Part shown: positions 1-64,000 of the stretch, one piece after another
Position numbering within the stretch: position 1 is the stretch's first letter
How the letters are laid out: each line of letters opens with the position of its first letter
Source: Candidatus Omnitrophota bacterium
Lineage (GTDB): Bacteria > Omnitrophota > Gorgyraeia > Zapsychrales > Zapsychraceae
Direction of reading: 5' to 3'
Assembly: GCA_003528115.1 (NCBI GenBank)
Contig: DOGZ01000017.1
Coordinates: 8,795 to 72,794 of the forward strand
DNA: 64,000 bases
Notes under the pieces: model-generated
The model's database searches: none
Told to the model about the DNA's origin: nothing
Seen by the model: the letters and a program-made list of their open reading frames with translations, nothing else
Position numbers and translations under genes: made by a program

Positions 1-1
1 T

Positions 2-265
2 AAGGTAAGAATCATCGAGAATGAAAATATTCCCTCGGATAAAATTTATATTGGAGCCATTGTTACCATGAAGGATCTTGATCAGGAAGAAGAGCTGCAG
101 TATATGTTGGTCTCTCCTGAAGAGGCGGATTATGAGGCGAATAAACTTTCGATATTTTCTCCGGTTGGAAAGGCTTTGATGGGCCAATCCGAAGGCCAGC
201 AATTGGAGATCAAGGTCCCTGCCGGGGTTTTAAGATACATGATTGTTAAAATAGAACGTCCCTAA
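2..265 (+). CDS. greA: Transcription elongation factor GreA, C-terminal part (5' end outside window)
   Basis: The frame is open from the window edge. The C-terminal FKBP-like motif SPVGKALMGQSEGQQLEIKVPAGVLRYMIV matches the GreA/GreB C-domain. Confidence 0.8.
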   Translation, partial: KVRIIENENIPSDKIYIGAIVTMKDLDQEEELQYMLVSPEEADYEANKLSIFSPVGKALMGQSEGQQLEIKVPAGVLRYMIVKIERP

Positions 266-290
266 GGCAATTTATTCACTTCCGCAAAGG

Positions 291-1793
291 TCAATCATCC
301 TGCCAGAGAGAGTAAAAGACCCAAAACAGGACCATGGGCAAGACAGCAAAGAGTATGCGATGCAAAGAAACCTGTAACCACCAGCCAATCTCAAAATACG
401 TGTTTACTAAGTAATAAAAGGTAATGATCAGTCCATAGCTTATCAAGAATCCAGGGAGGATAATAAGCCGTGGATGCAGGCATTTCCATTTACTCAAGAT
501 TAATCCCACCATTGCCGCGAGCCATAGCCCATGCCATTTGTGTTCGAGGTATTCAGGCGCTATTCCGGTATGGAATGATTTGAAGAAAACAAACACATTC
601 CAGAGCGGCATTCCTAATTCAAAAAAATAAAATCCGAGGATCGTTTTAATCCTAAGAGGTGTTATGGGTTTTTCCGCTGAAGAAAGACCGTTAATAAAGG
701 TAATGTTGTCTGGAGCATAAAATAGGTTAAAGACAAGTGCAGGAAGAAACCCGATGAAAGCGCCTGTCAGAAAAGTTCGGATCATAGGAAAGGCACCTTT
801 TATTTTTTCAGGAGGCGCTCCGTTACAGACCGATGGGGTTTTCCAAATGAGAAATGGAACAGCCAAGATTAAAAGAATCAGTGAAGCGATGAGGCCTTCA
901 CTCTTTGTGAAACTTAGTAAACCTGTAAAGAGACCGGCTAGGAGCGCCAACGACGGGCAGTTATCGTGTTTGGCTTTGATCAGACAGAAGAGACTCGCGA
1001 GAAGATAAAATCCCAGCACATGGTCACAATACTGGCTGAGCGATAGTTTATTAAAAAGAGGAAGTGTCAGTAAGACAAGGCTGGGAAGAAACGCGTAGGG
1101 GCTTCGGGTTAAGTCCTTGAGACCGCAGTAGAGCAGTCCTAAAGAGAGCAGGGTGAACAAAAATGAAGTGAAAATTGGCCCATCAAAAGTCGCTTGATTA
1201 ATACAGAGCCAACTCCAGACGTTGAGAAGAGGCAAGAATAACGGGTAATGGGGACTGGATCGCCAAAGAATAGGGCTCAAGAGATTTTTCCAGTGCTCTC
1301 CACCGAGAAATAAAAATTTAGCTTTTAAATTCCAAGTCGACCAGGCGTCCCAGCCGCCATAAACGTAAAAATGGGATTGATACCATAAAGGGAGCACCAT
1401 GAGGATAAGTAACAAGACGGTGAGGCCCGCCTTGAATGGAGAGCATGTGGGAAAAAAGAAAATCTTTTTTGTTTGGAAACAACCCTTAGCCCTCGAGAGG
1501 CGGTGGGGATCTGTGCGTCGTTGATGAATGAACATATTCATAAGAAGAAGGATGAGGAAAAAGAAGATATGAAAGGCAATAACAAAGTAGCGGTGGAGCT
1601 GGTTAAAGACGATAAAACTAATGAATGTCAATTGGGTGCTGACCGCCAGGCCTAAACCAAAAGACAAGATCAATTTAAGGGAAAGAGCGATCTTCCGTTG
1701 GGGTTGAATAAGTAAGGTCAACAACAAATATCCAATGCCTAGGGAAATAAGGTAAGGAAGGTAGGTTAAAAGTGTTGGCAGTAACATCGACAA
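291..1793 (-). CDS. Polytopic GT-C-type membrane glycosyltransferase (PMT_2/ArnT-like), paralog A
   Basis: 500 aa with about 12 predicted TM helices. It has a WDAW..WN.K.KFL loop motif and shares long conserved blocks (YPL.LP..NVW; QY.D.LL.FYLLASL; GLL.F.K.EGL) with the 5116..6519 product. Confidence 0.5.
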   Translation of the reverse strand: MSMLLPTLLTYLPYLISLGIGYLLLTLLIQPQRKIALSLKLILSFGLGLAVSTQLTFISFIVFNQLHRYFVIAFHIFFFLILLLMNMFIHQRRTDPHRLSRAKGCFQTKKIFFFPTCSPFKAGLTVLLLILMVLPLWYQSHFYVYGGWDAWSTWNLKAKFLFLGGEHWKNLLSPILWRSSPHYPLFLPLLNVWSWLCINQATFDGPIFTSFLFTLLSLGLLYCGLKDLTRSPYAFLPSLVLLTLPLFNKLSLSQYCDHVLGFYLLASLFCLIKAKHDNCPSLALLAGLFTGLLSFTKSEGLIASLILLILAVPFLIWKTPSVCNGAPPEKIKGAFPMIRTFLTGAFIGFLPALVFNLFYAPDNITFINGLSSAEKPITPLRIKTILGFYFFELGMPLWNVFVFFKSFHTGIAPEYLEHKWHGLWLAAMVGLILSKWKCLHPRLIILPGFLISYGLIITFYYLVNTYFEIGWWLQVSLHRILFAVLPMVLFWVFYSLWQDD

Positions 1794-1829
1794 CAGCGAA
1801 CTCCATTTCTATATCGAATAGGATTTTCT

Positions 1830-2306
1830 CTAAAAATGTGAACCGGGGTTAGCGAAGATATCTTTCCTTGCAAGGATGACTCCGAACTGATTTCTTCGCC
1901 AAGGGGCCGCTCCAATCTTTTCCATTTCTTGCCAAGCCACCGATTCTTTTGAGCAGAAGAAAATAATATATTCATGCTCCAGATTGTTTAAATCAAGAAT
2001 CGTAGGGGCCAAAATGAATTGGGCATGAGAAAACTGCTTGCTGTGTTCTTGTTGGTTGAGATCGTTATCTGTGTAGTAGCCGACGATTTCCTCCCCCTTC
2101 ACAAACTCTTCCAAGCCTGCAAATTTATAACCGATGTTTTGGTAAGGAAGAACTTTCTTGAACATGTAAACGTCTTTGACGGTCTTTATTAAATCCACGG
2201 CATTGAATAAGGTGATGGCCAACAGGCAAAGGACAAAGAAAAATTTGGAAAAACTCCGAGGTTGTCGAGGGGGAAAGGTCAGTTTTATATTGGATACGAG
2301 TGACAT
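1830..2306 (-). CDS. Small single-pass membrane protein, partner of GT-C paralog A
   Basis: 158 aa with one N-terminal TM helix. It shares the motif Q[FY].LAPTILDLNN..H[EQ][YF][IV]I with the 6519..6938 product and sits immediately upstream of the GT-C gene. Confidence 0.5.
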   Translation of the reverse strand: MSLVSNIKLTFPPRQPRSFSKFFFVLCLLAITLFNAVDLIKTVKDVYMFKKVLPYQNIGYKFAGLEEFVKGEEIVGYYTDNDLNQQEHSKQFSHAQFILAPTILDLNNLEHEYIIFFCSKESVAWQEMEKIGAAPWRRNQFGVILARKDIFANPGSHF

Positions 2307-2327
2307 AGTTAAGTAGAGATAAAATGG

Positions 2328-3050
2328 TTAAAACGGTCGAAGGTTTATTTTCTCTTTCAACATTGCCGTAGGATCATTCCTGTTATTCCGTTGGTCCGTT
2401 TGTTTCAAAGCCTTAAGCTCTGAATAACTTAAAATAAGAAGCAGACGAACCGCGGCATAACCATTTCTTAAATGGGTTGTTATATCATAATGGTCGTGTC
2501 CTGAGCCTAAAAGGATTTGTTTATAAATCATGGAGGTATTTATTATTTTGATGTTAACTTCCGGCTGAGTGGTCAGGGCCTTTTGAAAAGACTCAACGGC
2601 TTCAGAATAACGGCCTTCTTTGTAATCAATGAGGCCAAGATTGTAGTGTGACCAAAAGAAATGAGGATTCAGTAAAGCGGCTTTTTTGTAGGCCTCCAAG
2701 GACTTCTGTTTTTCCCCGGTGTGGTAATAACAAAATCCCAACAGGCCATAGGCCTCAGCCAATTGAGGCATGTAGAGAACCACCTTTTCGTAGTATTGAA
2801 TGCAGCCTCGGAGTTTCTTTTTGTCGGGGACTTCCTGGTCATCCATAATTCCTGTGAGATGGACAAAGGAAGGCAGAAGCCGGTTTAATACGGTGATCTT
2901 GGCCGCGTTCAGGCTTTTAGGATGATCGATCGTTGCGTGAAAGAATACCCAGGCGAACAGATACAAGATCATGACACGGTTTCCATAAAACAGGAAACGA
3001 GTTATCAGAAGACTGTTCTTCATGATTTTCTCAGGGAGAATGTTATCCAT
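2328..3050 (-). CDS. TPR-repeat protein with N-terminal membrane anchor
   Basis: 240 aa. TPR-like repeats are visible (AEAYGLLGFCYYHTGEKQKSLEAYKKAALLNP; SHYNLGLIDYKEGRYSEAVESFQKAL) and there is an N-terminal hydrophobic segment. The start overlaps the end of the upstream gene. Confidence 0.55.
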   Translation of the reverse strand: MDNILPEKIMKNSLLITRFLFYGNRVMILYLFAWVFFHATIDHPKSLNAAKITVLNRLLPSFVHLTGIMDDQEVPDKKKLRGCIQYYEKVVLYMPQLAEAYGLLGFCYYHTGEKQKSLEAYKKAALLNPHFFWSHYNLGLIDYKEGRYSEAVESFQKALTTQPEVNIKIINTSMIYKQILLGSGHDHYDITTHLRNGYAAVRLLLILSYSELKALKQTDQRNNRNDPTAMLKEKINLRPF

Positions 3051-5119
3051 AAAAACAAAAGGCTGATCAATAGGAAATAAAATAGAGCTAATAACACGTA
3101 ATTCATAAGATAAGCCCCAGAAGTGCCGAAATGAAAATAGACGACATTTTCTCCCGGCGGAATCCAGAGGCCTTTAAAAGCAATGTTGGCTCGTTCCACA
3201 GGGACAGGTTGCCTGTTAACAAAGGCCTGCCACCGGCTGTCAAAGGAGTCATTATAAACAAGAAATTTACGAGACGGGAAATTGGTTTTTACTTTTATTG
3301 AGTTCATATTGTAGGACAACAAACGGAATTCGGGGGCGTCTTTTTCAATAACCAAGGCTTCCTTAGGAACGTCCCGGGAATCCGCCCCATCTTCCCCGGA
3401 AGAAGAAACAAAGGCCACGTTTCTTTGTTCAGCGAAAGCTTGCTCGACTTCTTTAAAGCTCAAATTCTTATCGGAAATGTTTTCGGTGCGGTCATAAAGG
3501 ATAAATTTATGACTTAGATATTTTCCAAAAATTGTATAATCCAGCCGGCTGTTGGCCAAGTGGTACCACTTTGTCCCGAAATATATTTTTTGTGTGTGGT
3601 CAGGACTGTGGGTATAACTAAAATCCGTGAACGGCCGGTCATACGTGGATGGCCCCGCGTAGGACGGGGAATTGAGGCTGAGATGATAATAGACTTCTGT
3701 CGCGGGAAGGAAAACGAGCCCTAAGAGAAAGATCAGGGTTGAGATTTCTTTACTGATCAATCTTCCATTGAAGATGAGGATAAAGAAAATAAAACTGAAG
3801 CAAATGGTCAAAAAAGAGGTGAGAGACGCCGTCTTGGTGAAGATTGTAAGGAGAAAGCCAATGAAGTGAACGGCCAGGAGAAAAGCCATCGTTAAAATGT
3901 TTTCTTTTTTTGTGGTTGGACGATGAGTTAGGATTGAACGGAACAATTCCGTGACAAAGAGAATCAATAGAGGGAGAAGGATGAGCCAGAGAAAAAAGTG
4001 TGAATTTCTGAAATACTTAAAAAAGAAGACATGCGTGTATAAATAGGAATAAATAGGTAACTGAGGGGTGGTGATGAGAAAGACGAGGAGGCTCCAGATG
4101 AAAAACAGTAGAAGTTTTTTGTTAATTCTGCTCATCGCCCCGAGGCTGAATATCAGATAGGCAAAGAGGGGGATATATAAGACTTTAAAGTGCATGTCCG
4201 GGAGATTGGATAAAAGATAAGAAAAATATACCTCCTCACCGATGCTCCATTCGGTAATTTTATTTATATTGACCTCGAGGGCGTTTTGAGACGAGGAGGC
4301 GTCTGCTCTAAAGGGCAGCGTGAATTCGCCTCTGGATGATTCGTGAAAAAATGTAATGGAAGGCAGGGCGGATAAGAGAAGGGCCGCCAGGCAGAAGCCC
4401 GCGAAGATTTTGTTGTGGTTGAGAAAAGATAGATTCCTTCGGCAGATGGTTAAGAAATCCTGGAAGAAAATAATAATAAAACAAAAGACAAAAGATAAAA
4501 AGATAGTGGCGAAATAAAAGGGAATATACGTGGTCATGAGAAGCATGAAACAGAAAATCAGGCCTAGAAAAGAATGTTTTTGCGGGTTTCTGGAGAAATC
4601 CACCAGAAAAAAGAAAAACCAAATCATGGGGACGAATATGAGGTGGAGATAGGAGTCGAAGAGATTTGTCCCCAGAGAAGAGAACAGGAGAAGGAGGTAA
4701 GCCAAAAAAGCGGACTTTGTATCCCGAAAAATTAAGTGCGCCAGTTTATAGAAACCAAATATGCCCAGAAAGTAGTATGCGCCTAGAAAGGCAAGATAGG
4801 CCAGCGTGTAGTTGAGGCCCATCCCTTGAAGAATAAGAATAAAACCATAAAAAGGATTATAAGCGCCGATTCGGCGTAAAAAGAAATCGTTAGGCGCGCC
4901 TGATTCCCATGTCGGGTTCCATAAAGGAAAGACCCCGCGGCTCACATTATCTAAAAAGAATTTGATTTGTTCGTAGTAGGATACCGCGTCGTGAACGAGG
5001 GCTAATTTGGCGGAAAGAAAATCGCGGAACAAAAATACCCATAAAAGAAAAGAAAAAATAATGATCCAGTAAGGATTTTTAATATGAGGCAGGAAATGGG
5101 GATGTTTGGGCGGCATCAT
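3020..5119 (-). CDS. YfhO-like polytopic membrane protein (GT-C fold glycosyltransferase family)
   Basis: 699 aa with many TM helices. The N-terminal loop (DAVSYYEQIKFF...GVFPLWNP) is typical of the YfhO family, and there is a large C-terminal extracytoplasmic domain. Confidence 0.5.
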   Translation of the reverse strand: MMPPKHPHFLPHIKNPYWIIIFSFLLWVFLFRDFLSAKLALVHDAVSYYEQIKFFLDNVSRGVFPLWNPTWESGAPNDFFLRRIGAYNPFYGFILILQGMGLNYTLAYLAFLGAYYFLGIFGFYKLAHLIFRDTKSAFLAYLLLLFSSLGTNLFDSYLHLIFVPMIWFFFFLVDFSRNPQKHSFLGLIFCFMLLMTTYIPFYFATIFLSFVFCFIIIFFQDFLTICRRNLSFLNHNKIFAGFCLAALLLSALPSITFFHESSRGEFTLPFRADASSSQNALEVNINKITEWSIGEEVYFSYLLSNLPDMHFKVLYIPLFAYLIFSLGAMSRINKKLLLFFIWSLLVFLITTPQLPIYSYLYTHVFFFKYFRNSHFFLWLILLPLLILFVTELFRSILTHRPTTKKENILTMAFLLAVHFIGFLLTIFTKTASLTSFLTICFSFIFFILIFNGRLISKEISTLIFLLGLVFLPATEVYYHLSLNSPSYAGPSTYDRPFTDFSYTHSPDHTQKIYFGTKWYHLANSRLDYTIFGKYLSHKFILYDRTENISDKNLSFKEVEQAFAEQRNVAFVSSSGEDGADSRDVPKEALVIEKDAPEFRLLSYNMNSIKVKTNFPSRKFLVYNDSFDSRWQAFVNRQPVPVERANIAFKGLWIPPGENVVYFHFGTSGAYLMNYVLLALFYFLLISLLFLWITFSLRKS

Positions 5120-6519
5120 GGCTTTTTCTTTGAGCGTGGATTCGGTGATTCCGGTTTCGTATGTTCAGGCAGACGCCAGAAGGTGTAAAAACAACAAAAT
5201 AGAAGGGAGGGGAGTAAATAAAAGAATATTCTTCCCAGCGTGCTTTTGAGCCGCCAGGCAAGATCGAAATTGGCCGTTGTCAGATAAATAATGATGACGA
5301 CGCCCCCATAAACGATAAAAAATAAAGACAGAATCTTACGTTCTTTATAGAAAAATTTTTGGAACCCGGCAAAAAATATAAAAAGGATAAATATCCATAT
5401 GTGACACCAGCGTTCATGAAGAATCTCGCGCCCCAAGGCGGAAAAAATGAGCCAGACGCCTTGTCCATTAAAAAATCTTAATTCTCTGGCGGCGTAGTCG
5501 ATCAGAATGTCCCGGTTGGGCGGCGCTAAAAACAATTTAAAAAAAATGGTTGTCCAGATTGTCAAGATAAGCCCGATGAATATTCCTTGAAGTTGTTGGA
5601 AGGAACTCTTTTGATCTTTCTCTTTATTCCAAAGAAGATAAGCCACAAGCAAGCTTATCAGGACCATCATCATGACGAGACCTTCATTTTTGATGAAGGT
5701 CAATAATCCAAGGAGCATACCCAGCAAAACAGCCGAGCCGGCGTTTTTTGTCGTAAGCATTATCATGGCGATGATCAAACTGGCTAAGAGGTAGAAGGCC
5801 AGAAGAATATCGGCATATTGGGCGGTGGCACAAAATACATAATAAGGATGCAGGAGCAGGAGGCTGGAGGCCAGAAGGGCGATTTCTTTTTTAATAAATT
5901 GCCTTAATCCGGCGTAAAGCAGGATATTACACGACATAGCAAACAGTACCGCCGTAGTTAAGCTGATCTGTTGAAGCGGAGCTCCGGAAAAGGCGTGAAT
6001 CCACACATTGATAAAAGGGAGAAGGAGGGGATAGTCCGGTTGGGTGTGCCAATGGAGTTTATCAAAGATACTACGCCAGGAATCTCCGCTTAAGACAAGG
6101 AATTTTGTCTTCATATTCCACAAGGCCCACGCGTCCCATTGTCCAAAGGGATGTTTGGAGGCTATAAAGTAAATCACAAAAGACAGAACGGTCCACAGCG
6201 CGCAAGCCGCCAAGTCAATCAGAGGCGGATTATCCCAAGAGACGGGGGGAATAGGGGTATTGTTTTGTTTTTGATGAAAAAAGAGGTTGAGCAAAAATAA
6301 CAACATCAGGAGCCCGAGCATAAAACAGGTTATGGCGGGTGGATTAAACTTGTTGAACAACAGGAAGGACAGAAATGTGACGGCGGCGGAGAATCCCAAC
6401 CCAATACCGACAGCCAGAGGCACGATCAAGAGGAAGGGGATTTTTTTTGAGTTCCGCGTAAGAAGATGAAGGATGAGAAAACCCATGAGAAACGATATAA
6501 AATAGGCCAGTAAAAACAT
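5116..6519 (-). CDS. Polytopic GT-C-type membrane glycosyltransferase (PMT_2/ArnT-like), paralog B
   Basis: 467 aa. It carries the QWDAWALWNMKTKFLVLSGDSW motif and is clearly paralogous to 291..1793. Its 4-nt overlap with the downstream gene suggests translational coupling. Confidence 0.5.
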   Translation of the reverse strand: MFLLAYFISFLMGFLILHLLTRNSKKIPFLLIVPLAVGIGLGFSAAVTFLSFLLFNKFNPPAITCFMLGLLMLLFLLNLFFHQKQNNTPIPPVSWDNPPLIDLAACALWTVLSFVIYFIASKHPFGQWDAWALWNMKTKFLVLSGDSWRSIFDKLHWHTQPDYPLLLPFINVWIHAFSGAPLQQISLTTAVLFAMSCNILLYAGLRQFIKKEIALLASSLLLLHPYYVFCATAQYADILLAFYLLASLIIAMIMLTTKNAGSAVLLGMLLGLLTFIKNEGLVMMMVLISLLVAYLLWNKEKDQKSSFQQLQGIFIGLILTIWTTIFFKLFLAPPNRDILIDYAARELRFFNGQGVWLIFSALGREILHERWCHIWIFILFIFFAGFQKFFYKERKILSLFFIVYGGVVIIIYLTTANFDLAWRLKSTLGRIFFYLLPSLLFCCFYTFWRLPEHTKPESPNPRSKKKP

Positions 6520-6938
6520 TATTTTCTCTTTTGCGCTAAAATTTTTTGATATTCATTATCTTTGATGGGAACCGCGTTGATTTTCTTCAAGACATAGTTA
6601 AGGTAAACAGGGCTGGTGTAATCCAATATAACAAATTGATGGTCGGCATTATTAAGATCCAGGATCGTAGGGGCCAGGAAATATTGGGCTTGAAGGAATT
6701 CGCCTTCATTTTTTTCAGGAGAAGTATCTTTATTAGTAAGAAAGCCGGCCTCCTTGACGCCGTGCAGGATTTCTTGAAAGTCCGCGTATTGGGAGCCGGG
6801 TTCAACCACGGCGATTTTCTTCCCGGCTTGAGTCATAACGTAAACGAATAGAAAGAAGGCATTGTAACAAACCAAGAATATAGTCGCCGTTAGGAGGATT
6901 GTTTCTAACTGAAGGCACTTAGTGAGGAAGCGTTTCAT
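6519..6938 (-). CDS. Small single-pass membrane protein, partner of GT-C paralog B
   Basis: 139 aa with one N-terminal TM helix. It carries QYFLAPTILDLNNADHQFVILD, paralogous to 1830..2306, and its stop overlaps the start of the GT-C gene. Confidence 0.5.
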   Translation of the reverse strand: MKRFLTKCLQLETILLTATIFLVCYNAFFLFVYVMTQAGKKIAVVEPGSQYADFQEILHGVKEAGFLTNKDTSPEKNEGEFLQAQYFLAPTILDLNNADHQFVILDYTSPVYLNYVLKKINAVPIKDNEYQKILAQKRK

Positions 6939-7117
6939 CTTAGGAAATTAAGGGTTTTTAAAAAGATTTTTTTATGCTGGATTCAGCTTAGAGCGACATT
7001 ATACAACTAAGTTTCTTATCGGGGAAATCTTTAAATAAAACTTTCTAATCCATTTGGAAATCAGTATAATACCCGCTGTTTACCAGGGAAAGAATTCACA
7101 AGTCGGGAGGGGTTTGA

Positions 7118-8131
7118 TTGGTTAATGTTGGTATCATAGGCTGCGGCCATTGGGGGCCGAATCATATAAGGATTTTTTCTCATTTGCCGAATTCCAAGGC
7201 CTTTATGTGCGCGGATTTGGATGAGAAGCGATTGAAAGCGATTAAAGACACGTTTCTGAATATCCACATTACCACGGATTATCAAGATATTCTGCGAAGC
7301 CCTGATATTGATGCCGTGTGTGTCGCCTCGCCGACAAACACTCATTTTCGGTTGACCAAAGAGGCGTTGGAACATGGGAAACACGTTCTTTGTGAAAAAC
7401 CCCTGGCTCTTTCGGCAGGAGAATGTCGGGAGTTAAAGGAATTGGCGGCCAAACAAAAGAAGTTTCTTATGGTGGGGCACGTCTTTCTTTTTAATTCAGG
7501 CATTGTTTGGCTCAAGGATTTTATTCAATCGGGCGGGTTGGGGCGGATTTATTATGCCTATTCGACTCGAACCAATCTCGGGCCGTTCCGGTATGACGTT
7601 AACGCGTTATGGGATTTGGCGCCGCACGATATCTCCATTTTTAATTTTTTGTTTAATAGCCATCCTGTGAATGTCTCGGCCAGGGGGCAGAAATGTCTCG
7701 GGAATTCTTTGGAAGACATCACTTTTGCGACGTTGGAATATGCCGGAAATATCACGGTGAATATCCATATCAGTTGGCTTGACCCTCGCAAGGTCAGGCA
7801 GATCACGATCGTGGGCGATAAGAAGATGGTGATTTGGGATGATTTGGATAATGTCGGGCCGATTAAATTGTATGATAAACATGTTGAAAAGACAGCGGTC
7901 TTTTATGAAACGTACGGGGAGTTTCAGTTATTATCTAATGAAGGCAGTATCACGATTCCGCATATAGGTTTTAGAGAACCGCTCAAGGCGCAGGGACAGT
8001 ATTTTATTGATTGTATCGAGAAAAATATTTCTCCGGATATGTGTGACGCTCAAAAAGGCATGGACGTTGTCCGAACGTTATGCGCTGTTCAGGAATCTGT
8101 TGAGCAAAACGGGGCGTGCGTGAGAACTTGA
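7118..8131 (+). CDS. Gfo/Idh/MocA family NAD-dependent oxidoreductase, likely UDP-sugar 3-dehydrogenase (WbpB/WlbA-like)
   Basis: N-terminal Rossmann motif VGIIGCGHWGPNH and the EKPLA motif are present. The start is TTG, preceded by a GGGAGGGG ribosome-binding site (RBS). Confidence 0.75.
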   Translation: MVNVGIIGCGHWGPNHIRIFSHLPNSKAFMCADLDEKRLKAIKDTFLNIHITTDYQDILRSPDIDAVCVASPTNTHFRLTKEALEHGKHVLCEKPLALSAGECRELKELAAKQKKFLMVGHVFLFNSGIVWLKDFIQSGGLGRIYYAYSTRTNLGPFRYDVNALWDLAPHDISIFNFLFNSHPVNVSARGQKCLGNSLEDITFATLEYAGNITVNIHISWLDPRKVRQITIVGDKKMVIWDDLDNVGPIKLYDKHVEKTAVFYETYGEFQLLSNEGSITIPHIGFREPLKAQGQYFIDCIEKNISPDMCDAQKGMDVVRTLCAVQESVEQNGACVRT

Positions 8132-8140
8132 GGAGATGGG

Positions 8141-8701
8141 ATGGGATATTTCAAACATGAAAAAGCTCTGGTTCACGCCGAGGCGAAGATCGGTGATGAA
8201 ACGAGGATCTGGGCCTTTGCCAATATTCAGGCCGGAGCGGTGATAGGCCGTGGATGTAATATCTGCGACGGCAGTTTCGTGGAAAAAGGGGCCATTGTCG
8301 GGAATTACGTCACCATCAAACACCATGTTTCGGTTTTCGACGGGGTCACCATTGAGGATGATGTCTTTATCGGCTCGAACATTGCTTTTATTAATGATCG
8401 CTATCCGCGCAGCCATCGTAACGATCCCTGGACGCTGGAAAAGACCCTTGTTGAAAAAGGGGCCACATTGGGGAGTAATGCCGTTGTCCTTTGTGGGATC
8501 ACTATCGGAACGTATGCCGTTGTCGGCGCCGGGAGCGTGGTCACTAAAAATGTGCCGGCGTATGCCATTGTCGTTGGGAATCCGGCTGAATTCAAAGGAT
8601 ATGCCTGCCGATGCGGACGAAAATTGGACCAGGATTTAAGGTGCGGCTGCGGGCGGCAGTATGCGTTAAAGGGAAAAGAGTTGAAGGGTATTGATCGTTA
8701 A
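8141..8701 (+). CDS. Left-handed beta-helix (hexapeptide) sugar N-acetyltransferase (WbpD/QdtC/WxcM-C-like) with C-terminal Cys4 tail
   Basis: Hexapeptide repeats run through the protein. It ends in a CRCG-x9-CGCG tail. Confidence 0.7.
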   Translation: MGYFKHEKALVHAEAKIGDETRIWAFANIQAGAVIGRGCNICDGSFVEKGAIVGNYVTIKHHVSVFDGVTIEDDVFIGSNIAFINDRYPRSHRNDPWTLEKTLVEKGATLGSNAVVLCGITIGTYAVVGAGSVVTKNVPAYAIVVGNPAEFKGYACRCGRKLDQDLRCGCGRQYALKGKELKGIDR

Positions 8702-8762
8702 ATGGATTTTGTGAAGCGTGAGGAGATACGGATCAGGCTTTACGGGAAGAGTGGTTAATTTC

Positions 8763-9494
8763 ATGCGACCTGTTCTTGTTTGTCCGATTGCCTACAATGA
8801 GAATGTCAAGCTGAAGAATGCCATTGAGCGTTTCTTGAAAAGCGGCGTGAAAGATCGGGCAGATTATTTGATTATCGATGATGCCTCGGATGACGGCACG
8901 ACGGAGATGATTCAATCATACGCCGGGCAAGGGGTCAGGACCATCAAGCATGCCCAACGGCAAGGCGTGGGATCCGCGATCCGGACGGGGATCAGATTTG
9001 CCCAAAAAGAAGGGTATGACGTGTTGGTTATTATGGCGGGTAATGATAAAGATAATCCCCAAGAGATCCCGCGCTTGATTGATCCTATCATGAAAGAGGG
9101 TTATGATTTTGTTCAGGGATCACGTTATAAAGGGCCTACAGGCATAGGCGGGGATATGCCGTTTTACCGCAAGGTAGCTACCAGGGTGCATCCTTGGCTG
9201 ATGTCTTTGATAACGCGACGGAGATTAACGGATACAACCAACGGTTTCAGGGCTTTTAAACTTGCGTTCTTTGAGGATATACGTATGAATATTGATCAGG
9301 CGTGGTTGAATCAATATGAACTGGAGCCGTATTTGTTGTATAAGGCTATCCAATTGGGATATAAATTTACTGAAGTCCCGGTGACGAAAATTTACCCCGC
9401 GAAGAAATTGGGGTATACAAAGATGAAACCGTTAACCGGCTGGTGGAGCATATTACGGCCGGTTATTTATTTAGGTCTTGGGATCAAGAAATAG
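8763..9494 (+). CDS. GT2 family glycosyltransferase, polyprenyl-phosphate sugar synthase-like (DPM1/ArnC/GtrB-like)
   Basis: GT-A motifs are present: IIDDASDDGT and the DXD region. The start was chosen at the internal ATG (MRPVLVCPIAYNE). Confidence 0.7.
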   Translation: MRPVLVCPIAYNENVKLKNAIERFLKSGVKDRADYLIIDDASDDGTTEMIQSYAGQGVRTIKHAQRQGVGSAIRTGIRFAQKEGYDVLVIMAGNDKDNPQEIPRLIDPIMKEGYDFVQGSRYKGPTGIGGDMPFYRKVATRVHPWLMSLITRRRLTDTTNGFRAFKLAFFEDIRMNIDQAWLNQYELEPYLLYKAIQLGYKFTEVPVTKIYPAKKLGYTKMKPLTGWWSILRPVIYLGLGIKK

Positions 9495-9545
9495 GTGAAC
9501 GTGCAGGCCATTTGTCATGAAACCTTACAGGGAGAGGACAGAACG

Positions 9546-9818
9546 ATGATCAGAAAATATGTGCCATTATTTTTGATTCTTCTGCTAGCCGGGTGTGTGT
9601 ATGAGGGAAAGCCGTTAGGTCATTATATTGAGAATCCGGGTTCTTTAATGGAGGATCCGCATTTTGCGGAGTATCAGAAAAATCGTGATGTCTTGGAGAG
9701 TGAATATTTGCAGAAAAAGATTACTTACGCGGAATATATGGAGAGTAAGAATAAATTAGATGAAAAATACGCCCAAGAAGTTCAAGAGAGAAACGCCAAA
9801 ATAATCTCACAGGAATAA
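9546..9818 (+). CDS. Small lipoprotein
   Basis: The signal peptide carries a lipobox (LLLAGC). Start taken at the internal ATG. Confidence 0.4.
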   Translation: MIRKYVPLFLILLLAGCVYEGKPLGHYIENPGSLMEDPHFAEYQKNRDVLESEYLQKKITYAEYMESKNKLDEKYAQEVQERNAKIISQE

Positions 9819-9885
9819 GTGAGAAAAAATGTAAGGAGCGATGGAATGAACTGCTGATCAGCGGTCACACCATTTCAGGAAAACT

Positions 9886-10626
9886 ATGCGCCTCTACGGT
9901 AAGAATCCAGCCAGCGAGCGGTTAAAATCCAACCCTAAAAGTATCAGAAAGATTTATCTTCAAGAGGGATTCGATGACGCGGCCTATTTCCACATGAAAG
10001 CGAAACAGTGGGCTATCCCCGTCATGGTTATTCCCAGATCCCGGATGCTTAAGATCGCCAGGAATGTCAATACCCAAGGCATCTTGGTGGATGTCGAAGA
10101 TTTTTCTTATGTGCCGTTTGATGAACTCTTGGAACAATCCCGCAAAAAGCGAAGGACTCTTTTATTTCTGGATGAAGTGAATGATCCGCAAAATTTAGGC
10201 GCGATCATGCGCTCGGCCGCCTGTCTTGGGAATTTTTCTATTATCCTGCCAACACATGACTCTGTGAGTGTTACGGAAGCCGTATTGCGCGTGGCCTCGG
10301 GGGGAGATAATTTTGTGGCCGTGGCGAAAGTGGCCAATTTAGGTCAGGCGATTAAATCGGCCAAGGAGTCCGGATATTTTATTTTTGGCGCTGTCGTTAA
10401 AGGCGGTCAGCGTCTGGAGGAAGTCTCCTTGCCGTCACCTGTCGGGCTGGTGGTTGGTTCTGAGCAAAAAGGGATTCGAGATGTCATCTTAAAACATCTG
10501 GATTTGCCCGTGACGATCCCGATGGCTGTCGACAGATTGTCGTTGAATGTCGCTCATGCCGTCACCATTTTATGTTATGAAATCACGAGACAAAGGTGGG
10601 AACATGAAAAACAAAAAGCCAAGTGA
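9886..10626 (+). CDS. rlmB: 23S rRNA (guanosine-2'-O)-methyltransferase RlmB (SpoU/TrmH family)
   Basis: The N-terminal domain is RlmB-like (LYGKNP...IRKIYL) and the SPOUT motifs are present (GAIMRSA; VVGSEQKGI; LNVAHA). Confidence 0.75.
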   Translation: MRLYGKNPASERLKSNPKSIRKIYLQEGFDDAAYFHMKAKQWAIPVMVIPRSRMLKIARNVNTQGILVDVEDFSYVPFDELLEQSRKKRRTLLFLDEVNDPQNLGAIMRSAACLGNFSIILPTHDSVSVTEAVLRVASGGDNFVAVAKVANLGQAIKSAKESGYFIFGAVVKGGQRLEEVSLPSPVGLVVGSEQKGIRDVILKHLDLPVTIPMAVDRLSLNVAHAVTILCYEITRQRWEHEKQKAK

Positions 10627-11194
10627 TTTCGCGGCTCTTAATCTTTTTGCTGAAATTGGACTGTTGAAGAAAATCAAGCGTAGCGGCTGGTGGGTCGTAG
10701 GGATCAAGGATCCGGAAAGTGTCGCCGAGCACTCTTTTCGCTGCGCCATCATGGGATATTATATGGCTCATGAAGAAGGGGCGGATCCGTCTAAGGTTGT
10801 CATGATGGCTCTTTTTAACGATATCCATGAGGCGCGTATTAATGATTTGCATAAAATGGGGCATTATTACATAGATTTCAAGAAGGCAGAAAAAAAGGTA
10901 TTTGAAGACCAGGTCAAGCATCTGCGAAAACCCGTGAAGGAGGAATTAGAGGCTGTACGGCGGGAATATGATCTTCAGGTCACGAAGGAAAGCGTCGTCG
11001 CCAGAGATGCGGATATCCTGGAGTGTCTGCTTCAGGCCAAAGAATATTATGATAGTGGGCATGAGAAAGCGAAAAGATTTTTCCAACGGGCCCCGGAGCA
11101 TCTAAAAACAAAATCCGCCCGGAAAATTTGGAATCAGATCAAACGGTGGGATAGCGGGGAGTGGTGGGAAGAGGTGGTTAAGTTTGAACGTTAG
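10604..11194 (+). CDS. HD-domain hydrolase (YfbR-like 5'-deoxynucleotidase family)
   Basis: It carries the SVAEHSFR...ALFNDIHEARINDLH HD motif and overlaps the end of rlmB. Confidence 0.7.
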   Translation: MKNKKPSDFAALNLFAEIGLLKKIKRSGWWVVGIKDPESVAEHSFRCAIMGYYMAHEEGADPSKVVMMALFNDIHEARINDLHKMGHYYIDFKKAEKKVFEDQVKHLRKPVKEELEAVRREYDLQVTKESVVARDADILECLLQAKEYYDSGHEKAKRFFQRAPEHLKTKSARKIWNQIKRWDSGEWWEEVVKFER

Positions 11195-12071
11195 CGAATT
11201 AACTAAAGACCAACGACTCAAGACAAATGACCGAGGATCGAGCATCAAGGACAAGAGACAAGGGGTTAAGGACTGTTTCTCTCTGTTCCGGTTCCATCTT
11301 TTAAAGATTTTTTGTCTTTGGTCTTTGGTTTTTGGTCTTTTTTTTCTGACAGGCTGCGCCTCGCTGGGCACGTACAATACCGCTACAGGCCGACGGGAGT
11401 TCATTATCATCCCTACTTCTTCTGAGGTGGTCATGGGGCAGGACATCCATCGGGATATCCTGAAAGAGAATGAATTATCAAACCGCCAGGACCAGATTGA
11501 GAGAGTGCGTCGAGTGGGACAGCGTTTAGCTCAAGTCTCCGATCGGCAGGATTACCAATACCGTTTTTTTGTCATTGAAAAAAATGAAATAAACGCTTTT
11601 ACGACTCCCGGAGGGAATGTTTATATTTACAGCGGCTTATTGGACAAATTAAAAACAGATGATCAGATCGCCGCGGTATTGGCTCATGAAATCGGGCATT
11701 GTGCCGCACGCCATACAATCAAGAAGTTTCAGGCCGCGGTCAGTTATGACCTTATAGGCAATATTATTTTAAGCCAGGTGGAAACGAGTGATCAGATCAA
11801 ACGCATCGCTTCTTTGAGTTCCGGGGCCGTCATGAGCCTCGTTTTTTCAGCTTATGGCCGCAAGGATGAATATGAGGCTGACCGGCTCGGCGTTCGATAT
11901 ATGTATTTGGCGGACTATGATCTCCAGGGGATGATAGAAACTCTCCAAGTCCTTAAACAGGAATCAAAGGGGGAGGATGTTCCGCTTATCCTGCGGACTC
12001 ATCCGTATCTGAATGACCGACTCGAAGCGGTTAAAAAAGAAATAGATAACGTAAAGACCCGATATGAATAG
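11184..12071 (+). CDS. M48-family zinc metallopeptidase lipoprotein (BepA/LoiP-like)
   Basis: HEIGH zinc motif and a lipobox LTGC are present. The true start may lie downstream of 11184. Confidence 0.7.
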   Translation: MNVSELTKDQRLKTNDRGSSIKDKRQGVKDCFSLFRFHLLKIFCLWSLVFGLFFLTGCASLGTYNTATGRREFIIIPTSSEVVMGQDIHRDILKENELSNRQDQIERVRRVGQRLAQVSDRQDYQYRFFVIEKNEINAFTTPGGNVYIYSGLLDKLKTDDQIAAVLAHEIGHCAARHTIKKFQAAVSYDLIGNIILSQVETSDQIKRIASLSSGAVMSLVFSAYGRKDEYEADRLGVRYMYLADYDLQGMIETLQVLKQESKGEDVPLILRTHPYLNDRLEAVKKEIDNVKTRYE

Positions 12072-12220
12072 GTTCTCCAAAATCATGCACCAAACCACAA
12101 AAAAACCTCAAATTCGAGTTTTAGATTAAAAAATTAATGATACAATGAAGCCATTACAGCCTCGACAAAAAACGCGATAGGCTCAATATAGAAGACTGTA
12201 TTTTAAACACGGGAATAGCG

Positions 12221-12520
12221 ATGAAGCGTATAGGTGTTGCCGCGAGCAAGATGGCCAAGGGCAATCTTGTTCTTTATAATTGTTATGTAGTGCTTATCTC
12301 ATTCTTATTTTCGTTATTTATTTTAATTGTGGCCGGTTCCAGTGTCGTGTTGGCCATTATCATCTTGGCTTATGTGGCCAATGAAATTATGGGTGTTGAG
12401 TTGGAGAAAAGCTGGTCATCCATCCTCAGTGTCTGCATGGTTTCGTTGACGGTTATTATTGCGGTATTTAATTTGTTTGCCATATCCCAAAATATAAAAC
12501 TCCCTAAAAACCAGGATTAA
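12221..12520 (+). CDS. Small two-TM membrane protein
   Basis: 99 aa, hydrophobic. It lies upstream of the sensor kinase. Confidence 0.3.
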   Translation: MKRIGVAASKMAKGNLVLYNCYVVLISFLFSLFILIVAGSSVVLAIIILAYVANEIMGVELEKSWSSILSVCMVSLTVIIAVFNLFAISQNIKLPKNQD

Positions 12521-12545
12521 TTTTTTTATACTCATTGGCACGCCT

Positions 12546-14858
12546 ATGACTGGAGAAAAAATCAACTATCGTGATTTGATGGATCATTTGCACGATGGGG
12601 TCTGTCGTTGTTCCATCGGTTTCAAAGTGGGTGTTCTTTATATGAATGCCTCTATGGGCAAGATGTTGGGATACGCGGCCAAAGAAATAAGCGGGCTAAA
12701 GGTGGAGGAAATTTTCGTTGAACGCCGGACTTTCCAATCCTTTTATAAAAAAATTTTAGAAGAGGGAACCGTCAGGAATTTTGAAGTGCGTTTTAAGAAA
12801 AAGGAAGGGAAATCTTTTTGGGGATCGCTTTCAGCGGTGGCAATCCGGGACAAGGGCGGTCGCGTCAAATGGTTTGATATGAGTGTCAGGGACATTTCCG
12901 CCAGTAAGAGATATGAAAAAGAATTGATTGAATCCAAAGAACTGTTTCAGACCGTTTTTAATAATACCGCCGCGGCCATTACGGTGACGGATCAAGATGA
13001 AAAAATCGTGGCCTGGAATCCTTATGCGGAAAAATTGCTTCAGATGACAAAGGAAGAACTTTTTAATAAATCCGTGAAAGAGTTGTACCCGCCGGCGGAA
13101 TGGAGAAGATTGCGCAATTTGAACATTCGAAAAAAAGGGATGCTGGCGGATATTGACACCAAAATTTGCAAAAAAGACGGCAGCCTGGCGGATGTCAATA
13201 TTTCTGTTTCTGTTCTGCAGAACTCCGATGGCCAGGTGATCGGCGCTATCGGCATCATCTGTGATATCACTAAACAAAAGGCCGCGGAGAGAAGAATTAA
13301 AGAATCTGAAAATAAAATCCGTGTGATTTTGGATAATTCCGCCGTGGCGATCACGTTGACTGATGAAAATGAAAAAATCATTTCCTGGAACAAGTTCACG
13401 GAGCATCTCTTGGGGATGAAAAGAAAAGATCTTTATATGAAGCCGGTGGACTCTCTTTATCCCGTTGAGGAATGGCAAATGATACGCGCGGAGAATATCC
13501 GTAAATTAGGATCCAAACACCATTTGGAGACCAAGGTTATCAAGAAAAGCGGTGAGATCATTGATGTCGACATATCCGTCAATGTCCTTAAGGACGCCAA
13601 GAATAAGATTGTTGGTTCTGTCGGGATCATGCAGGATATTACGAAACAAAAGCGGTTCCAAGAGATGCTTATTCAGGCTAAATTATCCGCCGAGGACGCC
13701 AACAGCGCCAAGTCGCTGTTTCTGGCCAACATGTCCCACGAGATCCGTACACCGATGAATACAATCTTGGGAATGATTGATTTAACCCTGGATACACCGT
13801 TACTTGAAGAACAAAAGGATAATCTTCGGGTCGCCCGGGAGGCGACGGACAATTTGCTGGGTCTTCTGAATGATATTTTGGACTTGTCCAAAGTCGAGGC
13901 CGGAAAGATCAAGCTCGAGAATATAGAGTTTCATTTGCACAATGTGGCCAGAAGCGTGGTCAAGGGGTTATCGGTGCTGGCCAAAATCAAGCAACTCGAA
14001 TTGATTTTGAATATCCATCCGGATGTCCCTGAGCTTATTGAGGGGGATCCGGTGCGGTTACGTCAGATTTTAATTAATTTGATAAATAATGCGATTAAGT
14101 TTACCCATAAAGGGAAAATCACCACAGCGATAAAAGTTTCTAAGAAGAATCAAGAAAATGTTGAATTGGACTTTTGTGTGACGGATGAAGGAATCGGAAT
14201 CCCTGAGGATAAGCAGGGTAAAATTTTTGAGCTTTTTAGCCAGGCGGATGATTCAACGGCGCGTCACTATGGGGGGACCGGTTTGGGATTGGCCATCTCT
14301 AAACGCCTAGTCGAGATGATGGGCGGTCGAATTTGGGTGGAGAGTGAAGAGCATAAGGGAAGCGCATTTCATTTTACGGGTATTTTTAAAGCGCCGAAGC
14401 CTAATCTTGCCCTTTCTCGTTCCGGGCCAGGGGATACGGATGGAGCGCAGGTCTCCCAAGAACAACTTAAAGATTTGCGTATCCTTTTGGCTGAAGATAA
14501 TGTCGTGAATCAAAAAATCGCCGTGCGTATTTTAGAGAAATATGGCTGGCAGGTTGATGCCGTTGACAATGGACAAAAGGTTATCGATATTCTAAATAAT
14601 AAGCGATTTGATGTGGTTCTGATGGATGCCCAGATGCCTATTCTCGATGGTCTGGAGACAACAAGATTAATTAGAAGGAGTGAACAAAAAACCGGCAAAC
14701 GTATCCCGATCATTGCCCTGACAGCCCGCGCCATGGATGATGATAAAAAGAAATGTTTAGAGGCAGGAATGGACGGCTATGTCTCCAAACCGATAGATCG
14801 GAAAACACTTTTTGAAGAAATTATTAATGTTGTTAAAAAAGGAAGGTCCCATGAGTGA
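12546..14858 (+). CDS. Hybrid sensor histidine kinase (3 PAS/PAC, HisKA, HATPase_c, C-terminal REC)
   Basis: The H-box is SHEIRTPMN, the G-boxes are GTGLGLAI, and a receiver domain follows (LLAEDN...VLMDAQMP). Confidence 0.85.
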   Translation: MTGEKINYRDLMDHLHDGVCRCSIGFKVGVLYMNASMGKMLGYAAKEISGLKVEEIFVERRTFQSFYKKILEEGTVRNFEVRFKKKEGKSFWGSLSAVAIRDKGGRVKWFDMSVRDISASKRYEKELIESKELFQTVFNNTAAAITVTDQDEKIVAWNPYAEKLLQMTKEELFNKSVKELYPPAEWRRLRNLNIRKKGMLADIDTKICKKDGSLADVNISVSVLQNSDGQVIGAIGIICDITKQKAAERRIKESENKIRVILDNSAVAITLTDENEKIISWNKFTEHLLGMKRKDLYMKPVDSLYPVEEWQMIRAENIRKLGSKHHLETKVIKKSGEIIDVDISVNVLKDAKNKIVGSVGIMQDITKQKRFQEMLIQAKLSAEDANSAKSLFLANMSHEIRTPMNTILGMIDLTLDTPLLEEQKDNLRVAREATDNLLGLLNDILDLSKVEAGKIKLENIEFHLHNVARSVVKGLSVLAKIKQLELILNIHPDVPELIEGDPVRLRQILINLINNAIKFTHKGKITTAIKVSKKNQENVELDFCVTDEGIGIPEDKQGKIFELFSQADDSTARHYGGTGLGLAISKRLVEMMGGRIWVESEEHKGSAFHFTGIFKAPKPNLALSRSGPGDTDGAQVSQEQLKDLRILLAEDNVVNQKIAVRILEKYGWQVDAVDNGQKVIDILNNKRFDVVLMDAQMPILDGLETTRLIRRSEQKTGKRIPIIALTARAMDDDKKKCLEAGMDGYVSKPIDRKTLFEEIINVVKKGRSHE

Positions 14859-15201
14859 AGAAGTCATCGATGTGCCAGAGTTTCTAGAAAGAGTCCAGGA
14901 TGATAAAGAGCTTCTTTTTGAGCTGCTTGACATTTTTGTCGGGGATTACCGGGGAAAAAGGAAATCGCTCGGCGAGGCTATTAAGAAAAATGATTATGAA
15001 GAGGTCAGGATGATTGCCCATTCGTTAAAGGGGGCTTCGGGGAACGTTTCGGCCAAGGCCCTTAGGCAGACTTTTATCAAGATCGAAGAGATGAGAAAGC
15101 AAAATGACTATACAGGCGCAGAAGAGACATTAAAAACCATGGATCAAAGGTTTGAAGAATTGTTGAAACGGATCAGTGTCTTGAAAGAGGAATTAAAGTA
15201 A
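14851..15201 (+). CDS. Hpt histidine phosphotransfer protein
   Basis: Contains the HSLKGASGNVSA Hpt motif. The ATG overlaps the kinase stop. Confidence 0.7.
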   Translation: MSEEVIDVPEFLERVQDDKELLFELLDIFVGDYRGKRKSLGEAIKKNDYEEVRMIAHSLKGASGNVSAKALRQTFIKIEEMRKQNDYTGAEETLKTMDQRFEELLKRISVLKEELK

Positions 15202-15260
15202 AGAAAATGGCTTTAATTGAATTGCTGAATCGAGGGATTTAAATCCTGCCCTCTGAACCC

Positions 15261-17210
15261 TTGACTTCAGTGAAAGATTCATTGATATCCAAGAAGTGGC
15301 TTCCTATTCGTTTATTGAGTTTTCTTCCCATTGCCCTTATCTTATTTTTTTTAGGAGGGACAACCTATTTTTTTGCCGTTTTTCATCCCTTCGTTCATGA
15401 TGACGTCGTTTTTATCCAAACGAATCCGCGCATCGCAGAATTCAATCTGAAAACAATTTTTTTCACGACAGTGGCCGGTCATTCCGACACGGCTCTGATC
15501 AATGATTATTACCGTCCCTTATTGGAAGTGTTTTACAGGCTTCAATATCAAATATTTCGTCTCAATCCCCATGGTTACCACCTGATGAATATCCTGGTTC
15601 ATATTCTCAACAGTGTGATGGTGTTTCATATTATTTCCTTTATGGGAAAAAGGAAGAGGGACATGGAGAGCCTGACGGGCAATTCGTCAGAGGATTTCTT
15701 GAATCAGGATACGTTATCAACGGCTTTGACATCCTCCGGGGTTCTTGGATCGTTCGCCGGGAACGGATTAGCTTTAGGCGTTGCCGTTCTTTTTCTTGTC
15801 CATCCGGTTCAATCCGAAGCCGTCGCCTGTATTTCCGGGATTTCCAATCTATTATTTGCCTTCTTATGTTTACTGAGTTTTTATTTATACCTTTTGACAA
15901 AAGAAAACATGGCCGACCTTCGATCGCGCAGAGCGCTTTATTTGTATGGAGGTTCTTTGATGAGCTTTCTTTTAGCTCTTGGGGCCAAAGAGCAGGCCGT
16001 TGTCCTGCCGGTGCTTATTGCTTTGTATGAAGTATGTTTCCCCGCGTCTCATCGAGAGAAATGGGGCCGTCCCCTTCTGCAATGGGCGGGGTATGGGGTG
16101 GTGCTGGCAGGGTATTTCATTTTCAGAAAAACTATGGTGGGTTTTAATCCGGGTTCTTTTCTGAATTTTAATGATGAGTTTTGGTTACGGATAGAATCTA
16201 TTCCGCGGACGCTTCTTATGTACGGGTCTCTTATTTTCTCCCCGCGGGATTTACATTACTATCGGAGTACCGACATCCTTCAACCCTTTGCAGGGCCTCT
16301 CGTGGGCCTGCTGGGTGTTCTCACGCTTATCGCGATGATTATTTTTTATGTTCCAGTAACCTGCCGGCGCGTACTTATTTTTAGTATGGGCTGGTTCCTT
16401 ATTTCTCTTTTGCCAACGTTGAATATTCTTCCTTTGATCAATGAATATTCGTACATTTTAACCGCGGAGCATTTTTTATATCTTCCTATGATAGGGATCG
16501 TCTTATTTGTGTTGACTGTGGGGCAATATGGATTGAAGCGGATGCGTCCCAAGATAGGTTCTTGGGTGGGGCCCGCGGTGCTTGGCGTGATAAGTTTTAT
16601 GTTTATGACTTCAACGATAGAACAAAATACGTATTGGCGAGGAGAGATTCCTTTGTTCGAAAGGACTCTGCGCTTTGAGAAATTAGGACGTGTCCATATT
16701 TTGCTGGGCAAGGCGTATTATTTTAATGGGCAATTGGATAAAGCGATCGAAGAGTTGGAAAAGGCGCTGCATATTATCCAGGGGTATATCGCGAAGGTTA
16801 AAGACGAGAGGGTATTAAATTATTATAGAGGATTGGTTAAAGGGGTCTATTTTGATCTTGCCCATTGTTATGAAGGGCTGGGGGCCAGGACCCAATCGCT
16901 GAATCAGTATCTGAAGGCCTCGGCGATCGATCCCAACGACGGCGTTTTACAAAATAATATCGGGGTCAATTATCTTCTCCTTAAGGAGATCGATAAAGCG
17001 ATGGAACATTTTCAAAAGGCGGTTTCTTTAGACTCAAATGATTTGATGGCCATGAATAATTTGGCTTTGTGTTATCTGGAAAGGAAAGAAGAGGATAAGG
17101 CCGAGCAAATTTTAAGAGAAATCTTAAAGAAGAAACCTCAAGACCTCTCAGCGAGGAAGAATTTGGAGAGATTGCTTTCCAGGAAGCAGACCATAGAGAA
17201 GAACCCATAG
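15261..17210 (+). CDS. TMTC-like GT-C glycosyltransferase: DUF1736 polytopic N-domain plus C-terminal TPR repeats
   Basis: The first loop has a DD motif (HPFVHDDVVF). The HPVQSEAV signature of DUF1736/TMTC is present. The C-terminal part has about 6 TPR repeats. The start codon is TTG or GTG and uncertain. Confidence 0.6.
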   Translation: MTSVKDSLISKKWLPIRLLSFLPIALILFFLGGTTYFFAVFHPFVHDDVVFIQTNPRIAEFNLKTIFFTTVAGHSDTALINDYYRPLLEVFYRLQYQIFRLNPHGYHLMNILVHILNSVMVFHIISFMGKRKRDMESLTGNSSEDFLNQDTLSTALTSSGVLGSFAGNGLALGVAVLFLVHPVQSEAVACISGISNLLFAFLCLLSFYLYLLTKENMADLRSRRALYLYGGSLMSFLLALGAKEQAVVLPVLIALYEVCFPASHREKWGRPLLQWAGYGVVLAGYFIFRKTMVGFNPGSFLNFNDEFWLRIESIPRTLLMYGSLIFSPRDLHYYRSTDILQPFAGPLVGLLGVLTLIAMIIFYVPVTCRRVLIFSMGWFLISLLPTLNILPLINEYSYILTAEHFLYLPMIGIVLFVLTVGQYGLKRMRPKIGSWVGPAVLGVISFMFMTSTIEQNTYWRGEIPLFERTLRFEKLGRVHILLGKAYYFNGQLDKAIEELEKALHIIQGYIAKVKDERVLNYYRGLVKGVYFDLAHCYEGLGARTQSLNQYLKASAIDPNDGVLQNNIGVNYLLLKEIDKAMEHFQKAVSLDSNDLMAMNNLALCYLERKEEDKAEQILREILKKKPQDLSARKNLERLLSRKQTIEKNP

Positions 17211-17226
17211 AAGTGAGGTGACAGGG

Positions 17227-17907
17227 ATGTCCTTTGTGAATTTTATAGTTTTGATGGCGATCGTTTTGATTTTGATCCTTCTGGGTGTGCTTTTTTATTG
17301 GCCTATAGAAAAGAAAGACGCGAAGAAAAAGAAAATATCCAAAGAGGAAGAGCCGAAACAAAAAGACTGGCAGCAGACAGCGCAGAGGCTTGAGAAACAT
17401 ATTCATGCGTTGCGCGGTGAGTTGGAGATCTCTCAGCAAAAAGAAAAGGCGGGGGAGAAGCAGATTTTGATCGAAAAGGCAAAAAATAAGAAATTAGAAG
17501 AAAAAGTGGCGCAGGAGAGGGGTTGGCACGAGACAGAGCAGAAGGAGATGGATAAAAGAATTAAAGAGATGGGGGATTTGAAAGAGGAATTCATGAAACT
17601 TCAGGGGATTTTTACCGCTGAACATGCCGTCAATTTGCGTCAGGAGCGCGAGTTAAAAGACCTCAAAAGAGAACGGGATTCTCTTAATGACCAAAGAAGA
17701 GCGCTTGAGGCAGAAAACGCGCAGGCAAAAGCGGAGTTGGGGAATTATAAAAAAGACCTGAGTCAATTCAAACGGGAAAATATGGAGTTGATGAAAAAGA
17801 AAGAAGATACCGTTTGGATCGCTAAATCGGACTATGAGAAACTTCAGCAGTTAGTCAACGAAAAAGATAAAGAATTACAAAGGATGAAGAGAGAGGCAAA
17901 CGAATAA
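17227..17907 (+). CDS. Membrane-anchored coiled-coil protein
   Basis: One N-terminal TM helix followed by a long K/E-rich heptad region. RBS GTGAGG upstream of the ATG. Confidence 0.4.
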   Translation: MSFVNFIVLMAIVLILILLGVLFYWPIEKKDAKKKKISKEEEPKQKDWQQTAQRLEKHIHALRGELEISQQKEKAGEKQILIEKAKNKKLEEKVAQERGWHETEQKEMDKRIKEMGDLKEEFMKLQGIFTAEHAVNLRQERELKDLKRERDSLNDQRRALEAENAQAKAELGNYKKDLSQFKRENMELMKKKEDTVWIAKSDYEKLQQLVNEKDKELQRMKREANE

Positions 17908-17938
17908 TAAGAGGGAGAGTATAAGTTAAGATTGAGAT

Positions 17939-17966
17939 AAAATTCATTTTATGTATAATGAAATTG
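17939..17966 (+). promoter_or_regulatory. AT-rich palindrome (Fur/PerR-box-like) overlapping a TATAAT upstream of ferritin
   Basis: AAATTCATT-n9-AATGAAATT is a near-perfect inverted repeat with TATAAT in its centre. Confidence 0.3.
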
Positions 17967-18047
17967 CGTTGAGGGCCTATGAAGTCTGCGCAGGTTGGCG
18001 GACAAAAAATATATCCCACTACTCAAGGATGGGGAGAGGAGATAGAG

Positions 18048-18545
18048 ATGTTAATCAAAAAGATTGAAACCGCGTTACTTGATCAAATTTCCAAGGAGGC
18101 TCATGCCTCCAATTCCTATTTAGCTATGGCCAGTTGGTGTCAGGTCAAGGGGTTCAGAGGAGCCGCGTCTTTTTTCTTGACGCAATCCGAAGAAGAACGA
18201 CAACATATGCTGAAATTGATAAACTTTGTCAATGAAAGCGGCGGTCAAGGGATTATTCCGGCCCTCCAGGAGCCTCTAGCAAAATACAAATCTCTTGTGC
18301 ATGCCTTTGAAGTGGCCTTTGAGCATGAGATCGCCACAACAAAATCCATTCATGAACTTGTTGATCTGACGTTCAGCTCCAAGGATTACGCGACGTTTAA
18401 TTTTTTACAATGGTATGTCGCTGAACAGCATGAAGAGGAAAGTTTGTTTCGTTCGGTGCTTGACCTTATTCATATTGCCGGGGATGAACAAAGGAATCTT
18501 CTTATCGTGGATAATGAAATTGCTAAGATTAGAATTAAAGCATAA
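18048..18545 (+). CDS. ftnA: Bacterial non-heme ferritin
   Basis: Ferritin-like di-iron residues are present and the N-terminus is typical. RBS GGAGAGGAG upstream. Confidence 0.8.
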   Translation: MLIKKIETALLDQISKEAHASNSYLAMASWCQVKGFRGAASFFLTQSEEERQHMLKLINFVNESGGQGIIPALQEPLAKYKSLVHAFEVAFEHEIATTKSIHELVDLTFSSKDYATFNFLQWYVAEQHEEESLFRSVLDLIHIAGDEQRNLLIVDNEIAKIRIKA

Positions 18546-18628
18546 TAGCGGATCAAAGACGGAAAATGAGAAACAAAGGAACTCTCCACACGGTGATGTG
18601 GAGAGTTTCATTTTAGGAGGCTTTTGGA

Positions 18629-19840
18629 TTGATATTAGATGATTTTCAGTTTGCCAAACGGACGGACTGGCCATTGGCATCCAATCAGCTTGGTCATGTC
18701 CTGGAGCAACTGCGTAAGGAGAATATTCCTGTCATTGATTTGACTGAGTCTAATCCGACCCAAGGCGGATTTGTTTATCCTGAACAAAAAATTTTGGAGG
18801 CGCTGGGAGATGTCAAGAATTTAACGTACACTCCCGCTTCCGAAGGACTTTTAAAGGCCAGGGAGGCCGTCAGCCGGTATTATCAAGAGAAAAGTTTGGA
18901 TGTGCCGCCGGAGCGGATTCTTTTAACTTCAAGCACATCTGAAGGATATTCTTATCTTTTCCGTTTATTGGCTAACCCGGGTGAGCGTATCCTTTTTCCT
19001 CAACCGAGTTATCCTTTATTCCAATTTCTGGTTGATTTAAATGACATAGAAATGGTTAATTATCCTCTTTATTATGCCAAGGGCCGTTGGCAAATGGATT
19101 TTGAGCGGTTGGAAGAAGGGATAGATATTAATACAAAGGCCATTGTTATCGTTAACCCGAATAATCCGACAGGATCGTTTTTACGCGCGGAGGATATCAA
19201 GGTCTTGAATGCCATTTGCCGTAAGCGCCGCCTGGCACTTATCTGCGACGAGGTTTTTGGGGACTATGTTTTGAATAACCGGGAGAATTATATCAGTCTG
19301 GCCGGCAATGAAGAGGCCTTGACTTTTGTTTTAAGCGGAATTTCCAAAACACTTGGACTTCCGCAGATGAAATTATCTTGGATCGTGATGAGCGGTCCGC
19401 GCGATTTGGTGCAAGCCGCAAGAGAACGCTTGGAGATTATTTCCGACACGTATCTTTCGGTTAATACCCCGGTGCAACACGCGTTGTCAACATGGTTGCC
19501 TTTAAGACAAGAAATTCAAAAGGATATTTTGAACCGTGTTCAACAAAATTACGCGTTTATTCAACATCTGAGTGAGGACTCCTTATATTGCCGATTGCTT
19601 CACATCGATGGAGGCTGGTATGGGATTTTAAGAATACCCGATTGGCATAGCGAAGAGGCATGGGTCCTTTTGTTTTTGCGAGAGGAGCACATTTTAGTCC
19701 ATCCAGGATATTTCTTCGATTTTGAGGAGGAAACCTATATTGTCCTCAGTTTGCTTTGCCCCGTTGATGATTTTCAGAAAGGGATAAGGCGTCTTTTTAA
19801 GAGGGTAGAACGCGAGAATCTCAAAAACCTTAAGGCTTGA
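18629..19840 (+). CDS. PLP-dependent aminotransferase class I/II
   Basis: NPNNPTG motif, plus the SGISKT PLP-lysine region. Confidence 0.75.
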   Translation: MILDDFQFAKRTDWPLASNQLGHVLEQLRKENIPVIDLTESNPTQGGFVYPEQKILEALGDVKNLTYTPASEGLLKAREAVSRYYQEKSLDVPPERILLTSSTSEGYSYLFRLLANPGERILFPQPSYPLFQFLVDLNDIEMVNYPLYYAKGRWQMDFERLEEGIDINTKAIVIVNPNNPTGSFLRAEDIKVLNAICRKRRLALICDEVFGDYVLNNRENYISLAGNEEALTFVLSGISKTLGLPQMKLSWIVMSGPRDLVQAARERLEIISDTYLSVNTPVQHALSTWLPLRQEIQKDILNRVQQNYAFIQHLSEDSLYCRLLHIDGGWYGILRIPDWHSEEAWVLLFLREEHILVHPGYFFDFEEETYIVLSLLCPVDDFQKGIRRLFKRVERENLKNLKA

Positions 19841-19909
19841 AAACCCAAGGTGATTTGCTAATATGGTGACAATAAAAAAAGAATCAACTTTATGTCAAAG
19901 GAGTTGTCC

Positions 19910-20383
19910 ATGAAGAAACGACCTGATTGGGACGAATATTTTTTGAAATTGGCCATGCTGGCTTCGGAACGGGCCACCTGTCCACGTATGCACTGCGGGT
20001 GTGTCCTGGTTAAAAATAAAGATGTGATTGCCACAGGATATAACGGGTCTATTCCCGGCGATCTTCATTGTGAGGATGTCGGCTGCCTTGTTATGGATAA
20101 TCACTGTGTGCGGACGGTTCATGCCGAGATGAACGCCGTTGTTCAGGCGGCCAAGCGGGGTCACGCGGTTGAAGGCGCGACAGCCTATGTCACCAATATG
20201 CCATGCACGACGTGTGCCAAAGCTCTGATCACCGCCGGCATCAAACGGGTCGTTGTTTTCTCTGATTACCATGACACGCTGGCCGTGGAGTTTTTTACCA
20301 AGGCCGGTGTCAAGATCGATAAGCATTCGATGCCGTCACAAGATATCGCGTATAATCTTAAAGATTACTCTTCAGCGAGATAA
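19910..20383 (+). CDS. comEB: dCMP deaminase (ComEB-like)
   Basis: Zinc deaminase motifs HAEMNAV and PCTTC are present. The second ATG was chosen because of an AAGGAG RBS. Confidence 0.75.
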   Translation: MKKRPDWDEYFLKLAMLASERATCPRMHCGCVLVKNKDVIATGYNGSIPGDLHCEDVGCLVMDNHCVRTVHAEMNAVVQAAKRGHAVEGATAYVTNMPCTTCAKALITAGIKRVVVFSDYHDTLAVEFFTKAGVKIDKHSMPSQDIAYNLKDYSSAR

Positions 20384-20468
20384 TCAACAGGGGTACCTGA
20401 CTTCCGCAAGTGTAATGGGACACTGTGGTCGTCAACCCCAACGCTCCTCTAATAATTCTTTTTGGTAA

Positions 20469-20873
20469 ATGCTCCGAATGATGCAGAATCTCAAGATATT
20501 GATGGCTGATGATGAGCCGGACGTTCTAGCAGTTATGGCCAAGAAAGTGGCGTCCGAAGGATATACGGTCATAACGGCCAGCGATGGGCAGGAGGCGTGG
20601 GAAAAAATTCAAAAGGAAATTCCAGACATCATTTTGCTGGACCTGACGATGCCAAAGAAAGACGGGTTTCAGGTTTTGAAAGAGTTGAGAGAAAATCCTC
20701 CCTCCAAGAAGTGGCAGCCGGTGATTATTATTTCAGCCAAGCGGGAATTGGAAGATATCCAAAAAGGTTTAGGCATGGAAGCGGATCACTATATCACCAA
20801 ACCGTGTTCGATAGGCGATGTTTTAAAGGCGATTAAACTGATGGCCAGTCTTATTCCACACCGGGAAATGTAA
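20469..20873 (+). CDS. Single-domain response regulator (CheY-like receiver)
   Basis: ADDEPD...ILLDLTMP...K receiver motifs. The start may be 9-12 nt downstream. Confidence 0.7.
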   Translation: MLRMMQNLKILMADDEPDVLAVMAKKVASEGYTVITASDGQEAWEKIQKEIPDIILLDLTMPKKDGFQVLKELRENPPSKKWQPVIIISAKRELEDIQKGLGMEADHYITKPCSIGDVLKAIKLMASLIPHREM

Positions 20874-20903
20874 ATTGTTTACCAGCGGTTGGGGACCGCG
20901 TTG

Positions 20904-21710
20904 ATGAAAACTATTATTTATATTATTATCCTGGTCATCTTGTTGTTGATCTACGTCTATCATCTTGAAAATAAAACCGTCTTTGCCCCAGCCAGGGATA
21001 TAGCCTCAACGCCGGCCGCGTTAGGATTTCCTTTTGAGGATCTTTATTTGACAACTGAAGACGGAGTCAAGTTGAACGCCTGGTTTATTCAATCGTCACC
21101 TCAGGACGGCACTCTTATTTTTTTACATGGGAATGCCGGCAACATCGGCGATCGGTTGGGGAAGATTGATTTTTTTCATAAGATGGGGTTGAACATTTTA
21201 ATTTTCGATTACCGGGGTTACGGGAAAAGCGGGGGTTATCCTTCTGAGAAGGGAATCTACAGCGATGCCCGGGCCGCGTATGATTATTTGCTGACGCGTC
21301 AAGACGTCGATCCCAGCCGGCTCGGGGCTTACGGGGGCTCTTTGGGCGGGGTCGTGGCGGTGAATTTAGCAACTCAGCGTCGGCTGGCGTGCTTGATCAT
21401 AGATTCTTCGTTTAGCTCCGGCCAGGACATGGCCAAACACATTTTTCCGGTTATCCCGGGTTTCTTGGTAAGAAAGAAGCTGGATGCCATCGGGAAGATT
21501 AAACAGGTGGGAATTCCTAAATTGTTTATTCACAGCATTGAGGATGAAATCGTTCCTTTGGCTTTGGGCAAAAAATTGTATGCGGCAGCGATTGAACCAA
21601 AACGGTTTCTGGAAATAGTCGGCGACCATAATGACGGGTATCTTCGCGATGGGGAAAGGATCCGCGACGGCATCAGTCAATTCTTGAAGGAATTAAAATT
21701 AATTAATTGA
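20904..21710 (+). CDS. Membrane-anchored alpha/beta hydrolase
   Basis: N-terminal TM helix, the HGNAGN motif, and a GGSLGG nucleophile elbow. Confidence 0.65.
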   Translation: MKTIIYIIILVILLLIYVYHLENKTVFAPARDIASTPAALGFPFEDLYLTTEDGVKLNAWFIQSSPQDGTLIFLHGNAGNIGDRLGKIDFFHKMGLNILIFDYRGYGKSGGYPSEKGIYSDARAAYDYLLTRQDVDPSRLGAYGGSLGGVVAVNLATQRRLACLIIDSSFSSGQDMAKHIFPVIPGFLVRKKLDAIGKIKQVGIPKLFIHSIEDEIVPLALGKKLYAAAIEPKRFLEIVGDHNDGYLRDGERIRDGISQFLKELKLIN

Positions 21711-21717
21711 GCGGTGT

Positions 21718-22929
21718 ATGAATGTTTTTTTAAGAACTCATAAAACGAATATCATCCATGCCGACGGGAACCCTGTTTTCCTCAGAGGGGTGAATTTAGG
21801 GGGATGGCTGATGATGGAGGCCTATTTTCTTCATGCCCTGAATCGCCCTGTTCAGCATCTGAAAAAAAGTTTTGTGCAGTGTTTAGGGCAAGAGGCCTGG
21901 CAGGATTTTGAGGAGAATTTTCGCGGGAATTTTATACGGGAAACGGATATCCAGAATATCGCCGGCTTGGGATTCAATTGTATCCGTCTGCCGTTTCATT
22001 ACCGGTTGATTGAAAAAAAGCCTTTTCAATATGACACGACCGGCCTGCGGATATTGGATAAGGTTATCCGCTGGGTGGAGAAATATAAAGTTTGGGTTGT
22101 TCTTGATCTCCATGGCGCGCCGGGGTCCCAGAATCACGACTGGCACTCGGACAGTGATGGCCGCGCAGATCTTTGGACAAAGAAGAAAAATCAAGAAAGG
22201 ACCATAGAACTCTGGGCGTTTCTCGCAGACCGGTATAAAAACAAGAAGTGTATCGCGGGATACGATCTTCTTAACGAGGCGGTGCTCGGGGACGCGGCGC
22301 AATTAAATAATTTTTACAAAGAGCTCATCAGGCAAATCCGACAAGTAGACAAACAGCATATCCTGTTTGTCGAGGGGAATCAATGGGCCACGAATCTTGA
22401 GTGTCTGGATCCAATTGACGATGACAACCATGTTTTGAGCATCCATTATTATGAACCCGTCGAATTTACGTTTAATGCCGTACCGCATCTGAGATATCCC
22501 TTGAAGGCGTATGGCCGAAACTGGGACATGAAAAGCATGAAGGCGCATTTATCCAAATATCAGAAAATTTCCCGAGATCGCTCAGTGCCGATTTTTGTCG
22601 GCGAGTTCGGTGTCAATGCCCGGTGGGAAAACTCCGGCGAGGAGCGGTGGCTGGAGGATGCTTTAAGCTGTTTTGAGGCCTTCGGTTTTCACTGGACGTA
22701 CTGGACGTACAAAGCTGTTAAAAATAGTGTCTTTCCTGACGGTCTTTTCAGTTATGTGGAAAATCCGCCGTGGGTCAATCGGCTGGGATCGGTAATCGGT
22801 TGGGATACCTACAAATTTCATTGGACCACGCGGAAGAAGGAGATGATCCAATCCTGGCGCACGGAAAATTTCTTAGAGCACGCGTATCTTTTGAAGGTCT
22901 TGCAAAAATATGCCCGAGTCCATCATTAG
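21718..22929 (+). CDS. Glycoside hydrolase family 5 (cellulase-like)
   Basis: GH5 motifs are present (GFNCIRLP; LLNEA catalytic acid; VGEFG nucleophile region). No signal peptide is apparent. Confidence 0.7.
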   Translation: MNVFLRTHKTNIIHADGNPVFLRGVNLGGWLMMEAYFLHALNRPVQHLKKSFVQCLGQEAWQDFEENFRGNFIRETDIQNIAGLGFNCIRLPFHYRLIEKKPFQYDTTGLRILDKVIRWVEKYKVWVVLDLHGAPGSQNHDWHSDSDGRADLWTKKKNQERTIELWAFLADRYKNKKCIAGYDLLNEAVLGDAAQLNNFYKELIRQIRQVDKQHILFVEGNQWATNLECLDPIDDDNHVLSIHYYEPVEFTFNAVPHLRYPLKAYGRNWDMKSMKAHLSKYQKISRDRSVPIFVGEFGVNARWENSGEERWLEDALSCFEAFGFHWTYWTYKAVKNSVFPDGLFSYVENPPWVNRLGSVIGWDTYKFHWTTRKKEMIQSWRTENFLEHAYLLKVLQKYARVHH

Positions 22930-23728
22930 CTTAACGAATCTTCGCATTAAACATCTTGTGAAGCTGCGAACCCACGGGCCCAAAGAAAGGCAAGGGCTGA
23001 CGATTGTTGAGGGGGGCCGTGAGATTTTGCGCGCCTTTGAAGCCAAAGTCCCCTTTAAAGAACTTTATGTCTGCCGGGAGCAAGGGGAATCTTCCATCGG
23101 TCTCGAGGAGATGGGGGGCAAAGAAAGTTTTATCAAAAAGATCGCGGCGCTTAAGGTGCCTGTCTTTGAGGTGTCCAAGTCTGTGTTTGCAAAGATTTCT
23201 TACGGTGAACGGAGGGAGGGTTTATTGGCTCTTTGCGCCCCACGCCCGCTTTCTTTAGAGCAGCTTCACCGTAAAGAGAATCCGCTCTATGTGATTGTTG
23301 AGACCGTTGAGAAACCGGGTAATTTAGGGGCCATTCTGCGGACGGCTGACGGCGTCGGTGTCGATGGGGTGATTGTCTGCGATGCCCAAACAGATATTTA
23401 TAATCCTAATGTGATCCGGGCCAGTTTGGGGACGGTTTTCTGCGTGGAAGTGGCGGTGACTTCGACGCGTGAATCGGTGAGATTTTTAAAAGAACGGGAT
23501 ATCAGGATTTGCGCGGCCGTGCCTTGCGCTAAAAATGTTTATTCCCAAGTTAATATGAAGGGGCCCCTGGCGATCGTTTTGGGCAGTGAACAAAAGGGCT
23601 TAAGTGATTTATGGGCGTCCCAAGCAGACATTCAAGTGAGGATCCCGATGAAAGGAAAAGCGGATTCGTTGAATGTTTCAACAGCCGCGGCTATTTTGCT
23701 TTACGAGGCTCTTCGGCAGAGAAGCTGA
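22910..23728 (+). CDS. TrmH/SpoU family RNA 2'-O-methyltransferase
   Basis: SPOUT motifs GNLGAILRTA, LGSEQKGL, LNVSTAAAILLYE. Confidence 0.7.
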   Translation: MPESIISLTNLRIKHLVKLRTHGPKERQGLTIVEGGREILRAFEAKVPFKELYVCREQGESSIGLEEMGGKESFIKKIAALKVPVFEVSKSVFAKISYGERREGLLALCAPRPLSLEQLHRKENPLYVIVETVEKPGNLGAILRTADGVGVDGVIVCDAQTDIYNPNVIRASLGTVFCVEVAVTSTRESVRFLKERDIRICAAVPCAKNVYSQVNMKGPLAIVLGSEQKGLSDLWASQADIQVRIPMKGKADSLNVSTAAAILLYEALRQRS

Positions 23729-23768
23729 TGAAATTCCTTGGGCCCATATTGGAGAGAGGGTAGGAACT

Positions 23769-25718
23769 ATGATTACGATGAATAATTTGACCATGGGATT
23801 CACGCAACGGACCTTGTTTAAGGATGTCACGTTCAGTATATTCCCGAATGAAAAGATAGGATTAACCGGGCCTAACGGCGCGGGAAAGACCACGCTTTTT
23901 TCCATTATCTTGGGCGACATGGAGCCTTTGGCAGGAAGTGTTGTCGTCCAGAAGAATTTGAATATCGGGTATCTTCCCCAAGAGGCCAAGTTCAGTTCGG
24001 AAAAGACTGTGATGGAGGAGCTGACGGAGGGAGACATGCGGATTCGAAAGTTAATGGAAGAAAAACGAAAACTCGAGGACGCACAGAAAGCGGACACCAA
24101 CCGATACGGCGATATTTTGCATGAGTTGGAGGTCATGGGGATTTATGACATCGAATACAAGGCGGAGAAGATTTTGATGGGCCTTGGTTTTAATAAGACG
24201 GATTTTCACAAACCGATCGTCCAGTTGAGCGGCGGCTGGCAGATGCGAACGCTTTTGGCTAAACTGCTGACGTATCCCTTTGACCTTTTATTGCTGGACG
24301 AACCGACAAACTATTTGGATTTGGCCGCCACCTTGTGGCTTAAGGAATTTCTGGCCGGCTACGAAGGCTCATTTGTGCTTATCTCCCATGACAGGGTCTT
24401 TCTCAACGATGTCACCAATTATACGATCATCCTGGACGGGGCTCAGATGACCAAGGTCAAAGGAAATTATGAGACCCACGAAATGCAGAAAGATATTCAA
24501 TTCAAATCTCTGGAGAGAAGGCAGAAGGTTGTTGAAAAAAAGAGGGAGCAGCTGGAGCGCTTCACTCAGCGATTTCATGCCCAGCCGAACAGAGCCGCGG
24601 CTGTGCGTAATAAACGAAAGATGATCGAAAAGCTGGAAAATATTGAACTCCCGCAATCTCATAAAAGTATTGGGCAATTTGAATTTTCTGATATTCAGTC
24701 CAGCGGGTACGTCGTGGCACAGCTCAAGAAGGTAAGCAAGGCCTATGGAGAGAAACAGGTTTATAAGGATTTGGATTTTGAGATTATCCGCGGGCAAAAA
24801 ATCTGTCTGGTCGGGCCTAACGGCGCCGGGAAGTCCACGCTGTTAAAAATGCTGGCGGGCGCCATTGAGGCGGATTCAGGGGAGGTGAAATACGGCCATC
24901 AGGTCCAGGTAGGGTATTTTTCCCAGACACGGCTGGATGTTTTAAACCCTTTGCGGACCGTTTTTGATGAAGTGATTTCCGCCGCGCCCCCAGGGACTCC
25001 GGCTCTAAAGGTGCGGTCACTTATGGGGTTATTTAGTTTTCACGGGGATGATGTCTTTAAACACATCAAGGTATTATCCGGCGGGGAAAAAAGCCGGGTG
25101 ATCCTGGCCAAACTTTTAATCAATCCTCCCAATTTTATGCTGTTGGACGAGCCGACAACCCATTTGGATATGGATGGGGTCAAGGCGTTAACGAACGCCT
25201 TTCAGGAGTTCGACGGAACAATTTGTTTTATCAGCCACGACCTGTATTTTATCAGAGAGATTGCGGATTGCATCGTCGATGTCCAGGGCGGAAGGGTCAA
25301 GGTGTATCCCGGCGGACTTCAATATTATCTTGATAAGAAAAATGAGGTGGAGGCCATGCTGAAAGAAGAAAAAAAACAAATGGACGCGCAGGCCAAACAG
25401 CAAAAGAAACAGATCCACTCTCATGGAAAGAATCCGTCGGAGTCTTCCGCTCTAGACGAGCTGGGAGCCCGTCACAAAGCGGCCGTTCAAAGGATCGCGC
25501 AGATTAGAAATGAAATTAAGGCCTTGGAGCAGGAGCACAAGGGACTTGAGACCGAAAGCTATGTTAAGGCGCGGCGTCTTTCGGAATCGTATTCAAACAG
25601 AGACGCCGAGATTATAAAGGAATACGGGCAGAGACTTAAGTTTATTCAGAAGCGGTTGCGGGACATCGAGACGATCATCCGGGAATTGAAGGAAGAGAGG
25701 GACAGGATAAGCAAATGA
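23769..25718 (+). CDS. ABC-F family ATPase (tandem ABC domains, C-terminal coiled coil; Uup/EttA-like)
   Basis: Two Walker A motifs (GPNGAGKTT; GPNGAGKST), two LSGG signatures, no TM helices, and a coiled-coil tail. Confidence 0.8.
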   Translation: MITMNNLTMGFTQRTLFKDVTFSIFPNEKIGLTGPNGAGKTTLFSIILGDMEPLAGSVVVQKNLNIGYLPQEAKFSSEKTVMEELTEGDMRIRKLMEEKRKLEDAQKADTNRYGDILHELEVMGIYDIEYKAEKILMGLGFNKTDFHKPIVQLSGGWQMRTLLAKLLTYPFDLLLLDEPTNYLDLAATLWLKEFLAGYEGSFVLISHDRVFLNDVTNYTIILDGAQMTKVKGNYETHEMQKDIQFKSLERRQKVVEKKREQLERFTQRFHAQPNRAAAVRNKRKMIEKLENIELPQSHKSIGQFEFSDIQSSGYVVAQLKKVSKAYGEKQVYKDLDFEIIRGQKICLVGPNGAGKSTLLKMLAGAIEADSGEVKYGHQVQVGYFSQTRLDVLNPLRTVFDEVISAAPPGTPALKVRSLMGLFSFHGDDVFKHIKVLSGGEKSRVILAKLLINPPNFMLLDEPTTHLDMDGVKALTNAFQEFDGTICFISHDLYFIREIADCIVDVQGGRVKVYPGGLQYYLDKKNEVEAMLKEEKKQMDAQAKQQKKQIHSHGKNPSESSALDELGARHKAAVQRIAQIRNEIKALEQEHKGLETESYVKARRLSESYSNRDAEIIKEYGQRLKFIQKRLRDIETIIRELKEERDRISK

Positions 25719-25972
25719 GGCTCAAGATTGATTTGCATGACCATTATTCCGACGGTCGAAAACTGGAGGCGGCTCTTGTCACGATGATGACAGAGGCTCA
25801 GGAAAAAAAAGCGGATGTCCTTGAGATTATCCCGGGTAAGGGGAGCGGTCAGTTGAAGAAATATGTATTACGATTTCTTGAGAAGCAGTACAAAGGGGTG
25901 TATCACAGAATTGAAAAAGACGATAAGAATTGGGGACGCGTTTTTGTCCATTTCCGATGGGGGAAAATATGA
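25715..25972 (+). CDS. Smr-domain protein
   Basis: IDLHD..EAAL...LEIIPGKGSGQL matches the Smr consensus. The start overlaps the ABC-F stop (ATGA). Confidence 0.6.
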   Translation: MRLKIDLHDHYSDGRKLEAALVTMMTEAQEKKADVLEIIPGKGSGQLKKYVLRFLEKQYKGVYHRIEKDDKNWGRVFVHFRWGKI

Positions 25973-26361
25973 AGGAAAATATCATTATGGTCATGGCCGG
26001 ATTAGTCCTGTTCAGCGGTTGCGCGAAGTTGGCTCATCTGGATCAGCTTTTAACTTTAAAGGAGCTTTCTGAAGAAGGGGATGCTCTCCAGAAACACGTT
26101 GAGGAGCACGACAAGAAATTTGACCTTATGTTAGCCGAGGTGAAAGCCGATACCCTTAAGACGTATCCCGATGAGAAAAGTTTTTTGGCCGCTTTTGGAG
26201 AACCTGTTTATAAAAAGACAGAACGGAAGGACGGCCAGGATGGGGAGGTATGGCTTTACCGTCAGGCCAAGCATACGCCCGATGCGGAGAAGGTCTATGT
26301 GTATTTTAATGCGTCGGGAAATTTGCGGGAATGGCGCCACGTTCCGTCAAATTCAAGATGA
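25969..26361 (+). CDS. Small lipoprotein
   Basis: Signal peptide with an LFSGC lipobox. The start overlaps the Smr stop (ATGA). Confidence 0.4.
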   Translation: MKENIIMVMAGLVLFSGCAKLAHLDQLLTLKELSEEGDALQKHVEEHDKKFDLMLAEVKADTLKTYPDEKSFLAAFGEPVYKKTERKDGQDGEVWLYRQAKHTPDAEKVYVYFNASGNLREWRHVPSNSR

Positions 26362-26373
26362 TGTCCCATTCTC

Positions 26374-27198
26374 ATGGAATTGATTCTGAAAAATATCTAT
26401 GACCGGCTTTTTAAAGTCTTCGGGCCTCAGCATTGGTGGCCTGCCGAGACGCCGTTTGAGGTCATCGTCGGCGCAGTCCTGACCCAAAATACCAATTGGG
26501 GAAATGTTGAGAAGGCCCTCAGCAATTTAAAAGAAAGACAATGCTTATCTTTCCGGGCCATTCACGCCCTAGCGCATGCCCCGTTAGCCTCTTTGATAAA
26601 ACCCGCCGGCTATTTTAACGTTAAGGCCAAACGGCTTAAGAATTTAATAAATTTTATTTTCGAAAATTATGACGGAAGCCTTCAGAAAATGGCGCGTGAT
26701 CCCTGGGATTCGTTGCGTCAAAAACTCCTGGGGGTTAATGGGATTGGACCTGAGACCGCGGATTCCATATTGCTCTATGCCTTTGATAAGCCCGTTTTTG
26801 TGGTCGACGCCTATACGAAAAGGGTTTTGTACCGGCATAACATCGTTGCCCAAGAGACGGACTATCACGCGATCCAGGATGTTTTTATGCGTCACCTGGA
26901 CCACGATAGCAAGATGTTTAATGAATATCATGCCCTCCTTGTCCGTCTCGGCAAGGATTATTGCAAACCGTCACCGCTTTGTGAACAATGTCCCTTGAAT
27001 GATTTGAACTATTCCCTGGTGAATAAATGCTGCCATTGTCACAAGGCGCTTTTTCGAAAGACAGAGCGTATTGCCTTCAAAAGATCGACGGATTTCTTAA
27101 AAGGGGACGTTAAAAGGGGCTCCCTCCAACGGAACCGCCCAAGGTATCTGTGTTCAGGCTGCTTGTCGGGAGTCCGGGAAAGAATTCACGGAGATTAA
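26374..27198 (+). CDS. HhH-GPD superfamily DNA glycosylase (endonuclease III-related) with Cys-rich C-terminal extension
   Basis: The HhH-GPD region is present (LLGVNGIGPETADSILLYAF...VVDAY). About 70 extra residues with 9 Cys follow. Confidence 0.65.
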   Translation: MELILKNIYDRLFKVFGPQHWWPAETPFEVIVGAVLTQNTNWGNVEKALSNLKERQCLSFRAIHALAHAPLASLIKPAGYFNVKAKRLKNLINFIFENYDGSLQKMARDPWDSLRQKLLGVNGIGPETADSILLYAFDKPVFVVDAYTKRVLYRHNIVAQETDYHAIQDVFMRHLDHDSKMFNEYHALLVRLGKDYCKPSPLCEQCPLNDLNYSLVNKCCHCHKALFRKTERIAFKRSTDFLKGDVKRGSLQRNRPRYLCSGCLSGVRERIHGD

Positions 27199-27315
27199 AA
27201 ATTTGCTTAACCGCGTTTTGTTGTATATGATGAGGATGGTTTACGCGCAGGGACGTCAGGTGAAGTGAATGAGGTAAAACAATTTATTTTTTAGAGGGAT
27301 AAAGGGGTTCAGATC

Positions 27316-28653
27316 ATGATGCTGGTGGTAATGATAGTTGTCTTGATAAATACGGCCCTTCTGGCCGTTCTTTTTTTGCGCGATAAAGAGAGGGCGTGGG
27401 GTTCTTTGGGAAACCAAATAAGCGGTATTGAGAAAAATCAGGAAAGGCTGGAACGTTTACTGCGGGAAGAAATCTCAAAGGGCCGCGCGGAGGCGGGAGC
27501 CAATTTCCAGAAAGCCCGGGAAGAACAAAGCGAACACCTCAATGCCTTCAGTAACGCTGTTCTATCCCGTATGACGGAGGTTTCTACGTTACATAAAAAT
27601 CAATTGGATTCCTTTATTCAACAGTTATCCGCTCTGACACAGATGAATGAACAGAAACTGGAAAAGCTCAGAGAAGTCGTCGAAGAACGGCTTAAACATT
27701 TACAGGAAGATAACAGCCAAAAGCTGGAGAAAATGCGGGAAACGGTCGATGAGAAATTGCATTCAACATTAGAGCGACGTCTGGGAGAATCCTTTCAGAT
27801 TGTCAGTGAGAGATTGGAGAAGGTGCATCAGGGGTTGGGGGATATGCAGAATCTGGCCACAGGGGTGGGGGATTTGAAGAAAGTCCTTTCGAATGTCAAG
27901 ACCCGGGGAATTTTAGGAGAGGTCATCTTGGAAAACTTGCTGGAACAGATTTTGATTCCGGAGCAATACGAAAAGAATGTCGTGATTAAAAAAGATAGCC
28001 GTGAAGCTGTTGAGTTTGCCATCAAATTCTCCGGACGGGATCACCCGGTGGTGTATTTGCCCATAGACTCAAAGTTTCCGACGGAAGACTTTGAGAAATT
28101 GCAGCAAGCCCAGGAACACGTTGATTTGGTTATGATTGAGGAGGCCGCTAAGGCTTTAGTCAACAGGTTAAAGGGGGAGGCGAAGAAAATTCGGGATAAA
28201 TACATTGATCCGCCGCGCACAACGGATTTTGCTATCATGTTTCTCTCCACGGAGGGACTTTTTGCGGAAGTTTTGCGTCGGCCCGGTCTTTTTGAATCCA
28301 TGCAACGGGATTATAAGATTACCGTCGCGGGGCCCACCACTTTGGCCGCAATTCTCAACAGCTTGCAGATGGGATTTCGTACGTTGGCTGTCGAGAAACG
28401 GGCAAGCGAAGTCTGGAATTTGCTGGGGACTGTGAAAACGGAGTTTGGCAAATTCGGGGATCTTCTTGAGAAAACCCAAGAGAAATTGCAGCAGGCCAGC
28501 AATAATATTGAAGATGCCGCGCGAAAATCCCGGACGATCGAGAAGAAATTAAAAGATGTCCAGGTCTTGCCATCCATGGCGGAGAAGCCGTTATTGGGTG
28601 AGAACGGGGCCGAAGATCTTTATGAGCTGACGCACGATGACACCGCTGTTTGA
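27316..28653 (+). CDS. rmuC: DNA recombination protein RmuC
   Basis: N-terminal TM helix, a long coiled coil, and the C-terminal RmuC nuclease-like domain. Confidence 0.8.
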   Translation: MMLVVMIVVLINTALLAVLFLRDKERAWGSLGNQISGIEKNQERLERLLREEISKGRAEAGANFQKAREEQSEHLNAFSNAVLSRMTEVSTLHKNQLDSFIQQLSALTQMNEQKLEKLREVVEERLKHLQEDNSQKLEKMRETVDEKLHSTLERRLGESFQIVSERLEKVHQGLGDMQNLATGVGDLKKVLSNVKTRGILGEVILENLLEQILIPEQYEKNVVIKKDSREAVEFAIKFSGRDHPVVYLPIDSKFPTEDFEKLQQAQEHVDLVMIEEAAKALVNRLKGEAKKIRDKYIDPPRTTDFAIMFLSTEGLFAEVLRRPGLFESMQRDYKITVAGPTTLAAILNSLQMGFRTLAVEKRASEVWNLLGTVKTEFGKFGDLLEKTQEKLQQASNNIEDAARKSRTIEKKLKDVQVLPSMAEKPLLGENGAEDLYELTHDDTAV

Positions 28654-28684
28654 TCATGTCTTCCCTTCAGAGGTGGTCACATTC

Positions 28685-29380
28685 ATGAGTGACCGGAGTC
28701 TCGATTTTGCTCAAGGCAGCAAGATTCCAAGGGAGGGAAGATTCAATGCTCAACAGAAAAGTTTCTTGGCCGAGCAACTGGGATTTGTCCCGTCTTTTCT
28801 GGCGGATGTCCGGCAGGTCCATGGCCGCAGGGTGATCCTGGCGACGGAAGAATTTATGCGTAGGAACGATTTTCCTGAAGAAGCGGACGGCTTGGTGACG
28901 AACATTTCCAACGTAGCCCTTGTCATCAGGACAGCGGACTGCCTGCCTGTTTTTATGTATGATACGAAAAGAAAATGTTTAGGGCTTCTTCATGCCGGAT
29001 GGCGTGGGAGTTATCAAAATATCGTTCAGCAAGCCGTGAGTATTATGCGTCAAAATTTTCGTACAGAGCCTCAAGATTTAAAAGCGGCCCTGGGACCCGC
29101 TATTAGGTCATGTTGTTATCAAGTGGGAGGGGAATTTAGAGATTACTTCCCCCGAGAGATTATCCATCGAAACCAGGATGTTTATTTGGATTTGCCGCAG
29201 GTGAATACGCGTCAATTGGTTGAGTTGGGCGTTTGGAAGGAAAATATATTTGACTGCGGACTGTGCACGTGTTGCGATAAGCGATTTTTCTCGTACAGGA
29301 GAGAAGGAAACGAGGCCGGCCGGATGATCTCGCTTATGATGTTACGGGAGACGCCGACGCAAAAATCTTCAAGGAGTTGA
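28685..29380 (+). CDS. pgeF: PgeF/YfiH family purine nucleoside phosphorylase / multicopper polyphenol oxidoreductase
   Basis: DUF152 motifs (ADCLPV; HAGWRG; CTCC). Start chosen at the ATG with a GAGGTGG RBS. Confidence 0.7.
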   Translation: MSDRSLDFAQGSKIPREGRFNAQQKSFLAEQLGFVPSFLADVRQVHGRRVILATEEFMRRNDFPEEADGLVTNISNVALVIRTADCLPVFMYDTKRKCLGLLHAGWRGSYQNIVQQAVSIMRQNFRTEPQDLKAALGPAIRSCCYQVGGEFRDYFPREIIHRNQDVYLDLPQVNTRQLVELGVWKENIFDCGLCTCCDKRFFSYRREGNEAGRMISLMMLRETPTQKSSRS

Positions 29381-29383
29381 TCC

Positions 29384-29710
29384 ATGTGTATAGTTGTCTT
29401 GATGACCGCCAAAGATGCGGGTGAGGCTGAAAAGATTGTCACCCAACTGGTTGAGGCGAAACTTATTGCTTGTGCAAATATTATCCGAGGTGTCCAATCC
29501 ATCTTTTGGTGGGAAGGTAAAATGGATAAAGCCGATGAGGTCCTGGTGGTGTTAAAGACGCGCAAGACTCTTTTCAAGAAAGTTGAGAAGATGATCAAAT
29601 CCCTGCACAGTTATACTGTCCCCGAGATTATCGCCCTACCTGTTATCGAAGGAAGCAAAGATTATCTGAATTGGATAAAAAATTCCACCGTAAAAGTGAA
29701 GCCGGGATAA
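29384..29710 (+). CDS. cutA: Divalent-cation tolerance protein CutA
   Basis: CutA1 family hallmarks: the size fits and the WEGK region is present. Confidence 0.75.
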   Translation: MCIVVLMTAKDAGEAEKIVTQLVEAKLIACANIIRGVQSIFWWEGKMDKADEVLVVLKTRKTLFKKVEKMIKSLHSYTVPEIIALPVIEGSKDYLNWIKNSTVKVKPG

Positions 29711-29723
29711 TCAGAAAGATTGA

Positions 29724-31280
29724 TTACAGCCCCCGGTCTTTGGGCGACGGAATATTGTTAACCAATCCTGCCTTAAGTCTGAGCCTATCGAGAAAGTCTC
29801 CGAAAGCTTTATTCTTTTTTTCCTGCAAAAGGTCATTGGCGAGCTTTGTTTTCTCCGCTTCAAACTTATCTTGTTCCGCAGGAATAGAGGAATCCCAATG
29901 GAGGATACAATACCCTTGGGGGATCTCAACGACGCTGCTGACCTTTTCTTGTTCAGTTAAACGGAAAGCCGCTTCTTGAAATTCATTGGAGATACCGATT
30001 TGAGGTAAGTATTGACCCCGCGCGAATACAGGCGTTTGATGGATGTCTAATCCCAAGGCCTTGGCGGTTTCTGGGAAATTGTCAAGGCCGCTGGGATTAA
30101 ACGCTTTCTTAATAGATTCAAGATATTCCTTGGCTTTTACGCCGGCGATTTTTTTGGCCTTCATTTGTAAGACGGCTTGATTAACTTTATCTTGGACCTC
30201 CGCATACGGGGGGACATAAGACTCTCTTTTTTCTTTAATTTGGGGGATGAGAAGGCCTTTAGTTGTTTCAAACGGGCCGCTTATCTGATTGACATTGAGC
30301 TGGAAAATTTTATCGATGGTCTCATAAGACCAGCCTAAAGTCAGGACGGGTTGTTCCATGCTGAAAAAACCGGTGGTTCTTACTTCTAGTCCGTTTTTTT
30401 GGGCGACTGCGTGAATATTAGGATTAGAAAGAAGCTCTTCAAAAACGGATTGCGCTTTTTCTCGGATTTCGTCTATTTTTTTCTCGTTTTGTTCGCTTTC
30501 AGGGGGTGGTTGAGTTTTTTGTTGTTGATCGCCGCTTTCAGTCGGAGCGGGTGTTAACTCCGGGGGCGCTTCAGGGAATTCAAAGTGGATGTAATTGATA
30601 TCAACGGTGGGCGGTACAAGGAACTCATGATCATGTTCACGATAATACTGTTGCAATTCATCGGCATTGGTCGTTACCTGATTGCTAAATTGATCAGGAG
30701 AAATAAAGACATAACTGATTTGGATCTTTTCATTGATTTTTTTATATTCTTCAAAGATTTCTTCATCCGCAAGAGAGAGAGAGACCGTTTCTTGGTTAAT
30801 GATTTCCTGAATTTTAAGATTGTCACGAATCCCCTCTTCAAAGTTTCTGGCGGTGATCTTAAAAGCAAAACGGAGGATATCATTATAGAGAAGAGTATCG
30901 AATTGGCCGTCCCTTTGGAAAAAAGGAAATGATTCAATGGTCTTAACGACGCGGTCATCCGGAATTTGGATATGCCTTCTTTTAGCCTCATAAAGGAGGA
31001 TGAGCCGGTCCCAGGTTTGGTTTTCTAAATTAAGAAATTGTTTGAAGGATTGATAATTTTTCCCATAGTTTAACATCGCCTGGATATCGGTATGGTGATA
31101 GACCTGTTTAAATTCTTCCAAAGACACGTTCTTACCGAAGACTTTTCCGGCAACATCCTGATTTGAATTGCTGTTCAATAGGTAGGCAGTTCCGAAAAAT
31201 CCAAAGGAAATTATTATCAAAATAGCTATAATCCATATGATTTTTTTGGCAAGGCCCTTTTTGCGTAAGATGTTGAGCAT
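29724..31280 (-). CDS. ppiD: Periplasmic chaperone / peptidyl-prolyl isomerase PpiD-like
   Basis: N-terminal TM anchor, a SurA_N-like domain, and a long periplasmic chaperone region. RBS AAGGAGA. Confidence 0.65.
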   Translation of the reverse strand: MLNILRKKGLAKKIIWIIAILIIISFGFFGTAYLLNSNSNQDVAGKVFGKNVSLEEFKQVYHHTDIQAMLNYGKNYQSFKQFLNLENQTWDRLILLYEAKRRHIQIPDDRVVKTIESFPFFQRDGQFDTLLYNDILRFAFKITARNFEEGIRDNLKIQEIINQETVSLSLADEEIFEEYKKINEKIQISYVFISPDQFSNQVTTNADELQQYYREHDHEFLVPPTVDINYIHFEFPEAPPELTPAPTESGDQQQKTQPPPESEQNEKKIDEIREKAQSVFEELLSNPNIHAVAQKNGLEVRTTGFFSMEQPVLTLGWSYETIDKIFQLNVNQISGPFETTKGLLIPQIKEKRESYVPPYAEVQDKVNQAVLQMKAKKIAGVKAKEYLESIKKAFNPSGLDNFPETAKALGLDIHQTPVFARGQYLPQIGISNEFQEAAFRLTEQEKVSSVVEIPQGYCILHWDSSIPAEQDKFEAEKTKLANDLLQEKKNKAFGDFLDRLRLKAGLVNNIPSPKDRGL

Positions 31281-31481
31281 GATCTCTCCTTAACTAAATC
31301 ATTCAAAAGAATAGGGGGGGAAATAATAAGTGCATGTGAAATTGATGGAGGCGATTATATATATGAAACGGGTGTTTGACAAGGAATTTCCAGCCCTTCC
31401 GCCCCCCCTTGTTTTATTCCCCCTCAAATTAGAAAATAATTTCTCCTTAAATATATCGACGATTGCTACCTATGGAGGAGG

Positions 31482-31521
31482 CCTTGTTCGTCGAAGAAAA
31501 ACTTTTCTAATTCGAACAAGG
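31482..31521. repeat. Perfect 9-bp inverted repeat CCTTGTTCG-n22-CGAACAAGG in the ppiD/hisG divergent intergenic region
   Basis: Read directly. No downstream U-tract. Confidence 0.5.
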
Positions 31522-31546
31522 GCAGAGAAGGGAAAAGAAATTAGTC

Positions 31547-31575
31547 TTTACAAGTGAAATGGGCCTCGTTATAAT
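31547..31575 (+). promoter_or_regulatory. Near-consensus sigma70-type promoter upstream of hisG (TTTACA-N17-TATAAT)
   Basis: Hexamers and spacer read directly, about 60 nt upstream of hisG. Confidence 0.4.
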
Positions 31576-31636
31576 ACCGCTTCATTATCAGATTCTTTGT
31601 GGTCAATTTTTAAATAACAGAGAAGATATTTAAGAA

Positions 31637-32521
31637 ATGGATGGAATGAAAAAGCTAAAATTAGGTTTACCTAAGGGGAGTTTGCAGGAAGCCACCATTA
31701 AGGTCTTTGAACGGGCCGGTTTTCAGATTTATGTCTCCGGCCGGTCCTATTTCCCAACGATAGATGACGATGAGATCGATCCGGTCCTTTTACGGGCACA
31801 AGAGATGTCCCGTTACGTGGAAGAGGAGGCCTTGGACTGTGGTATTACCGGCGCTGATTGGATCCAGGAAAATAATTCTGATGTGATTTTCTTGGCGGAT
31901 TTGATTTATGCCAAACAGAGCGCGGTAAAGGTTCGTTGGGTTTTAGCTGTTCCTGAAAAGGCCTCGATTAATTCCGTTAAGGATTTAAATGGGAAAAGGA
32001 TTGCCACCGAGCTCGTGAATGTCACAAAGAGTTATTTGAGAAAGAACAAGGTCAAGGCGGATGTTGAATTTAGCTGGGGAGCGACCGAGGCGAAGGTGGC
32101 GGATGGCCTGGTAGATGCGGTGGTTGAGTTAACGGAAACAGGAAGCAGTTTACGGGCTCATAAGTTGCGGATCATTGATACTATTTGTGAATCAACCACG
32201 CAATTTATCGCGAATAAAAAAGCGGCTAAAGATCCATGGAAAAAAAGAAAAATGGATCAGGTTGTGATGCTTTTGAAAGGGGCAATCGCGGCCAGGAATA
32301 TGGTGGGTCTAAAAATGAATGTGGAGAAGAAAAATTTTCAAGAAATTTTAAATCTTCTTACATCTCTTAAAGATCCGACGGTCTCGAGTTTAAGCCGGAA
32401 GGATTGGTTTGCTGTTGAGACCGTTATTGATGAAGGCACTGTGCGGACGTTAATTCCAAAACTTAAAGATGCTGGGGCTCAAGGGATTATAGAATACCCG
32501 TTGAATAAACTCATTCATTAA
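31637..32521 (+). CDS. hisG: ATP phosphoribosyltransferase, long form
   Basis: [11 protein letters not shown]-terminus and a C-terminal regulatory domain. Confidence 0.85.
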
Positions 32522-32553
32522 TTTTGGATTATCCTTGAAATAGGAAAAATTAT

Positions 32554-32655
32554 ATGCCAAGCGGAAAAAAAAGAAAAGCACGTAAAATCAGGACGCACAA
32601 ACGCAAAAAACTAAGAAAAGCTTTGCGACATCTTAAGAAGCGTAAGACCGCGTAA
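32554..32655 (+). CDS. Candidate ribosomal protein bS22-like ultra-basic 33-aa peptide (AURKAIP1/COX24-domain-like)
   Basis: The peptide is MPSGKKRKARKIRTHKRKKLRKALRHLKKRKTA. It has an AGGAAA RBS 5 nt upstream. Its composition and length resemble actinobacterial and Bacteroidetes bS22. The ORF track does not call it. Confidence 0.35.
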   Translation: MPSGKKRKARKIRTHKRKKLRKALRHLKKRKTA

Positions 32656-32837
32656 TTTGCGTTCTTTTATCCTTAAGGATCAATATTGCAAACCCTCAAT
32701 TTCTGAGGCTTGTTCAGGCAGGATCTTGTGATATTCTATGGGAGAGGCTATTCCTCTACGTGGTGCATTTTTGAGGATGTAACCAGCGCTCTTATAGAGA
32801 AACGTGCTCTTCGATAAGATGAACAAAGGGTTAGTTA

Positions 32838-33835
32838 TGCGACAAACAAAAATTCTTAGTGTTTGTGGCGGTTTTAGTGTTTTATTGATACTGCTATTTT
32901 GCGCTAAGACAGAGGCTTTTTTTTATGAAGATAAAATTGCTGTATCTAAAGGTCTGGCCCATTATGCCATAGGGCAGATGCATGATCTCCTTGGGCAGTC
33001 TGATTTGGCGGTATTAGAATACGAAAAAGCTGTTCAGTTCGATGAAACCAGTCATCTCCTGCACCTAAGACTGGGGACAGATTATGCGCGCTTAAATATG
33101 CTCTCTGAGGCTGAGGCTGAGTTGCAGTTAGTCAATAAATATAACCCCGAAGATTTACAATCCCATTATCTCCTTGCCCTCATTTACTCTACTCAAAAAG
33201 AATACGATAAAGCGGCTGGCGAATATGAGTTTATCCTAAAATCGTTTGCGGTCGCCGAACCTCAAAATATTGAGGTTTATGGATATTTAGGGCAGCTTTA
33301 TTACTCTCAAAGAAAATTTGATCAAGCCATTGAGCAGTTTGAAAGGATTTTGGCTATTGAACCTGAAAATGCCGATGTGATGTATTTGTTAAGTTCCCTC
33401 TATCTTGAAGTCAACAAGAGGGACCTCGCTATTAAACTTTTGAAAAAATCCATTGCGATAGACCCGGAACATGACGGCAGCCTTAACACGCTGGGGTATT
33501 TGTATACTGAAGATAATCATCAGTTGGAAGAAGCTGAAAAATTGATAACCCGTGCGTTGAAACTTAGTCCTGATAATGGAGCTTATCTCGATAGTCTGGG
33601 ATGGGTGTATTATAAAAAAGAAAAATATGAAGAGGCGTTAGAAATTTTAAAAAAAGCAGATGCCGTCTTAAAAGACTCTGTCATTTATGATCATATGGGC
33701 GATGTTTACTATAAGTTGAATCGTTTTGAGGATGCCGTAAAGCATTGGGAGCTTTCGCTGGAGCTCCTGCCCGAACAACAAGAAGTTGCTAAAAAAATTA
33801 ATGATGTTAAAAATTTTCAGGCTAATCTCAAATAG
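32838..33835 (+). CDS. Secreted TPR-repeat protein
   Basis: Signal peptide followed by multiple TPR repeats. Confidence 0.6.
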
Positions 33836-33847
33836 TAACTTTACCTC

Positions 33848-34705
33848 ATGAGCGGCCTTCTCCTTCAGTCTCCTGCCAAAGTCAATCTTTTCCTTAAGAT
33901 TCTTAATAAAAGAGCGGATGGGTACCACAATATCGTTACATTATTTGAACGCGTAGATCTCTGCGATGAGATATTTTTGGATTCTAACAAAATTGGCGAT
34001 ATTCGGATTTTCTGTAACCATCCCCATGTTCCTACCGGGCCTAAAAACCTTGCATACAAAGCCGTTAGAATGCTCCAAAAAGATTTCCGGATAACAGAAG
34101 GTGTTGATATCAGAATCAATAAACGAATCCCCGTGGCCGCGGGGTTAGCCGGGGGGTCAAGCAACGCGGCCACAACTCTATTGGGGTTAAACCGTTTATG
34201 GGGGCTACGTTTGGGATCGAAGAAGTTGTTGTTTTATGCCCGTCAAATTGGAAGCGATGTCCCATTCTTTTTATATAATTGTTCATGGGCTTTAGGTCAG
34301 GGAAGAGGGGATGTCATTAAAAAGATAAATATAAGGACAAAGTTATGGCATATTTTGGTTATTCCTCGAATTAAAATGTATTCTTGGAAAGTCTACGGCG
34401 GCTTGAAATTGAAGTTGACAAAAAAAGATGATGATGTTAATATCCTAATCCATCATTTAAGGAAAAATAATTTAGAAGAGGCTAGACGGCAATTAGTTAA
34501 TGATTTAGAGACTTCCATCATAGAGCTATGCCCGAGACTTGAGAAAATACGGGAAAAATTGAAGTTATTGAACGCCCAGAATGCTATGTTTTCTGGGAGT
34601 GGGCCGTGTGTGTTTGGGATGACTGATTCTGAAAAGGATGGCAAGACCATGGCCGTGATATTGAGGAAACGTTTTAATCAAGTATTTGTCGTTAGAACTC
34701 TTTGA
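33848..34705 (+). CDS. ispE: 4-diphosphocytidyl-2-C-methyl-D-erythritol kinase
   Basis: GHMP kinase motif PVAAGLAGGSSNAA and the N-terminal KVNLFLKI. Confidence 0.85.
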   Translation: MSGLLLQSPAKVNLFLKILNKRADGYHNIVTLFERVDLCDEIFLDSNKIGDIRIFCNHPHVPTGPKNLAYKAVRMLQKDFRITEGVDIRINKRIPVAAGLAGGSSNAATTLLGLNRLWGLRLGSKKLLFYARQIGSDVPFFLYNCSWALGQGRGDVIKKINIRTKLWHILVIPRIKMYSWKVYGGLKLKLTKKDDDVNILIHHLRKNNLEEARRQLVNDLETSIIELCPRLEKIREKLKLLNAQNAMFSGSGPCVFGMTDSEKDGKTMAVILRKRFNQVFVVRTL

Positions 34706-34901
34706 AATTCGTTTTAGAGGATGTGTGGCGGCAAGGGAAATGTTTTTTCCCTTATCGGAATAGGTATTGCGAAAGACTTAAACTCGTTACGAACTTCTTA
34801 AAAGAAATGTTTGGGGCAAGAGATTGACACTTCTAAAGGGATGATAGGCTGAGGAAGTGGCAGTTGAAAAGCGTACCGAAACAAAGGAAGGGGTTGAGGG
34901 G

Positions 34902-35306
34902 ATGGAGATTACAGAAATTCGCATATTTCCTAAAGAAGGACAAGACAAAAAGTTAAAAGCGTATACAACAGTGACATTTGATAATTCCTTTGTTGTTAGA
35001 AACATCAAAGTTATTCAAGGTTCGAGTGGGTTATTTATTGCTATGCCATCTCGAAAAATGAAGACTTCGTGTCCCAAGTGTCATTTTAAAAATGAGATCG
35101 GCAGCAGATTCTGTAATCACTGTGGAACTGCTATCCCATCAGATAATACCCAGACACATGAGGGGGATGATAAGGCAGAACATCGTGACATCGCGCACCC
35201 CATAACTCAGCAATTTCGCGAATATCTGCAAACAAATATCTTAGAGGCCTACAATAAAGAAACCGCTAAAACCATTTCTTCGAGTGGTTCTCCAGAACAA
35301 ACTTGA
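34902..35306 (+). CDS. spoVG: SpoVG family nucleic-acid-binding protein with inserted zinc-ribbon
   Basis: The core aligns to SpoVG (MEITEIRIF...FVVRNIKVIQGSSGLFIAMPS...HRDIAHPIT). About 37 aa containing CPKC-x12-CNHC are inserted in the loop. Confidence 0.75.
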   Translation: MEITEIRIFPKEGQDKKLKAYTTVTFDNSFVVRNIKVIQGSSGLFIAMPSRKMKTSCPKCHFKNEIGSRFCNHCGTAIPSDNTQTHEGDDKAEHRDIAHPITQQFREYLQTNILEAYNKETAKTISSSGSPEQT

Positions 35307-35427
35307 TCTAAAATTTTGTCGAAATTAGATAAAGAAGTCCGGATGTGGATTTCCAGAAAAGAGGCTATAGATAAAATGAATCAGGTGCCTCTTAAGATTT
35401 TTTTGTTGCTGAAATAGGATGTTCGAT

Positions 35428-35499
35428 TGCCCGGTGGTGTAATTGGTAACACACGAGAATTTGGATCTCGTTTTCCTGGTTCGAGCCCAGGCTGGGCAG
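35428..35499 (+). tRNA. tRNA-Gln (anticodon UUG)
   Basis: Manual fold: acceptor stem TGCCCGG/CTGGGCA with U1-A72 and G73; D-arm GTGT-AATTGGTA-ACAC; anticodon arm CGAGA-ATTTGGA-TCTCG; T-arm CCTGG-TTCGAGC-CCAGG. No CCA is encoded. Confidence 0.8.
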
Positions 35500-35606
35500 A
35501 TAAATTTGCCGGGTAAAACCCTCAGAATCTTTGTGAGAAGAACATAGATATATAAGGCTATCAATTTTGGTTCTGCTGTTAGGGATGTGACGAAGGGGTG
35601 CGTTTT

Positions 35607-36866
35607 ATGAAAGATTTACGAACGATTATTCTGGCGGCGGGTAAGGGGACAAGAATGAAATCAGCAGTCCCCAAAGTGTTGCAAACAGTTTGCGGACGTC
35701 CGATCATTCAGTATGTTCTGGATATTGCCAAAAATGTCGGTTCTTTGAAAACTTATATTGTTGTCGGTCATAAAAGTGATGACGTAAAAATTTATTTACC
35801 TAAAGAAGTGGTCACTGTTGAACAGAAGCGGTTGTTAGGGACGGCGGATGCTGTTAAGTGTGTGGAAGGGCATCTTAAAAATGACAAGGGGGATGTCCTG
35901 ATATTATGCGGAGATACGCCGCTACTTAATAAAAGAGTCATTGCTGAGCTTATTAGAAAACACCGGCGAACAAAAGCGATAGTCAGTTTCTTGACGGCAA
36001 TTGTCGATCAACCTAAAGGGTATGGCCGCATCTTGCGGGATCAGGCGGGGAGAGCGGTGGCCATTCTGGAAGAAAAAGATGCCAGTGTTCAGCAGCGAGC
36101 AATTAATGAAATTAATGTTGGTGTGTACTGCTTTAATAGCGCAGCGCTGTTTGGGGCGTTAAGAAGCATCAAGATTAATCCAAAGAAACAAGAGTTTTAT
36201 TTAACGGATATTATTGAACTGTTTTCTAAAAGAGGACGGCGGATTGAAACTCTCCGGACAGAAAATCCTGCCGAAGGATTAGGCGTTAATACCAGAGAAG
36301 ATTTGGCCGTTGCCGAGAGAATCTTGCGGCGAAAGATTTTAAAAAAGTTGATGCTTTCCGGGGTGACCATTATTGATCCCCAAACGACGTATATTGATGC
36401 CGATGTGAAAATCGGCAGAGATACGATTATTCGTCCGTGTACTTTTATCGAAAACGATATTCGCATTGGAAAGAACTGTAAGATTGGCCCTTTTGCGCGA
36501 CTAAGGCCAGGGGTGAGGATTGGAGACGAAGTAGAAATTGGGAATTTCACAGAAGTATCGCGCACGAAAATAGGCAAGCAGACTCTTATGAAACATTTTA
36601 GCTATTTAGGCGATTCTTTGGTCGGTTCCAAAGTCAACATAGGGGCAGGGACAATAACCGCTAATTTCGATGGGCAGAAAAAAAATCAAACGATCATCAA
36701 AGATCAAGCTTTTATCGGTTCTGATTCTATTTTAATAGCCCCTGTTAAGGTTGGCAAGAAGGCGATTGTTGGCGCTGGAAGTGTTGTGACAAAAGGAAAG
36801 ATTATTCCAGATGGCAGTATCGTCGTCGGGGTACCTGCTAGGGTCATTGCCAGGAGAAAATTTTAA
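35607..36866 (+). CDS. glmU: Bifunctional UDP-GlcNAc pyrophosphorylase / GlcN-1-P N-acetyltransferase
   Basis: LAAGKGTRM N-terminus and C-terminal LbH repeats. The ATG has an AAGGGG RBS. Confidence 0.85.
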   Translation: MKDLRTIILAAGKGTRMKSAVPKVLQTVCGRPIIQYVLDIAKNVGSLKTYIVVGHKSDDVKIYLPKEVVTVEQKRLLGTADAVKCVEGHLKNDKGDVLILCGDTPLLNKRVIAELIRKHRRTKAIVSFLTAIVDQPKGYGRILRDQAGRAVAILEEKDASVQQRAINEINVGVYCFNSAALFGALRSIKINPKKQEFYLTDIIELFSKRGRRIETLRTENPAEGLGVNTREDLAVAERILRRKILKKLMLSGVTIIDPQTTYIDADVKIGRDTIIRPCTFIENDIRIGKNCKIGPFARLRPGVRIGDEVEIGNFTEVSRTKIGKQTLMKHFSYLGDSLVGSKVNIGAGTITANFDGQKKNQTIIKDQAFIGSDSILIAPVKVGKKAIVGAGSVVTKGKIIPDGSIVVGVPARVIARRKF

Positions 36867-37816
36867 TGAATGGGATATCCGTCTTTACCGGGAACGCTAA
36901 CCCTCAATTAGCGGAAGATATTTGTAAACAATTGGACGTCTCTTTGACTAAAGTGCTTGTTTCTCGTTTTAGCGAGGGGGAGATCCGGGTTGAGATCAAA
37001 GAAAATATAAGAGGCAAAGATGTTTTTATCATACAGCCGACGTGTCCTCCCACAAACGAAAATTTGATGGAGCTGTTGATTTTGATTGACGCGGCCCGGC
37101 GAGCGTCGGCGCAGCGTATCACCGCGGTTCTCCCGTATTATGGGTATGCCCGTCAGGATCGTAAAGATCAGCCGCGTGTTCCGATTACTGCCAAATTGGT
37201 GGCTAATTTGATTGTCTCGGCAGGGGCGCAACGCGTCTTGACTATGGATTTGCATGCGAATCAAATTCAGGGCTTTTTTGACATACCGGTTGATCATTTA
37301 TACGCTATTAATACGTTGTGTGATTATTTGAGCAGCAAAAAGTTGAAGAATTTGGTGGTGGTCTCGCCTGACGTGGGTGGGATTAAAATGTCGAGAGCGT
37401 ACGCCAAGAGATTAGGCGCGGGATTGGCCATCGTGGATAAACGCCGGTGGAGTCCTGAGAAAACGGAAGTCATGCATATCCTAGGAACAGTAAAGGGAAA
37501 GAATGCGGTGCTGGTCGATGACATTGTGGCCACGGGAGGGTCGTTGATCGAGGCCATTGATGTCCTTACTCAAAAAGGTGTTAAGGATGTCTACGCGACG
37601 GTGAGCCATGGCATTCTTTCGGGAGAGGCGGTTTCCCGCATTAAAAATTGCAAGGCTCTAAAAGAATTAGTAATTACGGATAGCATTCCTTTAACCAAAG
37701 AAAAGCGGGTCTCTAACATCCGCGTTGTTAGTGTCGCACCTCTTTTGGCTGAGGCTATCCGTCGAATACATGGGGAACAGTCTATTAGTTGTTTATTTGA
37801 TGAAACGAGGGCTTAA
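36866..37816 (+). CDS. prs: Ribose-phosphate pyrophosphokinase
   Basis: PRPP synthetase motifs are present. The start overlaps the glmU stop. Confidence 0.9.
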   Translation: MNGISVFTGNANPQLAEDICKQLDVSLTKVLVSRFSEGEIRVEIKENIRGKDVFIIQPTCPPTNENLMELLILIDAARRASAQRITAVLPYYGYARQDRKDQPRVPITAKLVANLIVSAGAQRVLTMDLHANQIQGFFDIPVDHLYAINTLCDYLSSKKLKNLVVVSPDVGGIKMSRAYAKRLGAGLAIVDKRRWSPEKTEVMHILGTVKGKNAVLVDDIVATGGSLIEAIDVLTQKGVKDVYATVSHGILSGEAVSRIKNCKALKELVITDSIPLTKEKRVSNIRVVSVAPLLAEAIRRIHGEQSISCLFDETRA

Positions 37817-37818
37817 AA

Positions 37819-38517
37819 ATGGAAGAAATTAAACTGGATGTGCAATTAAGAAATCAGTTAGGAAGTCGGAAAATCAAGAGTATTCGTCGGGAGGGTTTTA
37901 TCCCTGCTATTGTTTATGGCGCGGATGGCGGACCAACACCCATTAAAGTGGAGCAACGCAATTATAAGAAAATCATGCGGCTTCATAAAGGGCAATTTGT
38001 TGTTTTTCATTTGAATGTGTTGGAGGGGAGCAGGAAATTAAAAGATTATTCCGTTATTCTCAAAGAGGAACAACTGGATCCGGTTTCTGAGGAATTGGTT
38101 CATATCGATTTTCACCAGATTTCTTTAACGGAGAAAATTGAGGTTAAAGTCCCCGTTGCTACAAAGGGGGATCCTATCGGCGTGAAACAAGGCGGCGGAA
38201 CCCTCGAGCACGGGTTGTGGGAATTGGATGTGGTTTGTTTACCGACAAATATCCCTGAAAAGATCGAAATCGATGTCAGTCATTTAAATATAGGACAGGT
38301 TATCCATGTCAAAGATGTCATTTTGCCGGAAGGGGTAAGCACGAGGCATGATCCGGAATCTCTGGTTGTCTCGGTCGTTTATTCCATGAAAGAAAAAGAG
38401 ACGGAAGAGGCGGTGACGGAGGCTCCGAACGAACCTGAGGTTATAAAGGCAAAGAAAGAAACCAAAGAAACCAAAGAAGTCAAAGAAGCGGTAGAGGCCA
38501 AACCAAAAGAAAAATAG
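37819..38517 (+). CDS. ctc: 50S ribosomal protein bL25 / general stress protein Ctc, with K/E-rich tail
   Basis: L25 N-domain followed by a Ctc-type C-domain and a lysine/glutamate-rich tail. Confidence 0.85.
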   Translation: MEEIKLDVQLRNQLGSRKIKSIRREGFIPAIVYGADGGPTPIKVEQRNYKKIMRLHKGQFVVFHLNVLEGSRKLKDYSVILKEEQLDPVSEELVHIDFHQISLTEKIEVKVPVATKGDPIGVKQGGGTLEHGLWELDVVCLPTNIPEKIEIDVSHLNIGQVIHVKDVILPEGVSTRHDPESLVVSVVYSMKEKETEEAVTEAPNEPEVIKAKKETKETKEVKEAVEAKPKEK

Positions 38518-38560
38518 AAGAATTCTGAAAGATGATTACCTCTAACGCTTATTTATTTTA

Positions 38561-39154
38561 ATGTCCTCAACGTATCTGATCGTAGGTCTGGGCAATCCCG
38601 GAAAAGAGTACGAATATACGCGGCATAATCTTGGTTTTTTGGTTTTACGCCGCTTGGCGGAAAAACTTAACCGTCGATTTAAAATCAGCTCTTTAACAAA
38701 TGGTTTGATGGCAGAAGGACAAATTCAAGAAAAAAACGTCTGTCTTTTGATGCCGATGACCTTTATGAATAATTCAGGGGTTGCCGTCAGCCAGGTCACG
38801 GCCAAGAAAAATGTATCCCCTAAAAACCTGCTTGTGGTGTGTGATGATTTGAATTTAAATTTTGGTCAAATCCGTTTAAGGTCTAAAGGAAGTGATGGCG
38901 GACATAACGGTCTGAATTCAGTTATTCATCACTTGGGGACAGAGGAGTTCTTGCGGTTGCGCATGGGGGTAGGACATCCGGGGCACAAGCTAGACGTTGT
39001 TGACTACGTCCTTGCTGAGTTTAAGCCAAAGGAAAAAGAATACCTAGAGAATTTTATCGGTGAGGCGACAGGGTGTTGTCTCACATGGGTAAGTGAAGGA
39101 ATAAAAAAAGGAATGGAGCAGTACAACAGAAGGAAAGAAAATGGAAAAGAGTGA
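38561..39154 (+). CDS. pth: Peptidyl-tRNA hydrolase
   Basis: LIVGLGNPG and HNG motifs. Confidence 0.85.
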   Translation: MSSTYLIVGLGNPGKEYEYTRHNLGFLVLRRLAEKLNRRFKISSLTNGLMAEGQIQEKNVCLLMPMTFMNNSGVAVSQVTAKKNVSPKNLLVVCDDLNLNFGQIRLRSKGSDGGHNGLNSVIHHLGTEEFLRLRMGVGHPGHKLDVVDYVLAEFKPKEKEYLENFIGEATGCCLTWVSEGIKKGMEQYNRRKENGKE

Positions 39155-39476
39155 ATTAGTCAGAAAGTATGAATTGGTTGTTATTGTCGACGCAAAATTG
39201 ACACAAGAAGAAAAAGAAACCATTTACAAAGAAGCCACAGATGCCGTAACTAAAGGAGGTGCTAAAATTATTAATAATCATGTGTGGCTCGAAAAGCATA
39301 AATTTACTTTCCGTATCAAGAAGTGTCATGAAGGAACTTATTATCTGATTGCTTTTGAAGGGGAGGGTTCTGAGATTGAAAAGATCAAATCCGTGTTAAG
39401 GGTAAACGAACGCGTTCTTCGTTTTGCCATCACGCAGGGTAAGTCCCCTTATGTCGTCGAAGCGGGACGTATCTAA
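39141..39476 (+). CDS. rpsF: 30S ribosomal protein bS6
   Basis: YELVVIV N-terminus, the right size, and the rpsF-ssb-rpsR context. Confidence 0.85.
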   Translation: MEKSELVRKYELVVIVDAKLTQEEKETIYKEATDAVTKGGAKIINNHVWLEKHKFTFRIKKCHEGTYYLIAFEGEGSEIEKIKSVLRVNERVLRFAITQGKSPYVVEAGRI

Positions 39477-39565
39477 ACAGAACAATATCAACCTTACCGA
39501 CTTTAATAGTCTTTAAGGGCGGTGGTCAATTTTAAAATGAGCGTTTGAGTTTGAAGGAGGTTAGA

Positions 39566-40006
39566 ATGGCGAATTTAAATAAAGTTTTTTTAATTGGTAA
39601 TTTAACCCGAGATCCAGAATTGCGTTACACTCCTGGAGGAACGGCAGTCGCCAATTTAGGCATAGCCGTTAACAGACGGTTTAAAGACAGTTCTGGCGAG
39701 TTAAAAGATGAAGTTTGTTTTCTTACGGTTACGGTCTGGGATAAACAGGCTGAGGCCTGCTGCCAATATTTACAGAAGGGTCGTCCTGTATTTGTGGAAG
39801 GTGTTTTACAGTCGAGATTTTGGGAGACCAGTGATGGCCAGAAGAGAAGCGCCATAGACGTGCGCGCGGAGAGAGTCCAGTTTTTAGGGAGTTACGGAGC
39901 CAGTAAAGAGAAAGATGCCGCAAAACCCGAAGAGGTGGAAATGGCTGACGTGATTAGCCAACAATCAGAAGCTATTAAACCAGATGATATTGCCTGGGAT
40001 GAATAA
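39566..40006 (+). CDS. ssb: Single-stranded DNA-binding protein
   Basis: OB-fold N-terminus (NKVFLIGNLTRDPELRYT) and an acidic C-terminus. RBS GAAGGAGG. Confidence 0.85.
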   Translation: MANLNKVFLIGNLTRDPELRYTPGGTAVANLGIAVNRRFKDSSGELKDEVCFLTVTVWDKQAEACCQYLQKGRPVFVEGVLQSRFWETSDGQKRSAIDVRAERVQFLGSYGASKEKDAAKPEEVEMADVISQQSEAIKPDDIAWDE

Positions 40007-40030
40007 TTTAATTTTAAGGAGGAAAGACCG

Positions 40031-40279
40031 TTGATAAAGAATGATAATAAAAGAAGAATAATAAACCGCCAAAGAAACACGGTTAAATTTCAATTGTCCA
40101 AAGACGCTCAAATTGATTATAAAAATCTTGGGTTATTGCAAAAATATGTCAATGAGCGTGGTAAGATTGTCCCTCGACGCATATCGGGTGTGACCGCCAG
40201 GGAGCAAAGAGCGTTGGTTTTGGCCATTAAAAGAGCCAGGTTTTTAGCCCTTTTGACAACAGGCGGGGTTAAAAAATAA
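40031..40279 (+). CDS. rpsR: 30S ribosomal protein bS18
   Basis: [11 protein letters not shown]...[12 protein letters not shown]. The start is TTG with an AAGGAGG RBS. Confidence 0.85.
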
Positions 40280-40461
40280 CTGTTTATGGTGTGTGGATTT
40301 TTTCAAATCCTGGTGTGCTCGCGTCATTTCATGCCGGGGAAACGAAAAAAAATTAACACACGCTGAAAGACATAAAATTTAAAACAAAATCAGTATAATC
40401 ATTGACCCACGCGGATTAATTTATTTATGCGGAAGTCAATGGTTGATGCCGGGAGATCCTT

Positions 40462-40905
40462 ATGGAAGTAATATTGTCGCAAGATGTTCAGAAACTAGGT
40501 AAAGTCGGGGAGGTCGTCAAGGTTAAAGATGGTTATGCCCGAAATCTCCTTTTCCCCCAAAAGTTAGCCTATTTAGCCACCCCTGTAAATCTTAAAAGAA
40601 TTGAACAACTCGAGAAAAAGAGAAAGATACAGTTTGAGAAGGATAAACAAGAAGCTTTGACCTTGGCGGAAAAGTTAAATAAACTTTCCTGCACGGTGAG
40701 TGTTGAGGTGAATGATTTAGAACGCCTTTACGGATCCATCAATGAAAATGATATTGTTAAAGCCATGGAAATGGAAGGTTTTAGCATAGATAAGAAAACC
40801 ATTATTATAGAGAAACCCATTGAAGAATTAGGTATTTTTGAGGTCGGTATCAAACTTCATCCTGAAGTGATAGCCAAAATACGTCTATGGGTTACGAAGA
40901 AATAA
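40462..40905 (+). CDS. rplI: 50S ribosomal protein bL9
   Basis: MEVIL...VKVKDGYARN N-terminus. Confidence 0.85.
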   Translation: MEVILSQDVQKLGKVGEVVKVKDGYARNLLFPQKLAYLATPVNLKRIEQLEKKRKIQFEKDKQEALTLAEKLNKLSCTVSVEVNDLERLYGSINENDIVKAMEMEGFSIDKKTIIIEKPIEELGIFEVGIKLHPEVIAKIRLWVTKK

Positions 40906-42218
40906 GAATCCCTCCACAGAATATCGAAGCTGAGAAATCTGTTTTGGGGTCCATGCTCATCGACGAAGAGGCCATCGGTATGGCAGTCGAAATTTTGGAT
41001 GAGACATGGTTTTATGACGATGCTCACCGGAAAATTTATAAGGCCGTCATTGAGCTCTATAATAGTCATAAAAATGTCGATCTCATAACACTCTGCGACA
41101 AATTAAAAAATGATGGTCTCCTGGAACAAGTGGGAGGCGTTACCTACCTTTCAGTCCTTATCGATTTTGTTCCTACCTCCGCAAACGTTGAACATTATGC
41201 CCAGATCGTCAAAGAAAAAGGTGTTTTAAGAAGACTGATTCATAATGCCACCCAGATCGTTTCCGAAAGCTATGAAGCCAAAGGCAATGTCGAAGATGTG
41301 GTTGATCGTGCGGAGAAACTCATTTTTGAGATAGCGGATCTAAAACAAAAACAACAGTCAGTTCACATCAAAGATTTAGTGAAAGAAAGCATTGAAACCA
41401 TTGATCGGCTTTATAAAAGAAAACAGCATATTACGGGGATCGCAACGGGTTTTGAGAAATTTGACGCAATGACGTCGGGGCTTCAGAAGTCGGATTTGGT
41501 CATTGTCGCCGGACGTCCGTCAATGGGGAAAAGTGCTTTAGCCGTTTCTATGGGAGAGAAGATCGGCATTGAATTGAAAGAGGGGGTGGCGTTCTTCAGC
41601 CTTGAGATGTCCAAAGAACAGCTTGTTCAGAGAATGCTGTGTTCGCAGGCGCGTGTGGACGCGCACAAGTTAAGGTCCGGTTTTTTGTCTCCGTCGGATT
41701 GGCCGAAGTTAACGGCGGCAGCCGGGAGGCTTTCTGAATCAAAAATTTTTATAGATGACACACCGGCGATTTCCGTCTTGGAATTACGTGCTAAGGCCAG
41801 ACGTCTAAAGGCGAATTACGATATTCAACTGATTGTTTTAGATTATCTTCAATTAATGAGGAGCACGACGAAATCCGACAACCGTCAGCAGGAAATTTCC
41901 GAAATATCCCGCTCTCTTAAAGCCTTGGCGCGGGAATTAAGCGTGCCGGTCATCGCGTTAAGCCAGTTGTCACGGGCGGTTGAATCCAGACAGGATCATC
42001 GTCCTCAACTTTCTGATTTGCGAGAATCCGGCGCTATCGAACAGGACGCGGATCTGGTCGTCCTTCTTATGCGAGAAGAATATTATAATCCTACCGAGCA
42101 GAACAAGGGCGTTGCCGACGTGATTATCGCCAAACAAAGAAACGGCCCCGTGGGAACGATTAAACTTGCCTTCATCAAAGAATATATGCGGTTTGAAAAT
42201 CTTGCATATGTTGATTGA
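40887..42218 (+). CDS. dnaB: Replicative DNA helicase
   Basis: PQNIEAEKSVLG N-terminus, Walker A GRPSMGKSA, RecA-like core. There is no intein-sized insertion. Confidence 0.85.
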   Translation: MGYEEIRIPPQNIEAEKSVLGSMLIDEEAIGMAVEILDETWFYDDAHRKIYKAVIELYNSHKNVDLITLCDKLKNDGLLEQVGGVTYLSVLIDFVPTSANVEHYAQIVKEKGVLRRLIHNATQIVSESYEAKGNVEDVVDRAEKLIFEIADLKQKQQSVHIKDLVKESIETIDRLYKRKQHITGIATGFEKFDAMTSGLQKSDLVIVAGRPSMGKSALAVSMGEKIGIELKEGVAFFSLEMSKEQLVQRMLCSQARVDAHKLRSGFLSPSDWPKLTAAAGRLSESKIFIDDTPAISVLELRAKARRLKANYDIQLIVLDYLQLMRSTTKSDNRQQEISEISRSLKALARELSVPVIALSQLSRAVESRQDHRPQLSDLRESGAIEQDADLVVLLMREEYYNPTEQNKGVADVIIAKQRNGPVGTIKLAFIKEYMRFENLAYVD

Positions 42219-42267
42219 CATCTAAATTGATTGTCCGTATAATCAGTCAAATTTGAGGGGCCAAATC

Positions 42268-44604
42268 ATGAAAAAAAATATATTTTTTATAACTTTTTTA
42301 TTTTTCAGCATCTTTCTTCCTTCCGTAAGTGTTTTCTCCCAACCCGCTTTTGAGCAGGCTGTTTCGGAGTCGGCCGTTGAAGAAACGGCAAAAGTTGTTA
42401 AGGCCATTGAAGTTAAGGGCAATAAAACTATCAGTCTCGCGACCATTCTTTCTAAGATTAAAACCCGGGTCGGTCAGGAGTACTTACAGACGGTTATCAG
42501 TGATGATTTAAAGAGATTGTACAATACCGGATTTTTTTCAGATGTTCGGGTTGATCGGCAAGATTATGAGGGGGGGCTGAAAGTTGTCATATACCTTGAT
42601 GAGAAATCTGTTATAGAAGAGGTTACTTTTTCTAAGACCCGCTATTTGAAATCGCGCGCTTTAAGTAAGAAAATCAAATCGCAGGTGGGGAAATTTCTGG
42701 ATAACAAATCTCTTGCTGATGATATAGAAACAATAAAGGACCTGTATGCTAAAAAAGGGTTAACGATGGTAGAAGTTGAACCGGAAACCTTTGTGGATGA
42801 TGTTTCCAATAAAGCCACGGTGCATTTTGTTATCCGCGAAGGGCATCGTGTTAAGATCACCCGAATTAATATTTATGGTAATGACACCTTTCGTAACAAG
42901 AAAATCCTTAAGGTGATTAAGACACGCAAGAAATCATTGTTTACGTCCGGGAATCTTAAAGAAGATGTGCTGAAAGAAGACATGGAGCGGATTACCTCTT
43001 ATTATGAGCAGGAAGGTTTTATAGATGCCAAGGCTGAGTATGCCCTCGATCATTTGGTGAAAGGGCGTTTGGCGGTGAACATTCAAATTTCTGAAGGAAA
43101 AAGATATTCCGTGGGACGTGTTAAGATCGGGGGGAACCAAGTTATCTCCGAGAAAGAGGTTCTCAAAGCCATAGAGTCTATTAAAGAAGGAAATGTTTTT
43201 AGCCGCGCCAAATTGTCCGTTGACCTGGCTAACATACGAACGCTTTATTTTGACCGCGGATATATTTTTGCCGATGTCAAAGAATCAACATCTCTTGATT
43301 CTGTAACGGGAAACGTGGAAGTCAGTATTGATATTGTGGAAGGCGGGTTGGCGTATATTGAGCAGATTAAGATCCAGGGGAACACGCGCACGCGGGATAT
43401 CGTCATCCGCCGGGAACTGAAAATGTATCCCGGAGATCGTTTTGATGGAGCTAAATTGCGTCGCAGTAAAGATCGATTGAACAATTTAGGTTATTTCGAA
43501 GACGTAAGTTTTGATGTCGAAGATACGGATACTCTTGATAGAAAAAATTTACTTGTTCAAATCAAAGAAGCCAAAACGGGAACATTCAGTTTCGGCGGCG
43601 GCTTTAGTACGGTGGATCAGATTGTCGGTTTTATTGAAGTAGAGCAAAGGAATTTTGATTTTACGAATTGGCCGACATTTACCGGTGGAGGACAGAATCT
43701 TCAATTGCGGGCAGAGACGGGGTCAACGAAAAATAATTTGATGTTAAGCTTTACGGAACCATGGCTTTTTGATTATCCTATTTCAGGAGGCTTCGACATC
43801 TTCCGGATGCAAAGGAACAGGGAGAGGGATATTGGTTATGCCTACGATGAAGAAAAAATCGGAGGGGCTCTCCGGTTCGGTAAGCAGTTCTCCGATTATC
43901 TCTCAGGAGGATTGACGTATAGAAATGAAAGAATAACCATTGAAAATTTGGAATCAGGGGTTTCGTCCGATTTGGCTTCAGAAGAAGGATCAAATACCGT
44001 CAGCACACTGGGGACGACCTTGACAAGAGACACGCGGGATAGTGTTTTTAGCCCAACGCAGGGGATTGTTCTTAATGGCGGGATTGATGTGGCTGGAGGT
44101 CCTTTGAGCGGCGACAAGGATTTTTATAGGATTCAGGGGAGGGGGAGTTATTATGTTCCCTTTAAGTTTAATTCTGTTGTAGAATTTCGTTTGCGCGGCG
44201 GCATTGTCAACGATTATGGAGATTCAGACAAGGTGCCGATTTTTGAACGTTTTTTTGCCGGCGGCGCCAAAACGATTCGTGGGTATAATGAACGTAAGGT
44301 TGGTCCATTGGATTCCAGTACGGAAGATCCAATAGGTGGAGAAAGCCTGCTCGTTGCAAATGTGGAATACACTGTTCCTATCATTGAAGCAGTAAAACTA
44401 GCGGCTTTCTTAGATACGGGTAATGTGTGGAAAGATGTTGATGATTTTGGTTCCGGTGATTTTAAATCCGGCACCGGGGTCGGGGTGAGGGTCAAAACGC
44501 CGATAGGGCCTATCAATCTGGATTATGGTTATCCATTAAGTGATGAACCGGGGGAAGAGAGCCGTTCGGGGAAATTTTATTTTAGTGTGAGCCGGGGATT
44601 CTAG
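42268..44604 (+). CDS. bamA: Outer membrane protein assembly factor BamA
   Basis: Signal peptide, five POTRA-like repeats, and a C-terminal Omp85 barrel ending in an aromatic residue. Confidence 0.85.
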   Translation: MKKNIFFITFLFFSIFLPSVSVFSQPAFEQAVSESAVEETAKVVKAIEVKGNKTISLATILSKIKTRVGQEYLQTVISDDLKRLYNTGFFSDVRVDRQDYEGGLKVVIYLDEKSVIEEVTFSKTRYLKSRALSKKIKSQVGKFLDNKSLADDIETIKDLYAKKGLTMVEVEPETFVDDVSNKATVHFVIREGHRVKITRINIYGNDTFRNKKILKVIKTRKKSLFTSGNLKEDVLKEDMERITSYYEQEGFIDAKAEYALDHLVKGRLAVNIQISEGKRYSVGRVKIGGNQVISEKEVLKAIESIKEGNVFSRAKLSVDLANIRTLYFDRGYIFADVKESTSLDSVTGNVEVSIDIVEGGLAYIEQIKIQGNTRTRDIVIRRELKMYPGDRFDGAKLRRSKDRLNNLGYFEDVSFDVEDTDTLDRKNLLVQIKEAKTGTFSFGGGFSTVDQIVGFIEVEQRNFDFTNWPTFTGGGQNLQLRAETGSTKNNLMLSFTEPWLFDYPISGGFDIFRMQRNRERDIGYAYDEEKIGGALRFGKQFSDYLSGGLTYRNERITIENLESGVSSDLASEEGSNTVSTLGTTLTRDTRDSVFSPTQGIVLNGGIDVAGGPLSGDKDFYRIQGRGSYYVPFKFNSVVEFRLRGGIVNDYGDSDKVPIFERFFAGGAKTIRGYNERKVGPLDSSTEDPIGGESLLVANVEYTVPIIEAVKLAAFLDTGNVWKDVDDFGSGDFKSGTGVGVRVKTPIGPINLDYGYPLSDEPGEESRSGKFYFSVSRGF

Positions 44605-44629
44605 AATTTTTGAGGAATCCTCAGGTAAA

Positions 44630-44660
44630 AACTCTTTAGTGTTCTAAACATTAAAGAGTT
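44630..44660. repeat. 9-bp inverted repeat AACTCTTTA-n13-TAAAGAGTT downstream of bamA
   Basis: Read directly. An AT-rich flank follows. Confidence 0.4.
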
Positions 44661-44731
44661 AATTTATATGTGGAAATATCCGGATTATTTTAGGCACGAT
44701 AACTTGGTTTTTTAAAAAAAGGGAGGGGATC

Positions 44732-45253
44732 ATGAAAGGGAATCAAATTGTTCTAGGTGTTGTTCTTGTTTCTATGCTTTTTTTTACAGGAGGTAATGTC
44801 TCCGCGGAAAAGACCGACAAAAAAATAGGTTATGTGGATTTAAGTAAATTGTTCGATGAATATGAAAAAACTAAAGAATACGATAAGGTCTTAGAGACCA
44901 AAACGAAGGAATTTGAGGCTGAACGAAACGCGAAGATTGAGAAAATTCGTGAGGTTCAGGGAAAAGTAGGACTCTTGGCGGACGAAGAAAAAAAGAAAAC
45001 AGAAGAAGAAATGGAAAAACTGAAGGCGGATTTATTGGAGTTTGATCGTCAGAAAAAAACGGATTTAACAAAGGAACGTAATGAGAAAATCCGAGAGATA
45101 TTGCTTGAAATAGAAAAAATTGTTAGTGATTATGCGGAAAAGGAAAAATATTCCGTTATTCTTAATGATCGCGTTCTTATTTTTGGAGATCCCAGCATGA
45201 ATGTGACTGAAGATGTTCTGAAAGTCCTTAATGATAAATCTAAAAAGAATTAA
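44732..45253 (+). CDS. skp: Periplasmic chaperone Skp (OmpH family)
   Basis: Signal peptide and a coiled-coil OmpH architecture. Position is between bamA and lpxD. Confidence 0.8.
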   Translation: MKGNQIVLGVVLVSMLFFTGGNVSAEKTDKKIGYVDLSKLFDEYEKTKEYDKVLETKTKEFEAERNAKIEKIREVQGKVGLLADEEKKKTEEEMEKLKADLLEFDRQKKTDLTKERNEKIREILLEIEKIVSDYAEKEKYSVILNDRVLIFGDPSMNVTEDVLKVLNDKSKKN

Positions 45254-45285
45254 GATTGTTATGCTGGAAATAAGTTTCTTGGTCA

Positions 45286-45318
45286 GAAAACCCAATAGCT
45301 GTTAGTTATGGGGTTTTC
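45286..45318 (+). terminator. Hairpin (GAAAACCC-n17-GGGTTTTC) with U-rich 3' arm downstream of skp
   Basis: 8-bp perfect stem, 33 nt after the skp stop. Possible intrinsic terminator or attenuator ahead of lpxD. Confidence 0.35.
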
Positions 45319-45408
45319 TCAGTAGTAGAGGGCATCGGGCATTGTAAGAGCCGTTAAAGACGTCCGCACAAGTAACAGCTTACATGAGTTGTTTGACCTC
45401 CGATAGGA

Positions 45409-46455
45409 TTGGAAATGCACAAAACGCTAGCTGAGATAGCATCTTTAGTTGATGGAGAATTTGTCGGGGATGGGAATTTAATTTTAAGAGGGCTGAGTGG
45501 GGTCAAGGAAGCTAAAGAGGGTGACCTTACTTTTGTTGTAAATTCCAAATTTTTGTCACTCTGCAAAATAACGAAGGCCTCCGCGATCATTATCCCCAGG
45601 GACATGGAAATCACGGGTAAACCCTTCATCCGAACCGATAATCCTTCCATTGCTTTTTCGAAGATCGTTGGCATTGTTTCGGAGTGTGAGATTCCTTTCC
45701 ATCCCCAAGGGATTCATAAAACAGCTGTTATAGGTCAAGATGTGATCCTTGGAGAGAATGTGGCGGTGGGACCTTTCACTGTGATCGAACAGGGCGTGAG
45801 GATTGGGGATAATACGATTATTTATAGTGGATGTTACGTCGGGCCAAAAACAATTATAGGTCAAAATTGTTTAATTTACCCTCAGGTCACTATTAGAGAT
45901 CGTACAAGTATAGGCAGCCGGGTTATTATTCACAGTGGTACTGTAATTGGGGCCGATGGTTTTGGATATGAACAGGTGAATGGGGTTCATCAAAAAATTC
46001 CGCAAATCGGAACCGTTCAAATAGAAGATGATGTTGAGATCGGGGTGAACGTTGCCATTGATCGGGCCCGTTTCGATAAAACAATCATTGGCAAAGGGAC
46101 AAAAATTGATAATCTGGTTCAGATTGGCCATAATGTTGTGATAGGCGAAAATTGTATTATTACGGCTCAGGTGGGGATATCCGGAAGCACGACGGTGGGA
46201 AATGGGGCTATCCTAGCTGGTCAGGTCGGCGTTGTGGGGCATATAAAAATTGGTGAAGGCGCGGTCGTCGCCTCAAGGGCGGTTGTTATGAAATCTGTTC
46301 CGCCGCAGTGCATGGTTTCAGGTTTTCCAGCCAGGCCGCATGCTCAGGCAAAAAGGGTTAATGCCTGTCTGCAGAGGTTGCCCTATTATGTGCGCACGAT
46401 TCATGAATTGATGAAACGGATTGAAGAATTAGAGAAAGATATTAGTAAAAGGTAA
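45409..46455 (+). CDS. lpxD: UDP-3-O-acylglucosamine N-acyltransferase
   Basis: LpxD N-domain followed by an LbH domain. Confidence 0.85.
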   Translation: MEMHKTLAEIASLVDGEFVGDGNLILRGLSGVKEAKEGDLTFVVNSKFLSLCKITKASAIIIPRDMEITGKPFIRTDNPSIAFSKIVGIVSECEIPFHPQGIHKTAVIGQDVILGENVAVGPFTVIEQGVRIGDNTIIYSGCYVGPKTIIGQNCLIYPQVTIRDRTSIGSRVIIHSGTVIGADGFGYEQVNGVHQKIPQIGTVQIEDDVEIGVNVAIDRARFDKTIIGKGTKIDNLVQIGHNVVIGENCIITAQVGISGSTTVGNGAILAGQVGVVGHIKIGEGAVVASRAVVMKSVPPQCMVSGFPARPHAQAKRVNACLQRLPYYVRTIHELMKRIEELEKDISKR

Positions 46456-47807
46456 TGGCCGATCGATTGGCGAATATGGTTCAGAAACAAAAGACAATAA
46501 AACAGGAATTTGTCCTCTCGGGGATTGGTCTTCACACGGGCTGCCAGGTTCATGTGAGGTTTAAACCCGCGCCTGAGAATAGTGGGATAAAATTTATCCG
46601 TGTGGATTTACCCGATCATCCGGTTATTGAAGCCTCCGCGCGCAATATTCTCATAGACACGGGGATCCCCCGGTGCACTTCCATCGGTCGAGGACCGGCG
46701 GTGATTCATACCGTTGAACATCTGATGAGCACCTTGTGCGGGATCGGTATAGAGAATTTGGTCATTGAGATTGACGCCAATGAACTTCCTGGTTTGGATG
46801 GGAGCGGTCTAGAATTTTTGAGGGCAATTAAAAAGGCGGGAATCCTTGAGCAGAACGCGGCGAGCCGTTATTATGAAATCATTGAACCCATTGGTGTCAG
46901 TGAGAATGGTTCTTCGATTTATGTCGTTCCCGCTAAAGATTTTAAAGTTTCCTATACCCTTGATTATGATAATCCGCTTTTGCGGTCCCAATTTTTTAGT
47001 GCCACTATCAACGGAGAAATGTTTGAGCGGGAGATTGCGCCGTGTCGAACGTTTTGCCTGGAAGAAGAGGCCAATGAATTAAGGGCCAGAGGATTGGGGA
47101 AAGGGGCGGATTATAAAAACACCCTGGTCGTAGGTAAAGACGGCATTAAAGAGAATAAAGTCCGTTTTCCGGATGAGTTTGCGCGGCATAAGGTGGTTGA
47201 TATTGTCGGGGATCTGTATTTGTTGGGGATGCCTATTCATGGGCATGTCTTCGCCGTAAAAAGCGGACATAATTTAAATCTCAGGCTTTTAAAGAAAATC
47301 TGGGAGCAAAAGGAGAAGTATCAAAAGAAAACCAGCGCTGTCCGTTATGAGTTGGGGGATCGAAAGGTCATAGATATCAATGGTATTATGAAAATTCTTC
47401 CTCATCGTTATCCTTTCTTGCTTGTGGATCGCGTCATTGAGATTGAAAAAGGGAAAAGAGGGATCGGCATCAAGAACGTGACGATCAATGATGGTTTCTT
47501 CCAGGGGCATTTTCCCTCCAGGCCCGTGATGCCCGGGGTGATGATGATTGAGGCCATGGCGCAGGTCGCGGGGGTTGTTATGTTGACGGATGAAGTTCAT
47601 CATGGTAAAGTAGCCTTTTTCATGGCGGTAGATAATGTGAAATTTCGCAAGGTTGTGGTGCCCGGGGATCAACTGGAGATGGAAATCGAAGTTGTTAAAG
47701 AGAAATCGCGTATTGCCCAAATACATGCCACCTCAAAAGTGGATGGGGAACTCGTTGCTGAAGCCGATATGGTGTTTTCATTTACTGACGCCGCGTATTT
47801 AGATTAA
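46455..47807 (+). CDS. lpxC-fabZ: Bifunctional UDP-3-O-acyl-GlcNAc deacetylase / 3-hydroxyacyl-ACP dehydratase (LpxC-FabZ fusion)
   Basis: The N-terminal ~290 aa are LpxC. The C-terminal hot-dog domain carries the FabZ motif (ILPHRYPFLLVDRV...HFP). Confidence 0.85.
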   Translation: MADRLANMVQKQKTIKQEFVLSGIGLHTGCQVHVRFKPAPENSGIKFIRVDLPDHPVIEASARNILIDTGIPRCTSIGRGPAVIHTVEHLMSTLCGIGIENLVIEIDANELPGLDGSGLEFLRAIKKAGILEQNAASRYYEIIEPIGVSENGSSIYVVPAKDFKVSYTLDYDNPLLRSQFFSATINGEMFEREIAPCRTFCLEEEANELRARGLGKGADYKNTLVVGKDGIKENKVRFPDEFARHKVVDIVGDLYLLGMPIHGHVFAVKSGHNLNLRLLKKIWEQKEKYQKKTSAVRYELGDRKVIDINGIMKILPHRYPFLLVDRVIEIEKGKRGIGIKNVTINDGFFQGHFPSRPVMPGVMMIEAMAQVAGVVMLTDEVHHGKVAFFMAVDNVKFRKVVVPGDQLEMEIEVVKEKSRIAQIHATSKVDGELVAEADMVFSFTDAAYLD

Positions 47808-47883
47808 GGTTCGTTTTTGTTGAAAAATTTAGAGCAAACAGACACGGCGTCATGTGTTAGAAATAGGAAGCGCGGAGTATATT

Positions 47884-48669
47884 ATGGAAAATATAAACGT
47901 TCATAAAACAGCTATCATTCATGCCGGGGCCAAATTGTCTCCGGGAGTTAGTGTCGGGCCTTATTCTGTAATAGAGAGTAATGTCACCCTGGGAGATAAT
48001 GTTCTTATTGGAACTCATTGCGTCATTACCGGCAAAACAACGATTGGACGGAATTGTAAGATTTATTCCGGCGCTGTGGTCGGCAGCGCGCCGCAGGATA
48101 AGAAACATTCAACCGATGATAATGTTTTCTTGAATATCGGTGAAAATAATACGATCCGAGAATACGTCACGATTAATCCCGGGACCGTCGATGGAGGAAG
48201 CAAAACGGTTATTGGAAATGATAATCTCTTTATGGCTTACTCCCATATCGCCCATGACTGTATTATAGGGAATCATTGTGTGATGGCCAACGCGGCCACG
48301 CTGGGAGGACATGTCACCCTGGAAGATAACACGATGATTGGAGGATTAAGTGCCGTTCATCAATTTGTCCGGTTGGGGCGTCTTTGTATTGTGGGAGGAT
48401 GTTCAAAGGTGGTTCAAGACGTGCCGCCTTTTTCTATGTGCGATGGTCATCCGGCCTCAGTGACGAGCGTCAATAGTGTTGGACTAAAACGGGCGCGTGT
48501 TTCCTCAGAGACAAGCCGTTTGCTCAAAAAGGCTTTTAAAATTTTATTTCGTTCAGGCCTTGCCAGAAAACACGCCTTAGAGATTATCGCACGTGAACTT
48601 AATTCCTGCCCGGAACTGGAGCATCTCATATTTTTTTTCAAGACCTCGGAGAGAGGTGTTTGCGGTTAA
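47884..48669 (+). CDS. lpxA: Acyl-ACP--UDP-GlcNAc O-acyltransferase
   Basis: LbH repeats and an LpxA C-terminal helical domain. Confidence 0.85.
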   Translation: MENINVHKTAIIHAGAKLSPGVSVGPYSVIESNVTLGDNVLIGTHCVITGKTTIGRNCKIYSGAVVGSAPQDKKHSTDDNVFLNIGENNTIREYVTINPGTVDGGSKTVIGNDNLFMAYSHIAHDCIIGNHCVMANAATLGGHVTLEDNTMIGGLSAVHQFVRLGRLCIVGGCSKVVQDVPPFSMCDGHPASVTSVNSVGLKRARVSSETSRLLKKAFKILFRSGLARKHALEIIARELNSCPELEHLIFFFKTSERGVCG

Positions 48670-48757
48670 CGGAGTTCCAGATGCGTCGTTTCCGGTAAAA
48701 TTCAGGTCAAGTCACAATCTCACGAAACCATTTGGGGCATTATTTATCTAAGACCTT

Positions 48758-48784
48758 CGCGATCGCGGTTAATTCTTTTTTTTT
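48758..48784. repeat. GC palindrome CGCGATCGCG followed by a T9 run in the lpxA-lpxI intergenic gap
   Basis: Read directly. A second GC palindrome, CCGCGCGCGG, lies at about 48830-48839. Confidence 0.35.
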
Positions 48785-48954
48785 AGGGCTGTGTACCGTG
48801 CTCCAACCTTCTCGCCTTGAGGCCCGAAACCGCGCGCGGCCCCCAGACATAAAAATTCAACCGATTCAAACGCGAAAGTCTTGAAAAGAATGTCCTTTTC
48901 AGGTGGCCGTTTGGGTTGCGGCTTTTTTTATTGTACAGGAGCTTTGCTACGATC

Positions 48955-49758
48955 ATGAAACAACTGGGACTTATTGCTGGTAACGGGAGGTTTCCTTTCC
49001 TTTTTGCTCAAAAGGCGAGGTCGCAGAATGTCAAAGTTATCGCGGCCGCTGTCAGAGGAGACACCTCGTTCTTCCTCAGATTCGCCGTTGATAAAATAGT
49101 TTGGTTTAAAGTGGGGGAATTGCAAAATCTCTTTTCTTTCTTCAGAGAAAACGGTGTTAAAGACGTCATCATGGCTGGACAAGTCAATCCGGATAATCTT
49201 TTTGATAAGAACGTCCAGTTGGATGAACAATGGCAACGGCTCTTTAACGCGCTTAAGGATAGAAAAACAGACACGATTTTTTCAGCCGTCGCTGACCGGT
49301 TAAAGGCGGAAGGAATGGGTCTTGTTGATTCGACTTTCTTATTGCAGGAGTATTTGGCGCCGAAAGGCACTTTAACTAAACGCGGACCGACGTTGGGTGA
49401 ATTGGCTGATATTGATTTTGGAAAAGAGATCGCCAAACTCATGGGAGGGCTTGATGTCGGTCAGACGGTCGTGGTCAAAGATAGGGCGATCGTGGCGATT
49501 GAGGCGATGGAGGGGACGGACCGCGCCATCGCGCGCGGCGGCGCTATTGCCCAATCGGGAGCCGTGGTGGTCAAGATGAGTAAACCTAATCAGGATTTGC
49601 GGTTTGATGTCCCTGTCATCGGCCCGCGGACCATACAAACAATGCGCAGAAGTCGGGCCCATTGTCTTGCCGTTGAAGCGGGGAAAACATTGATGATTGA
49701 CCTAGAGAAGTGTTTGAAATTGGCCAACAAATCCAACATCTGTATTGTCGCGGCCTAA
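48955..49758 (+). CDS. lpxI: UDP-2,3-diacylglucosamine hydrolase LpxI (DUF1009)
   Basis: LGLIAGNGRFP N-terminal signature of LpxI. Start chosen at the ATG rather than the TTG that opens the ORF. Confidence 0.7.
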   Translation: MKQLGLIAGNGRFPFLFAQKARSQNVKVIAAAVRGDTSFFLRFAVDKIVWFKVGELQNLFSFFRENGVKDVIMAGQVNPDNLFDKNVQLDEQWQRLFNALKDRKTDTIFSAVADRLKAEGMGLVDSTFLLQEYLAPKGTLTKRGPTLGELADIDFGKEIAKLMGGLDVGQTVVVKDRAIVAIEAMEGTDRAIARGGAIAQSGAVVVKMSKPNQDLRFDVPVIGPRTIQTMRRSRAHCLAVEAGKTLMIDLEKCLKLANKSNICIVAA

Positions 49759-49802
49759 GGTTGAGATAGATAATAAGCCCGTCGAATAATGACCAGCCAT
49801 TC

Positions 49803-49831
49803 ATTGACACCCCAAGATTTTTTTAATATAA
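49803..49831 (+). promoter_or_regulatory. Consensus sigma70-type promoter upstream of lysS (TTGACA-N17-TATAAT)
   Basis: Perfect -35 and -10 hexamers with a 17-nt spacer, about 45 nt upstream of the lysS ATG. Confidence 0.5.
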
Positions 49832-49876
49832 TGAGGCCTTCTTAATAATAAAATTAATATATAGAAAGTAGCTAAT

Positions 49877-51343
49877 ATGGACGTCGATGAAATTAAAAAG
49901 GTTAGACTGGAAAAGTTAGGACGCCTTCAAGCCATGGGTGGCTCTCCCTACGGGATGAAGTTTGAGACATCCGAGAGTATCTCCGCGGTCTTGAAGGGTT
50001 TTATGGAAGAGAAGAAAGTGGTTTTGGCGGGCCGTATTATGGCTAACCGAAAGCATGGCAAGGCCTTATTTATAGATTTACAAGATCAAACAGGCAAAAT
50101 TCAGCTTTATATAAAAGCGGATCTTTTACCGTCCGGGAAGTTTGCGGTTGTCGAAGAGCTCGATATCGGCGATATTGTTGGCGTAAAAGGGGGGCTCTTT
50201 ATAACCAAGACGGGACAGCAGAGTGTGCGGGTGGAAGATCTGCAAGTTCTCTCCAAGTCTTTAATGTGTTTGCCGGAAAAATGGCATGGGCTTAAAGATG
50301 TTGAGATAAGATACCGGCAGAGATATGTTGATTTAATTGCCAATGACGACGTCAAACAATTATTTATTAAACGAAGCAAAATGATTACTTATATTAGGTC
50401 TTTCCTTGACCGGCAGGGGTTTTTGGAAGTTGAAACCCCTATGCTCCAGCCCATGGCCGGTGGGGCGCGGGGACGGCCGTTTAAAAGTGTTCATAACGCG
50501 TATGACATGGAGGTGTTTCTGCGCATCGCTCCAGAATTATATTTAAAACGCCTGTTGGTCGGAGGCCTGGAGCGTGTATATGAACTCAACCGTAATTTCC
50601 GCAACGAAGGGATATCCACCCGTCATAATCCTGAATTTACTATGTTAGAGGTCTATCAGGCTTTTGGCGATTATCAGGACATGATGAAATTATCTGAAGA
50701 TTTGATCAGCGGCCTGGCCCAAGAAATGACGGGATCCTACAAGGTCATGTATCAGGGGAAGGAAATTGATTTCACGCCTCCTTGGGAACGCCGGTCATTT
50801 GCCCAGGTGATTAAAGAAAAATTTCATATTGATCCCGAGGATGACGCCGAGACGATGTTGGAAAAACTGAAAGAGAAAAAAGGGGATCGGGTTAAAATTG
50901 AACGTCTGACGCGTTCGGCCGTGATGAAAATTGTTGAGGAACTCCTTGAGGAAGATGAGATTATTCATCCTGTTTTCTTCACGGATTATTTTACTTTTCT
51001 CTGTCCGCTGGCCAAGACCTTGCCGGATAGACCGGCTATTTCCCAAAGGTTCGAACTTTTTGTGGCCGGAATGGAAGTCGGCAACGCGTATTCAGAGTTG
51101 AATGATCCGCAGGAACAGCGCCGAAGGCTGACAGAAGACTTGGATGACGATATCGAGACCGGCAACAGGACATTGGATGAAGATTTCATTCATGCCCTGG
51201 AATACGGCATGCCGCCCGCCGGAGGACTTGGGATTGGTATAGACAGGCTTGTCATGCTCTTAACGGATGCCCCCTCCATCCGGGACGTGATTTTGTTTCC
51301 GCTATTGAAACCGATACAGGCAGATGCGCCACCCCAACAATGA
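49877..51343 (+). CDS. lysS: Lysine--tRNA ligase (class II)
   Basis: OB-fold anticodon-binding domain and class II motifs 1-3. Confidence 0.9.
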   Translation: MDVDEIKKVRLEKLGRLQAMGGSPYGMKFETSESISAVLKGFMEEKKVVLAGRIMANRKHGKALFIDLQDQTGKIQLYIKADLLPSGKFAVVEELDIGDIVGVKGGLFITKTGQQSVRVEDLQVLSKSLMCLPEKWHGLKDVEIRYRQRYVDLIANDDVKQLFIKRSKMITYIRSFLDRQGFLEVETPMLQPMAGGARGRPFKSVHNAYDMEVFLRIAPELYLKRLLVGGLERVYELNRNFRNEGISTRHNPEFTMLEVYQAFGDYQDMMKLSEDLISGLAQEMTGSYKVMYQGKEIDFTPPWERRSFAQVIKEKFHIDPEDDAETMLEKLKEKKGDRVKIERLTRSAVMKIVEELLEEDEIIHPVFFTDYFTFLCPLAKTLPDRPAISQRFELFVAGMEVGNAYSELNDPQEQRRRLTEDLDDDIETGNRTLDEDFIHALEYGMPPAGGLGIGIDRLVMLLTDAPSIRDVILFPLLKPIQADAPPQQ

Positions 51344-52533
51344 ACTACGAAAATTGGATTAGTTACCGTTATTTGATCGCGAGCAAAGGACGATTCCTTT
51401 CCTTTCTTAATTTCATTTCTATCGCCGGGGTGGCGATAGGGGTCATGGCCTTGATTGTAGTCACGGGGGTGATGACCGGTTTCGGCAATAACTTGCGGGA
51501 AAAAATCATCGGGACAACGCCGCATATCATGGTGGAGAAGGAAACAGGCATCCGTGATTATGAGGAAATTAAGAAACAAATAAGCGTGATTCATGGCGTC
51601 AAAGGCGTGTCTCCGTATATTCAGGGGAGTGTTTTTATTGAAAATAACGGACAAGCCATGGGCGTGGCGATACGGGGGATCGATCCTGAAACGGAAAATC
51701 AAGTCACAGAAGTTGATAAGTATTTAGTTCAGGGCAAGCTTAAGGACCTGGATGAGGAGCATGTTATTGTCGGGAGTGAATTGGCGCGATATTTTGGATA
51801 TAGTCTGGGCGATCCGATCACAATCATTTCACCAGGTTCAGGGATTGCCGGGCAGGGCTGGCGGTACGAATTGAAAATAGGAGGTGTTTTTAATACAGGG
51901 ATGGCCGACCTGGACATGAATTTGATTATCGTCCATCTACATAAAGCCCAGGGGATTTTTAATTTACCTAAAAATGTTTCGACAGGGATAGGTGTGAAAT
52001 TGTATAATCCGAACCGTGCTCGAGAAATGAAGGGTTCCTTTTATGATTTTATCGGGCGCGGATTCTTGGTGAGGACGTGGATTGATATCAATCGCAATCT
52101 TTTTGAAGCCCTTTTTCTTGAGAAATGGGGATTATTTATTATTTTGACACTCATGATCCTTGTGGCCGCTTTTAATATTGTCAGCACCCTGATCGTCTCA
52201 GTCGCAAGCAAGATCCATGATATAGGCATTTTACAGTCCATTGGAGTGACCAAGAAATCAATTCGGAGCATATTTACAAAGCAGGGACTTTTTATAGGTT
52301 TTTGCGGAACGTCCCTGGGGTTGGCGGGCGGCTGTATCATAAGTTATATATTAAAAACGTATGTGCGTGTCCCTCAGGAAATCTATTCTATTGATCATGT
52401 CCCTGTTGACTTACAATTATCCGATATGGGGATTATTGTTGTCTGCGCTATGCTGATCTGCTATTTGGCCACCATTTATCCAGCGGCCAAGGCCGCCAAA
52501 CTTCAGCCGGTTGAGGCCTTAAGATATGAATAA
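51340..52533 (+). CDS. lolE: Lipoprotein-releasing system permease (LolC/E, FtsX-like)
   Basis: 4-TM FtsX topology with a large periplasmic loop. Confidence 0.8.
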   Translation: MNYENWISYRYLIASKGRFLSFLNFISIAGVAIGVMALIVVTGVMTGFGNNLREKIIGTTPHIMVEKETGIRDYEEIKKQISVIHGVKGVSPYIQGSVFIENNGQAMGVAIRGIDPETENQVTEVDKYLVQGKLKDLDEEHVIVGSELARYFGYSLGDPITIISPGSGIAGQGWRYELKIGGVFNTGMADLDMNLIIVHLHKAQGIFNLPKNVSTGIGVKLYNPNRAREMKGSFYDFIGRGFLVRTWIDINRNLFEALFLEKWGLFIILTLMILVAAFNIVSTLIVSVASKIHDIGILQSIGVTKKSIRSIFTKQGLFIGFCGTSLGLAGGCIISYILKTYVRVPQEIYSIDHVPVDLQLSDMGIIVVCAMLICYLATIYPAAKAAKLQPVEALRYE

Positions 52534-52574
52534 AATTTTTTTGCGTTGTTCAAGCGGAAAAGGATGTATCGTCA

Positions 52575-53264
52575 GTGATTCTTGAGGCGGTTGATGTTCA
52601 TAAATCCTATTACAATCCTGAAAATACGCTGCATATTTTAAAAGGGATTGATTTGAGGGTCAAGGAAGGGGAGGTTGTCTCCATTGTAGGGCCATCCGGC
52701 GCGGGAAAGTCTACGTTGTTGCATATCATGGGCGGACTGGATCGTCCTAATAAAGGCAAGGTTGTTCTCGATGGAGATAATGTTTACAGCCTTAATGATG
52801 CCGACCGGGCCAGGATGAGAAATCAAAAGGTCGGATTTGTCTTTCAGTTTTATCATCTGCTTCCGGAATTTACGGCCTTGGAAAATGTTATTCTGCCGGC
52901 CTTGATTCAGCAAAATCAGGGAAAACGGAAAAGTTTCGAGACCCGGGGGTTGGAAATTTTAAAGGGTGTTGGTTTACAGAAAAGGGCGGAACACAAGCCG
53001 CATCAATTATCCGGTGGAGAGCAGCAGCGCGTGGCGATTGCCCGCGCCTTAATCAATGAGCCTAAGGTGATTTTTTGCGATGAGCCGACCGGAAATCTGG
53101 ATTCCGAGAGCGGAGAGGAAATTATCCGTTTATTGATGGAGTTAAATAAGAAGAATAAACAGACCCTTGTGATTGTCACGCATGATGAGGGTATCGCCGG
53201 GCTGTCGCATCGGAGAATTCAGATGCGCGACGGTAGGTTAACATCAGGGGGAGAGGCGTCATGA
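52575..53264 (+). CDS. lolD: Lipoprotein-releasing system ATP-binding protein
   Basis: Walker A GPSGAGKST, LSGGEQQR signature, GTG start. Confidence 0.8.
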   Translation: MILEAVDVHKSYYNPENTLHILKGIDLRVKEGEVVSIVGPSGAGKSTLLHIMGGLDRPNKGKVVLDGDNVYSLNDADRARMRNQKVGFVFQFYHLLPEFTALENVILPALIQQNQGKRKSFETRGLEILKGVGLQKRAEHKPHQLSGGEQQRVAIARALINEPKVIFCDEPTGNLDSESGEEIIRLLMELNKKNKQTLVIVTHDEGIAGLSHRRIQMRDGRLTSGGEAS

Positions 53265-54124
53265 AAATTTACTTGAACGGCGAATTTGTCGATAAAAAAG
53301 ATGCCAAAGTCTCGGTGTTTGATCATGGGTTTCTTTACGGTGATGGGGCGTTTGAGGGCATAAGATCTTATGACAGGCTTGTTTTTAAACTCCAAGAACA
53401 CATCGACCGGCTTTATGAAACGATGCACACGCTCATGATAACGGTGGACCTGGACAAAAAACAAATGATGAAAGTGGTCGTGAACACCCTCAAGAAAAAT
53501 AATCTCCGGGACGCGTACATCCGGGTGATTGTCACACGGGGGGAAGGGGATTTGGGTTTAGATCCCAAGAAATGTTACGGGAAGGCGAGCGTTATTGTCA
53601 TCGCCGATAAAATTACTCTTTATCCGGAGGAATTGTATAAAAAGGGGATGGAGATTATCACGGTGCCAACGGTGAGAAATTGTCCCGAGGCCTTGAATCC
53701 TCAACTGAAATCCTTGAATTATCTGAATAATATCCTGGCCAAGATTGAGGCGAACAATTCCGGTTATTGTGAAGCGATCATGTTGGATCATTTAGGGTAT
53801 GTGGCCGAATGCACGGGCGATAATATTTTTATTGTGAAGCATAATATTCTTTCAACACCCAGCCAGGGGCGATTGCGGGGTATTACAAGGGAGACCGTAT
53901 TGGAGTTGGCCGTTCAATGCAAGATTGAGACCAGAGAAACATTGATGACCCGTCATGAAGTTTATATAGCAGATGAGTGCTTTCTCACAGGTACCGCCGC
54001 GGAAATTATTCCGGTGGTTAAGGTCGACGGACGGACGATCGGCAGCGGCCAACCGGGGCCGGTGACCAACAAGATTATGAAGATGTTTAAGATGGTCACA
54101 AGACAAGACGGCGAGAAGTATTGA
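53261..54124 (+). CDS. ilvE: Branched-chain amino acid aminotransferase (fold type IV)
   Basis: FDHGFLYGDGAFEG and the class IV catalytic region. Confidence 0.85.
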   Translation: MKIYLNGEFVDKKDAKVSVFDHGFLYGDGAFEGIRSYDRLVFKLQEHIDRLYETMHTLMITVDLDKKQMMKVVVNTLKKNNLRDAYIRVIVTRGEGDLGLDPKKCYGKASVIVIADKITLYPEELYKKGMEIITVPTVRNCPEALNPQLKSLNYLNNILAKIEANNSGYCEAIMLDHLGYVAECTGDNIFIVKHNILSTPSQGRLRGITRETVLELAVQCKIETRETLMTRHEVYIADECFLTGTAAEIIPVVKVDGRTIGSGQPGPVTNKIMKMFKMVTRQDGEKY

Positions 54125-54189
54125 CGGCGCAGTAGGGAATAGGAAGGGTCAAGGATAAAGGAAAAGGTTGATTGAATAAAGGAAATACC

Positions 54190-54690
54190 ATGCTGTGTGA
54201 TATCTGTGGTAAAAAGAAGGCAACCGTTCATTTGACGGAAATCGTCGATGAGCAGATGTCTGAAATGCATTTGTGTGAAGAGTGCGCCCGAGAAAAAAGC
54301 GTGCAAATGGAACAGCAGTTCGGCCTGGCGGATTTACTCGCCGGGTTGTCGGATTTCGGCAAACAGGTTAAGAATGTGCCGAAAGTCAACATTAAATGCT
54401 CCAACTGCGGGTTGAATTATGATGATTTCCGGAAGTTCGGCCGGTTGGGATGCAGTCTGTGTTATGAGTCTTTTAAAGCGCATTTAGCGTCGCTGTTAAA
54501 GAAAATCCACGGTTCAGATCGTCATGTGGGCAAGACACCTGTGAAAATCCCCCACGCCGAGAGAATGAAAATGGATGACTTGCAAGAATTGAAGAACCAG
54601 TTGCAGCATGCCATCCAGGTGGAAGACTTTGAGTTGGCGGCGCGGTTACGCGACCAAATCCGTGAATTAGAAAAGAAAGAAGAGCAATAA
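54190..54690 (+). CDS. mcsA: Protein-arginine kinase activator McsA (zinc fingers plus UVR motif)
   Basis: Two CxxC pairs (CDICG...CEEC; CSNCG...CSLC) and a C-terminal UvrB/C motif. Confidence 0.75.
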   Translation: MLCDICGKKKATVHLTEIVDEQMSEMHLCEECAREKSVQMEQQFGLADLLAGLSDFGKQVKNVPKVNIKCSNCGLNYDDFRKFGRLGCSLCYESFKAHLASLLKKIHGSDRHVGKTPVKIPHAERMKMDDLQELKNQLQHAIQVEDFELAARLRDQIRELEKKEEQ

Positions 54691-54733
54691 ATTCTATTTG
54701 TTGTGGGAATGTCGATAGACGCAGGAGAGAAGG

Positions 54734-55786
54734 ATGACCATAGATGATTTTATTAAAAATACGGGGCAGTGGTTAAAAGGGACGGGCGAGCATTCCAATA
54801 TCGTTATGTCGTCCCGTGTGCGGTTGGCGCGTAATTTAGCGAAGAGGCCGTTTCCCAATAAGGCCCGAAAAAAAGATCTGGAGGAAATTCTATCGACGGT
54901 CCATGAGACTGTCAATGAGATTGAGCATTTTAAAGATTCCATTTTCTTAAAAATCAGCGAACTGGATAATATCGATAAGCAATTTCTCATAGAACGGCAT
55001 CTGATGAGTCACGAGCATGCGGCCAACCCCGACGGCAAGGCCCTGGTGGTTTCCCCGGAAGAGGTATTGTCCGTGATGATCAACGAAGAAGATCACCTGC
55101 GGATTCAAGTCATGCAATCCGGATTTAATTTGGATGAGACCTGGAGAATCGCGGATTCTGTCGATGACGCTTTGTCGTCTAAGTTGGACTTCGCTTATTC
55201 CATCCAGTGGGGGTATTTGACGGCCTGTCCGACAAATACAGGCACCGCGATGCGCGGTTCCGTGATGCTTCATTTGCCGGCATTAGTGACGACCAAACAG
55301 ATTAATAAAGTGTTGGCGGCTATTTCCAAATTAAATTTTGCATCGCGCGGTTTTTACGGCGAAGGAACGCAGGCCAGCGGGAATTTTTATCAAATATCCA
55401 ATCAGGTCTCGATGGGGCACAGTGAGCAGGAGGTTATTCAAAATATCAATGGCCTGATTCGACAGGTCATTGAACAGGAAGAACAGGCCCGCCAGGCGCT
55501 GCTCCTCCAGAATAAACCCATGTTAGAAGATAAAATTTTCCGGTCCTGCGGCCTTTTAAGAAACGCGCACATCATTTCAAGTCAGGAAACCGTCGAATTA
55601 TTATCCATGGTCCGTCTGGGCGTTGATTTGGGCATTATTAAGGACGTGGATCGAAAGACGATTAATGAACTGTTCATCATGATTCAACCCGCGCATTTGC
55701 AGAAAATTGAAGGAAAGAAATTAACCGCCACGGAACGAGACACGAAAAGAGCGGCGTTGATTCGGCAGAAAATTGACGGGGGATAA
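54734..55786 (+). CDS. mcsB: Protein arginine kinase McsB (phosphagen-kinase fold)
   Basis: ATP:guanido phosphotransferase catalytic domain motifs. Confidence 0.85.
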   Translation: MTIDDFIKNTGQWLKGTGEHSNIVMSSRVRLARNLAKRPFPNKARKKDLEEILSTVHETVNEIEHFKDSIFLKISELDNIDKQFLIERHLMSHEHAANPDGKALVVSPEEVLSVMINEEDHLRIQVMQSGFNLDETWRIADSVDDALSSKLDFAYSIQWGYLTACPTNTGTAMRGSVMLHLPALVTTKQINKVLAAISKLNFASRGFYGEGTQASGNFYQISNQVSMGHSEQEVIQNINGLIRQVIEQEEQARQALLLQNKPMLEDKIFRSCGLLRNAHIISSQETVELLSMVRLGVDLGIIKDVDRKTINELFIMIQPAHLQKIEGKKLTATERDTKRAALIRQKIDGG

Positions 55787-55895
55787 TGTCTCGAGAATTA
55801 TCGGCTTTTATCAAACGTACCCGTTATAAAACTTACGCTTCACATTTATCATATTTTCATTATTTTGGAGCGGTTCAACGAGGAGGTCATCGGAT

Positions 55896-58319
55896 ATGTT
55901 CAATAGATTCACGGAAAGAGCGAGAAAAGTGATTGTTTATGCCAAAGAGGAAGCCAGACGTTTTAATCACGATTACATTGGGACGGAGCATCTGCTCTTA
56001 GGATTGGTGCGTGAGGGCGAAGGGGTCGCGGCGGCCGTCCTTCAAAAGCTCGGGCTGGATTTAGAAATGATTAGAATAGAAGTCGAGAAACTGGTTCAAC
56101 CCGGTCCTCAGACGCAGGTGCTCGGCGATATTCCTTTTACCCCGCGTTCTAAGAAAGCCCTGGAACTTTCCGCCGAGGAAGCGCGCGCCTTGGGACATAA
56201 TTATATCGGCACTGAGCATCTTCTTTTGGGATTGGTGAAAGAAGGGGAAGGAATGGCTTATCGGGTTTTGCTGAATCTGGGTCTGGATTTGGGAAAACTC
56301 CGTAATGAGGTGATGGAACTGCTGGGTTCCGGGATTCCCGGTTTCGGGGCGCAAGAGCCGGCGGCGAGGACGGATAAAACTCCGGCGATTGATGCCTATG
56401 GCCGTAATCTCAATAAATTGGCCAAAGAAGGCAAGTTGGACCCTGTGATCGGCAGGGAAGCGGAGATTGAACGCATTCTGCAGATATTAAGCCGCAGGAC
56501 GAAGAACAATCCTGTTTTACTTGGAGAGGCGGGCGTCGGGAAAACAGCGATTGTCGAAGGACTGGCCCAGATGATCGTCAAAGGGGATGTCCCGGAAATC
56601 TTAAGGGATAAATCGATCATTGTCCTGGATTTGGCTTTAATGATTTCGGGGACAAAATACCGCGGGCAGTTTGAGGAACGCATCAAGGCCATCATGGATG
56701 AGATCAAACGGTCCGGTAAAATTATTTTATTTATAGACGAGCTTCATACCCTCGTGGGAGCGGGAGCGGCGGAAGGCGCCATTGACGCGGCTAATATTTT
56801 AAAACCCGCCCTGGCGCGCGGCGAGATCCAATGTGTCGGCGCCACCACGCTGGATGAATATCGCAAACATATCGAAAAAGACGCCGCCCTGGAAAGACGG
56901 TTTCAGACCATTATGGTGGAACCGCCTTCGCCGGAGCAGGCTATTCAAATTTTAAACGGCCTGCGAGATAAATATGAGGCCCATCATCGGGTCAAGTTTT
57001 CCGATGAGTCTTTGGAGGCCGCGGTGCGGCTTTCCGATCGGTATATTTCTGGACGGGCATTGCCGGATAAGGCGGTGGATGTCCTGGATGAGGCCGGCTC
57101 CCGCGTCAGGCTCAAAGCCATGGTCACCCCGCCGAATTTAAAGGAATTGGAAGATCAAATAGAAAATTTAAGAGAAGAGAAGGAAGATCACATCAAAAGT
57201 CAGGATTTTGAGAAGGCCGCTAAAATGCGGGACCTGGAAAGAGAGAAACGCAACGAATTGGAAAGCTTGAAACGCAAGTGGACGCAGGAAAGAGACAGCG
57301 CGACGTTGATTATAGGGTATGAGGACATTGCTAAAGTCGTTTCCCAGTGGACCAAAATACCCCTGGTGCGTTTAGGCCAGAAGGAGAGCGAACGACTTCT
57401 GAAGATGGAAGAGCACATGAGGAAGGTCGTCGTCGGACAAGAGGAGGCCAGCAGCGCTATCGCGCGGGCTGTCCGACGGTCAAGGGCCGGAATCAAGAAT
57501 CCGCGCCGGCCGATCGGGTCGTTCATTTTTCTGGGGCCGACCGGCGTTGGAAAAACGTTATTGGCCCAGGCCCTCGCTGAATTCATGTTCGGCGACAAGG
57601 ATTCGCTCATTCAAATTGATATGTCCGAGTATATGGATAAATTTAATGTCTCCCGTTTGATCGGAGCTCCGCCGGGATATGTCGGCTATGAAGAAGGCGG
57701 CCAGTTGACGGAAAAAGTTAGGCGCAGGCCTTATTCGGTGATCTTACTGGATGAAATTGAGAAAGCCCACGCGGATATTTTTAATCTGCTGTTACAAGTT
57801 TTTGAAGAAGGACGGCTGACGGATAGTTTGGGGCGGAAGGTGGATTTTAGAAATACGATTATTCTGATGACATCGAATGTCGGGGCGGACATGCTCCGGA
57901 AACAGGGTTCGTTGGGTTTTGCCTCTCCCAAAGAGGAAACGACCTATGAAGAAATGAAAGTCCGTCTTCTGGATGAAGTGAAAAAGACGTTTAAGCCGGA
58001 GTTTTTAAATCGTATTGACGATATTATCGTCTTTAAGTCTTTGACGCGCGAGAGCCTCTACGAGATCGTTAAGCTCGAGATCAAGGAGGTTTCCGACCGC
58101 ATGAAAGATAAGGGTATCAGTATTGAACTTTCTCAAGAGGCCTTTGCTTTGCTTATTGAGAAGGGTTTTGATCCTGTTTACGGGGCAAGACCCATCAAAA
58201 GAACGATTCAGCGTCTTCTGGAAGATCCGTTGGCTGAGAATATCATCTCCGGACAATTTAAAGACGGGAGCAAGGTCAGGGTTGAGCGAGAAGCGGAAAC
58301 GTTGATTTTTAAAGAATGA
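55896..58319 (+). CDS. clpC: ATP-dependent Clp protease ATP-binding subunit ClpC
   Basis: Clp_N repeats, two AAA+ modules, UVR linker, AGGAGG RBS. Confidence 0.9.
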
Positions 58320-59290
58320 GAGACAAATTATTTCTGGGTGTATGTATTTTCACTCTCATGTTTGCCACAACTTCTTATGCCGAGAAGTTTTTGGCTTTTC
58401 AAGGTCAGATCGATTTCTCCAAACATCAATCCGACTTTGTTTTTGATTTAAAGAAACACGGCTTTTTAAGAATCAACGTCGATAAGACCGCGGAGGCTTC
58501 CTATCGTCTTTTGTTAAAGATCGAGCACCTTAAGACGCCTTTCTTTGATTTGTCGAGTGAGATTGAAGGTTTGGTTGATGTGGTCGGATCTGATGAGCAA
58601 GCAGACGGATCGCTCTATGGAAAGATTAGTAGTCACTACACCCTTATCGACTATAAACCCATTCGTGAATTTTCCGGCCGAGTTGAGATCAAAAACAAAA
58701 CATTGTATTTGAACCCTTTGACATTTGGGAATACGGTTTGCCGGGCCGAGGTGAGTTTGTCCCCGCCGTATAAGCTGGACTTGGTTATGGATTTGGCTTC
58801 GATGGACATGGATGACTTTCTGAATTTCTGGGTAAGAAATAAAGCGTACAATGCCTCAGGCGCCGTCGCCGGCCGCATTAAGATCTCGGGAACGTTGGAT
58901 CGATTGATGCTCGCCGGGAATTTAGAGAGTCATAACGGTTTTATCAAGAATTTCCAGTATGACAGCATTTATTTGAACATAGAAGGGACTTATCCGAATA
59001 TGCAAATTACGGATTCTTCCGTTTCTGAAACGGATGGGCTGAGTTTTATGATCGAGGGGCCGATTGACTTAAGCGATCAGGAAAATTTTAAGAACCAGAT
59101 CAAGGCCTTAACGCTCTCTCCGCTTGTCCGCGAATCCGAATCTCAATCGGAGTGGACGATTAAACGTATTGAAGAGGAAAATTTTGGAACAACGGAAATC
59201 AAATATCTTAAACGAAAAAGTCAAAACCCGGGATCCCAAGATAAAGAAGAATCGGATATGTTAGGTATCCAGAGGACCCTGGAGTTTTGA
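58316..59290 (+). CDS. Secreted hypothetical protein inserted between clpC and radA
   Basis: Signal peptide [22 protein letters not shown]. No motif I recognise. Its ATG overlaps the clpC stop. Confidence 0.4.
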
Positions 59291-59316
59291 CGGCGGGTAT
59301 TGTTATTGGCCGGTGT

Positions 59317-60711
59317 ATGATGAAGACTAAAACACTTTTTGTTTGTCAAAATTGCGGGTTCCAATCTCCACGATGGTTGGGGCGATGCGCGGGTTGTGAC
59401 AGTTGGAATTCTTTTGTGGAGGAAAATATCATGTCTTCCACGGCGTCCAAACAGAATCGGCCGGCCATCCAGGAGGAACCGGTTTTGCTGACTAAGGTTG
59501 TCACAGACCGGGAGTCCCGTTGTACGACGGATATTCAAGAATTAGACCGTGTCCTGGGCGGGGGGATTGTTTCAGGATCCGTCATATTGATCGGCGGGGA
59601 TCCGGGGATTGGGAAATCGACGTTATCTTTGCAAATCGGTTGCGCTTTAAGCCGGAAAAGGCATAAAGTTCTTTACGTCAGCGGAGAGGAATCCGTCAAA
59701 CAGACCCGAATGAGGGCCGAGCGTTTGTTTAATAGTGAGACGTCCTTTAACGCCGCTCATTTGGATTCGCTCTATATCGTCAACCAAATTGATCTGACGG
59801 TGATCCTGGAATACATGAACAAAATGAAACCGGAGTTTGTCGTTATCGACTCGATCCAGGTTTTGTATAGTCAGGAGATTTCTTCCACCCCCGGAAGCGT
59901 GAGTCAGGTCCGAGAGTGTTCTGGAATTTTGACGCAAACGGCCAAGTCCATGGGGATTTCTCTGTTTATCATCGGGCATGTGACCAAAGACGGCACGCTG
60001 GCCGGTCCCCGTGTTCTGGAGCACATTGTGGACACGGTTTTATATTTTGAAGGCGAACGGTATTCCACGTACCGGATTTTACGGGCGACAAAAAATCGCT
60101 TTGGTTCGACCAACGAGATCGGCGTCTTTGAGATGACGCAGGCGGGGTTGCAAGAGGTTTTGAATCCCTCCGAAATATTTTTGTCTGAACGTCCGAAAAA
60201 CGCCGCGGGGTCCGTTGTGGTTCCCATCATGGAGGGGACAAGGCCTTTTTTGGTAGAGATTCAAGGACTTGTGAGCCGGTCGAGTTTTGGGATGGTCCGG
60301 CAAAAGGCCCAAGGGTTTGACGCCAACAGGCTGGCATTATTGATTGCCGTCCTGGAGAAGAGGCTGGGGTTGAATTTGCAGGACAAGGATGTTTTTCTGA
60401 ATGTGGTCGGCGGTGTGAAGGTGATGGACCCGGCGGCGGATCTGTCTGTTGTCATGGCGATTGCCTCGGGTTTGTTGGATAAACCGGTTAGTTTTGATAC
60501 CGTTGTGTTAGGAGAGGTAGGCCTTTCCTCGGAGGTGCGAAGTGTGAGCCAATTGGCCGCCCGCATCAATGAGGCGGATAAACTCGGTTTTAAGCGATGC
60601 GTGATGCCCAAGAATAATTTAAAGACAAGGTTGGAATTAAAAGGCAAGCAAATCGATCTTATTCCTGTTGAAACCGTGAAAGAAGCTTTAGACGCGTTGT
60701 GCCGAAATTGA
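59317..60711 (+). CDS. radA: DNA repair protein RadA (Sms)
   Basis: N-terminal C4 zinc finger (CQNCG...CAGC), RecA-like Walker A GDPGIGKST, Lon-like C-domain. Confidence 0.85.
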   Translation: MMKTKTLFVCQNCGFQSPRWLGRCAGCDSWNSFVEENIMSSTASKQNRPAIQEEPVLLTKVVTDRESRCTTDIQELDRVLGGGIVSGSVILIGGDPGIGKSTLSLQIGCALSRKRHKVLYVSGEESVKQTRMRAERLFNSETSFNAAHLDSLYIVNQIDLTVILEYMNKMKPEFVVIDSIQVLYSQEISSTPGSVSQVRECSGILTQTAKSMGISLFIIGHVTKDGTLAGPRVLEHIVDTVLYFEGERYSTYRILRATKNRFGSTNEIGVFEMTQAGLQEVLNPSEIFLSERPKNAAGSVVVPIMEGTRPFLVEIQGLVSRSSFGMVRQKAQGFDANRLALLIAVLEKRLGLNLQDKDVFLNVVGGVKVMDPAADLSVVMAIASGLLDKPVSFDTVVLGEVGLSSEVRSVSQLAARINEADKLGFKRCVMPKNNLKTRLELKGKQIDLIPVETVKEALDALCRN

Positions 60712-60804
60712 GAGCCGACGGGGAATTCTTAAAATTTCCTTTCCCCGGGGGTATCGTTACCGAAAGACGGCCAATATTAAATTCGTCAGCGAGGAGACCG
60801 TGGT

Positions 60805-61785
60805 ATGACATTATTATTCATCCGATGTTTTTTTGTTATCATCAGCGTTTTTGTGGGGTATTACGTAGGGAGTATGAGTGGGCTTGTGCTTCCGGGCGCG
60901 GGGATAGGATTGATGAGCGGTCTTGTATTGATTTTTCTGGAAAGCCGGCTTCAGCGGGTCTCTGTGCGCGGGCTCTCGAGCATGGTCTTCGGTCTGCTGC
61001 TGGGTGTCTTTATGGCCAAGATGCTTTCGGATATTTTGTTTTTGCTCCCGTTGGGGGAATTTCTCCATTCGATTCTCAGGGTGGTCCTGACCATCGTGTT
61101 TTCTTATTTGGGCGCCGTGATGGCTGTACGGGGAAAAGATGAATTCAATATTATTATTCCGTATGTCCGCTTCAGACGGCAGGATATTAAGGAGGGCGTC
61201 GTCCTCTTGGACACCAGTGTCATTATCGACGGACGGATTAACGATATTTATAAAGTGAATTTTTTGCCGGGCCGTTTGGTCGTCCCCAGGTTTGTTTTAG
61301 AGGAATTGCAGAAAATGGCTGATGCGTCGGACGATCTCCGGCGTCAGCGCGGCCGGCGGGGATTGGAGTTGTTGCGGACCATGCAAAATGATCCCAAGAT
61401 GGACATTCACATTCATGAAGATGACCTGACGGACGAGCAGGAGGTCGACGCCAAATTGGTGAGACTGGCTAAATTGATGGATGCCCGGATTTGCACGATC
61501 GATTTTAATCTGGGACGGCGGGCCGCCTTACAGGGGATTGATATTTTGAATATTCATGAGCTTGTCAATGCCGTTAAGTCCGTGACATTTATGGGAGATA
61601 CCTTTGAGGTTAAACTCATCAAAGAAGGCAAAGAAGCTCATCAGGCCGTCGGATATATGGAAGACGGGACCATGATTGTGGTTACGGAGGCGCGGCATTG
61701 TATCGGGCAGCAGGTCAAGGTTAAGGTGACCTCTGTGCTGCAGACACAGGCTGGGAAAATGATTTTTGGTGAATTATTAAAGTGA
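60805..61785 (+). CDS. yacL: YacL-like membrane protein with PIN and TRAM domains
   Basis: N-terminal TM helices, a PIN core (VLLDTSVIIDGRI), and a C-terminal TRAM-like beta domain. It occupies the radA-yacL-ispD-ispF position. Confidence 0.75.
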   Translation: MTLLFIRCFFVIISVFVGYYVGSMSGLVLPGAGIGLMSGLVLIFLESRLQRVSVRGLSSMVFGLLLGVFMAKMLSDILFLLPLGEFLHSILRVVLTIVFSYLGAVMAVRGKDEFNIIIPYVRFRRQDIKEGVVLLDTSVIIDGRINDIYKVNFLPGRLVVPRFVLEELQKMADASDDLRRQRGRRGLELLRTMQNDPKMDIHIHEDDLTDEQEVDAKLVRLAKLMDARICTIDFNLGRRAALQGIDILNIHELVNAVKSVTFMGDTFEVKLIKEGKEAHQAVGYMEDGTMIVVTEARHCIGQQVKVKVTSVLQTQAGKMIFGELLK

Positions 61786-62486
61786 TGAAGCTGCCCGTTT
61801 TGAAAACACAGGCCATCATGCCTGCGGCGGGTTTGGGGACACGGTTACAGGCTGCTGTTCCAAAACCGTTCGTCCTCCTGGACGGGGAGCCTATTTTTAT
61901 TCATACCTTAAAGGTCTTGGCGGAGTGTCCTGGAATAGAGAGCATTGTGGTGGTTGCCCCGCCGGATCATTTAAGCCGGTTTGAGGAAACGATTCAGCGA
62001 TGCCATTTTCAGAAGACCGTCAAAGTTGTCGGTGGAGGGGCGACCCGGACAGAATCTGTTTTTAATGGTCTTGCGGCGGTGGATGCGGATACGGAAATGG
62101 TCGTTATTCATGATGGGGCCAGGCCTCTCATCAAATTGTCTGTGATTGAAGAGGCGGTCAAATTGTGCAGGGAGTCTGGGGCGGTGGTCGTGGCCGTGCC
62201 TGTGAAACCGACGATTAAAAAAGTTCATCCGGCTTCCTTGCTCGTTGAGGAAACGCTCAACAGAGAAGAACTGTGGGAGGCGCAAACACCGCAGGTTTTT
62301 AAGAAAGAAATTCTCATGAAGGCTTATGAAGAGCATGGAGAAGATCCGGCAACGGATGATGCCGGCCTGGTGGAACGCCTGGGGAGGGAAGTGAAGATTT
62401 TACGGGGGGATTATGATAACATTAAAATTACGACGCAAGAGGATCTGCTGATCGCCGAAGTCCTTTTGAAGGCCAGGCGCGGTTAA
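61785..62486 (+). CDS. ispD: 2-C-methyl-D-erythritol 4-phosphate cytidylyltransferase
   Basis: IMPAAGLGTRL motif. Confidence 0.85.
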   Translation: MKLPVLKTQAIMPAAGLGTRLQAAVPKPFVLLDGEPIFIHTLKVLAECPGIESIVVVAPPDHLSRFEETIQRCHFQKTVKVVGGGATRTESVFNGLAAVDADTEMVVIHDGARPLIKLSVIEEAVKLCRESGAVVVAVPVKPTIKKVHPASLLVEETLNREELWEAQTPQVFKKEILMKAYEEHGEDPATDDAGLVERLGREVKILRGDYDNIKITTQEDLLIAEVLLKARRG

Positions 62487-62543
62487 AAAGCGGGAGTTTG
62501 AATTTAACGGAATTTGAATCTTTTTAAAGGAATGGTGACGCAG

Positions 62544-63023
62544 ATGCGGCAGAGAATCGGTTTAGGGTATGATATTCATCGGTTGGTGGAGGGGCGTAAG
62601 CTCATTTTAGGGGGCGTTGAAATTCCTTACACCAAAGGCCTTCTTGGTCATTCCGACGCTGATGTGCTGCTTCACGCGGTCTGCGACGCGCTTTTGGGGG
62701 CCATAGGCAAGGGCGATATCGGAGAGCATTTTCCTGATACGGATGAAAAATATCGCGGGATCTCCAGCATGCTTTTACTTGAGAAAGTTTATAAACTGGT
62801 CGAACAAGAGGGATATGTGGTGTCCAATGTCGACGCCCTCATCCAGGCCGAGGAGCCTCAATTAAAGGACTATAAAGAGCAAATGAAATTTCATATCGCC
62901 TATAAATTGGCCATTGACGAGGACGCGGTTAACATTAAAGCCACCACGTTAGAGGGGCTCGGGGCCATCGGCCGTAAAGAGGGGATCGCCGCTTTCGCGA
63001 CGGTGTTGTTGGTTAAACAATAA
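62544..63023 (+). CDS. ispF: 2-C-methyl-D-erythritol 2,4-cyclodiphosphate synthase
   Basis: MRQRIGLGYDIHRL...GHSDADVLLHA. Confidence 0.85.
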   Translation: MRQRIGLGYDIHRLVEGRKLILGGVEIPYTKGLLGHSDADVLLHAVCDALLGAIGKGDIGEHFPDTDEKYRGISSMLLLEKVYKLVEQEGYVVSNVDALIQAEEPQLKDYKEQMKFHIAYKLAIDEDAVNIKATTLEGLGAIGRKEGIAAFATVLLVKQ

Positions 63024-63112
63024 GATTCAATGGGTAACGCGTAAACGTTCCAGGGGACGAATTCATTATGATACTCATTCTTTTTTTAACGTTTATTGGG
63101 CTTGTGGGATTA

Positions 63113-63745
63113 ATGGCCCTGATTTTCTCCGAGGAGATCAAAGCCACCAAAGAAAAAGATCCGGCGGCTAAAGGGCATGTCCAGATTATTTTTTTATACT
63201 CTGGTCTGCACGCGATCATGATCCATCGGCTGACGCATGGTTTATGGCAATGGAAGCTTTTATTCTTGGCCCGATGGTTGTCTCAGGTGGGACGTTTTCT
63301 CACAGGAATCGAGATTCATCCCGGGGCGCAGATCGGCCAGGGGCTTTTTATTGATCATGGGATGGGGGTCGTGATCGGCGAGACCGCGATTGTCGGTAAT
63401 AATGTCACGTTGTTTCAAGGAGTGACCCTGGGGGGGACCGGTAAAGAGACAGGCAAGCGTCATCCGACTTTGGGCGACAATGTCGTCGTAGGCGCCGGAG
63501 CCAAGGTGCTGGGGAATATTCATATCGGCGCGAATTCCTATATTGGGGCTAATGCGGTTGTCCTTAAGGATGTTCCGCCTAATTCAACCGTTGTCGGTGT
63601 GCCGGGGCATATTACCAAACAGGAAGGTAAGAAAATTGATTTAATGATGGATCACGCGCATGTCTCTGACCCCATGATGCAGCATATGAAAGATTTGATC
63701 CGAAGAATCAAGACCCTCGAAGACAAATTGAAGGAAAAAGAATAA
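63113..63745 (+). CDS. cysE: Serine O-acetyltransferase
   Basis: N-terminal [15 protein letters not shown] motif and an LbH C-terminus. The start is taken at the internal ATG because the ORF's upstream hydrophobic extension is atypical. Confidence 0.8.
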
Positions 63746-63819
63746 GGACATCCGACCTTGGTTTCTAGTGCGCCGTCAAATTAATTGTTAATAGCTACTT
63801 TCAGAAAAGACGCAGTGTT

Positions 63820-63860
63820 GTACTGTGTTCCACATATTAACTATTAAGTTGACACAGTAC
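63820..63860. repeat. Perfect 9-bp inverted repeat GTACTGTGT-n23-ACACAGTAC between cysE and cysS
   Basis: Read directly. Confidence 0.5.
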
Positions 63861-63918
63861 TAGAAGGATATGATTTCATTCGCGATATTAAATAGAAGAT
63901 TCTATCAAAGAATATTCC

Positions 63919-64000
63919 ATGGCTATCCGCATATATAATTCTCTGACTAAAAAGAAAGAGGACTTCGTGCCGTTGGAAGAAAAGGTCGTCAGGATGTATA
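63919..64000 (+). CDS. cysS: Cysteine--tRNA ligase, N-terminal fragment (continues beyond window)
   Basis: MAIRIYNSLTKKKEDFVPLEEKVVRMY resembles the CysRS N-terminus. It occupies the expected cysE-cysS position. Confidence 0.6.
   Translation, partial: MAIRIYNSLTKKKEDFVPLEEKVVRMY

Follow-up and report, generated by a model that had tools for sequence, protein, structure and literature searches.

Two diverged copies of a gene pair in an Omnitrophota genome point to a probable two-subunit GT-C glycosyltransferase undescribed in bacteria

Among the enzymes that shape bacterial lipid A, cell-wall glycans and glycoproteins are GT-C glycosyltransferases such as ArnT, PglB, PMT and the arabinosyltransferases, which are generally treated as self-contained catalysts. 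In Streptococcus pyogenes, GacJ is an activator of GacI. As an excerpt of bioRxiv 10.1101/180810 describes it, GacI-GacJ, like the gene pair studied here, combines a small membrane protein with a glycosyltransferase of a lipid-linked-sugar pathway; however, GacJ partners a cytoplasmic GT2 enzyme, whereas our small protein (S) is encoded beside a GT-C enzyme (L). Three-component glycosylation systems (GtrA/GtrB/Gtr-type; CsbB/GtcA/YfhO), which according to excerpts of PMC8035078 and PMC11127046 normally have a small membrane protein, resemble the cluster studied here in encoding a cytoplasmic GT2, which would load a sugar onto polyprenyl phosphate, together with an extracytoplasmic GT-C enzyme. 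The GtrA-type component has four helices, whereas S is single-pass with a soluble domain and is tied to the GT-C gene rather than to the GT2. The closest analogue is eukaryotic: the GT-C catalytic protein Gpi14 (PIG-M) requires the single-pass auxiliary protein Pbn1 (PIG-X) for full activity (PMC12653191). That pair resides in the ER, whereas S-L is bacterial, and the two are not homologous. A sequence-only reading of the present locus knew of no described family in which ArnT/PMT-like transferases have a dedicated small partner; this stands for bacteria, where our literature search found no description of an S-L-type pair, but not for eukaryotes, which have PIG-M/PIG-X (PMC12653191).

The window, by which we mean the whole stretch analysed, comprises 64,000 nt of a Candidatus Omnitrophota bacterium (assembly GCA_003528115.1, contig DOGZ01000017.1, positions 8,795 to 72,794). 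Its ORF list confirmed six minus-strand ORFs at their previously assigned positions, two S-L pairs among them (Table 1). S_A and L_A overlap by 1 nt and L_A and the 699-aa gene by 4 nt; the 699-aa and TPR genes overlap by 31 nt, or by 4 nt with the gene callers' start, and gaps of 21 and 36 nt separate TPR from S_B and S_B from L_B, respectively. The expectation that each small gene abuts or overlaps the large one was borne out, by overlap in pair A and by abutment only in pair B. Both members of the pairs are indeed paralogous, L_B being 30% identical to L_A over approximately the whole length (E=3e-47) and S_B 34% identical to S_A over 90 aa (E=4e-19). The motifs WDAW..WN.K.KFL, YPL.LP..NVW and GLL.F.K.EGL of the large proteins and Q[FY].LAPTILDLNN..H[EQ][YF][IV]I of the small ones were recovered as first written, while the third large-protein motif reads QY.D..L.FYLLASL, the earlier QY.D.LL.FYLLASL having one conserved position too many. 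A promoter and terminator scan performed no better than on shuffled sequence.

Table 1. Features of the S-L locus and of the divergently transcribed genes beside it (positions in the window)
Feature	Position	Strand	Size	Remarks
L_B, GT-C paralogue	291..1793	-	500 aa	498 aa from ATG at 1787
S_B, small partner paralogue	1830..2306	-	158 aa	GenBank OGX19580.1 'hypothetical protein'
TPR protein	2328..3050	-	240 aa	231 aa with gene callers' start 3023
Polytopic membrane protein	3020..5119	-	699 aa	Between the two S-L pairs
L_A, compact GT-C glycosyltransferase	5116..6519	-	467 aa	PMT_2 31.7 bits
S_A, small partner	6519..6938	-	139 aa	AF2 pLDDT 94.8
GFO/IDH/MocA oxidoreductase, UDP-GlcNAc 3-dehydrogenase-like	7118..8131	+		NF040723 179 bits vs cutoff 450
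Hexapeptide-repeat sugar N-acyltransferase-like	8141..8701	+		NeuD/PglB/VioB family 93.6 bits, below cutoff
GT2 glycosyltransferase	8763..9494 (gene callers)	+		ORF extends to 8718; divergently transcribed

The two genes between the pairs are a variable insert. The 699-aa gene lies just downstream of S_A-L_A in six other loci and is always followed by the TPR gene (together in L009, L011, L015, L021, L024 and L033), and S-L-S-L is directly adjacent in the relatives L001, L008, L010, L018-L020 and L026. The label 'YfhO-like' given to the 699-aa protein fared poorly: its Pfam YfhO match scores 16.8 bits against a gathering score of 28.5 and covers only model positions 757-831 of 835, the C-terminal ~75 residues. 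Among five orthologues the scores were 29.6, 24.2 and 24.0, again at the C-terminal end only, with two giving no match, and only one of the five exceeds the cutoff. An hhalign comparison of this family with the L family gave a probability of 9%. The TPR protein matches TPR_1, TPR_2 and TPR_8 over cutoff and carries a hydrophobic segment at its N-terminus.

S and L travel together far beyond this genome. Of the 79 loci found through L, drawn from several phyla, 69 have S as the next gene upstream, in the same orientation. The other ten comprise three that are cut at a contig edge, five with a look-alike ORF (124-159 aa, single-TM, with a degenerate motif) and two ambiguous cases, one lying 100 nt from a contig end and the other having an S-family match that overlaps the L ORF in a different frame. 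Starting from S, with loci retrieved by the narrow S alignment A1, L was found downstream at 8/8 assessable loci. The junctions have the geometry of coupled genes: among 87, 49 overlap by 4 nt and 12 by 1 nt (61/87), and 85 fall within ±20 nt. The pair occurs in Omnitrophota, Acidobacteriota, Chloroflexota, Binatia, Verrucomicrobiota, Elusimicrobiota, Bacteroidota and others, and has a carrier in culture, Dyadobacter sandarakinus (WP_204660561.1), where S lies at about 507346-507738 and L at about 507731-509071 of CP056775.1. No natural S-L fusion was present in 271 proteins, so Rosetta-stone support is lacking. The co-occurrence check of the small protein with GT-C genes returned near-universal same-strand adjacency with stop/start overlap across phyla, and the proposal that S is a dedicated partner gains from the counts at both loci and junctions. 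On these genomic grounds only, we infer that S may be an obligate subunit of L.

Omnitrophota carry two paralogue classes, A and B, and in 39/39 pairs S belongs to the same class as the L beside it; S-L tandems are ordered A then B. Distances among S and among L proteins correlate with r=0.91 in a mirror analysis, a value that largely reflects shared phylogeny. These observations support duplication of the S-L pair as a unit. A general-purpose factor would not require a second copy for a second enzyme, so this argues for specific pairing. What looked like a missing L_B in locus L003 is explained by a scaffold gap of 99 N rather than by a pseudogene.

The large proteins are GT-C-like, as had been proposed. 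Pfam PMT_2 (PF13231) matches L_B at 33.0 bits and L_A at 31.7 bits, over the gathering cutoff of 26.1, and no confident match to a non-glycosyltransferase transporter family emerged; the AF2 model of L (pLDDT 93.5, pTM 0.94) has a polytopic GT-C fold. The helix map of the model gives ~15 helices, without a soluble domain and with TM helices at the end. Invariant residues of L_A are D129 (WDAW), Y163-P164, D237 (QYAD), K277/G280 (KNEG) and R430, and the family's invariant residues are kept in L_B. D129, in the loop just after TM4, does not vary among 109 homologues. Because the TM1-2 and TM3-4 loops are rich in K/R, its loop is assigned to the periplasmic side, and to judge from spacing only D129 may be equivalent to ArnT D55. 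L is not ArnT (GT83) proper, however: no NCBIfam ArnT model matched at E<=1, L begins with three additional TM helices and lacks a C-terminal periplasmic domain, L is consistently paired with S whereas ArnT occurs without it, and ArnT's pathway partners ArnA, B, D, E and F are absent from this cluster. Nor is it PMT (GT39) proper, since PF02366 with MIR or PMT_4TMC was absent and only PMT_2 matched in the window proteins; the database name 'glycosyltransferase family 39 protein' probably stems from this PMT_2 match. By the target lengths of the structure matches, L falls short of ArnT, AglB/PglB and Pmt enzymes by 70 to >300 residues. The top structural match of L is Gpi14, the catalytic member of the eukaryotic pair.

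The S family consists of 287 clusters at 50% identity (211/287 at E<=1e-10), with proteins of ~140 aa (91-193 aa in all of the 150 clusters listed) that are named 'hypothetical' everywhere; none of 102 members had a Pfam match, and no NCBIfam model for S was found. The N-terminal TM helix noticed earlier was corroborated by the AF2 model of S_A (pLDDT 94.8), which places it at about residues 11-38, and is followed by a ~95-aa alpha/beta domain. It is the only one, a second hydrophobic segment occurring in 0/171 members. Only Q85 and P90, both in the QAQY.LAP motif, are invariant, with G48, G65, A84 and L88 nearly so; most of the conserved residues sit in the soluble domain, conserved catalytic-type residues are absent from the family alignment, and the motif lies at a well-ordered helix-strand junction (pLDDT 97-98 in the S_A model). 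Structure comparison with solved chains gave no relative of the domain, which is unlike the periplasmic domains of ArnT and PglB and unlike Pbn1; profiles of S and of L, run against PDB sequences, returned nothing meaningful. Homology to PIG-X/Pbn1 was likewise not found (Pfam 0/102; solved chains unmatched): Pbn1/PIG-X is a type I protein whose TM helix is C-terminal and whose luminal domain is beta-rich, whereas S has its TM helix at the opposite end and a small alpha/beta domain. K/R counts for S are balanced (2.40 vs 2.54), and net charge favours N-in moderately among representatives (51 vs 35) and clearly in a distant clade (25 vs 4). The orientation is probably N-in/C-out, with the ~95-aa domain in the periplasm; were the domain cytoplasmic, the role above the active site proposed below would fail.

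We consider it rather probable that S is a subunit dedicated to, and specific for, the L whose gene follows it directly. L is a compact GT-C enzyme of the ArnT/PMT_2 type with hardly any loops and without a periplasmic domain of its own, and single-pass S would present its ~95-aa alpha/beta domain on the periplasmic face. The two proteins, translated together through their overlapping stop and start codons, would form a heterodimer. Within the membrane the S helix would pack against L, while the domain of S would sit above the periplasmic active-site face of L, where it may stabilise the enzyme, help to select the acceptor, or both. The whole pair was duplicated long ago in Omnitrophota, giving classes A and B. 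S has since kept its original L in both classes, which implies that the two enzymes differ in specificity.

The same genomic signals (adjacency, coupling and duplication matched by class) would be equally expected if S were a dedicated but transient assembly or insertion factor that folds, inserts or regulates its cognate L, for example by holding it inactive. The position of S upstream of L, so that it is made first, and the absence of catalytic-type conserved residues would suit such a factor too. However, translational coupling suggests matched, roughly stoichiometric output, unlike that of a catalytic helper; a well-folded ~95-aa domain with an invariant surface-type motif exceeds what a TM chaperone needs; and where a GT-C enzyme is known to have a dedicated partner, as in the case of Pbn1, that partner is a stable subunit. 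We regard this explanation as unlikely. It is quite improbable that S is instead a membrane-anchored acceptor substrate glycosylated by the neighbouring L: strict one-to-one pairing and class matching would also suit an enzyme and its substrate, and the PMT_2 relatives include protein O-mannosyltransferases, but S has no invariant Ser, Thr, Asn or Arg, its motif is well ordered where glycosylation sites usually lie in flexible loops, and a ~140-aa protein in which no other function can be recognised is unlikely to have been kept across several phyla merely as a substrate.

Returning to S as a subunit of L, we turn to the neighbouring genes, which bear on the donor. The divergent GT2 resembles polyprenyl-phosphate sugar synthases, with NCBIfam matches to dolichyl-P hexose transferase, PpgS, AglJ and ArnC-like models that are all below equivalog cutoffs. 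It is the most conserved neighbour, found at 24-25 loci, of which 3-5 are distant, non-Omnitrophota-type; outside Omnitrophota it adjoins S-L in few loci, and many S-L loci there have no adjacent GT2. The oxidoreductase gene is a neighbour in 19-20 loci and the N-acyltransferase-like gene in 12-15 Omnitrophota loci; both products resemble enzymes of the UDP-2,3-diacetamido sugar pathway. The cluster showed neither an aminotransferase nor a flippase gene, and none of the genes called within 10 kb encodes a GtrA-type four-helix protein. The divergent GT2 probably makes the donor, a polyprenyl-phosphate sugar. It is also quite improbable that S helps to flip or deliver this sugar to L in place of a GtrA/GtcA-type component, which would fit the presence of a GT2 and a GT-C gene without a GtrA-like one and the small membrane protein normal in three-component systems, but not the single TM helix of S (171 members) against four in the GtrA type, the concentration of its conserved residues in the soluble domain, or the many S-L loci without an adjacent GT2.

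The two diverged S-L copies of this genome point to a two-subunit enzyme undescribed in bacteria. More tentatively, S-L may be an unrecognised class of bacterial GT-C enzymes, phylogenetically widespread and built of two subunits, in which a periplasmic specificity domain is supplied in trans on a single-pass protein rather than fused to the enzyme and duplicated pairs form orthogonal complexes differing in acceptor or donor specificity. With a strictly paired partner in several phyla, the catalytic gene alone would be insufficient to understand, express or assay one branch of GT-C enzymes. Hundreds of clusters of 'hypothetical proteins' gain, as one family, a name and a testable role, the small QAQY.LAP gene offers a simple genomic marker for the L-type enzyme class, and the presence of the module in the cultured genus Dyadobacter makes experiments feasible.

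All six minus-strand open reading frames described in the sequence-only reading lie where it had placed them. The two large proteins (L_A and L_B, hereafter family L) are indeed paralogues, with 30% identity over their full length (E=3e-47), as are the two small single-TM proteins (S_A and S_B, family S; 34% identity across 90 residues, E=4e-19). The motifs quoted for them are present, one of them (the third large-protein motif) in a slightly different form. The small gene was said to abut or overlap the large one: S_A and L_A overlap by 1 nt, while S_B and L_B are 36 nt apart. L_A overlaps the gene for a 699-aa protein by 4 nt, this gene overlaps that of the TPR protein by 31 nt (4 nt using the gene callers' start), and the one other gap is 21 nt. 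Such tight packing of the six genes fits a single operon; a consensus promoter and terminator scan gave scores no better than shuffled sequence. Aquifer groundwater metagenome contigs match the window at 100% identity. Every 2-kb window across positions 1-64,000 has positive GC skew, and beyond 7 kb almost all long ORFs are on the plus strand, the S-L operon being among the few on the minus strand.

Features of the S-L region (window coordinates)
Feature	Position	Strand	Remarks
L_B	291-1793	-	
S_B	1830-2306	-	GenBank OGX19580.1, 'Omnitrophica WOR_2 bacterium GWC2_45_7'
TPR protein	2328-3050	-	N-terminal hydrophobic segment
699-aa protein	3020-5119	-	
L_A	5116-6519	-	
S_A	6519-6938	-	
GFO/IDH/MocA oxidoreductase, UDP-GlcNAc 3-dehydrogenase-like	divergent operon, 7118-9494	+	below equivalog cutoff
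Hexapeptide sugar N-acyltransferase-like protein	divergent operon, 7118-9494	+	below equivalog cutoff
GT2 like polyprenyl-phosphate hexose or HexNAc synthases	divergent operon, 7118-9494	+	below equivalog cutoff
107-aa protein	9495-9818	+	lipoprotein-type signal (LLLAGC), directly after GT2 gene

In line with their proposed GT-C character, both large proteins pass Pfam PMT_2, with scores of 33.0 and 31.7 bits against a cutoff of 26.1. For L_A, AlphaFold gave a confident model (pLDDT 93.5, pTM 0.94) of about 15 helices with hardly any soluble part. D129 (in WDAW), Y163-P164, D237, K277, G280 and R430 are invariant across 109 L sequences and retained in L_B. Because the loops after TM1 and TM3 are rich in K/R (means of 1.76 and 2.64, versus 0.62 after TM2), we place the N-terminus and the WDAW loop in the periplasm. 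The catalytic acid of GT-C enzymes usually sits on the periplasmic side, to which this loop is assigned. Taken together, the PMT_2 match, confident model, conserved residues and loop charges indicate that L belongs to the GT-C transferases of the ArnT/PMT_2 kind, has three additional N-terminal helices and lacks a periplasmic domain. Pfam and NCBIfam model searches ruled out ArnT or PMT proper, and a sequence search of solved structures with a profile of the 109 homologues gave no match.

To assess co-occurrence of the two genes, we used the large protein to retrieve 79 genome loci and scored every ORF with HMMs of S and L. In 69 of them an S gene directly precedes L and has the same orientation. 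Three others end at a contig edge, two are ambiguous (in one the L gene is 100 nt from the contig end, in the other the L ORF is overlapped by an S-family match read in a different frame) and five carry a 124-159-aa single-TM ORF with a degenerate motif at the S position. L was downstream of S in 8/8 assessable loci fetched from the S side. The junctions (n=87) overlap by 4 nt in 49 cases and by 1 nt in 12, a geometry of translational coupling, and 85 are within 20 nt; no S-L fusion was found among 271 proteins. The loci span Omnitrophota, Acidobacteriota (many Bryobacteraceae), Chloroflexota, Binatia, Verrucomicrobiota, Elusimicrobiota, Deltaproteobacteria and Bacteroidota. Two S-L pairs together with a GT2 were also seen on one archaeal-binned contig (L073, Undinarchaeales MAG, JASMDC010000006.1), which could reflect mis-binning, a contaminated bin or horizontal transfer.

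The S family comprises 287 clusters at 50% identity by exhaustive profile search, 211 at E<=1e-10; a word-indexed search returned only four. Each of the 150 matches listed is a free-standing protein 91-193 aa long. Public sources label the small proteins 'hypothetical'. None of 102 members matched a Pfam family, and neither S_A nor S_B matched an NCBIfam model. The S_A model (pLDDT 94.8) has a TM helix at residues 11-38 followed by a small alpha/beta domain; none of 171 family members has a second hydrophobic segment. Since only Q85 and P90 are invariant (G48, G65, A84 and L88 almost so), the domain does not look like an enzyme. S is probably oriented N-in/C-out: net flank charge favours N-in by 51 to 35 among representatives and by 25 to 4 members in a distant clade.

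From gene order and sequence, we favour S as a putative dedicated subunit of L. S would be co-translated with L and held to it by its TM helix, and would provide in trans the periplasmic domain missing from L, serving L stability and/or acceptor selection. That S instead acts transiently, as an assembly or regulatory factor for L, seems unlikely to us. S as the acceptor substrate of L is improbable, as it has no invariant Ser, Thr or Asn and its conserved motif is well ordered, and a role in donor delivery is likewise improbable for a protein with a single TM helix.

Pairing specificity also bears on the subunit reading. Omnitrophota pairs fall into class A (S_A/L_A-like) or class B (S_B/L_B-like), in the order A then B in tandem loci, and the class of S is that of its own L in 39/39 pairs. 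Distances among S proteins track those among their L partners (r=0.91, Mantel p<=0.001), largely through shared phylogeny. That each L keeps its own S argues for specific pairing and not a generic helper. The apparent absence of L_B from locus L003 is explained by a run of 99 N (~16426-16526), a scaffold gap, and we rejected decay. In one Omnitrophota genome (L017, 5983-8979) the large protein of class A reaches 998 aa, with residues 1-454 corresponding to L and a further hydrophobic region of ~540 aa that shows no similarity to the 699-aa protein (blastp E=0.06).

Relatives such as L001, L008, L010, L018-L020 and L026 have S-L-S-L with no intervening genes, which makes the window's 699-aa and TPR genes a variable insert. 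The two-gene unit also lies directly downstream of S_A-L_A in six other loci (L009, L011, L015, L021, L024, L033), the TPR protein always accompanying the 699-aa protein, whose 'YfhO-like' label drew weak support from its Pfam match, orthologues and hhalign. The two might be another instance of a membrane enzyme whose single-pass partner is encoded by a gene of its own. Polytopic proteins of ~680 aa with C-terminal TPR repeats occur near the module in ~12 loci (L012, L014, L027, L032 10930-12981, others), possibly TMTC-type enzymes in which a transferase and TPR repeats are fused.

The most conserved neighbour is the GT2 (24-25 loci, 3-5 of these among distant non-Omnitrophota-type loci), a finding in keeping with a lipid-linked monosaccharide donor. 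The cluster contains no aminotransferase gene and no GtrA-type gene. Homologues of the 107-aa protein, which matches nothing in Pfam or NCBIfam, adjoin the GT2 in 13-18 Omnitrophota loci, and this lipoprotein-like protein may belong to the same pathway.

Full-text literature searches returned no description of the S-L pair. The nearest known arrangement is eukaryotic: Gpi14/PIG-M, the GT-C subunit of GPI mannosyltransferase I, requires Pbn1/PIG-X, a single-pass protein that packs its helix against TM8 and TM12 and touches the enzyme with its luminal lobe (PMC12653191). S and Pbn1 are not homologous, and their TM helices are at opposite ends. In bacterial three-component systems the small membrane protein is of the four-helix GtrA type, whereas S has a single TM helix.

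The module is also present in the cultured Bacteroidota member Dyadobacter sandarakinus, where the gene for an S-like protein (WP_204660561.1, HMM E=4e-10) overlaps the L gene by 8 nt. At this locus (L090, CP056775.1, 502731-514071) two His_kinase genes and a LytTR response regulator precede S-L and no GT2 adjoins the pair, a context that hints at regulated expression with the donor made elsewhere. Because a cultured bacterium carries it, the S-L module is open to direct testing.

Follow-up and report, generated by a model that had tools for sequence, protein, structure and literature searches.

A putative sugar-modification and lipid-carrier loading operon divergent from GT-C genes in a Candidatus Omnitrophota bacterium

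Introduction

Within the window, which is the whole stretch of 64,000 nucleotides of Candidatus Omnitrophota DNA analysed here (GCA_003528115.1, DOGZ01000017.1:8795-72794), three adjacent genes for an oxidoreductase, an acetyltransferase and a family 2 glycosyltransferase (GT2) run away from an operon of membrane glycosyltransferases of the GT-C type, and this arrangement raises the question of which sugar the three enzymes prepare and to which acceptor it is delivered. An earlier note on this DNA had proposed that the GT2 loads an N-acetylated amino or keto sugar onto undecaprenyl phosphate in the cytoplasm and that a GT-C enzyme uses it in the periplasm. The present analysis indicates that the trio most likely makes a modified sugar and attaches it to a membrane lipid carrier for its outward-facing GT-C neighbours. 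Cell-surface decoration by a GT2 loader and a GT-C transferase is of a familiar kind, and the oddities of this locus are a GT2 without the metal motif and an aminotransferase gene that is missing from the locus phylum-wide.

Organization of the locus

The three genes lie on the plus strand in the order oxidoreductase, left-handed beta-helix (LbH) N-acetyltransferase and GT2, and are transcribed away from the GT-C operon on the minus strand; ORF calls, Pfam and PDB matches agree with the three families and the divergent operon that had been described previously. The two transcription units are separated by an AT-rich spacer of 179 bp (6939..7117), in which a TATAAT-like hexamer (7066-7071) and a GGGAGG ribosome-binding site (7106-7111) can be read before the TTG start of the oxidoreductase, while a consensus promoter scan of the spacer gave no match above shuffled expectation and none of the Rfam families matched it.

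The divergent operon opens with p139 (6519..6938, minus strand), which combines a single N-terminal transmembrane (TM) helix with a domain of some 100 residues, matches no known family in Pfam or NCBIfam, evolves fast (4 database matches only) and gave an unusable AF2 model (pLDDT 58). It is 34% identical to its paralogue p158 (1830..2306, minus strand; identified by translation and comparison), the small partner of a second GT-C, and always stands before a GT-C gene. Next comes a PMT_2/ArnT-like GT-C of 467 aa with about 11 TM segments (5116..6519, minus strand; Pfam PMT_2 31.7 bits against a cut-off of 26.1), which is the presumed consumer of the lipid-linked sugar and is 29% identical to the second, 500-aa GT-C of the PMT_2 type (291..1793, minus strand; PMT_2 33 bits, about 9 TM segments). 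The same strand also encodes a 699-aa membrane protein (3020..5119; orthologues in loci L003 and L034), which has 13 predicted TM segments and a weak C-terminal YfhO similarity (16.8 bits, under the Pfam cut-off of 28.5) and is probably also a GT-C, together with a 240-aa protein with Pfam TPR repeats that belongs to the GT-C operon (2328..3050).

Directly 3' of the GT2, the lipobox LLLAGC marks a small lipoprotein (9546..9818, plus strand; about 90 aa), which has no Pfam or NCBIfam match; its orthologues (87-90 aa) occupy the same position in most Omnitrophota loci, and it may be part of the same operon. Further downstream, a fourth GT-C-like membrane protein with 9 TM segments and C-terminal TPR domains (15261..17210, plus strand) is syntenic in all Omnitrophota loci and has orthologues with weak PMT_2 matches, making it a possible further consumer of the sugar whose membership in the system is uncertain.

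The sugar-modifying enzymes

The first gene (7118..8131, plus strand) encodes a 337-aa NAD-dependent oxidoreductase of the Gfo/Idh/MocA family, as recognized by Pfam, NCBIfam and PDB profile searches, with a GFO_IDH_MocA domain (PF01408, 2.3e-31) and both C-terminal domains (PF22725 and PF02894). The earlier note had assigned it to this family, which holds, and to the WbpB/WlbA subtype, which does not, as NCBIfam and PDB scores bring it closer to UDP-GlcNAc 3-dehydrogenases of the GnnA/archaeal type. Its best NCBIfam match is the UDP-GlcNAc 3-dehydrogenase model NF040723 at 179 bits, with iolG at 114, each under its cut-off (450 bits for the NF040723 equivalog). In the PDB profile search 3c1a scored 132 bits and 7bvj, presumably GnnA, 116, compared with 86 or less for inositol dehydrogenases, and 3q2i and 3q2k, which we take to be WlbA structures, reached about 72-80 bits, level with the inositol dehydrogenases and below 7bvj. 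A check on whether the protein would rather be an inositol or glucose-fructose dehydrogenase thus favoured UDP-GlcNAc 3-dehydrogenase, against which it scores best. In addition, an EKP motif and many invariant residues are common to the oxidoreductase and to orthologues located beside a DegT aminotransferase gene, CEKP being invariant in the alignment. Taken together, these similarities suggest a nucleotide-sugar 3-dehydrogenase, most like UDP-GlcNAc 3-dehydrogenase. The mid-size ORFs tested in the window included no UDP-GlcNAc 6-dehydrogenase, and no 2-epimerase turned up in the ORFs tested.

The second gene (8141..8701, plus strand) encodes a 186-aa LbH N-acetyltransferase (Pfam Hexapep, 3.1e-20), for which a WbpD/QdtC-like identity had been put forward; strong matches to the structures of an FdtD-like enzyme (4mzu, 1.1e-44), 7s3u (2.4e-39), WlbB (3mqg, 3.2e-39) and QdtC (2e-16) bear this out. 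The motif F-x-N-D-(R/K)-x-P-R-S is common to the LbH protein, 4mzu and 7s3u, its Asn aligns with an Asn of WlbB, and the C-terminus carries a four-Cys tail. The protein thus belongs to the WlbB/FdtD/QdtC class of enzymes for 3-amino sugars, whose solved members it strongly resembles over its full length. Of 44 Omnitrophota loci, 41 have the gene, whereas three (L003, L012 and L032) genuinely lack it and keep the oxidoreductase (Gfo) and GT2, so that an acetamido product would not be universal in the phylum.

Conservation and gene context

Among the Omnitrophota loci with enough upstream sequence, Gfo is present in 44/44, and the order Gfo-LbH-GT2 is the same in all 44 (with LbH in 41 of them), far beyond chance. 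Upstream of the trio, a divergent small partner and GT-C are found in 34/41 loci, the other seven having unrelated genes and no GT-C genes at this position. However, synteny across the phylum extends to the entire 20-kb region, and adjacency within Omnitrophota alone therefore carries little weight. Outside the phylum, a DegT aminotransferase gene adjoins the other three in 12/12 loci to form a four-gene cassette. This cassette occurs in two gene orders, Gfo-LbH-GT2-DegT and GT2-Gfo-DegT-LbH, and a linkage that survives rearrangement points to functional coupling. The non-Omnitrophota cassettes also adjoin GT-C proteins of three families, PMT_2, GT87 and YfhO (the latter in L063), and natural fusions of GT2 with a PMT_2-type GT-C exist in either order (P0269 and P0379). 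The Omnitrophota Gfo, LbH and GT2 proteins share 40-59% identity with their orthologues from DegT-linked cassettes, and the motifs are retained, which argues that their chemistry is unchanged.

This context bears on the possibility that the genes are only in part functionally linked and that the oxidoreductase serves lipid A synthesis as a housekeeping GnnA, which, with an unlinked GnnB, would supply UDP-GlcNAc3N for a GlcN3N-based lipid A while the GT2 loads an ordinary sugar such as GlcNAc, Glc or Man onto polyprenyl phosphate for the GT-Cs. Consistent with such a role, its best characterised relatives are UDP-GlcNAc 3-dehydrogenases, it occurs in every locus like a core gene, it comes from a diderm that has lpxD and lpxC-fabZ inside the window, an unlinked DegT would be GnnB, and the LbH-less lineages retain Gfo and GT2. 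On the other hand, Gfo, DegT, LbH and GT2 stay linked elsewhere through rearrangements and not beside lpx genes, and a WlbB/FdtD-type N-acetyltransferase has no role in lipid A; we consider this explanation unlikely. The two readings are also compatible, since a shared UDP-GlcNAc3N pool could serve both lipid A and the lipid-linked sugar.

The amination step and the flippase

The aminotransferase expected between dehydrogenase and acetyltransferase had been reported as missing from the locus, and the searches agree: no DegT-type enzyme was found in about 74 kb of this contig, nor in the 64-kb window or the 19 kb that follow it, and none lies within ±10 kb in the 50 Omnitrophota loci (0/50; 849 kb). 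Furthermore, the best 120 homologues of a cassette DegT include no Omnitrophota-labelled protein. The nearest class I/II aminotransferase, previously placed at 18629, was recovered as ORF 18629-19840. The amination step is thus without an enzyme in hand. An unlinked aminotransferase is nevertheless plausible, because at least one other genome (L075) has a cassette-type DegT away from the other cassette genes.

The same absence invites an amine-free pathway in Omnitrophota, in which a 3-keto or 3-epimerised nucleotide sugar is formed, the LbH protein O-acetylates it or acts on another substrate, and the GT2 loads the product; that the LbH gene is optional fits this scheme as well. However, a 3-keto nucleotide sugar is an unstable intermediate, the LbH proteins of Omnitrophota and of DegT-linked cassettes share about 50% identity, the Omnitrophota LbH domain is similarly close to solved 3-amino-sugar N-acetyltransferases with the same active-site motif, and the DegT absence covers the loci and the contig stretch rather than the whole genome. 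An amine-free route accordingly seems to us rather improbable, and a 3-amino sugar made with an aminotransferase encoded elsewhere is preferred.

With regard to export, the earlier statement that no GtrA/ArnEF-type flippase is visible stands, as TM scan, Pfam and NCBIfam detected no GtrA/GtcA- or ArnE/F-type flippase near the locus and phmmer with ArnE/F gave no match in the window or in 70 loci. In the vicinity there is a single small ORF with several TM segments (12221-12520), and neither Pfam nor NCBIfam matches it significantly. It had also been suggested that the small partner proteins might fill the aminotransferase or flippase roles, an option that was abandoned given that beyond a single TM helix they have only about 100 residues.

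The glycosyltransferase

The third gene (8763..9494, plus strand) encodes a GT2 that resembles DPM1, ArnC and GtrB in Pfam (PF00535), AF2, Foldseek and alignment analyses. Its ORF opens at 8718 or 8763, and the ATG at 8763 is almost certainly the true start, giving 243 aa, because this is the length of a database protein with 100% identity and of nearly all orthologues. The Glycos_transf_2 domain is recognized at 8.6e-21, the protein comes closest in the PDB to Pyrococcus Dol-P-Man synthase (1.2e-12), with ArnC and GtrB next, and all scores against NCBIfam equivalogs are far under their cut-offs. In the AF2 model (pLDDT 85), the top 16 Foldseek matches in the PDB are ArnC, DPMS and GtrB structures (E 8e-13 to 4e-10, TM-scores 0.66-0.74).

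The residues that would hold the acceptor are conserved. In PfDPMS, R117, R131 and S135 position the Dol-P phosphate (PMC5526996, PMC12690121), and they align with R121, R136 and T140 of this GT2, which are invariant in the orthologue alignment; in the wider set R121 is found in 136/137 representatives and R136 in 132/138, and the corresponding residues of E. coli ArnC are R, R and S. The metal site, in contrast, is not canonical. The second Asp and the Gln of the DADLQx motif of polyprenyl-phosphate GTs bind a divalent metal and the first Asp serves in sugar binding or as a base (PMC5526996, PMC12690121), whereas HMM and MAFFT alignments place A92-G93-N94-D95-K96-D97 of this GT2 there, with G93, N94, K96 and D97 invariant across phyla and Asn/Lys of the clade co-varying against Asp/Gln of DADLQ. 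We hypothesise that Lys96 might neutralise the donor diphosphate in place of the cation. Thus, the DPM1/ArnC likeness that had been proposed applies to fold, PDB matches and acceptor-phosphate residues and fails for the DXD/Gln metal site, for which reason canonical membership in the DPM1/ArnC group was rejected.

The protein had also been called soluble, which is true insofar as a TM scan detects no helix, and incomplete insofar as a conserved hydrophobic/amphipathic C-terminal helix (residues 223-239, WWSILRPVIYLGLGIKK; hydropathy peak 1.02 against a threshold of 1.6, pLDDT 50-68) follows an invariant TKMKPLTGWWSILRP motif. A check for the C-terminal domain of processive synthases was negative, the 243-aa protein having neither QxxRW nor TM helices.

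The replaced DADLQ and the missing TM helix could also mean that the GT2 is not a polyprenyl-phosphate transferase and uses a soluble phosphorylated acceptor, as the glucosyl- and mannosyl-3-phosphoglycerate synthases GpgS and MpgS do, or another cytoplasmic substrate, the GT-C neighbours being coincidental, and GpgS and MpgS structures indeed match the model with TM-scores of 0.6-0.69. Nevertheless, the polyprenyl-phosphate GTs score higher in PDB profile searches (DPMS 76 bits, ArnC 46 and GtrB 33, against 21 for GpgS) and in structure comparison (E 1e-12 against 4e-10), GT2-PMT_2 fusions exist, cassettes of several phyla have GT-C genes as neighbours, the hydrophobic C-terminal tail is conserved, and eukaryotic DPM1 enzymes likewise have no multi-TM domains, all of which renders a soluble acceptor very unlikely.

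Proposed pathway

In the preferred reading, the Gfo/Idh/MocA enzyme would oxidise a nucleotide hexose (most likely UDP-GlcNAc) at C3, and a PLP-dependent aminotransferase, which is the adjacent DegT in other phyla and would be encoded elsewhere in Omnitrophota, would convert the 3-keto group to an amine. The LbH enzyme would then N-acetylate this amine to give UDP-GlcNAc3NAc or a similar 3-acetamido sugar, a product suggested by its closeness to solved 3-amino-sugar N-acetyltransferases. Subsequently, the GT2, which its C-terminal helix may tether to the membrane, would move the sugar to polyprenyl phosphate, as suggested by its fold and conserved acceptor-phosphate residues together with the fusions and the gene context, and after flipping, the GT-Cs of the divergent operon (two of the PMT_2 type and one YfhO-like) would act in the periplasm on envelope glycans or proteins.

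The division of labour between a cytoplasmic GT2 and a periplasmic GT-C advanced in the earlier note is supported by the context (the 34/41 synteny, cassettes beside PMT_2, GT87 and YfhO proteins, and GT2 plus PMT_2 fusions) and by the structure (ArnC, DPMS and GtrB neighbours and the acceptor-phosphate residues). Its N-acetylated amino-sugar donor gains from the DegT that adjoins the same genes elsewhere and is weakened by the amination enzyme not found here; as no enzyme for this step was identified in this organism, the identity of the sugar is one that we infer. Judged from sequence comparison, it is probable overall that the trio is the Omnitrophota version of a widespread four-gene cassette and that the whole route from sugar modification through polyprenyl-phosphate loading to periplasmic GT-C transfer operates as proposed. 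More tentative, and on balance doubtful, is the joint proposal that the GT2 clade is a large group of metal-free polyprenyl-phosphate GTs, with Lys and Asn in place of the cation, and that the Omnitrophota cassette is DegT-free. If true, the DegT-free Omnitrophota would employ an aminotransferase from outside the DegT family or load a 3-oxidised sugar that carries no amine, and the resulting lipid-linked sugar would have no described counterpart.

Comparison with known systems

The Arn system, which adds aminoarabinose to lipid A through ArnB, ArnC and ArnT together with ArnA, ArnD and ArnE/F, likewise makes a cytoplasmic nucleotide amino-sugar that is N-acylated, as proposed here, and its GT2, which tops the matches of our GT2 model, loads undecaprenyl phosphate for a periplasmic PMT_2/ArnT GT-C. 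It differs in that this locus offers no equivalent of its aminotransferase, deformylase and ArnE/F flippase, its chemistry takes place at C4 rather than C3, ArnC has a metal motif (100-DADLQN-105) that this GT2 lacks along with TM helices, and there is one GT-C gene instead of three to four. The three-component periplasmic glycosylation systems GtrA/GtrB/GtrC and CsbB/GtcA/YfhO also combine a GT2 polyprenyl-phosphate loader with a GT-C, and the divergent operon has its YfhO-like protein; unlike them, this locus shows no detected GtrA/GtcA-like flippase, has dedicated sugar-tailoring enzymes where plain Glc or GlcNAc is used there, and has a GT2 with a non-canonical metal site.

By sequence, the GT2 is closest to PfDPMS (76 bits), with which it shares the acceptor-phosphate residues, whereas PfDPMS has 89-DADLQH-94 in place of AGNDKD. 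Yeast and human DPM1 are about the size of this GT2 and also have no four-TM domain. Dol-P-Man synthases use GDP-Man, in contrast to the probable UDP-acetamido sugar donor of this GT2, which is further set apart by its distinct invariant C-terminal motif TKMKPLTGWWSILRP. The tailoring genes recall the UDP-2,3-diacetamido sugar pathways, namely WbpB/WbpE/WbpD (WlbA/C/B) of Pseudomonas and Bordetella, along with the archaeal UDP-GlcNAc 3-dehydrogenase and GnnA/GnnB pathways, in their combination of a Gfo/Idh/MocA 3-dehydrogenase, a DegT 3-aminotransferase and an LbH 3-N-acetyltransferase. These known pathways have the aminotransferase that this locus lacks and feed cytoplasmic O-antigen assembly, whereas a polyprenyl-phosphate GT2 and GT-Cs are present here.

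Finally, mycobacterial PpgS with the GT-C Rv3779, Francisella FlmF2/FlmK and Bordetella LgmA/LgmB are polyprenyl-phospho-GalNAc/GlcNAc systems. The present locus departs from them in having no deacetylase and in the proposed further modification of the sugar at C3. PpgS is among the best NCBIfam matches of the GT2 (62 bits, and 87 for the orthologue in L052, with a cut-off far above, at 370), and these systems share with the proposed pathway a small DPM1-like GT2 that loads an N-acetyl amino sugar and a GT-C that transfers it to an envelope polymer.

Organization of the locus

It had been proposed in the earlier note that three genes, transcribed divergently from a cluster of multi-TM, periplasm-facing glycosyltransferases (GT-C), produce a modified amino-sugar and load it onto polyprenyl phosphate for use by that cluster, following the logic of the ArnC/ArnT and GtrB/GtrC systems. 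The divergent arrangement is confirmed by the ORFs, the spacer and the minus-strand GT-C genes. In the window, which derives from a Candidatus Omnitrophota genome, the plus strand carries an oxidoreductase with both Gfo/Idh/MocA domains (Gfo, 7118-8131), a left-handed beta-helix N-acetyltransferase (LbH, 8141-8701) and a glycosyltransferase of 243 aa (GT2, 8763-9494), with gaps of 9 and 61 bases between them. The GT2 ORF can be extended upstream to a GTG at 8718, although the ATG at 8763 is taken as its start because a 100% identical database protein (named Omnitrophica at NCBI) has 243 aa, as do nearly all orthologues. Directly after GT2 lies a small lipoprotein gene (9546-9818, plus strand; about 90 aa, lipobox LLLAGC), which is found behind GT2 in most Omnitrophota loci and matches no family.

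An AT-rich spacer of 179 bp separates the trio from the minus-strand operon, which encodes, in order from the spacer, the small protein p139 (6519-6938), a PMT_2-type GT-C protein (467 aa), a 13-TM protein of 699 aa weakly similar to YfhO, a TPR protein, a second small protein, p158 (1830-2306), and another PMT_2 GT-C protein (500 aa). Since p139 is a paralogue of p158 (34% identity), and the two PMT_2 proteins are likewise paralogous (29% identity), the small-partner and GT-C module has been duplicated. Each small partner stands directly upstream of a PMT_2 gene, and both are fast-evolving, with only 4 database matches and no known family; they might serve as accessory subunits, chaperones or acceptors. 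Promoter, terminator and Rfam scans of the locus were uninformative. On a broader scale, GC skew is positive in all 2-kb bins of the window (1-64000; 0.12-0.28) and the plus strand holds nearly all genes past 7 kb, the GT-C operon and a 518-aa ORF at 29724-31280 being the only sizeable minus-strand blocks.

Predicted sugar-modifying enzymes

The best curated family for the oxidoreductase is UDP-GlcNAc 3-dehydrogenase, at 179 bits versus 114 for inositol 2-dehydrogenase, both scores lying below the cut-offs. When a profile made from 14 orthologues was ranked against PDB entries, the top match was 3c1a, of unknown function (132 bits), with 116 bits for 7bvj, which we take to be GnnA, the UDP-GlcNAc 3-dehydrogenase of Acidithiobacillus, and 109 bits for 6nor, presumably GenD2. 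Inositol and glucose-fructose oxidoreductases reached at most 91 bits, and 3q2i and 3q2k, assumed here to be WlbA, scored 72-80 bits. These rankings make the enzyme a candidate sugar 3-dehydrogenase of the GnnA/archaeal type. Its initial placement in the Gfo/Idh/MocA family stands; the suggested likeness to WbpB/WlbA does not. In turn, LbH matches solved 3-amino-sugar N-acetyltransferases (4mzu, 1e-44; 7s3u, 2e-39; WlbB 3mqg, 3e-39) and has the motif F-x-N-D-(R/K)-x-P-R-S in common with 4mzu and 7s3u. Its C-terminal tail (residues about 155-172) contains four cysteines in a C-x-C-G ... C-x-C-G pattern resembling a zinc ribbon; this tail is kept in orthologues from other phyla, but WlbB lacks it and has residues other than Cys at the aligned positions.

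Cassettes and fusions in other phyla

The pathway context of these enzymes becomes apparent outside Omnitrophota, in loci from Planctomycetota, Acidobacteriota, Actinomycetota, Myxococcota, one spirochaete and unclassified bins. In all 12 non-Omnitrophota loci possessing Gfo, a gene of the DegT family of PLP sugar aminotransferases is adjacent, giving a four-gene cassette that occurs in two orders, Gfo-LbH-GT2-DegT and GT2-Gfo-DegT-LbH. The linkage thus outlives rearrangement across phyla, implying a common pathway, and the enzyme set supports a predicted route of 3-oxidation, 3-amination and 3-N-acetylation, for which the product would most likely be UDP-GlcNAc3NAc. Literature searches returned nothing relevant on UDP-GlcNAc3NAc with undecaprenyl phosphate, nor on Omnitrophota glycosyltransferases.

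Large multi-TM proteins of three GT-C families adjoin the cassettes, namely PMT_2 (L058, L054), GT87 (L066) and YfhO (L063). Moreover, an exhaustive search of cluster representatives revealed natural fusions in both orders, a PMT_2 GT-C followed by GT2 in P0269 and the reverse in P0379, together with several further fusions of GT2 to uncharacterised membrane domains with 7-10 TM segments. Cassettes, GT-C neighbours and fusions all support the proposal that GT-C enzymes receive a lipid-linked sugar from GT2. The cassette and its fusions also provide a straightforward genomic marker by which periplasmic glycosylation systems could be located across many phyla. Among the fusions P0269, P0379 and P0350 there is also one case in which the GT2 clade is joined to a GlcNAc 2-epimerase-like domain. 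In two Acidobacteriota loci (L060, 4142-6616; L061, 7134-10705) GT2 lies behind a different, longer LbH and FabH-like (KAS III) genes, of which L061 has two, and Gfo and DegT are missing; the donor there may be tailored in another way, possibly by acylation.

Conservation within Omnitrophota

Scanning a single genome from each species gave 65 comparison loci, to which further look-ups added more, and all of their ORFs were compared with the proteins of the window and with E. coli Arn proteins. Of 50 non-redundant loci of the Omnitrophota type (849 kb in total), 44 extend far enough upstream, and in every one of them Gfo comes before GT2, and LbH lies between them in 41 of these 44, being cleanly missing from L003, L012 and L032; LbH is therefore optional in some lineages of the phylum. 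The divergent small-partner and GT-C module is found upstream in 34 of 41 loci, and in the remaining 7 it is replaced by unrelated Kdp or two-component genes. Nevertheless, adjacency inside Omnitrophota is weak evidence alone, because the whole 20-kb neighbourhood, including SpoU, an HD protein, a hybrid kinase, a further GT-C-TPR protein and a class I/II aminotransferase, is syntenic through the phylum. Omnitrophota are uncultured, often ultra-small bacteria of unknown envelope chemistry, and with GT2 identities of about 70-77% across most of the phylum this locus is among their most conserved envelope gene sets.

Many species-representative records titled 'uncultured Planctomycetales' (L005, L008, L014, L016, L020 and others) have an Omnitrophota-type locus with the same synteny and GT2 identities of 69-77%, and are probably Omnitrophota genomes under a wrong title. 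A divergent GT2 of the clade (52% identical) occurs in Omnitrophota RA.bin107 (L064, 2991-17001), where Gfo and LbH are absent and the neighbours are two YfhO-like GT-C genes, other multi-TM proteins, an ArnC-like GT2, a FemAB/GNAT-like protein and a methyltransferase. A tightly packed block at 15261-19840 of the window, with phylum-wide synteny, encodes the class I/II aminotransferase, a protein of 229 aa with one TM segment, and a GT-C-like protein, the fourth, in which 9 TM segments are combined with TPR; a ferritin gene has been inserted into the block at 17979-18545 in this genome.

The aminotransferase and flippase steps

The aminotransferase step was reported missing in the earlier note, and this holds both here and throughout the 50 Omnitrophota loci, none of which has a DegT within ±10 kb, cassette-type DegT queries included. 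Likewise, phmmer searches with E. coli ArnB and cassette-type DegTs, run over every ORF in the window and in 70 loci, matched no Omnitrophota locus. No DegT was found in the 64-kb window or in the 19 kb that follow it on its 101.9-kb contig, nor did extension of this contig to about 74 kb reveal one. When the cassette DegT of L052 was used as a database query, the best 120 matches included none labelled Omnitrophota and none on known Omnitrophota contigs. It could be argued that another aminotransferase stands in, and a Pfam search of window ORFs of 330-450 aa did return one, and only one, the class I/II enzyme at 18629; however, this resembles generic class I enzymes such as those of the Tyr/Ala/Asp type, is syntenic solely as part of the 20-kb region, and is an unlikely substitute for DegT. 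The contig annotation also places a class IV aminotransferase (Aminotran_4, 287 aa) at 53261-54124, probably a branched-chain or D-amino-acid enzyme. Gfo, LbH and GT2 of Omnitrophota share 40-59% identity with the orthologues linked to DegT and keep their motifs, and in at least one other genome (L075, on a 637-kb contig) a lone DegT (10001-11113; 64% identical to that of L052) lies between HAD hydrolase and PEP carboxykinase genes, so a cassette-type DegT can be unlinked. On these grounds, an unlinked DegT is the most likely answer in Omnitrophota.

As first noted, a flippase-like gene was not detected in the locus either, where the small multi-TM ORFs searched gave no significant match. Only one such ORF lies nearby (12221-12520; 99 aa, 3 predicted TM segments), about 3 kb downstream of GT2 in conserved synteny; in size it resembles small flippases or DPM2/DPM3-like subunits, and nothing ties it to either. 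The suggestion that the small partners p139 and p158 act as flippase or aminotransferase was rejected, since each combines a single TM helix with roughly 100 more residues and matches no family. The predicted structure of p139, from a 5-sequence alignment, has a pLDDT of 58.

A metal-motif switch in GT2

The best match of GT2 is the Pyrococcus Dol-P-Man synthase, followed by ArnC and GtrB, and the same three polyprenyl-phosphate glycosyltransferases are the top structural neighbours of its AlphaFold model (pLDDT 85; TM-scores 0.66-0.74), with glucosyl-3-phosphoglycerate synthases ranking next. Membership of the processive cellulose/chitin/hyaluronan-type synthases is ruled out, as GT2 has neither the QxxRW motif nor a TM helix, only a hydrophobic/amphipathic C-terminal helix. 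All three solved polyprenyl-phosphate enzymes have in common the motif D-A-D-L-Q-x, in which the second Asp and the Gln bind a divalent metal that holds the donor diphosphate, while the first Asp contacts the sugar or serves as base (PMC5526996, PMC12690121). In HMM and MAFFT alignments, anchored by a downstream P-x-E-I-P, this motif falls on A92-G93-N94-D95-K96-D97 of GT2, of which G93, N94, K96 and D97 are invariant over at least 8 phyla. Among 135 cluster representatives with both metal-ligand positions, 95 have Asn plus Lys, 30 have Asp plus Gln and none is mixed, a co-variation that could stem from a split into two clades and not from repeated independent switching. The acceptor-phosphate residues R117, R131 and S135 of PfDPMS are conserved as R121, R136 and T140. 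Judging from these residues, GT2 might still use a phosphate-bearing lipid acceptor, with Lys96, rather than a metal, holding the donor diphosphate. No paper was found on a class of polyprenyl-phosphate glycosyltransferases lacking the DXD or metal motif.

Conclusions

The initial interpretation was largely right in outline; the corrections concern the WbpB/WlbA likeness, the roles of the small partners, LbH, which some lineages do without, and the relation of GT2 to the DPM1/ArnC family. The system appears to be a periplasmic glycosylation system of the three-component type in which dedicated enzymes tailor a 3-acetamido sugar, and the locus predicts a specific lipid-linked form of this sugar, used by several GT-C enzymes. 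The presence of lpxD followed by a fused lpxC-fabZ gene (450 aa) at 45409-47807 of the window indicates lipid A synthesis in this organism, and lipid A is among the candidate acceptors onto which the GT-C enzymes might transfer the sugar.

In comparison with known systems, GT2 agrees with DPM1/ArnC in fold and nearest relatives and fails in their defining metal motif, and it is therefore best regarded as working like these enzymes without being a canonical member. By the switch from Asp/Gln to Asn/Lys, a class of DPM1/ArnC-like enzymes can be delimited and tested, comprising 107 cluster representatives at E ≤ 1e-30, that may have no need of a metal, which bears on the currently debated mechanism of ArnC, GtrB and DPMS.

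Follow-up and report, generated by a model that had tools for sequence, protein, structure and literature searches.

An open reading frame in a 64,000-nucleotide stretch of a Candidatus Omnitrophota genome (contig DOGZ01000017.1, hereafter the window) encodes a TMTC-like protein, which sequence comparison identifies as a genuine, though divergent, homologue of the animal TMTC protein O-mannosyltransferases. By analogy with characterised enzymes, we consider it on balance to be an inner-membrane GT-C glycosyltransferase that would use a polyprenyl-phosphate sugar donor and is likely to O-glycosylate proteins. The findings new here are a well-delimited bacterial orthologue group with clear homology to TMTCs over the full length, a map of the ligand motifs that are kept (DD, YRP, KEQ, E-x-x-x-Y) and those that are replaced (RxD, DW, Arg to His), and a fixed genomic neighbourhood, which together yield testable hypotheses on donor, substrate and partners. 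The features are collected in Table 1.

Table 1. Features of the TMTC-like gene, its neighbourhood and the other polytopic proteins of the window.
Feature	Position	Strand	Remarks
PMT_2 protein	291..1793	-	at least 9 TM
Weak YfhO-like match	3020..5119	-	at least 9 TM
PMT_2 protein	5116..6519	-	at least 9 TM
GT2, polyprenyl-phosphate hexose/HexNAc synthase-like	8718..9494	+	candidate maker of lipid-linked donor
Conserved small two-TM protein, 99 aa	12221..12520	+	head of unit; hydropathy; upstream in 43/46 genomes
Soluble hybrid histidine kinase	12546..14858	+	3 PAS, HisKA, HATPase_c, REC (Pfam, NCBIfam)
Hpt phosphotransfer protein	14851..15201 (alternative start 14812)	+	Pfam Hpt, E 3.9e-11
Hpt-to-GT-C intergenic gap	15202..15269	+	59-68 nt by start codon
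TMTC-like GT-C glycosyltransferase plus TPR	15261..17210	+	uninterrupted ORF, 649 aa from TTG
GT-C catalytic membrane domain	15270..16634	+	residues 1-455 (P0001 numbering), 11 TM helices, N-terminus cytoplasmic
DD motif, D44 D45 in FVHDD (TMTC M1)	15399..15404	+	external loop 1; presumed catalytic Asp pair
HPVQSEAV, residues 178-185	15801..15824	+	equivalent of TMTC HP(I/V)HTE(A/C)V
KEQ, residues 240-242 (TMTC M4 KE(T/Q))	15987..15995	+	external loop 3; invariant in family
External loop 4, residues ~290-340	16137..16289	+	DUF1736 segment by position; column-by-column TMTC alignment
EHFLY, residues 400-404 (TMTC M7 ERxxY)	16467..16481	+	external loop 5
TPR domain, periplasmic (predicted)	16635..17207	+	residues 456-646, about 5 helical hairpins
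Coiled-coil protein	17218..17907	+	one N-terminal TM, then ~190 aa of charged coiled coil
Single-domain response regulator (REC only)	20469..20873	+	Pfam Response_reg, E 4.5e-28; downstream in 32/50 genomes

The deposited protein (P0001, annotated as a hypothetical protein of Candidatus Omnitrophica bacterium) matches the product of the reading frame at 100%. It has 646 residues, hence a GTG start at 15270, and the frame read from the TTG at 15261 gives 649. The full-length AlphaFold2 model (pLDDT 85, pTM 0.85) contains 10 helices past TM11, i.e., about five hairpins, and TPR matches in Pfam span residues ~477-640 (hmmscan). This C-terminal domain is similar to consensus TPR and OGT TPR structures in PDB sequence and Foldseek searches, and the fusion is present in 76 of 77 orthologues. 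The C-terminal TPR repeats of the original prediction are thus present, at about five hairpins in the model rather than six. The whole protein matched TPR families only in Pfam (hmmscan) and NCBIfam, as did a single-sequence search of the PDB, which returned only TPR proteins. The N-terminal 474 residues searched alone matched no Pfam family at E ≤ 10, and hence no Pfam GT-C family, and an N-domain profile found nothing meaningful in the PDB. Since Foldseek searches of the PDB with the full-length model were swamped by TPR proteins, the N-domain was modelled and searched separately. The resulting model adopts a GT-C fold, as judged by Foldseek against the PDB, and its structural matches include ArnT, AftD, AftA, AftB, PIG-U and GAB1.

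To place the N-domain relative to TMTCs, we drew on the supplementary alignment of PMC7801869 for TMTC N-domain sequences. Comparison of the family profile with the animal N-domains by hhalign gave a probability of 99.9% (E 7.4e-34) over 387 columns, covering the whole domain. Against the family HMM, eight animal TMTCs reach 98-114 bits; of the three other polytopic GT-C candidates in the window, one reaches 7.6 bits and two have no reported match. BLASTP with the single sequence detects the animal proteins at 23-26% identity, with E down to 6e-11. The original prediction had assigned the protein to the DUF1736 family and had named the lack of a DUF1736 hit as grounds for rejection. At E ≤ 1, PF08409 (DUF1736) indeed has no match in the protein or in the 21 diverse family members, whereas with the same tool it matches 8/8 animal TMTC N-domains at E ≤ 1e-31. 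We attribute this to the divergence of external loop 4 and the loss of RxD, DW and DNPA, not to an absence of homology; a protein may thus be kin to TMTCs even if its DUF1736 scan is negative. PMT_2 (PF13231), the other family proposed for the scan, does not match the TMTC-like protein at the gathering score either; it matches 3 of the 21 relatives, with a best E of 5.5e-6, and the animal TMTCs are similar in this respect (3/8). The predicted TMTC-like GT-C plus TPR identity is therefore carried by hhalign, the family HMM, the GT-C fold and the predicted topology, and not by the DUF1736 scan.

Inspection of the alignment revealed the motifs common to the family and TMTCs to be FV(H/F/Y)DD, (S/Y)YRPL, HPxxxEAV, KE(T/Q), P(A/T)xN(L/I) and AE(R/H)xLYxPxxG. 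The residues invariant over 44 sequences of 41-52% identity fall on M1, part of M2, M4 and M6-like and M7-like elements. FVHDD of the TMTC-like protein is identical to that of TMTC1; D44 is invariant across the 44 sequences and D45 is at least 90% conserved. The role given to the DD pair is taken from GT-C enzymes as reviewed in PMC7801869. Among the 120 best homologues, 105 carry DD inside the first 120 residues (103 of these in a PFVHDD context) and 117 match HPxxx[ED][AS]V. The DD in loop 1 and HPVQSEAV were thus read correctly from the outset, but the latter is a TMTC hallmark that lies ~130 residues ahead of Pfam's DUF1736 segment (PMC7801869 Table 3). M4 contacts phosphate and metal in TMTC models (PMC7801869), and KEQ aligns to TMTC KET/KEQ, with the last T of KE(T/Q)xxT being V or L in the family.

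Other ligand positions are altered. From M2, SHKSYRP, the family (NxYYRPLLE) keeps YRP(L) alone, and S, H and K are not kept. HPVQSEAV is followed by GISN where TMTCs carry GRAD; the family consensus is an invariant G-x-S-N, and the M3 RxD motif of external loop 2 is lost (RxD to xSN). External loop 4 is divergent, with DNPA absent and TMTC LCYDW replaced by LHYYR. The M5 DW motif has become YY or YR, with no acidic residue at the position where the Asp is a metal ligand in TMTC models (PMC7801869). M7 in the family reads AEHFLYxP, which retains E and Y and has an invariant His in place of Arg. These three altered TMTC ligand motifs (RxD, DW and the Arg of ERxxY) may indicate that chemistry and donor differ.

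The charge distribution supports a topology with the N-terminus in the cytoplasm. Over the 44 sequences, the six predicted cytoplasmic segments are each net positive (mean 14.9 K+R in ~70 residues) and the five external loops each net zero or negative (mean 9.8 K+R in ~180 residues). With an odd number of TM helices (11) and the N-terminus inside, the TPR domain is placed outside. From the model and the positive-inside rule, we thus predict that it faces the periplasm, the orientation that the original prediction had singled out for checking. FVHDD and YYRP (loop 1), HPxQxEAV (loop 2), KEQ (loop 3) and EHFxY (loop 5) would then all lie in periplasm-facing loops.

By inference from GT-C enzymes, the TMTC-like protein would take a single sugar from a polyprenyl-phosphate carrier on the periplasmic side of the membrane. 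Of the DD pair, the first Asp would act on the acceptor hydroxyl, and Lys, Glu and His of loops 3 and 5 would hold the phosphate. The TPR domain would most likely select periplasmic or outer-membrane protein substrates, in which case the enzyme would catalyse O-glycosylation of proteins, as TMTCs and TfpW do. The donor may be made by the GT2 protein of the window. Its best NCBIfam matches are dolichyl-phosphate hexose transferase (7e-19) and PpgS (4e-17), followed by AglJ and ArnC, all below the curated cut-offs. The GT2 gene keeps its position in the same conserved block as the TMTC-like gene, ~6 kb upstream of it with unrelated genes between. We dismissed the idea that the 107-aa gene after GT2 encodes a GtrA-like flippase, as this gene has only one hydrophobic segment and no family match.

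TMTCs are recently recognised animal protein O-mannosyltransferases with disease links, which transfer mannose from dolichol-phosphate-mannose to Ser or Thr of cadherin-type domains. TMTC1-4 (CAZy GT105; Pfam TMTC_DUF1736) have the same 11-TM GT-C domain followed by a non-cytoplasmic TPR domain. The identity between them and the TMTC-like protein is only 21-26%, and the bacterial TPR domain differs in comprising about five hairpins in 190 residues. The bacterial protein would act in the periplasm and not in the ER lumen, so that its carrier lipid cannot be dolichol-P-mannose as such, and its substrates, unlike those of TMTCs, cannot be cadherins. The nearest bacterial parallel is TfpW of P. 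aeruginosa, a pilin O-arabinofuranosyl transferase that is required for pilin O-glycosylation. TfpW has 646 aa, a cytoplasmic N-terminus, 11 predicted TM helices, an essential DDX motif and a periplasmic C-terminal TPR domain; it has been modelled on ArnT and carries a proline-rich chain-length motif. Going by the description of TfpW alone, the architecture is the same (11 TM, DDX, periplasmic TPR). The genomic settings differ: tfpW directly follows its substrate gene pilA, whereas the TMTC-like gene lies between Hpt and coiled-coil genes, an arrangement seen in nearly all 80 orthologous loci, and none of the genes next to it encodes a candidate substrate, for example a pilin. The 229-aa protein encoded downstream was examined as a periplasmic substrate and set aside, as a lysine-rich stretch after its single TM predicts a cytoplasmic coiled coil.

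Enzymes of the PMT_2 type (ArnT/GT83, Pmt/GT39) share the GT-C fold, an Asp in the first external loop and a polyprenyl-phosphate sugar donor; some family members reach PMT_2, and those that have no TPR domain are named 'glycosyltransferase family 39' by NCBI. Unlike the TMTC-like protein, ArnT and bacterial Pmt lack a TPR domain, and the two PMT_2 proteins of the window are among the candidates with 7.6 bits or no reported match against the family profile. Lipids or glycans, rather than proteins, are the acceptors of most bacterial GT-C enzymes that have been characterised. It is possible, if doubtful, that the TMTC-like protein is likewise an active GT-C with a lipid or glycan acceptor, namely a cell-surface polysaccharide or the lipid A/LPS core that ArnT modifies, with the TPR domain docking an envelope-assembly machine. 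The presence of ArnT, AftD, AftA and AftB among the structural matches would fit such an acceptor, as would the loss of the TMTC sugar and metal motifs M3 and M5 and a window rich in envelope genes with three further polytopic GT-C candidates. However, the family is far closer to TMTC than to the other GT-C proteins tested, and both TMTC and TfpW, which combine GT-C and TPR in the same way, modify proteins. We therefore retain protein O-glycosylation as the preferred reading.

As originally described, the TMTC-like gene directly follows those of a multi-PAS hybrid kinase and an Hpt protein on the same strand. Hpt probably starts at ATG 14851, in overlap with the stop codon of the kinase gene, and the protein has the histidine motif HSLKGASGN. 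The neighbourhood is fixed across the ~80 species-representative genomes examined. Hpt lies upstream of the orthologue in 72/73 species-representative Omnitrophota genomes and is adjacent in 58; in 15 genomes with Hpt upstream but non-adjacent, other DNA intervenes, amounting to 3-4 extra genes in loci L001 and L005. The kinase is upstream in 50/58 genomes and missing in 8/58, and where it has been lost Hpt remains beside the TMTC-like gene. The coiled-coil gene is downstream in 69/72 genomes, adjacent in 62, with a gap of 7 nt here; its product belongs to no curated family in Pfam or NCBIfam. The bare REC protein downstream is a candidate end point of the phosphorelay.

A separate promoter and terminator between Hpt and the TMTC-like gene had been proposed as evidence against co-regulation. 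On scanning this gap we found no terminator-like site and only one weak promoter-like site (9/12, at 15181-15208). The gap also holds a stable hairpin with its 3' arm over both candidate starts (fold of 15190-15285: -24.5 kcal/mol, z = -3.4). The corresponding gap in orthologues is 0-24 nt. Taken together with the retention of Hpt in 72/73 genomes, this makes co-transcription plausible, and the TMTC-like gene is probably co-transcribed with the genes for the two-TM protein, kinase, Hpt and coiled-coil protein.

The original prediction went further, in suggesting that envelope glycosylation is signal-controlled. In this case the phosphorelay (kinase, Hpt, REC) would control glycosylation either through operon expression or through direct contact, be it with the coiled-coil protein or the enzyme, which we consider unlikely. 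The shared strand, short gaps and missing terminator are consistent with it, as are the frequencies of Hpt, kinase and coiled-coil partner given above and the retention of Hpt beside the enzyme despite loss of the kinase. However, conservation of the whole ~14 kb block, with its unrelated housekeeping genes, is about equal to that of the Hpt adjacency (HD_3 44/46, SpoU 41/46, aminotransferase 43/50), which makes the adjacency non-specific. The block contains no DNA-binding regulator, the only response regulator nearby being the bare REC, and the non-adjacent Hpt genes and the insertions in L001 and L005 weaken the link. A paralogue in the same MAG (L038) has no Hpt or kinase neighbour, nor do the three nearest out-family members examined. 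Given the conservation across the block, the bare REC and the kinase-less genomes, the suggestion has no support beyond adjacency, and signal-controlled glycosylation stays speculation. A stronger version is more improbable still: the five-gene unit would be a phylum-wide Omnitrophota envelope module in which periplasmic protein glycosylation, or substrate occupancy of the TPR domain, is physically coupled to a phosphorelay that lacks a membrane sensor. Either the relay would gate the enzyme, or it would use the enzyme together with the coiled-coil protein as its envelope sensor. This would be the first link of a TMTC-type glycosyltransferase to two-component signalling, drawn from gene order alone in a phylum that is uncultured. 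Finally, it is highly improbable that the protein is a catalytically dead GT-C scaffold like PIG-U, with the TPR domain as a sensor or adaptor that, for example, passes envelope input to the soluble kinase: non-enzymatic GT-C folds exist, PIG-U and GAB1 turn up in the structural search, no membrane or periplasmic sensing domain is found in the kinase (Pfam) and some TMTC ligand motifs are altered, but FVHDD, YYRP, KEQ and EHFxY are invariant or nearly so and the most conserved positions (44 sequences, ~45% identity), and such conservation of catalytic-site residues is the pattern expected of an active enzyme.

A search with the family profile found ~100,000 cluster representatives at E ≤ 1e-3; at E ≤ 1e-30 the number was 12,891. 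A pattern-limited scan gave 80 loci, every one of them from Omnitrophota or a mislabelled MAG. Full-length or near-full-length members of the group score >320 bits and the nearest other families 260-275 bits; ten representatives of those families have no PF08409 match. Three out-family members could be placed on contigs and have no Hpt upstream and no kinase neighbour, although the contigs are short and the control is weak. The Omnitrophota TMTC-like proteins are thus a distinct orthologue group with its own conserved neighbourhood. Prokaryotic full-length transferase-plus-TPR homologues of TMTCs had been noted before, such as AMJ42_05695 from a Deltaproteobacterium (PMC7801869). These are of the same GT-C plus TPR kind and come from poorly characterised prokaryotes; the Omnitrophota protein belongs to this already known, uncharacterised kind. 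Beyond that remark, the open literature that we searched holds no study of bacterial TMTC-like or DUF1736 proteins, in agreement with the earlier view of them as uncharacterised, although TfpW, of the same architecture, has been studied.

The wider window contains four ORFs with at least 9 TM segments by hydropathy, so that the description of the TMTC-like protein as the fourth or fifth GT-C-type protein present is about right for 'fourth'. A role as a sugar aminotransferase was considered for the class I/II aminotransferase at 18629..19840 but is not supported, as it matches amino-acid aminotransferases. Envelope genes in the window comprise BamA, SurA-like, LpxD, LpxC/FabZ and UDP-GlcNAc 3-dehydrogenase-like genes.

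The reading frame downstream of the Hpt gene encodes a protein identical to P0001, a 646-aa 'hypothetical protein' deposited for a Candidatus Omnitrophica MAG with the in-frame GTG at 15270 as its start codon. The N-terminal ~455 residues of this GT-C/TPR protein are hydrophobic and multi-pass, with FVHDD early and HPVQSEAV further along; the C-terminal ~190 residues match many TPR families in Pfam, as well as solved consensus-TPR and OGT TPR structures. DD occurs in the first 120 residues of 105 of the 120 best homologues (in 103 of these in a PFVHDD context), and 117 contain the pattern HPxxx[ED][AS]V. The whole-protein AlphaFold2 model, calculated from a 44-sequence alignment, has a mean pLDDT of 85 and a pTM of 0.85 (N-domain only, 78 and 0.85), and ten helices in its C-terminal part form ~five TPR hairpins. 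A structure search with the N-domain model points to the GT-C fold, and Foldseek yields the same set of matches.

We compared the family with eight animal TMTCs, using the N-domain sequences that Eisenhaber et al. 2021 (PMC7801869) give in their supplementary alignment. The family HMM aligned with them from TM1 to TM11 at 98-114 bits (E 1e-26 to 1e-31, nominal database 1e6). Against the three other polytopic GT-C candidates in the window, it gave 7.6 bits for one and no reported match for two. Profile-profile comparison of the family and the TMTCs returned a probability of 99.9% (E 7.4e-34, 387 aligned columns, 21% identity), and the single sequence is 23-26% identical to TMTCs (E down to 6e-11). 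By predicted fold the protein is a GT-C enzyme, and by profile comparison it is a TMTC homologue.

The original prediction had labelled the N-terminal domain DUF1736 and proposed an HMM search with DUF1736 and PMT_2. Neither DUF1736 (PF08409) nor PMT_2 was found in the protein (hmmscan against Pfam-A with the whole sequence, and with the N-domain alone at E<=10). We cut 21 diverse family members (identity to the query 45-53%) to their N-domains: none matched PF08409 at E<=1, three matched PMT_2 (best 5.5e-6) and one matched GT-C_AftD. The same tool detected PF08409 in 8/8 animal TMTC N-domains (E<=1e-31) and PMT_2 in 3/8; thus, the negative result for the family is real and not a problem of tool sensitivity. 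PF08409 is missed because the loop that it models is present by position yet diverged in sequence. The HP.QSEAV signature is a genuine TMTC hallmark but lies outside DUF1736, ~130 residues before that segment; in a TMTC1 fragment, the HP...EAV motif occupies positions 132-139 and the DUF1736 segment 263-335. The original observation is thus right for the most part: profile comparison supports the TMTC-like assignment, whereas the HMM does not support the DUF1736 label.

Seven TMTC motifs, M1 to M7, have been defined (PMC7801869). These were mapped onto the family invariants and family/TMTC alignments, with two extra TMTC hallmarks added. The loss of RxD and DW suggests a sugar or a metal dependence other than that of the TMTCs.

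TMTC motifs and their counterparts in the Omnitrophota family
Motif	Location	Family counterpart	State
M1, DD	external loop 1	FVHDD, same as TMTC1	kept
M2, SHKSYRP	external loop 1	YYRP	reduced
HP(I/V)HTEAV (no number)	external loop 2	HPxQ(S/T)EAV	kept
M3, RxD (in GRAD)	external loop 2	invariant GxSN	lost
M4, KE(T/Q)	external loop 3	KEQ	kept
DNPA (DUF1736 segment start)	external loop 4	absent	lost
M5, DW (in LCYDW)	external loop 4	LHYYR	lost
M6, PxxP (in PFIPASNLFF)	TM9	LLPxLNIxPL	similar
M7, ERxxY (in AERVLYMPSMG)	external loop 5	AEHFLYxPxxG, invariant His for Arg	altered

The model contains 11 TM helices. In the average of 44 sequences, the six predicted cytoplasmic segments, each net positive, hold 14.9 K+R in ~70 residues, and the five external loops, each net zero or negative, hold 9.8 in ~180 residues. 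An inside N-terminus and an odd number of helices predict that the TPR domain, whose orientation had been singled out for checking, is periplasmic, in agreement with the TMTCs (PMC7801869) and the P. aeruginosa pilin glycosyltransferase TfpW. The first cytoplasmic loop carries a ~40-residue Ser/Thr/Asp-rich insert (residues ~128-165) with predicted disorder (pLDDT<50); it is absent from most orthologues (N-domain 471 aa vs ~430 aa). Some orthologues, of only ~490-520 aa, are missing most of the TPR domain (loci L006 and L022, 6001-7566, protein P0111; proteins P0024, P0039 and P0070). They lie on long contigs in the usual gene context, under the NCBI name 'glycosyltransferase family 39 protein'.

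Sequence comparison and modelling show a GT-C fold, TMTC homology, polar motifs predicted to face the periplasm and a predicted periplasmic TPR domain. By analogy with GT-C biochemistry (PMC7801869), the enzyme would use a polyprenyl-phosphate monosaccharide as donor, the first aspartate of DD would act on the acceptor, and the Lys/Glu of loop 3 with the His/Tyr of loop 5 would hold the phosphate. A GT2 protein encoded inside the same conserved block is a candidate donor synthase. Its best matches, all under the curated cut-offs, are dolichyl-/polyprenyl-phosphate hexose/HexNAc synthases (PpgS, AglJ, ArnC), and two genes precede it, one for a UDP-GlcNAc 3-dehydrogenase-like protein and one for a NeuD/PglB-type acetyltransferase. 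A modified HexNAc donor for the GT-C enzymes could come from the genes at the head of the block, near which no DegT-type aminotransferase was found. The acceptor is most likely a protein picked by the TPR domain, as analogy with the TMTCs and TfpW suggests. TfpW, a 646-aa protein on which the O-glycosylation of pilin depends, combines 11 TM helices with a TPR domain in the periplasm, and its DDX motif is essential.

Features in and around the conserved block (window coordinates)
Feature	Position	Strand	Description
PMT_2 GT-C protein	291..1793	-	envelope cluster
Tgl/PilW-like TPR protein	2328..3050	-	envelope cluster
13-TM protein	3020..5119	-	weak YfhO match
PMT_2 GT-C protein	5116..6519	-	envelope cluster
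Block head	7118-9818	+	UDP-GlcNAc 3-dehydrogenase-like oxidoreductase, NeuD/PglB/VioB-type sugar N-acetyltransferase, GT2, 107-aa protein
GT2	8718..9494		candidate donor synthase
99-aa protein	12221-12520	+	two TM helices, no family match
Hybrid histidine kinase, 770 aa	12546..14858	+	three PAS, HisKA, HATPase_c, receiver domain
Hpt protein	likely ATG 14851	+	overlaps kinase stop (ATGAGTGA); HSLKGASGN histidine motif
Folded Hpt-to-GT-C region	15190-15285	+	two hairpins
GT-C/TPR ORF	15261..17210	+	uninterrupted, 649 codons from TTG
Ser/Thr/Asp-rich insert	~15651-15764		first cytoplasmic loop
Coiled-coil partner, 229 aa	17218-17907	+	begins 7 nt past GT-C stop; no curated family
Promoter-like site	17932-17959	+	TTGAGA, 16-nt spacer, TATAAT, 11/12
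Ferritin gene	17979..18545		
Outer-membrane/lipid A genes	42253-47807	+	BamA with five POTRA domains, LpxD, fused LpxC-FabZ

The kinase and Hpt genes lie directly upstream, as described originally, and on the same strand, and Pfam/NCBIfam recovered their domains. A scan of the 59-68 nt gap between Hpt and the GT-C/TPR gene found no terminator-like site, and the sole promoter-like match there is weak (9/12). The region around this gap has a predicted fold of -24.5 kcal/mol, more stable than that of shuffled controls (z = -3.4). The Hpt stop codon lies within one hairpin; the 3' arm of a second covers both start candidates (TTG 15261 and GTG 15270), and this second hairpin has no U-tract. Orthologous gaps are much shorter, without room for such a structure. 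In the coiled-coil partner, a single N-terminal TM helix and a lysine-rich juxtamembrane stretch precede a ~190-aa charged coiled coil predicted to be cytoplasmic, and in other genomes the stop and start codons of the two genes often overlap or abut. A strong, near-consensus sigma-70-like promoter site appears only after the coiled-coil gene, directly upstream of the ferritin gene, which occupies that position in only 6/50 orthologous loci.

Six orthologue-bearing contigs and 80 species-representative genomes made up the neighbourhood sample; each of the 80 is either an Omnitrophota genome or a MAG under the label 'uncultured Planctomycetales'. The titles 'uncultured Planctomycetales bacterium' (L008, L010, L013 and ~25 other loci) probably stem from wrong taxonomic labelling in a single assembly pipeline. 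The common order is GFO/IDH oxidoreductase, hexapeptide acetyltransferase, GT2, small protein, SpoU methylase, HD_3 hydrolase, M48 peptidase, 99-aa 2-TM protein, [hybrid kinase], Hpt, [optional AsmA-like / 83-aa / DUF1318 insert], GT-C/TPR, coiled-coil protein, [ferritin], aminotransferase, deaminase and bare REC. Counting only genomes with enough flank, Hpt lies upstream on the same strand in 72/73 and directly adjacent in 58/73, a kinase is upstream in 50/58, TPRs are fused to the GT-C domain in 76/77, and the coiled-coil gene is downstream in 69/72 (adjacent in 62). Only L038 lacks all of these neighbours; it is a second paralogue, from the MAG that holds the canonical locus L007. The linkage of the GT-C/TPR gene and Hpt is old.

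Co-transcription of the two genes is plausible, given the missing terminator and the upstream Hpt. The further proposal, that the relay controls glycosylation, does not follow from gene order. Unrelated housekeeping genes of the block are kept equally (HD_3 44/46, SpoU 41/46, aminotransferase 43/50). The kinase is absent, leaving an orphan Hpt, in 8/58 species-representative genomes (L003, L006, L007, L014, L015 and others). These loci retain in a row the 99-aa gene, which is directly upstream of kinase/Hpt in 43/46 genomes and here adjoins Hpt, followed by the Hpt, GT-C/TPR and coiled-coil genes. Hpt is upstream yet not adjacent in 15 of 73 genomes. Two loci (L001, 2198-5963; L005, 4317-6016) have 3-4 extra genes in between, encoding an AsmA-like ~338-aa protein, a 65-83-aa protein, a DUF1318 protein and, in L001, a 685-aa TPR protein; similar inserts are suggested by tblastn spacing in ~14 loci, L016, L018 and L025 among them, where Hpt lies 1.4-2.6 kb upstream. 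The only response regulator nearby is a bare receiver domain without an output domain. The nearest families outside the orthologue group have GT-C+TPR without PF08409, and Hpt is not adjacent in the three short contigs found. Relay control of glycosylation is thus an unproven idea, favoured only weakly.

Near-full-length homologues (transferase and TPR) occur in many poorly characterised prokaryotes (PMC7801869), and our literature searches found no functional study of prokaryotic full-length TMTC homologues. The superfamily is very large: a threshold of E<=1e-3 takes in 100,028 cluster representatives, and one of E<=1e-30 still 12,891. Thus, the gene is one more member of a kind already known, though uncharacterised; new are the delimitation of the Omnitrophota orthologue group, its motif differences from the TMTCs and its fixed phylum-wide neighbourhood.

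Four ORFs in the window have at least nine hydrophobic segments (two PMT_2, one weak YfhO match and the GT-C/TPR gene), so that counting the last as the fourth GT-C-type protein was fair. The divergently oriented envelope-glycosylation-type cluster (291-6519, -) also encodes a 158-aa single-TM protein. The presence of BamA, LpxD and fused LpxC-FabZ indicates that the organism is a diderm with LPS.

Follow-up and report, generated by a model that had tools for sequence, protein, structure and literature searches.

A homologue of ribosomal protein bS22 encoded between hisG and a TPR-repeat gene in an uncultivated Omnitrophota bacterium

Does a 33-codon ORF that lies between hisG and a TPR-repeat gene, and that gene callers have passed over, encode a ribosomal protein? 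The question is raised by a 64-kb stretch of DNA (the window, meaning the whole stretch that was analysed) from an uncultivated groundwater bacterium of the phylum Omnitrophota, in which the ORF at 32554..32655 on the + strand (ATG start, TAA stop) encodes the peptide MPSGKKRKARKIRTHKRKKLRKALRHLKKRKTA. A sequence-only reading had proposed it as an unannotated, bS22-like ribosomal protein. The ATG at 32554 is the sole possible start, because an in-frame TGA (32536-32538) is found 15 nt upstream. Among all small ORFs in the six frames of the window, this one is the most basic (55% K/R); the 20 Lys/Arg first counted in it should be corrected to 18, since 20 is reached only when the two His are added. 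The Shine-Dalgarno-like motif AGGAAA (32542..32547, + strand), a putative ribosome-binding site, is present as described, and its distance to the ATG is 6 nt instead of the 5 nt given.

A conserved coding gene under purifying selection

The description of the peptide as unannotated is borne out by public data. Five full copies of the locus in public assemblies have hisG and the TPR gene with nothing called in the gap; a sixth contig, which is short, does have a call for the peptide, but it ends after 27 residues at the contig edge. The exact peptide has no entry in the gene-position index or in a collection of 15 billion proteins, and its close relatives in public protein sets are either nameless or labelled "hypothetical protein". 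GenBank proteins with exactly the sequence of the window's HisG come from the bins "Omnitrophica WOR_2 bacterium GWA2_45_18" and "GWC2_45_7", whose copies of the locus are on contigs MHFX01000008.1 and MHGD01000095.1.

To describe the conservation of the ORF, relatives were collected from one scan each of genome and metagenome collections, so that all copy numbers given here are lower bounds. At least eight further copies of the Omnitrophota type were found (L007, L008, L019 and L047-L051), each of 33 codons, and in all of them the frame, the length and the positions of start and stop are kept. The start codon in L019 is GTG. The peptides share 76-91% identity with that of the window, compared with 60-81% for HisG and 37-61% for the TPR protein in the same relatives. 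Among the nine coding sequences, the Nei-Gojobori method gives pS from 0.14 to about 1.0, which is near saturation, and pN from 0 to 0.26. Two pairs differ by synonymous changes only (16 between L019 and L051 and 9 between L008 and L049, with no replacement in either pair), and the numbers of variable columns at codon positions 1, 2 and 3 are 15, 8 and 29 of 32 codons. ω is about 0.03-0.06 in the pairs where it can be estimated, and is about 0.06 between the window and L047, the closest relative among the matches listed. A lost reading frame or a Ka/Ks near 1 in relatives had been named as the observation that would count against the peptide; the frame is kept in at least eight relatives and ω is far from 1. 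The ORF at 32554..32655 codes for protein, is conserved and is subject to strong purifying selection.

Homology to bS22 and the two sequence classes

When the single peptide was searched with phmmer against all PDB chain sequences, only three matches were found at E ≤ 10 and all are bS22: those of Flavobacterium johnsoniae (7jil_5, E 1e-4), Borrelia burgdorferi (8fmw_V, E 9e-4) and Porphyromonas gingivalis (9i5v_10, E 6e-3), each aligned ungapped from residue 1. Entry 9I5V was assigned to its organism via the P. gingivalis ribosome paper, in which an identical bS22 of 30 residues is modelled. These single-sequence E-values are modest and carry a high bias term. A profile (A4) was also built from 23 Omnitrophota-type sequences only, with the PDB sequences excluded to avoid circularity, and it retrieved the same three bS22 chains and no other from the PDB, with E-values of 8.8e-9, 4.9e-7 and 3.5e-4, the top match being Borrelia 8FMW chain V (E 8.8e-9). 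In register, the peptide is identical to F. johnsoniae bS22 at 20/30 positions, to B. burgdorferi bS22 at 18/28 and to P. gingivalis bS22 at 19/30, whereas the best of 200,000 composition-preserving shuffles fell short of each of these values (maxima 18, 16 and 17 in the same order). Because no shuffle equals it and because M1, P2, G4, T14, H15 and H26 are among the identities, the similarity is not compositional. At the level of sequence, the peptide is homologous over its entire length to bS22 chains that have been built into cryo-EM maps, and the proposal of a bS22-like protein is upheld by full-length homology to the chains in 7JIL, 8FMW and 9I5V.

An alignment of 26 sequences from Omnitrophota, Bacteroidota, Fibrobacterota, Fidelibacterota, Borrelia and unclassified bins, including the three PDB chains, has 13 invariant columns (M1, P2, G4, R7, K8, T14, H15, K16, R17, K18, K19, R25 and H26). 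The window peptide has all motifs of this class, namely M-P-x-G-[KR]-K-R-K at residues 1-8, T-H-K-R-K-K at 14-19 and R-H at 25-26. It also fits the class in size and composition, with 33 aa including 18 K/R and 2 His in a class of ultra-basic proteins of 28-33 aa. An exhaustive HMMER search of 1.8 billion representatives with the 33-residue query gave nothing at E ≤ 0.001, which is expected and uninformative because so short a query cannot become significant against so many sequences. Taken as a whole, we consider it very likely that the ORF is the Omnitrophota gene for ribosomal protein bS22 of the Bacteroidota/Borrelia sequence class.

Two sequence classes of bS22 are known, linked in the literature by structure and position and not by sequence. 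The window peptide had been said to resemble bS22 of both Actinobacteria and Bacteroidetes, with the mitochondrial mS38 tail as a further relative. By its motifs it belongs to the Bacteroidota/Spirochaete class (MPxGKKRK…THKRKK…RH), so this part of the comparison stands, but no similarity that would connect its sequence with actinobacterial bS22 or mS38 can be detected, and BLASTP and hhalign comparisons of the window peptide with M. smegmatis bS22 showed no relationship. The profile searches that had been suggested as a check also returned no positive identification. Pfam PF08213 COX24_C (DUF1713) gives 13.2 bits (E 0.087) for the window peptide, below its gathering threshold of 23 bits, although the match is in register (residues 5-30 to profile positions 5-30 of 33), and NCBIfam NF047430 ribo_bS22, an equivalog model with a cut-off of 34 bits, does not match it even at E ≤ 10. 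M. smegmatis bS22 scores 62.6 bits with NF047430 and 46.2 bits with COX24_C. The cryo-EM-verified bS22 proteins of F. johnsoniae and B. burgdorferi, however, match neither model at E ≤ 10, and P. gingivalis bS22 scores 11.8 bits with COX24_C, comparable to the 13.2 bits of the window peptide. Since the same models miss verified Flavobacterium and Borrelia proteins, their failure here is not evidence against the bS22 assignment.

Could the peptide nevertheless be a strict member of the actinobacterial/mitochondrial AURKAIP1/COX24 (DUF1713) family? Its length is equal to that of M. smegmatis bS22 (33 aa), and the weak in-register COX24_C match is shared by 11 of the 26 family members, the best of these sub-threshold scores (17.2 bits) belonging to an FCB-group genome bin. 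Yet all of these scores are below the 23-bit threshold, ribo_bS22 finds no match, the direct comparisons with the M. smegmatis protein are empty, and M. smegmatis bS22 used as a query reaches mS38 weakly without reaching the Flavobacterium or Borrelia chains. Strict membership is therefore unlikely. The idea that Omnitrophota sequences bridge the two bS22 classes through COX24_C was likewise rejected, as the weak matches are scattered across clades.

It is worth noting that NF047430 and PF08213 recognise only actinobacterial bS22, and the whole Bacteroidota/Spirochaete class is therefore left unnamed in automated annotation. This constitutes an annotation gap, in which bS22 of the verified type stays uncalled or is deposited as "hypothetical protein" in public data. 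An HMM from our alignment A3 would close the gap and permit a proper phyletic survey.

Predicted structure, gene order and other explanations

AlphaFold2, run on the single sequence, gives a helix over residues 4-32 with a mean pLDDT of 94, and the window peptide is thus predicted to be one long α-helix, in line with the helical form of bS22. The model of the free peptide does not show the bend that bS22 has on the ribosome. Foldseek found 0 matches to the model in the PDB, a single helix being uninformative for this method. Sequences of the Omnitrophota type carry L/M, L/M and L/V/I at positions 20, 24 and 27, whereas the verified proteins carry R/K, N and K there; with their i, i+4, i+7 spacing, these residues form a hydrophobic stripe along the helix. 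The Omnitrophota-type C-terminus, in which KKR is followed by ATR, KT[AR] or [DAN]W[AGN], is also 3 residues longer. These clade-specific changes fall in the half of the protein that contacts the large subunit in P. gingivalis. Because positions 20, 24 and 27 differ from those of the verified proteins, identical packing in the rRNA pocket is not guaranteed. More speculatively, the amphipathic C-terminal half of Omnitrophota bS22 may build a different intersubunit bridge or bind a protein partner. The window itself, over its 64 kb, has no 16S rRNA gene.

A placement on the ribosome can be proposed from the bS22 structures of homologues (PMC10618245, PMC7797042, PMC12123416). The peptide would probably be translated from a hisG-bS22(-TPR-ispE) transcript via its own Shine-Dalgarno motif. 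By analogy with those structures, a bent basic helix would then insert into the 16S rRNA pocket of h2, h27, h44 and h45 beside the decoding centre, and its C-terminal end would touch H68/H70 of 23S rRNA, where it could form an extra intersubunit bridge and stabilise h44.

An alternative is that the peptide is conserved, basic and of bS22 ancestry and yet is not a stable component of the ribosome in Omnitrophota; it could then bind nucleic acids as a free peptide, or the ORF could be one whose translation is coupled to TPR/ispE. In favour of this, coupling would agree with the tight and conserved position next to hisG and the TPR gene, the verified proteins have neither the hydrophobic face at 20/24/27 nor the longer C-terminus, and bS22 is dispensable in M. 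smegmatis. A coupling ORF, however, needs only to be translated and has no need to retain its sequence, whereas it is the amino-acid sequence that selection preserves here, each of the residues that never vary between phyla included, and the ribosomal location of the homologues has been demonstrated in two phyla, Bacteroidota and Spirochaetota. Because selection keeps the very residues that are invariant across phyla with a proven ribosomal location, this alternative is disfavoured and we regard it as quite improbable.

Still less can be said for the idea that the ORF arose by chance in an A-rich spacer and that the purine run in front of it is a coincidence. Reading frames of about 30 codons are plentiful on both strands in all frames, and callers skipped this one on five contig copies. 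A chance ORF, however, would hardly keep its frame, length, start and stop in at least eight diverged relatives in which synonymous sites are saturated and replacements are few while the flanking spacers diverged beyond recognition, nor would it show homology to bS22 at an identity that no shuffle equals. The probability of this explanation is negligible.

The gene for the putative ribosomal protein has conserved surroundings. As had been stated, it is placed between hisG (31637..32521, + strand; Pfam HisG and HisG_C), which is co-directional and immediately upstream, and a TPR-repeat gene (32804..33835, + strand; Pfam TPR families) with a GTG start and an alternative ATG at 32837, and both identities were confirmed with Pfam. 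The gap from the hisG stop (32521) to the ORF is 32 nt, in which no terminator-like site was found, and the distance from the ORF to the TPR gene is 148 nt (GTG 32804) or 181 nt (ATG 32837). The order hisG-then-peptide is kept wherever upstream sequence exists (L007 and L047-L051), the TPR gene is 3′ of the peptide in all of the at least eight relatives, and the order ppiD-like (− strand), hisG, peptide, TPR, ispE, glmU is conserved across relatives. An SD-like purine motif occurs at a similar distance from the start in 8 of the 9 Omnitrophota-type loci (AGGA, AAGGAG, AAGGAAGG, AAGGGGG or TAGGAG), while the spacer sequence around these motifs has diverged among the nine loci and the flanks are beyond alignment. 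In L047, L049 and L050, an SD-like motif and an ATG are located within about 25 nt of the peptide stop, and this ATG appears to be the start of the TPR homologue. A consensus scan found a promoter-like site, TTTACA-17-TATAAT (11/12), upstream of hisG at 31547..31575 on the + strand; as the number of such sites in the region is not above that in shuffles, it is a weak candidate for the promoter of a hisG-bS22 transcript. Together, the gap lacking a terminator, the promoter-like site of hisG and the SD motif with ATG in L047, L049 and L050 suggest that the bS22 gene is co-transcribed with its neighbours, hisG being the probable partner, and initiates independently at its own SD.

Directly 5′ of hisG, an ORF of 70-75 aa at 31330-31557 (+ strand) has been called in all public copies; it has no Pfam match, and its 3′ end overlaps the promoter-like site at 31547-31575. 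After the TPR gene, a co-directional array (33848-42218, + strand) comprises ispE, spoVG, tRNA-Gln (35427-35500), glmU, prs, bL25/Ctc, pth, bS6, ssb, bS18, bL9 and dnaB, so that other translation genes are situated about 5-7 kb downstream of the bS22 gene. In the SpoVG homologue of this array (34857-35306, + strand), a zinc-ribbon (CPKC…CNHC, residues 72-92) interrupts the SpoVG domain: the Pfam SpoVG profile, 82 positions long, extends over residues 16-134, and a Zn_Ribbon_1 match lies within this span.

Folding of the downstream spacers in the window and in relatives revealed no conserved terminator or attenuator. In the window, the first 61 nt after the peptide stop fold with a z of −2.1 and the 151-nt spacer with a z of −1.4; hairpins are found right after the bS22 stop in L007 (3111-3138, z −3.55) and in L048 (2607-2638, z −2.2). 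An Rfam search of the whole window at the gathering threshold, and of 32400-32900 at relaxed stringency, gave no family at this locus, the best score being 15.4 bits against a threshold of 37. Adjacency to hisG and the hairpins directly after the stop in some relatives could point to a histidine-operon leader or attenuator peptide, or to another regulatory peptide or RNA of the his/TPR genes, but the ORF is downstream and not upstream of hisG, its two His codons are non-adjacent with no His run, and the hairpins are not conserved across relatives, which leaves this explanation with next to no probability.

Distribution, significance and comparison with known systems

Genes of the same bS22 class were also seen in other lineages. 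Homologues of 29-31 aa are encoded in L009, L016, L024, L035 and L046 (at about 3001-3090, and at 2255-2341 in L035), from bins labelled FCB group, Fidelibacterota, Neomarinimicrobiota, Fibrobacterota and 'uncultured bacterium'; an SD-like motif is found upstream in each, and the start in L046 is TTG. A 2.2-kb contig labelled 'uncultured Planctomycetales bacterium' (L008, 97-198) encodes the same peptide as L048 and L049 and shows the order peptide-TPR-ispE as in Omnitrophota loci. Either the taxonomic label of this contig is questionable or the gene reaches another lineage of the PVC group, to which Omnitrophota are usually assigned. In a 'Lachnospiraceae bacterium' bin (L037, 1026-1118), the bS22 is identical to the Flavobacterium protein and has a Flavobacterium-like leader, which probably represents bin contamination rather than a Firmicutes bS22. 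A third variant, MPKGRRRKLQKIRTHKRKKFLRKMRHKKKK, with the leader GAAAGGAG, is present on two taxon-less metagenome contigs (L073, 2317-2409; L074, 2240-2332), and one public gene call (P0032) makes it too long, at 84 aa. No phage copy of bS22 turned up when viral contigs were scanned.

The presence of the MPxGKKRK…THKRKK…RH class in Bacteroidota, Fibrobacterota, Fidelibacterota, Spirochaetota and Omnitrophota raises the possibility, which we put forward only tentatively and hold to be rather doubtful, that it is ancient and widespread, having existed in an early ancestor and been lost in Proteobacteria and others. If this were true, a protein in the h44/h45 pocket would, together with actinobacterial bS22, mS38 and eL41, be near-universal, and would be neither a lineage oddity nor a product of convergence. 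Since the genes in Omnitrophota, Fidelibacterota and Fibrobacterota have SD-like sites, it is also evident that this class of bS22 extends beyond the SD-less Bacteroidia and the spirochaetes.

Experiments have established the presence of bS22 in Actinomycetota, Bacteroidota and Spirochaetota. In the literature searched, there was no paper combining bS22 with Omnitrophota and no phylum-wide survey of bS22; against this literature, the suggestion that the gene would widen the phyletic range of bS22 is correct. The authors of the Borrelia study predicted bS22 in other bacteria, with short genes escaping annotation, and because of this prediction an Omnitrophota bS22 is an expected and unsurprising extension. 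The parts list of an uncultivated phylum gains a ribosomal protein; the identification is correct and of use, and the biology that it concerns is of a known kind. bS22 adjoins the aminoglycoside site on h44 and alters kanamycin susceptibility in M. smegmatis; because of this position, its distribution among lineages has some bearing on comparative ribosome pharmacology.

Among known systems, the mitochondrial mS38 (AURKAIP1/Cox24) tail and eukaryotic eL41 are structural analogues that occupy an equivalent pocket near h44, and the literature leaves both homology and convergence in play for their relation to bS22. Compared with the window peptide, mS38 is much longer and eL41 is shorter and unbent, and neither appeared at E ≤ 10 in PDB searches with the peptide or its profiles. 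M. smegmatis bS22 (MSMEG_0945; 5O5J, 5O61) has the length of 33 aa and the ultra-basic, helical character in common with the window peptide but no detectable sequence similarity to it. According to structural papers, actinobacterial bS22 occupies the same ribosomal pocket; the M. smegmatis protein is non-essential, and its loss raises aminoglycoside sensitivity through h44.

The three verified proteins of the same sequence class align with the window peptide in register. B. burgdorferi bS22 (bb0822; 8FMW chain V) was likewise absent from the genome annotation and starts with GUG, comparable to the GTG of the Omnitrophota relative L019, but has only 28 aa and is without the hydrophobic face and the C-terminal extension of the window peptide. 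In the Borrelia study it was the single ribosomal protein that mass spectrometry missed; the window peptide, too, is destroyed by trypsin. F. johnsoniae bS22 (Fjoh_1533; 7JIL chain 5) begins with MPSGKKRK as the window peptide does, has THKRKK at its core and RH at 25-26 in common with it, and was also annotated as a hypothetical protein until its discovery by cryo-EM. It differs in having 30 aa, whereas the window peptide has 33 and ends in KKRKTA, and in carrying R, N and K in place of L20, L24 and L27. Moreover, the Flavobacteriia copies have A/T-rich leaders without an SD-like motif, unlike the window gene, which fits the SD-less translation of Bacteroidia (PMC7797042). P. gingivalis bS22 (9I5V chain 10), deposited as an AURKAIP1/COX24 domain-containing protein, has the same motifs as the window peptide and differs from it as the F. 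johnsoniae protein does; on the P. gingivalis ribosome it lies between h44 and h45, with its C-terminus contacting H70.
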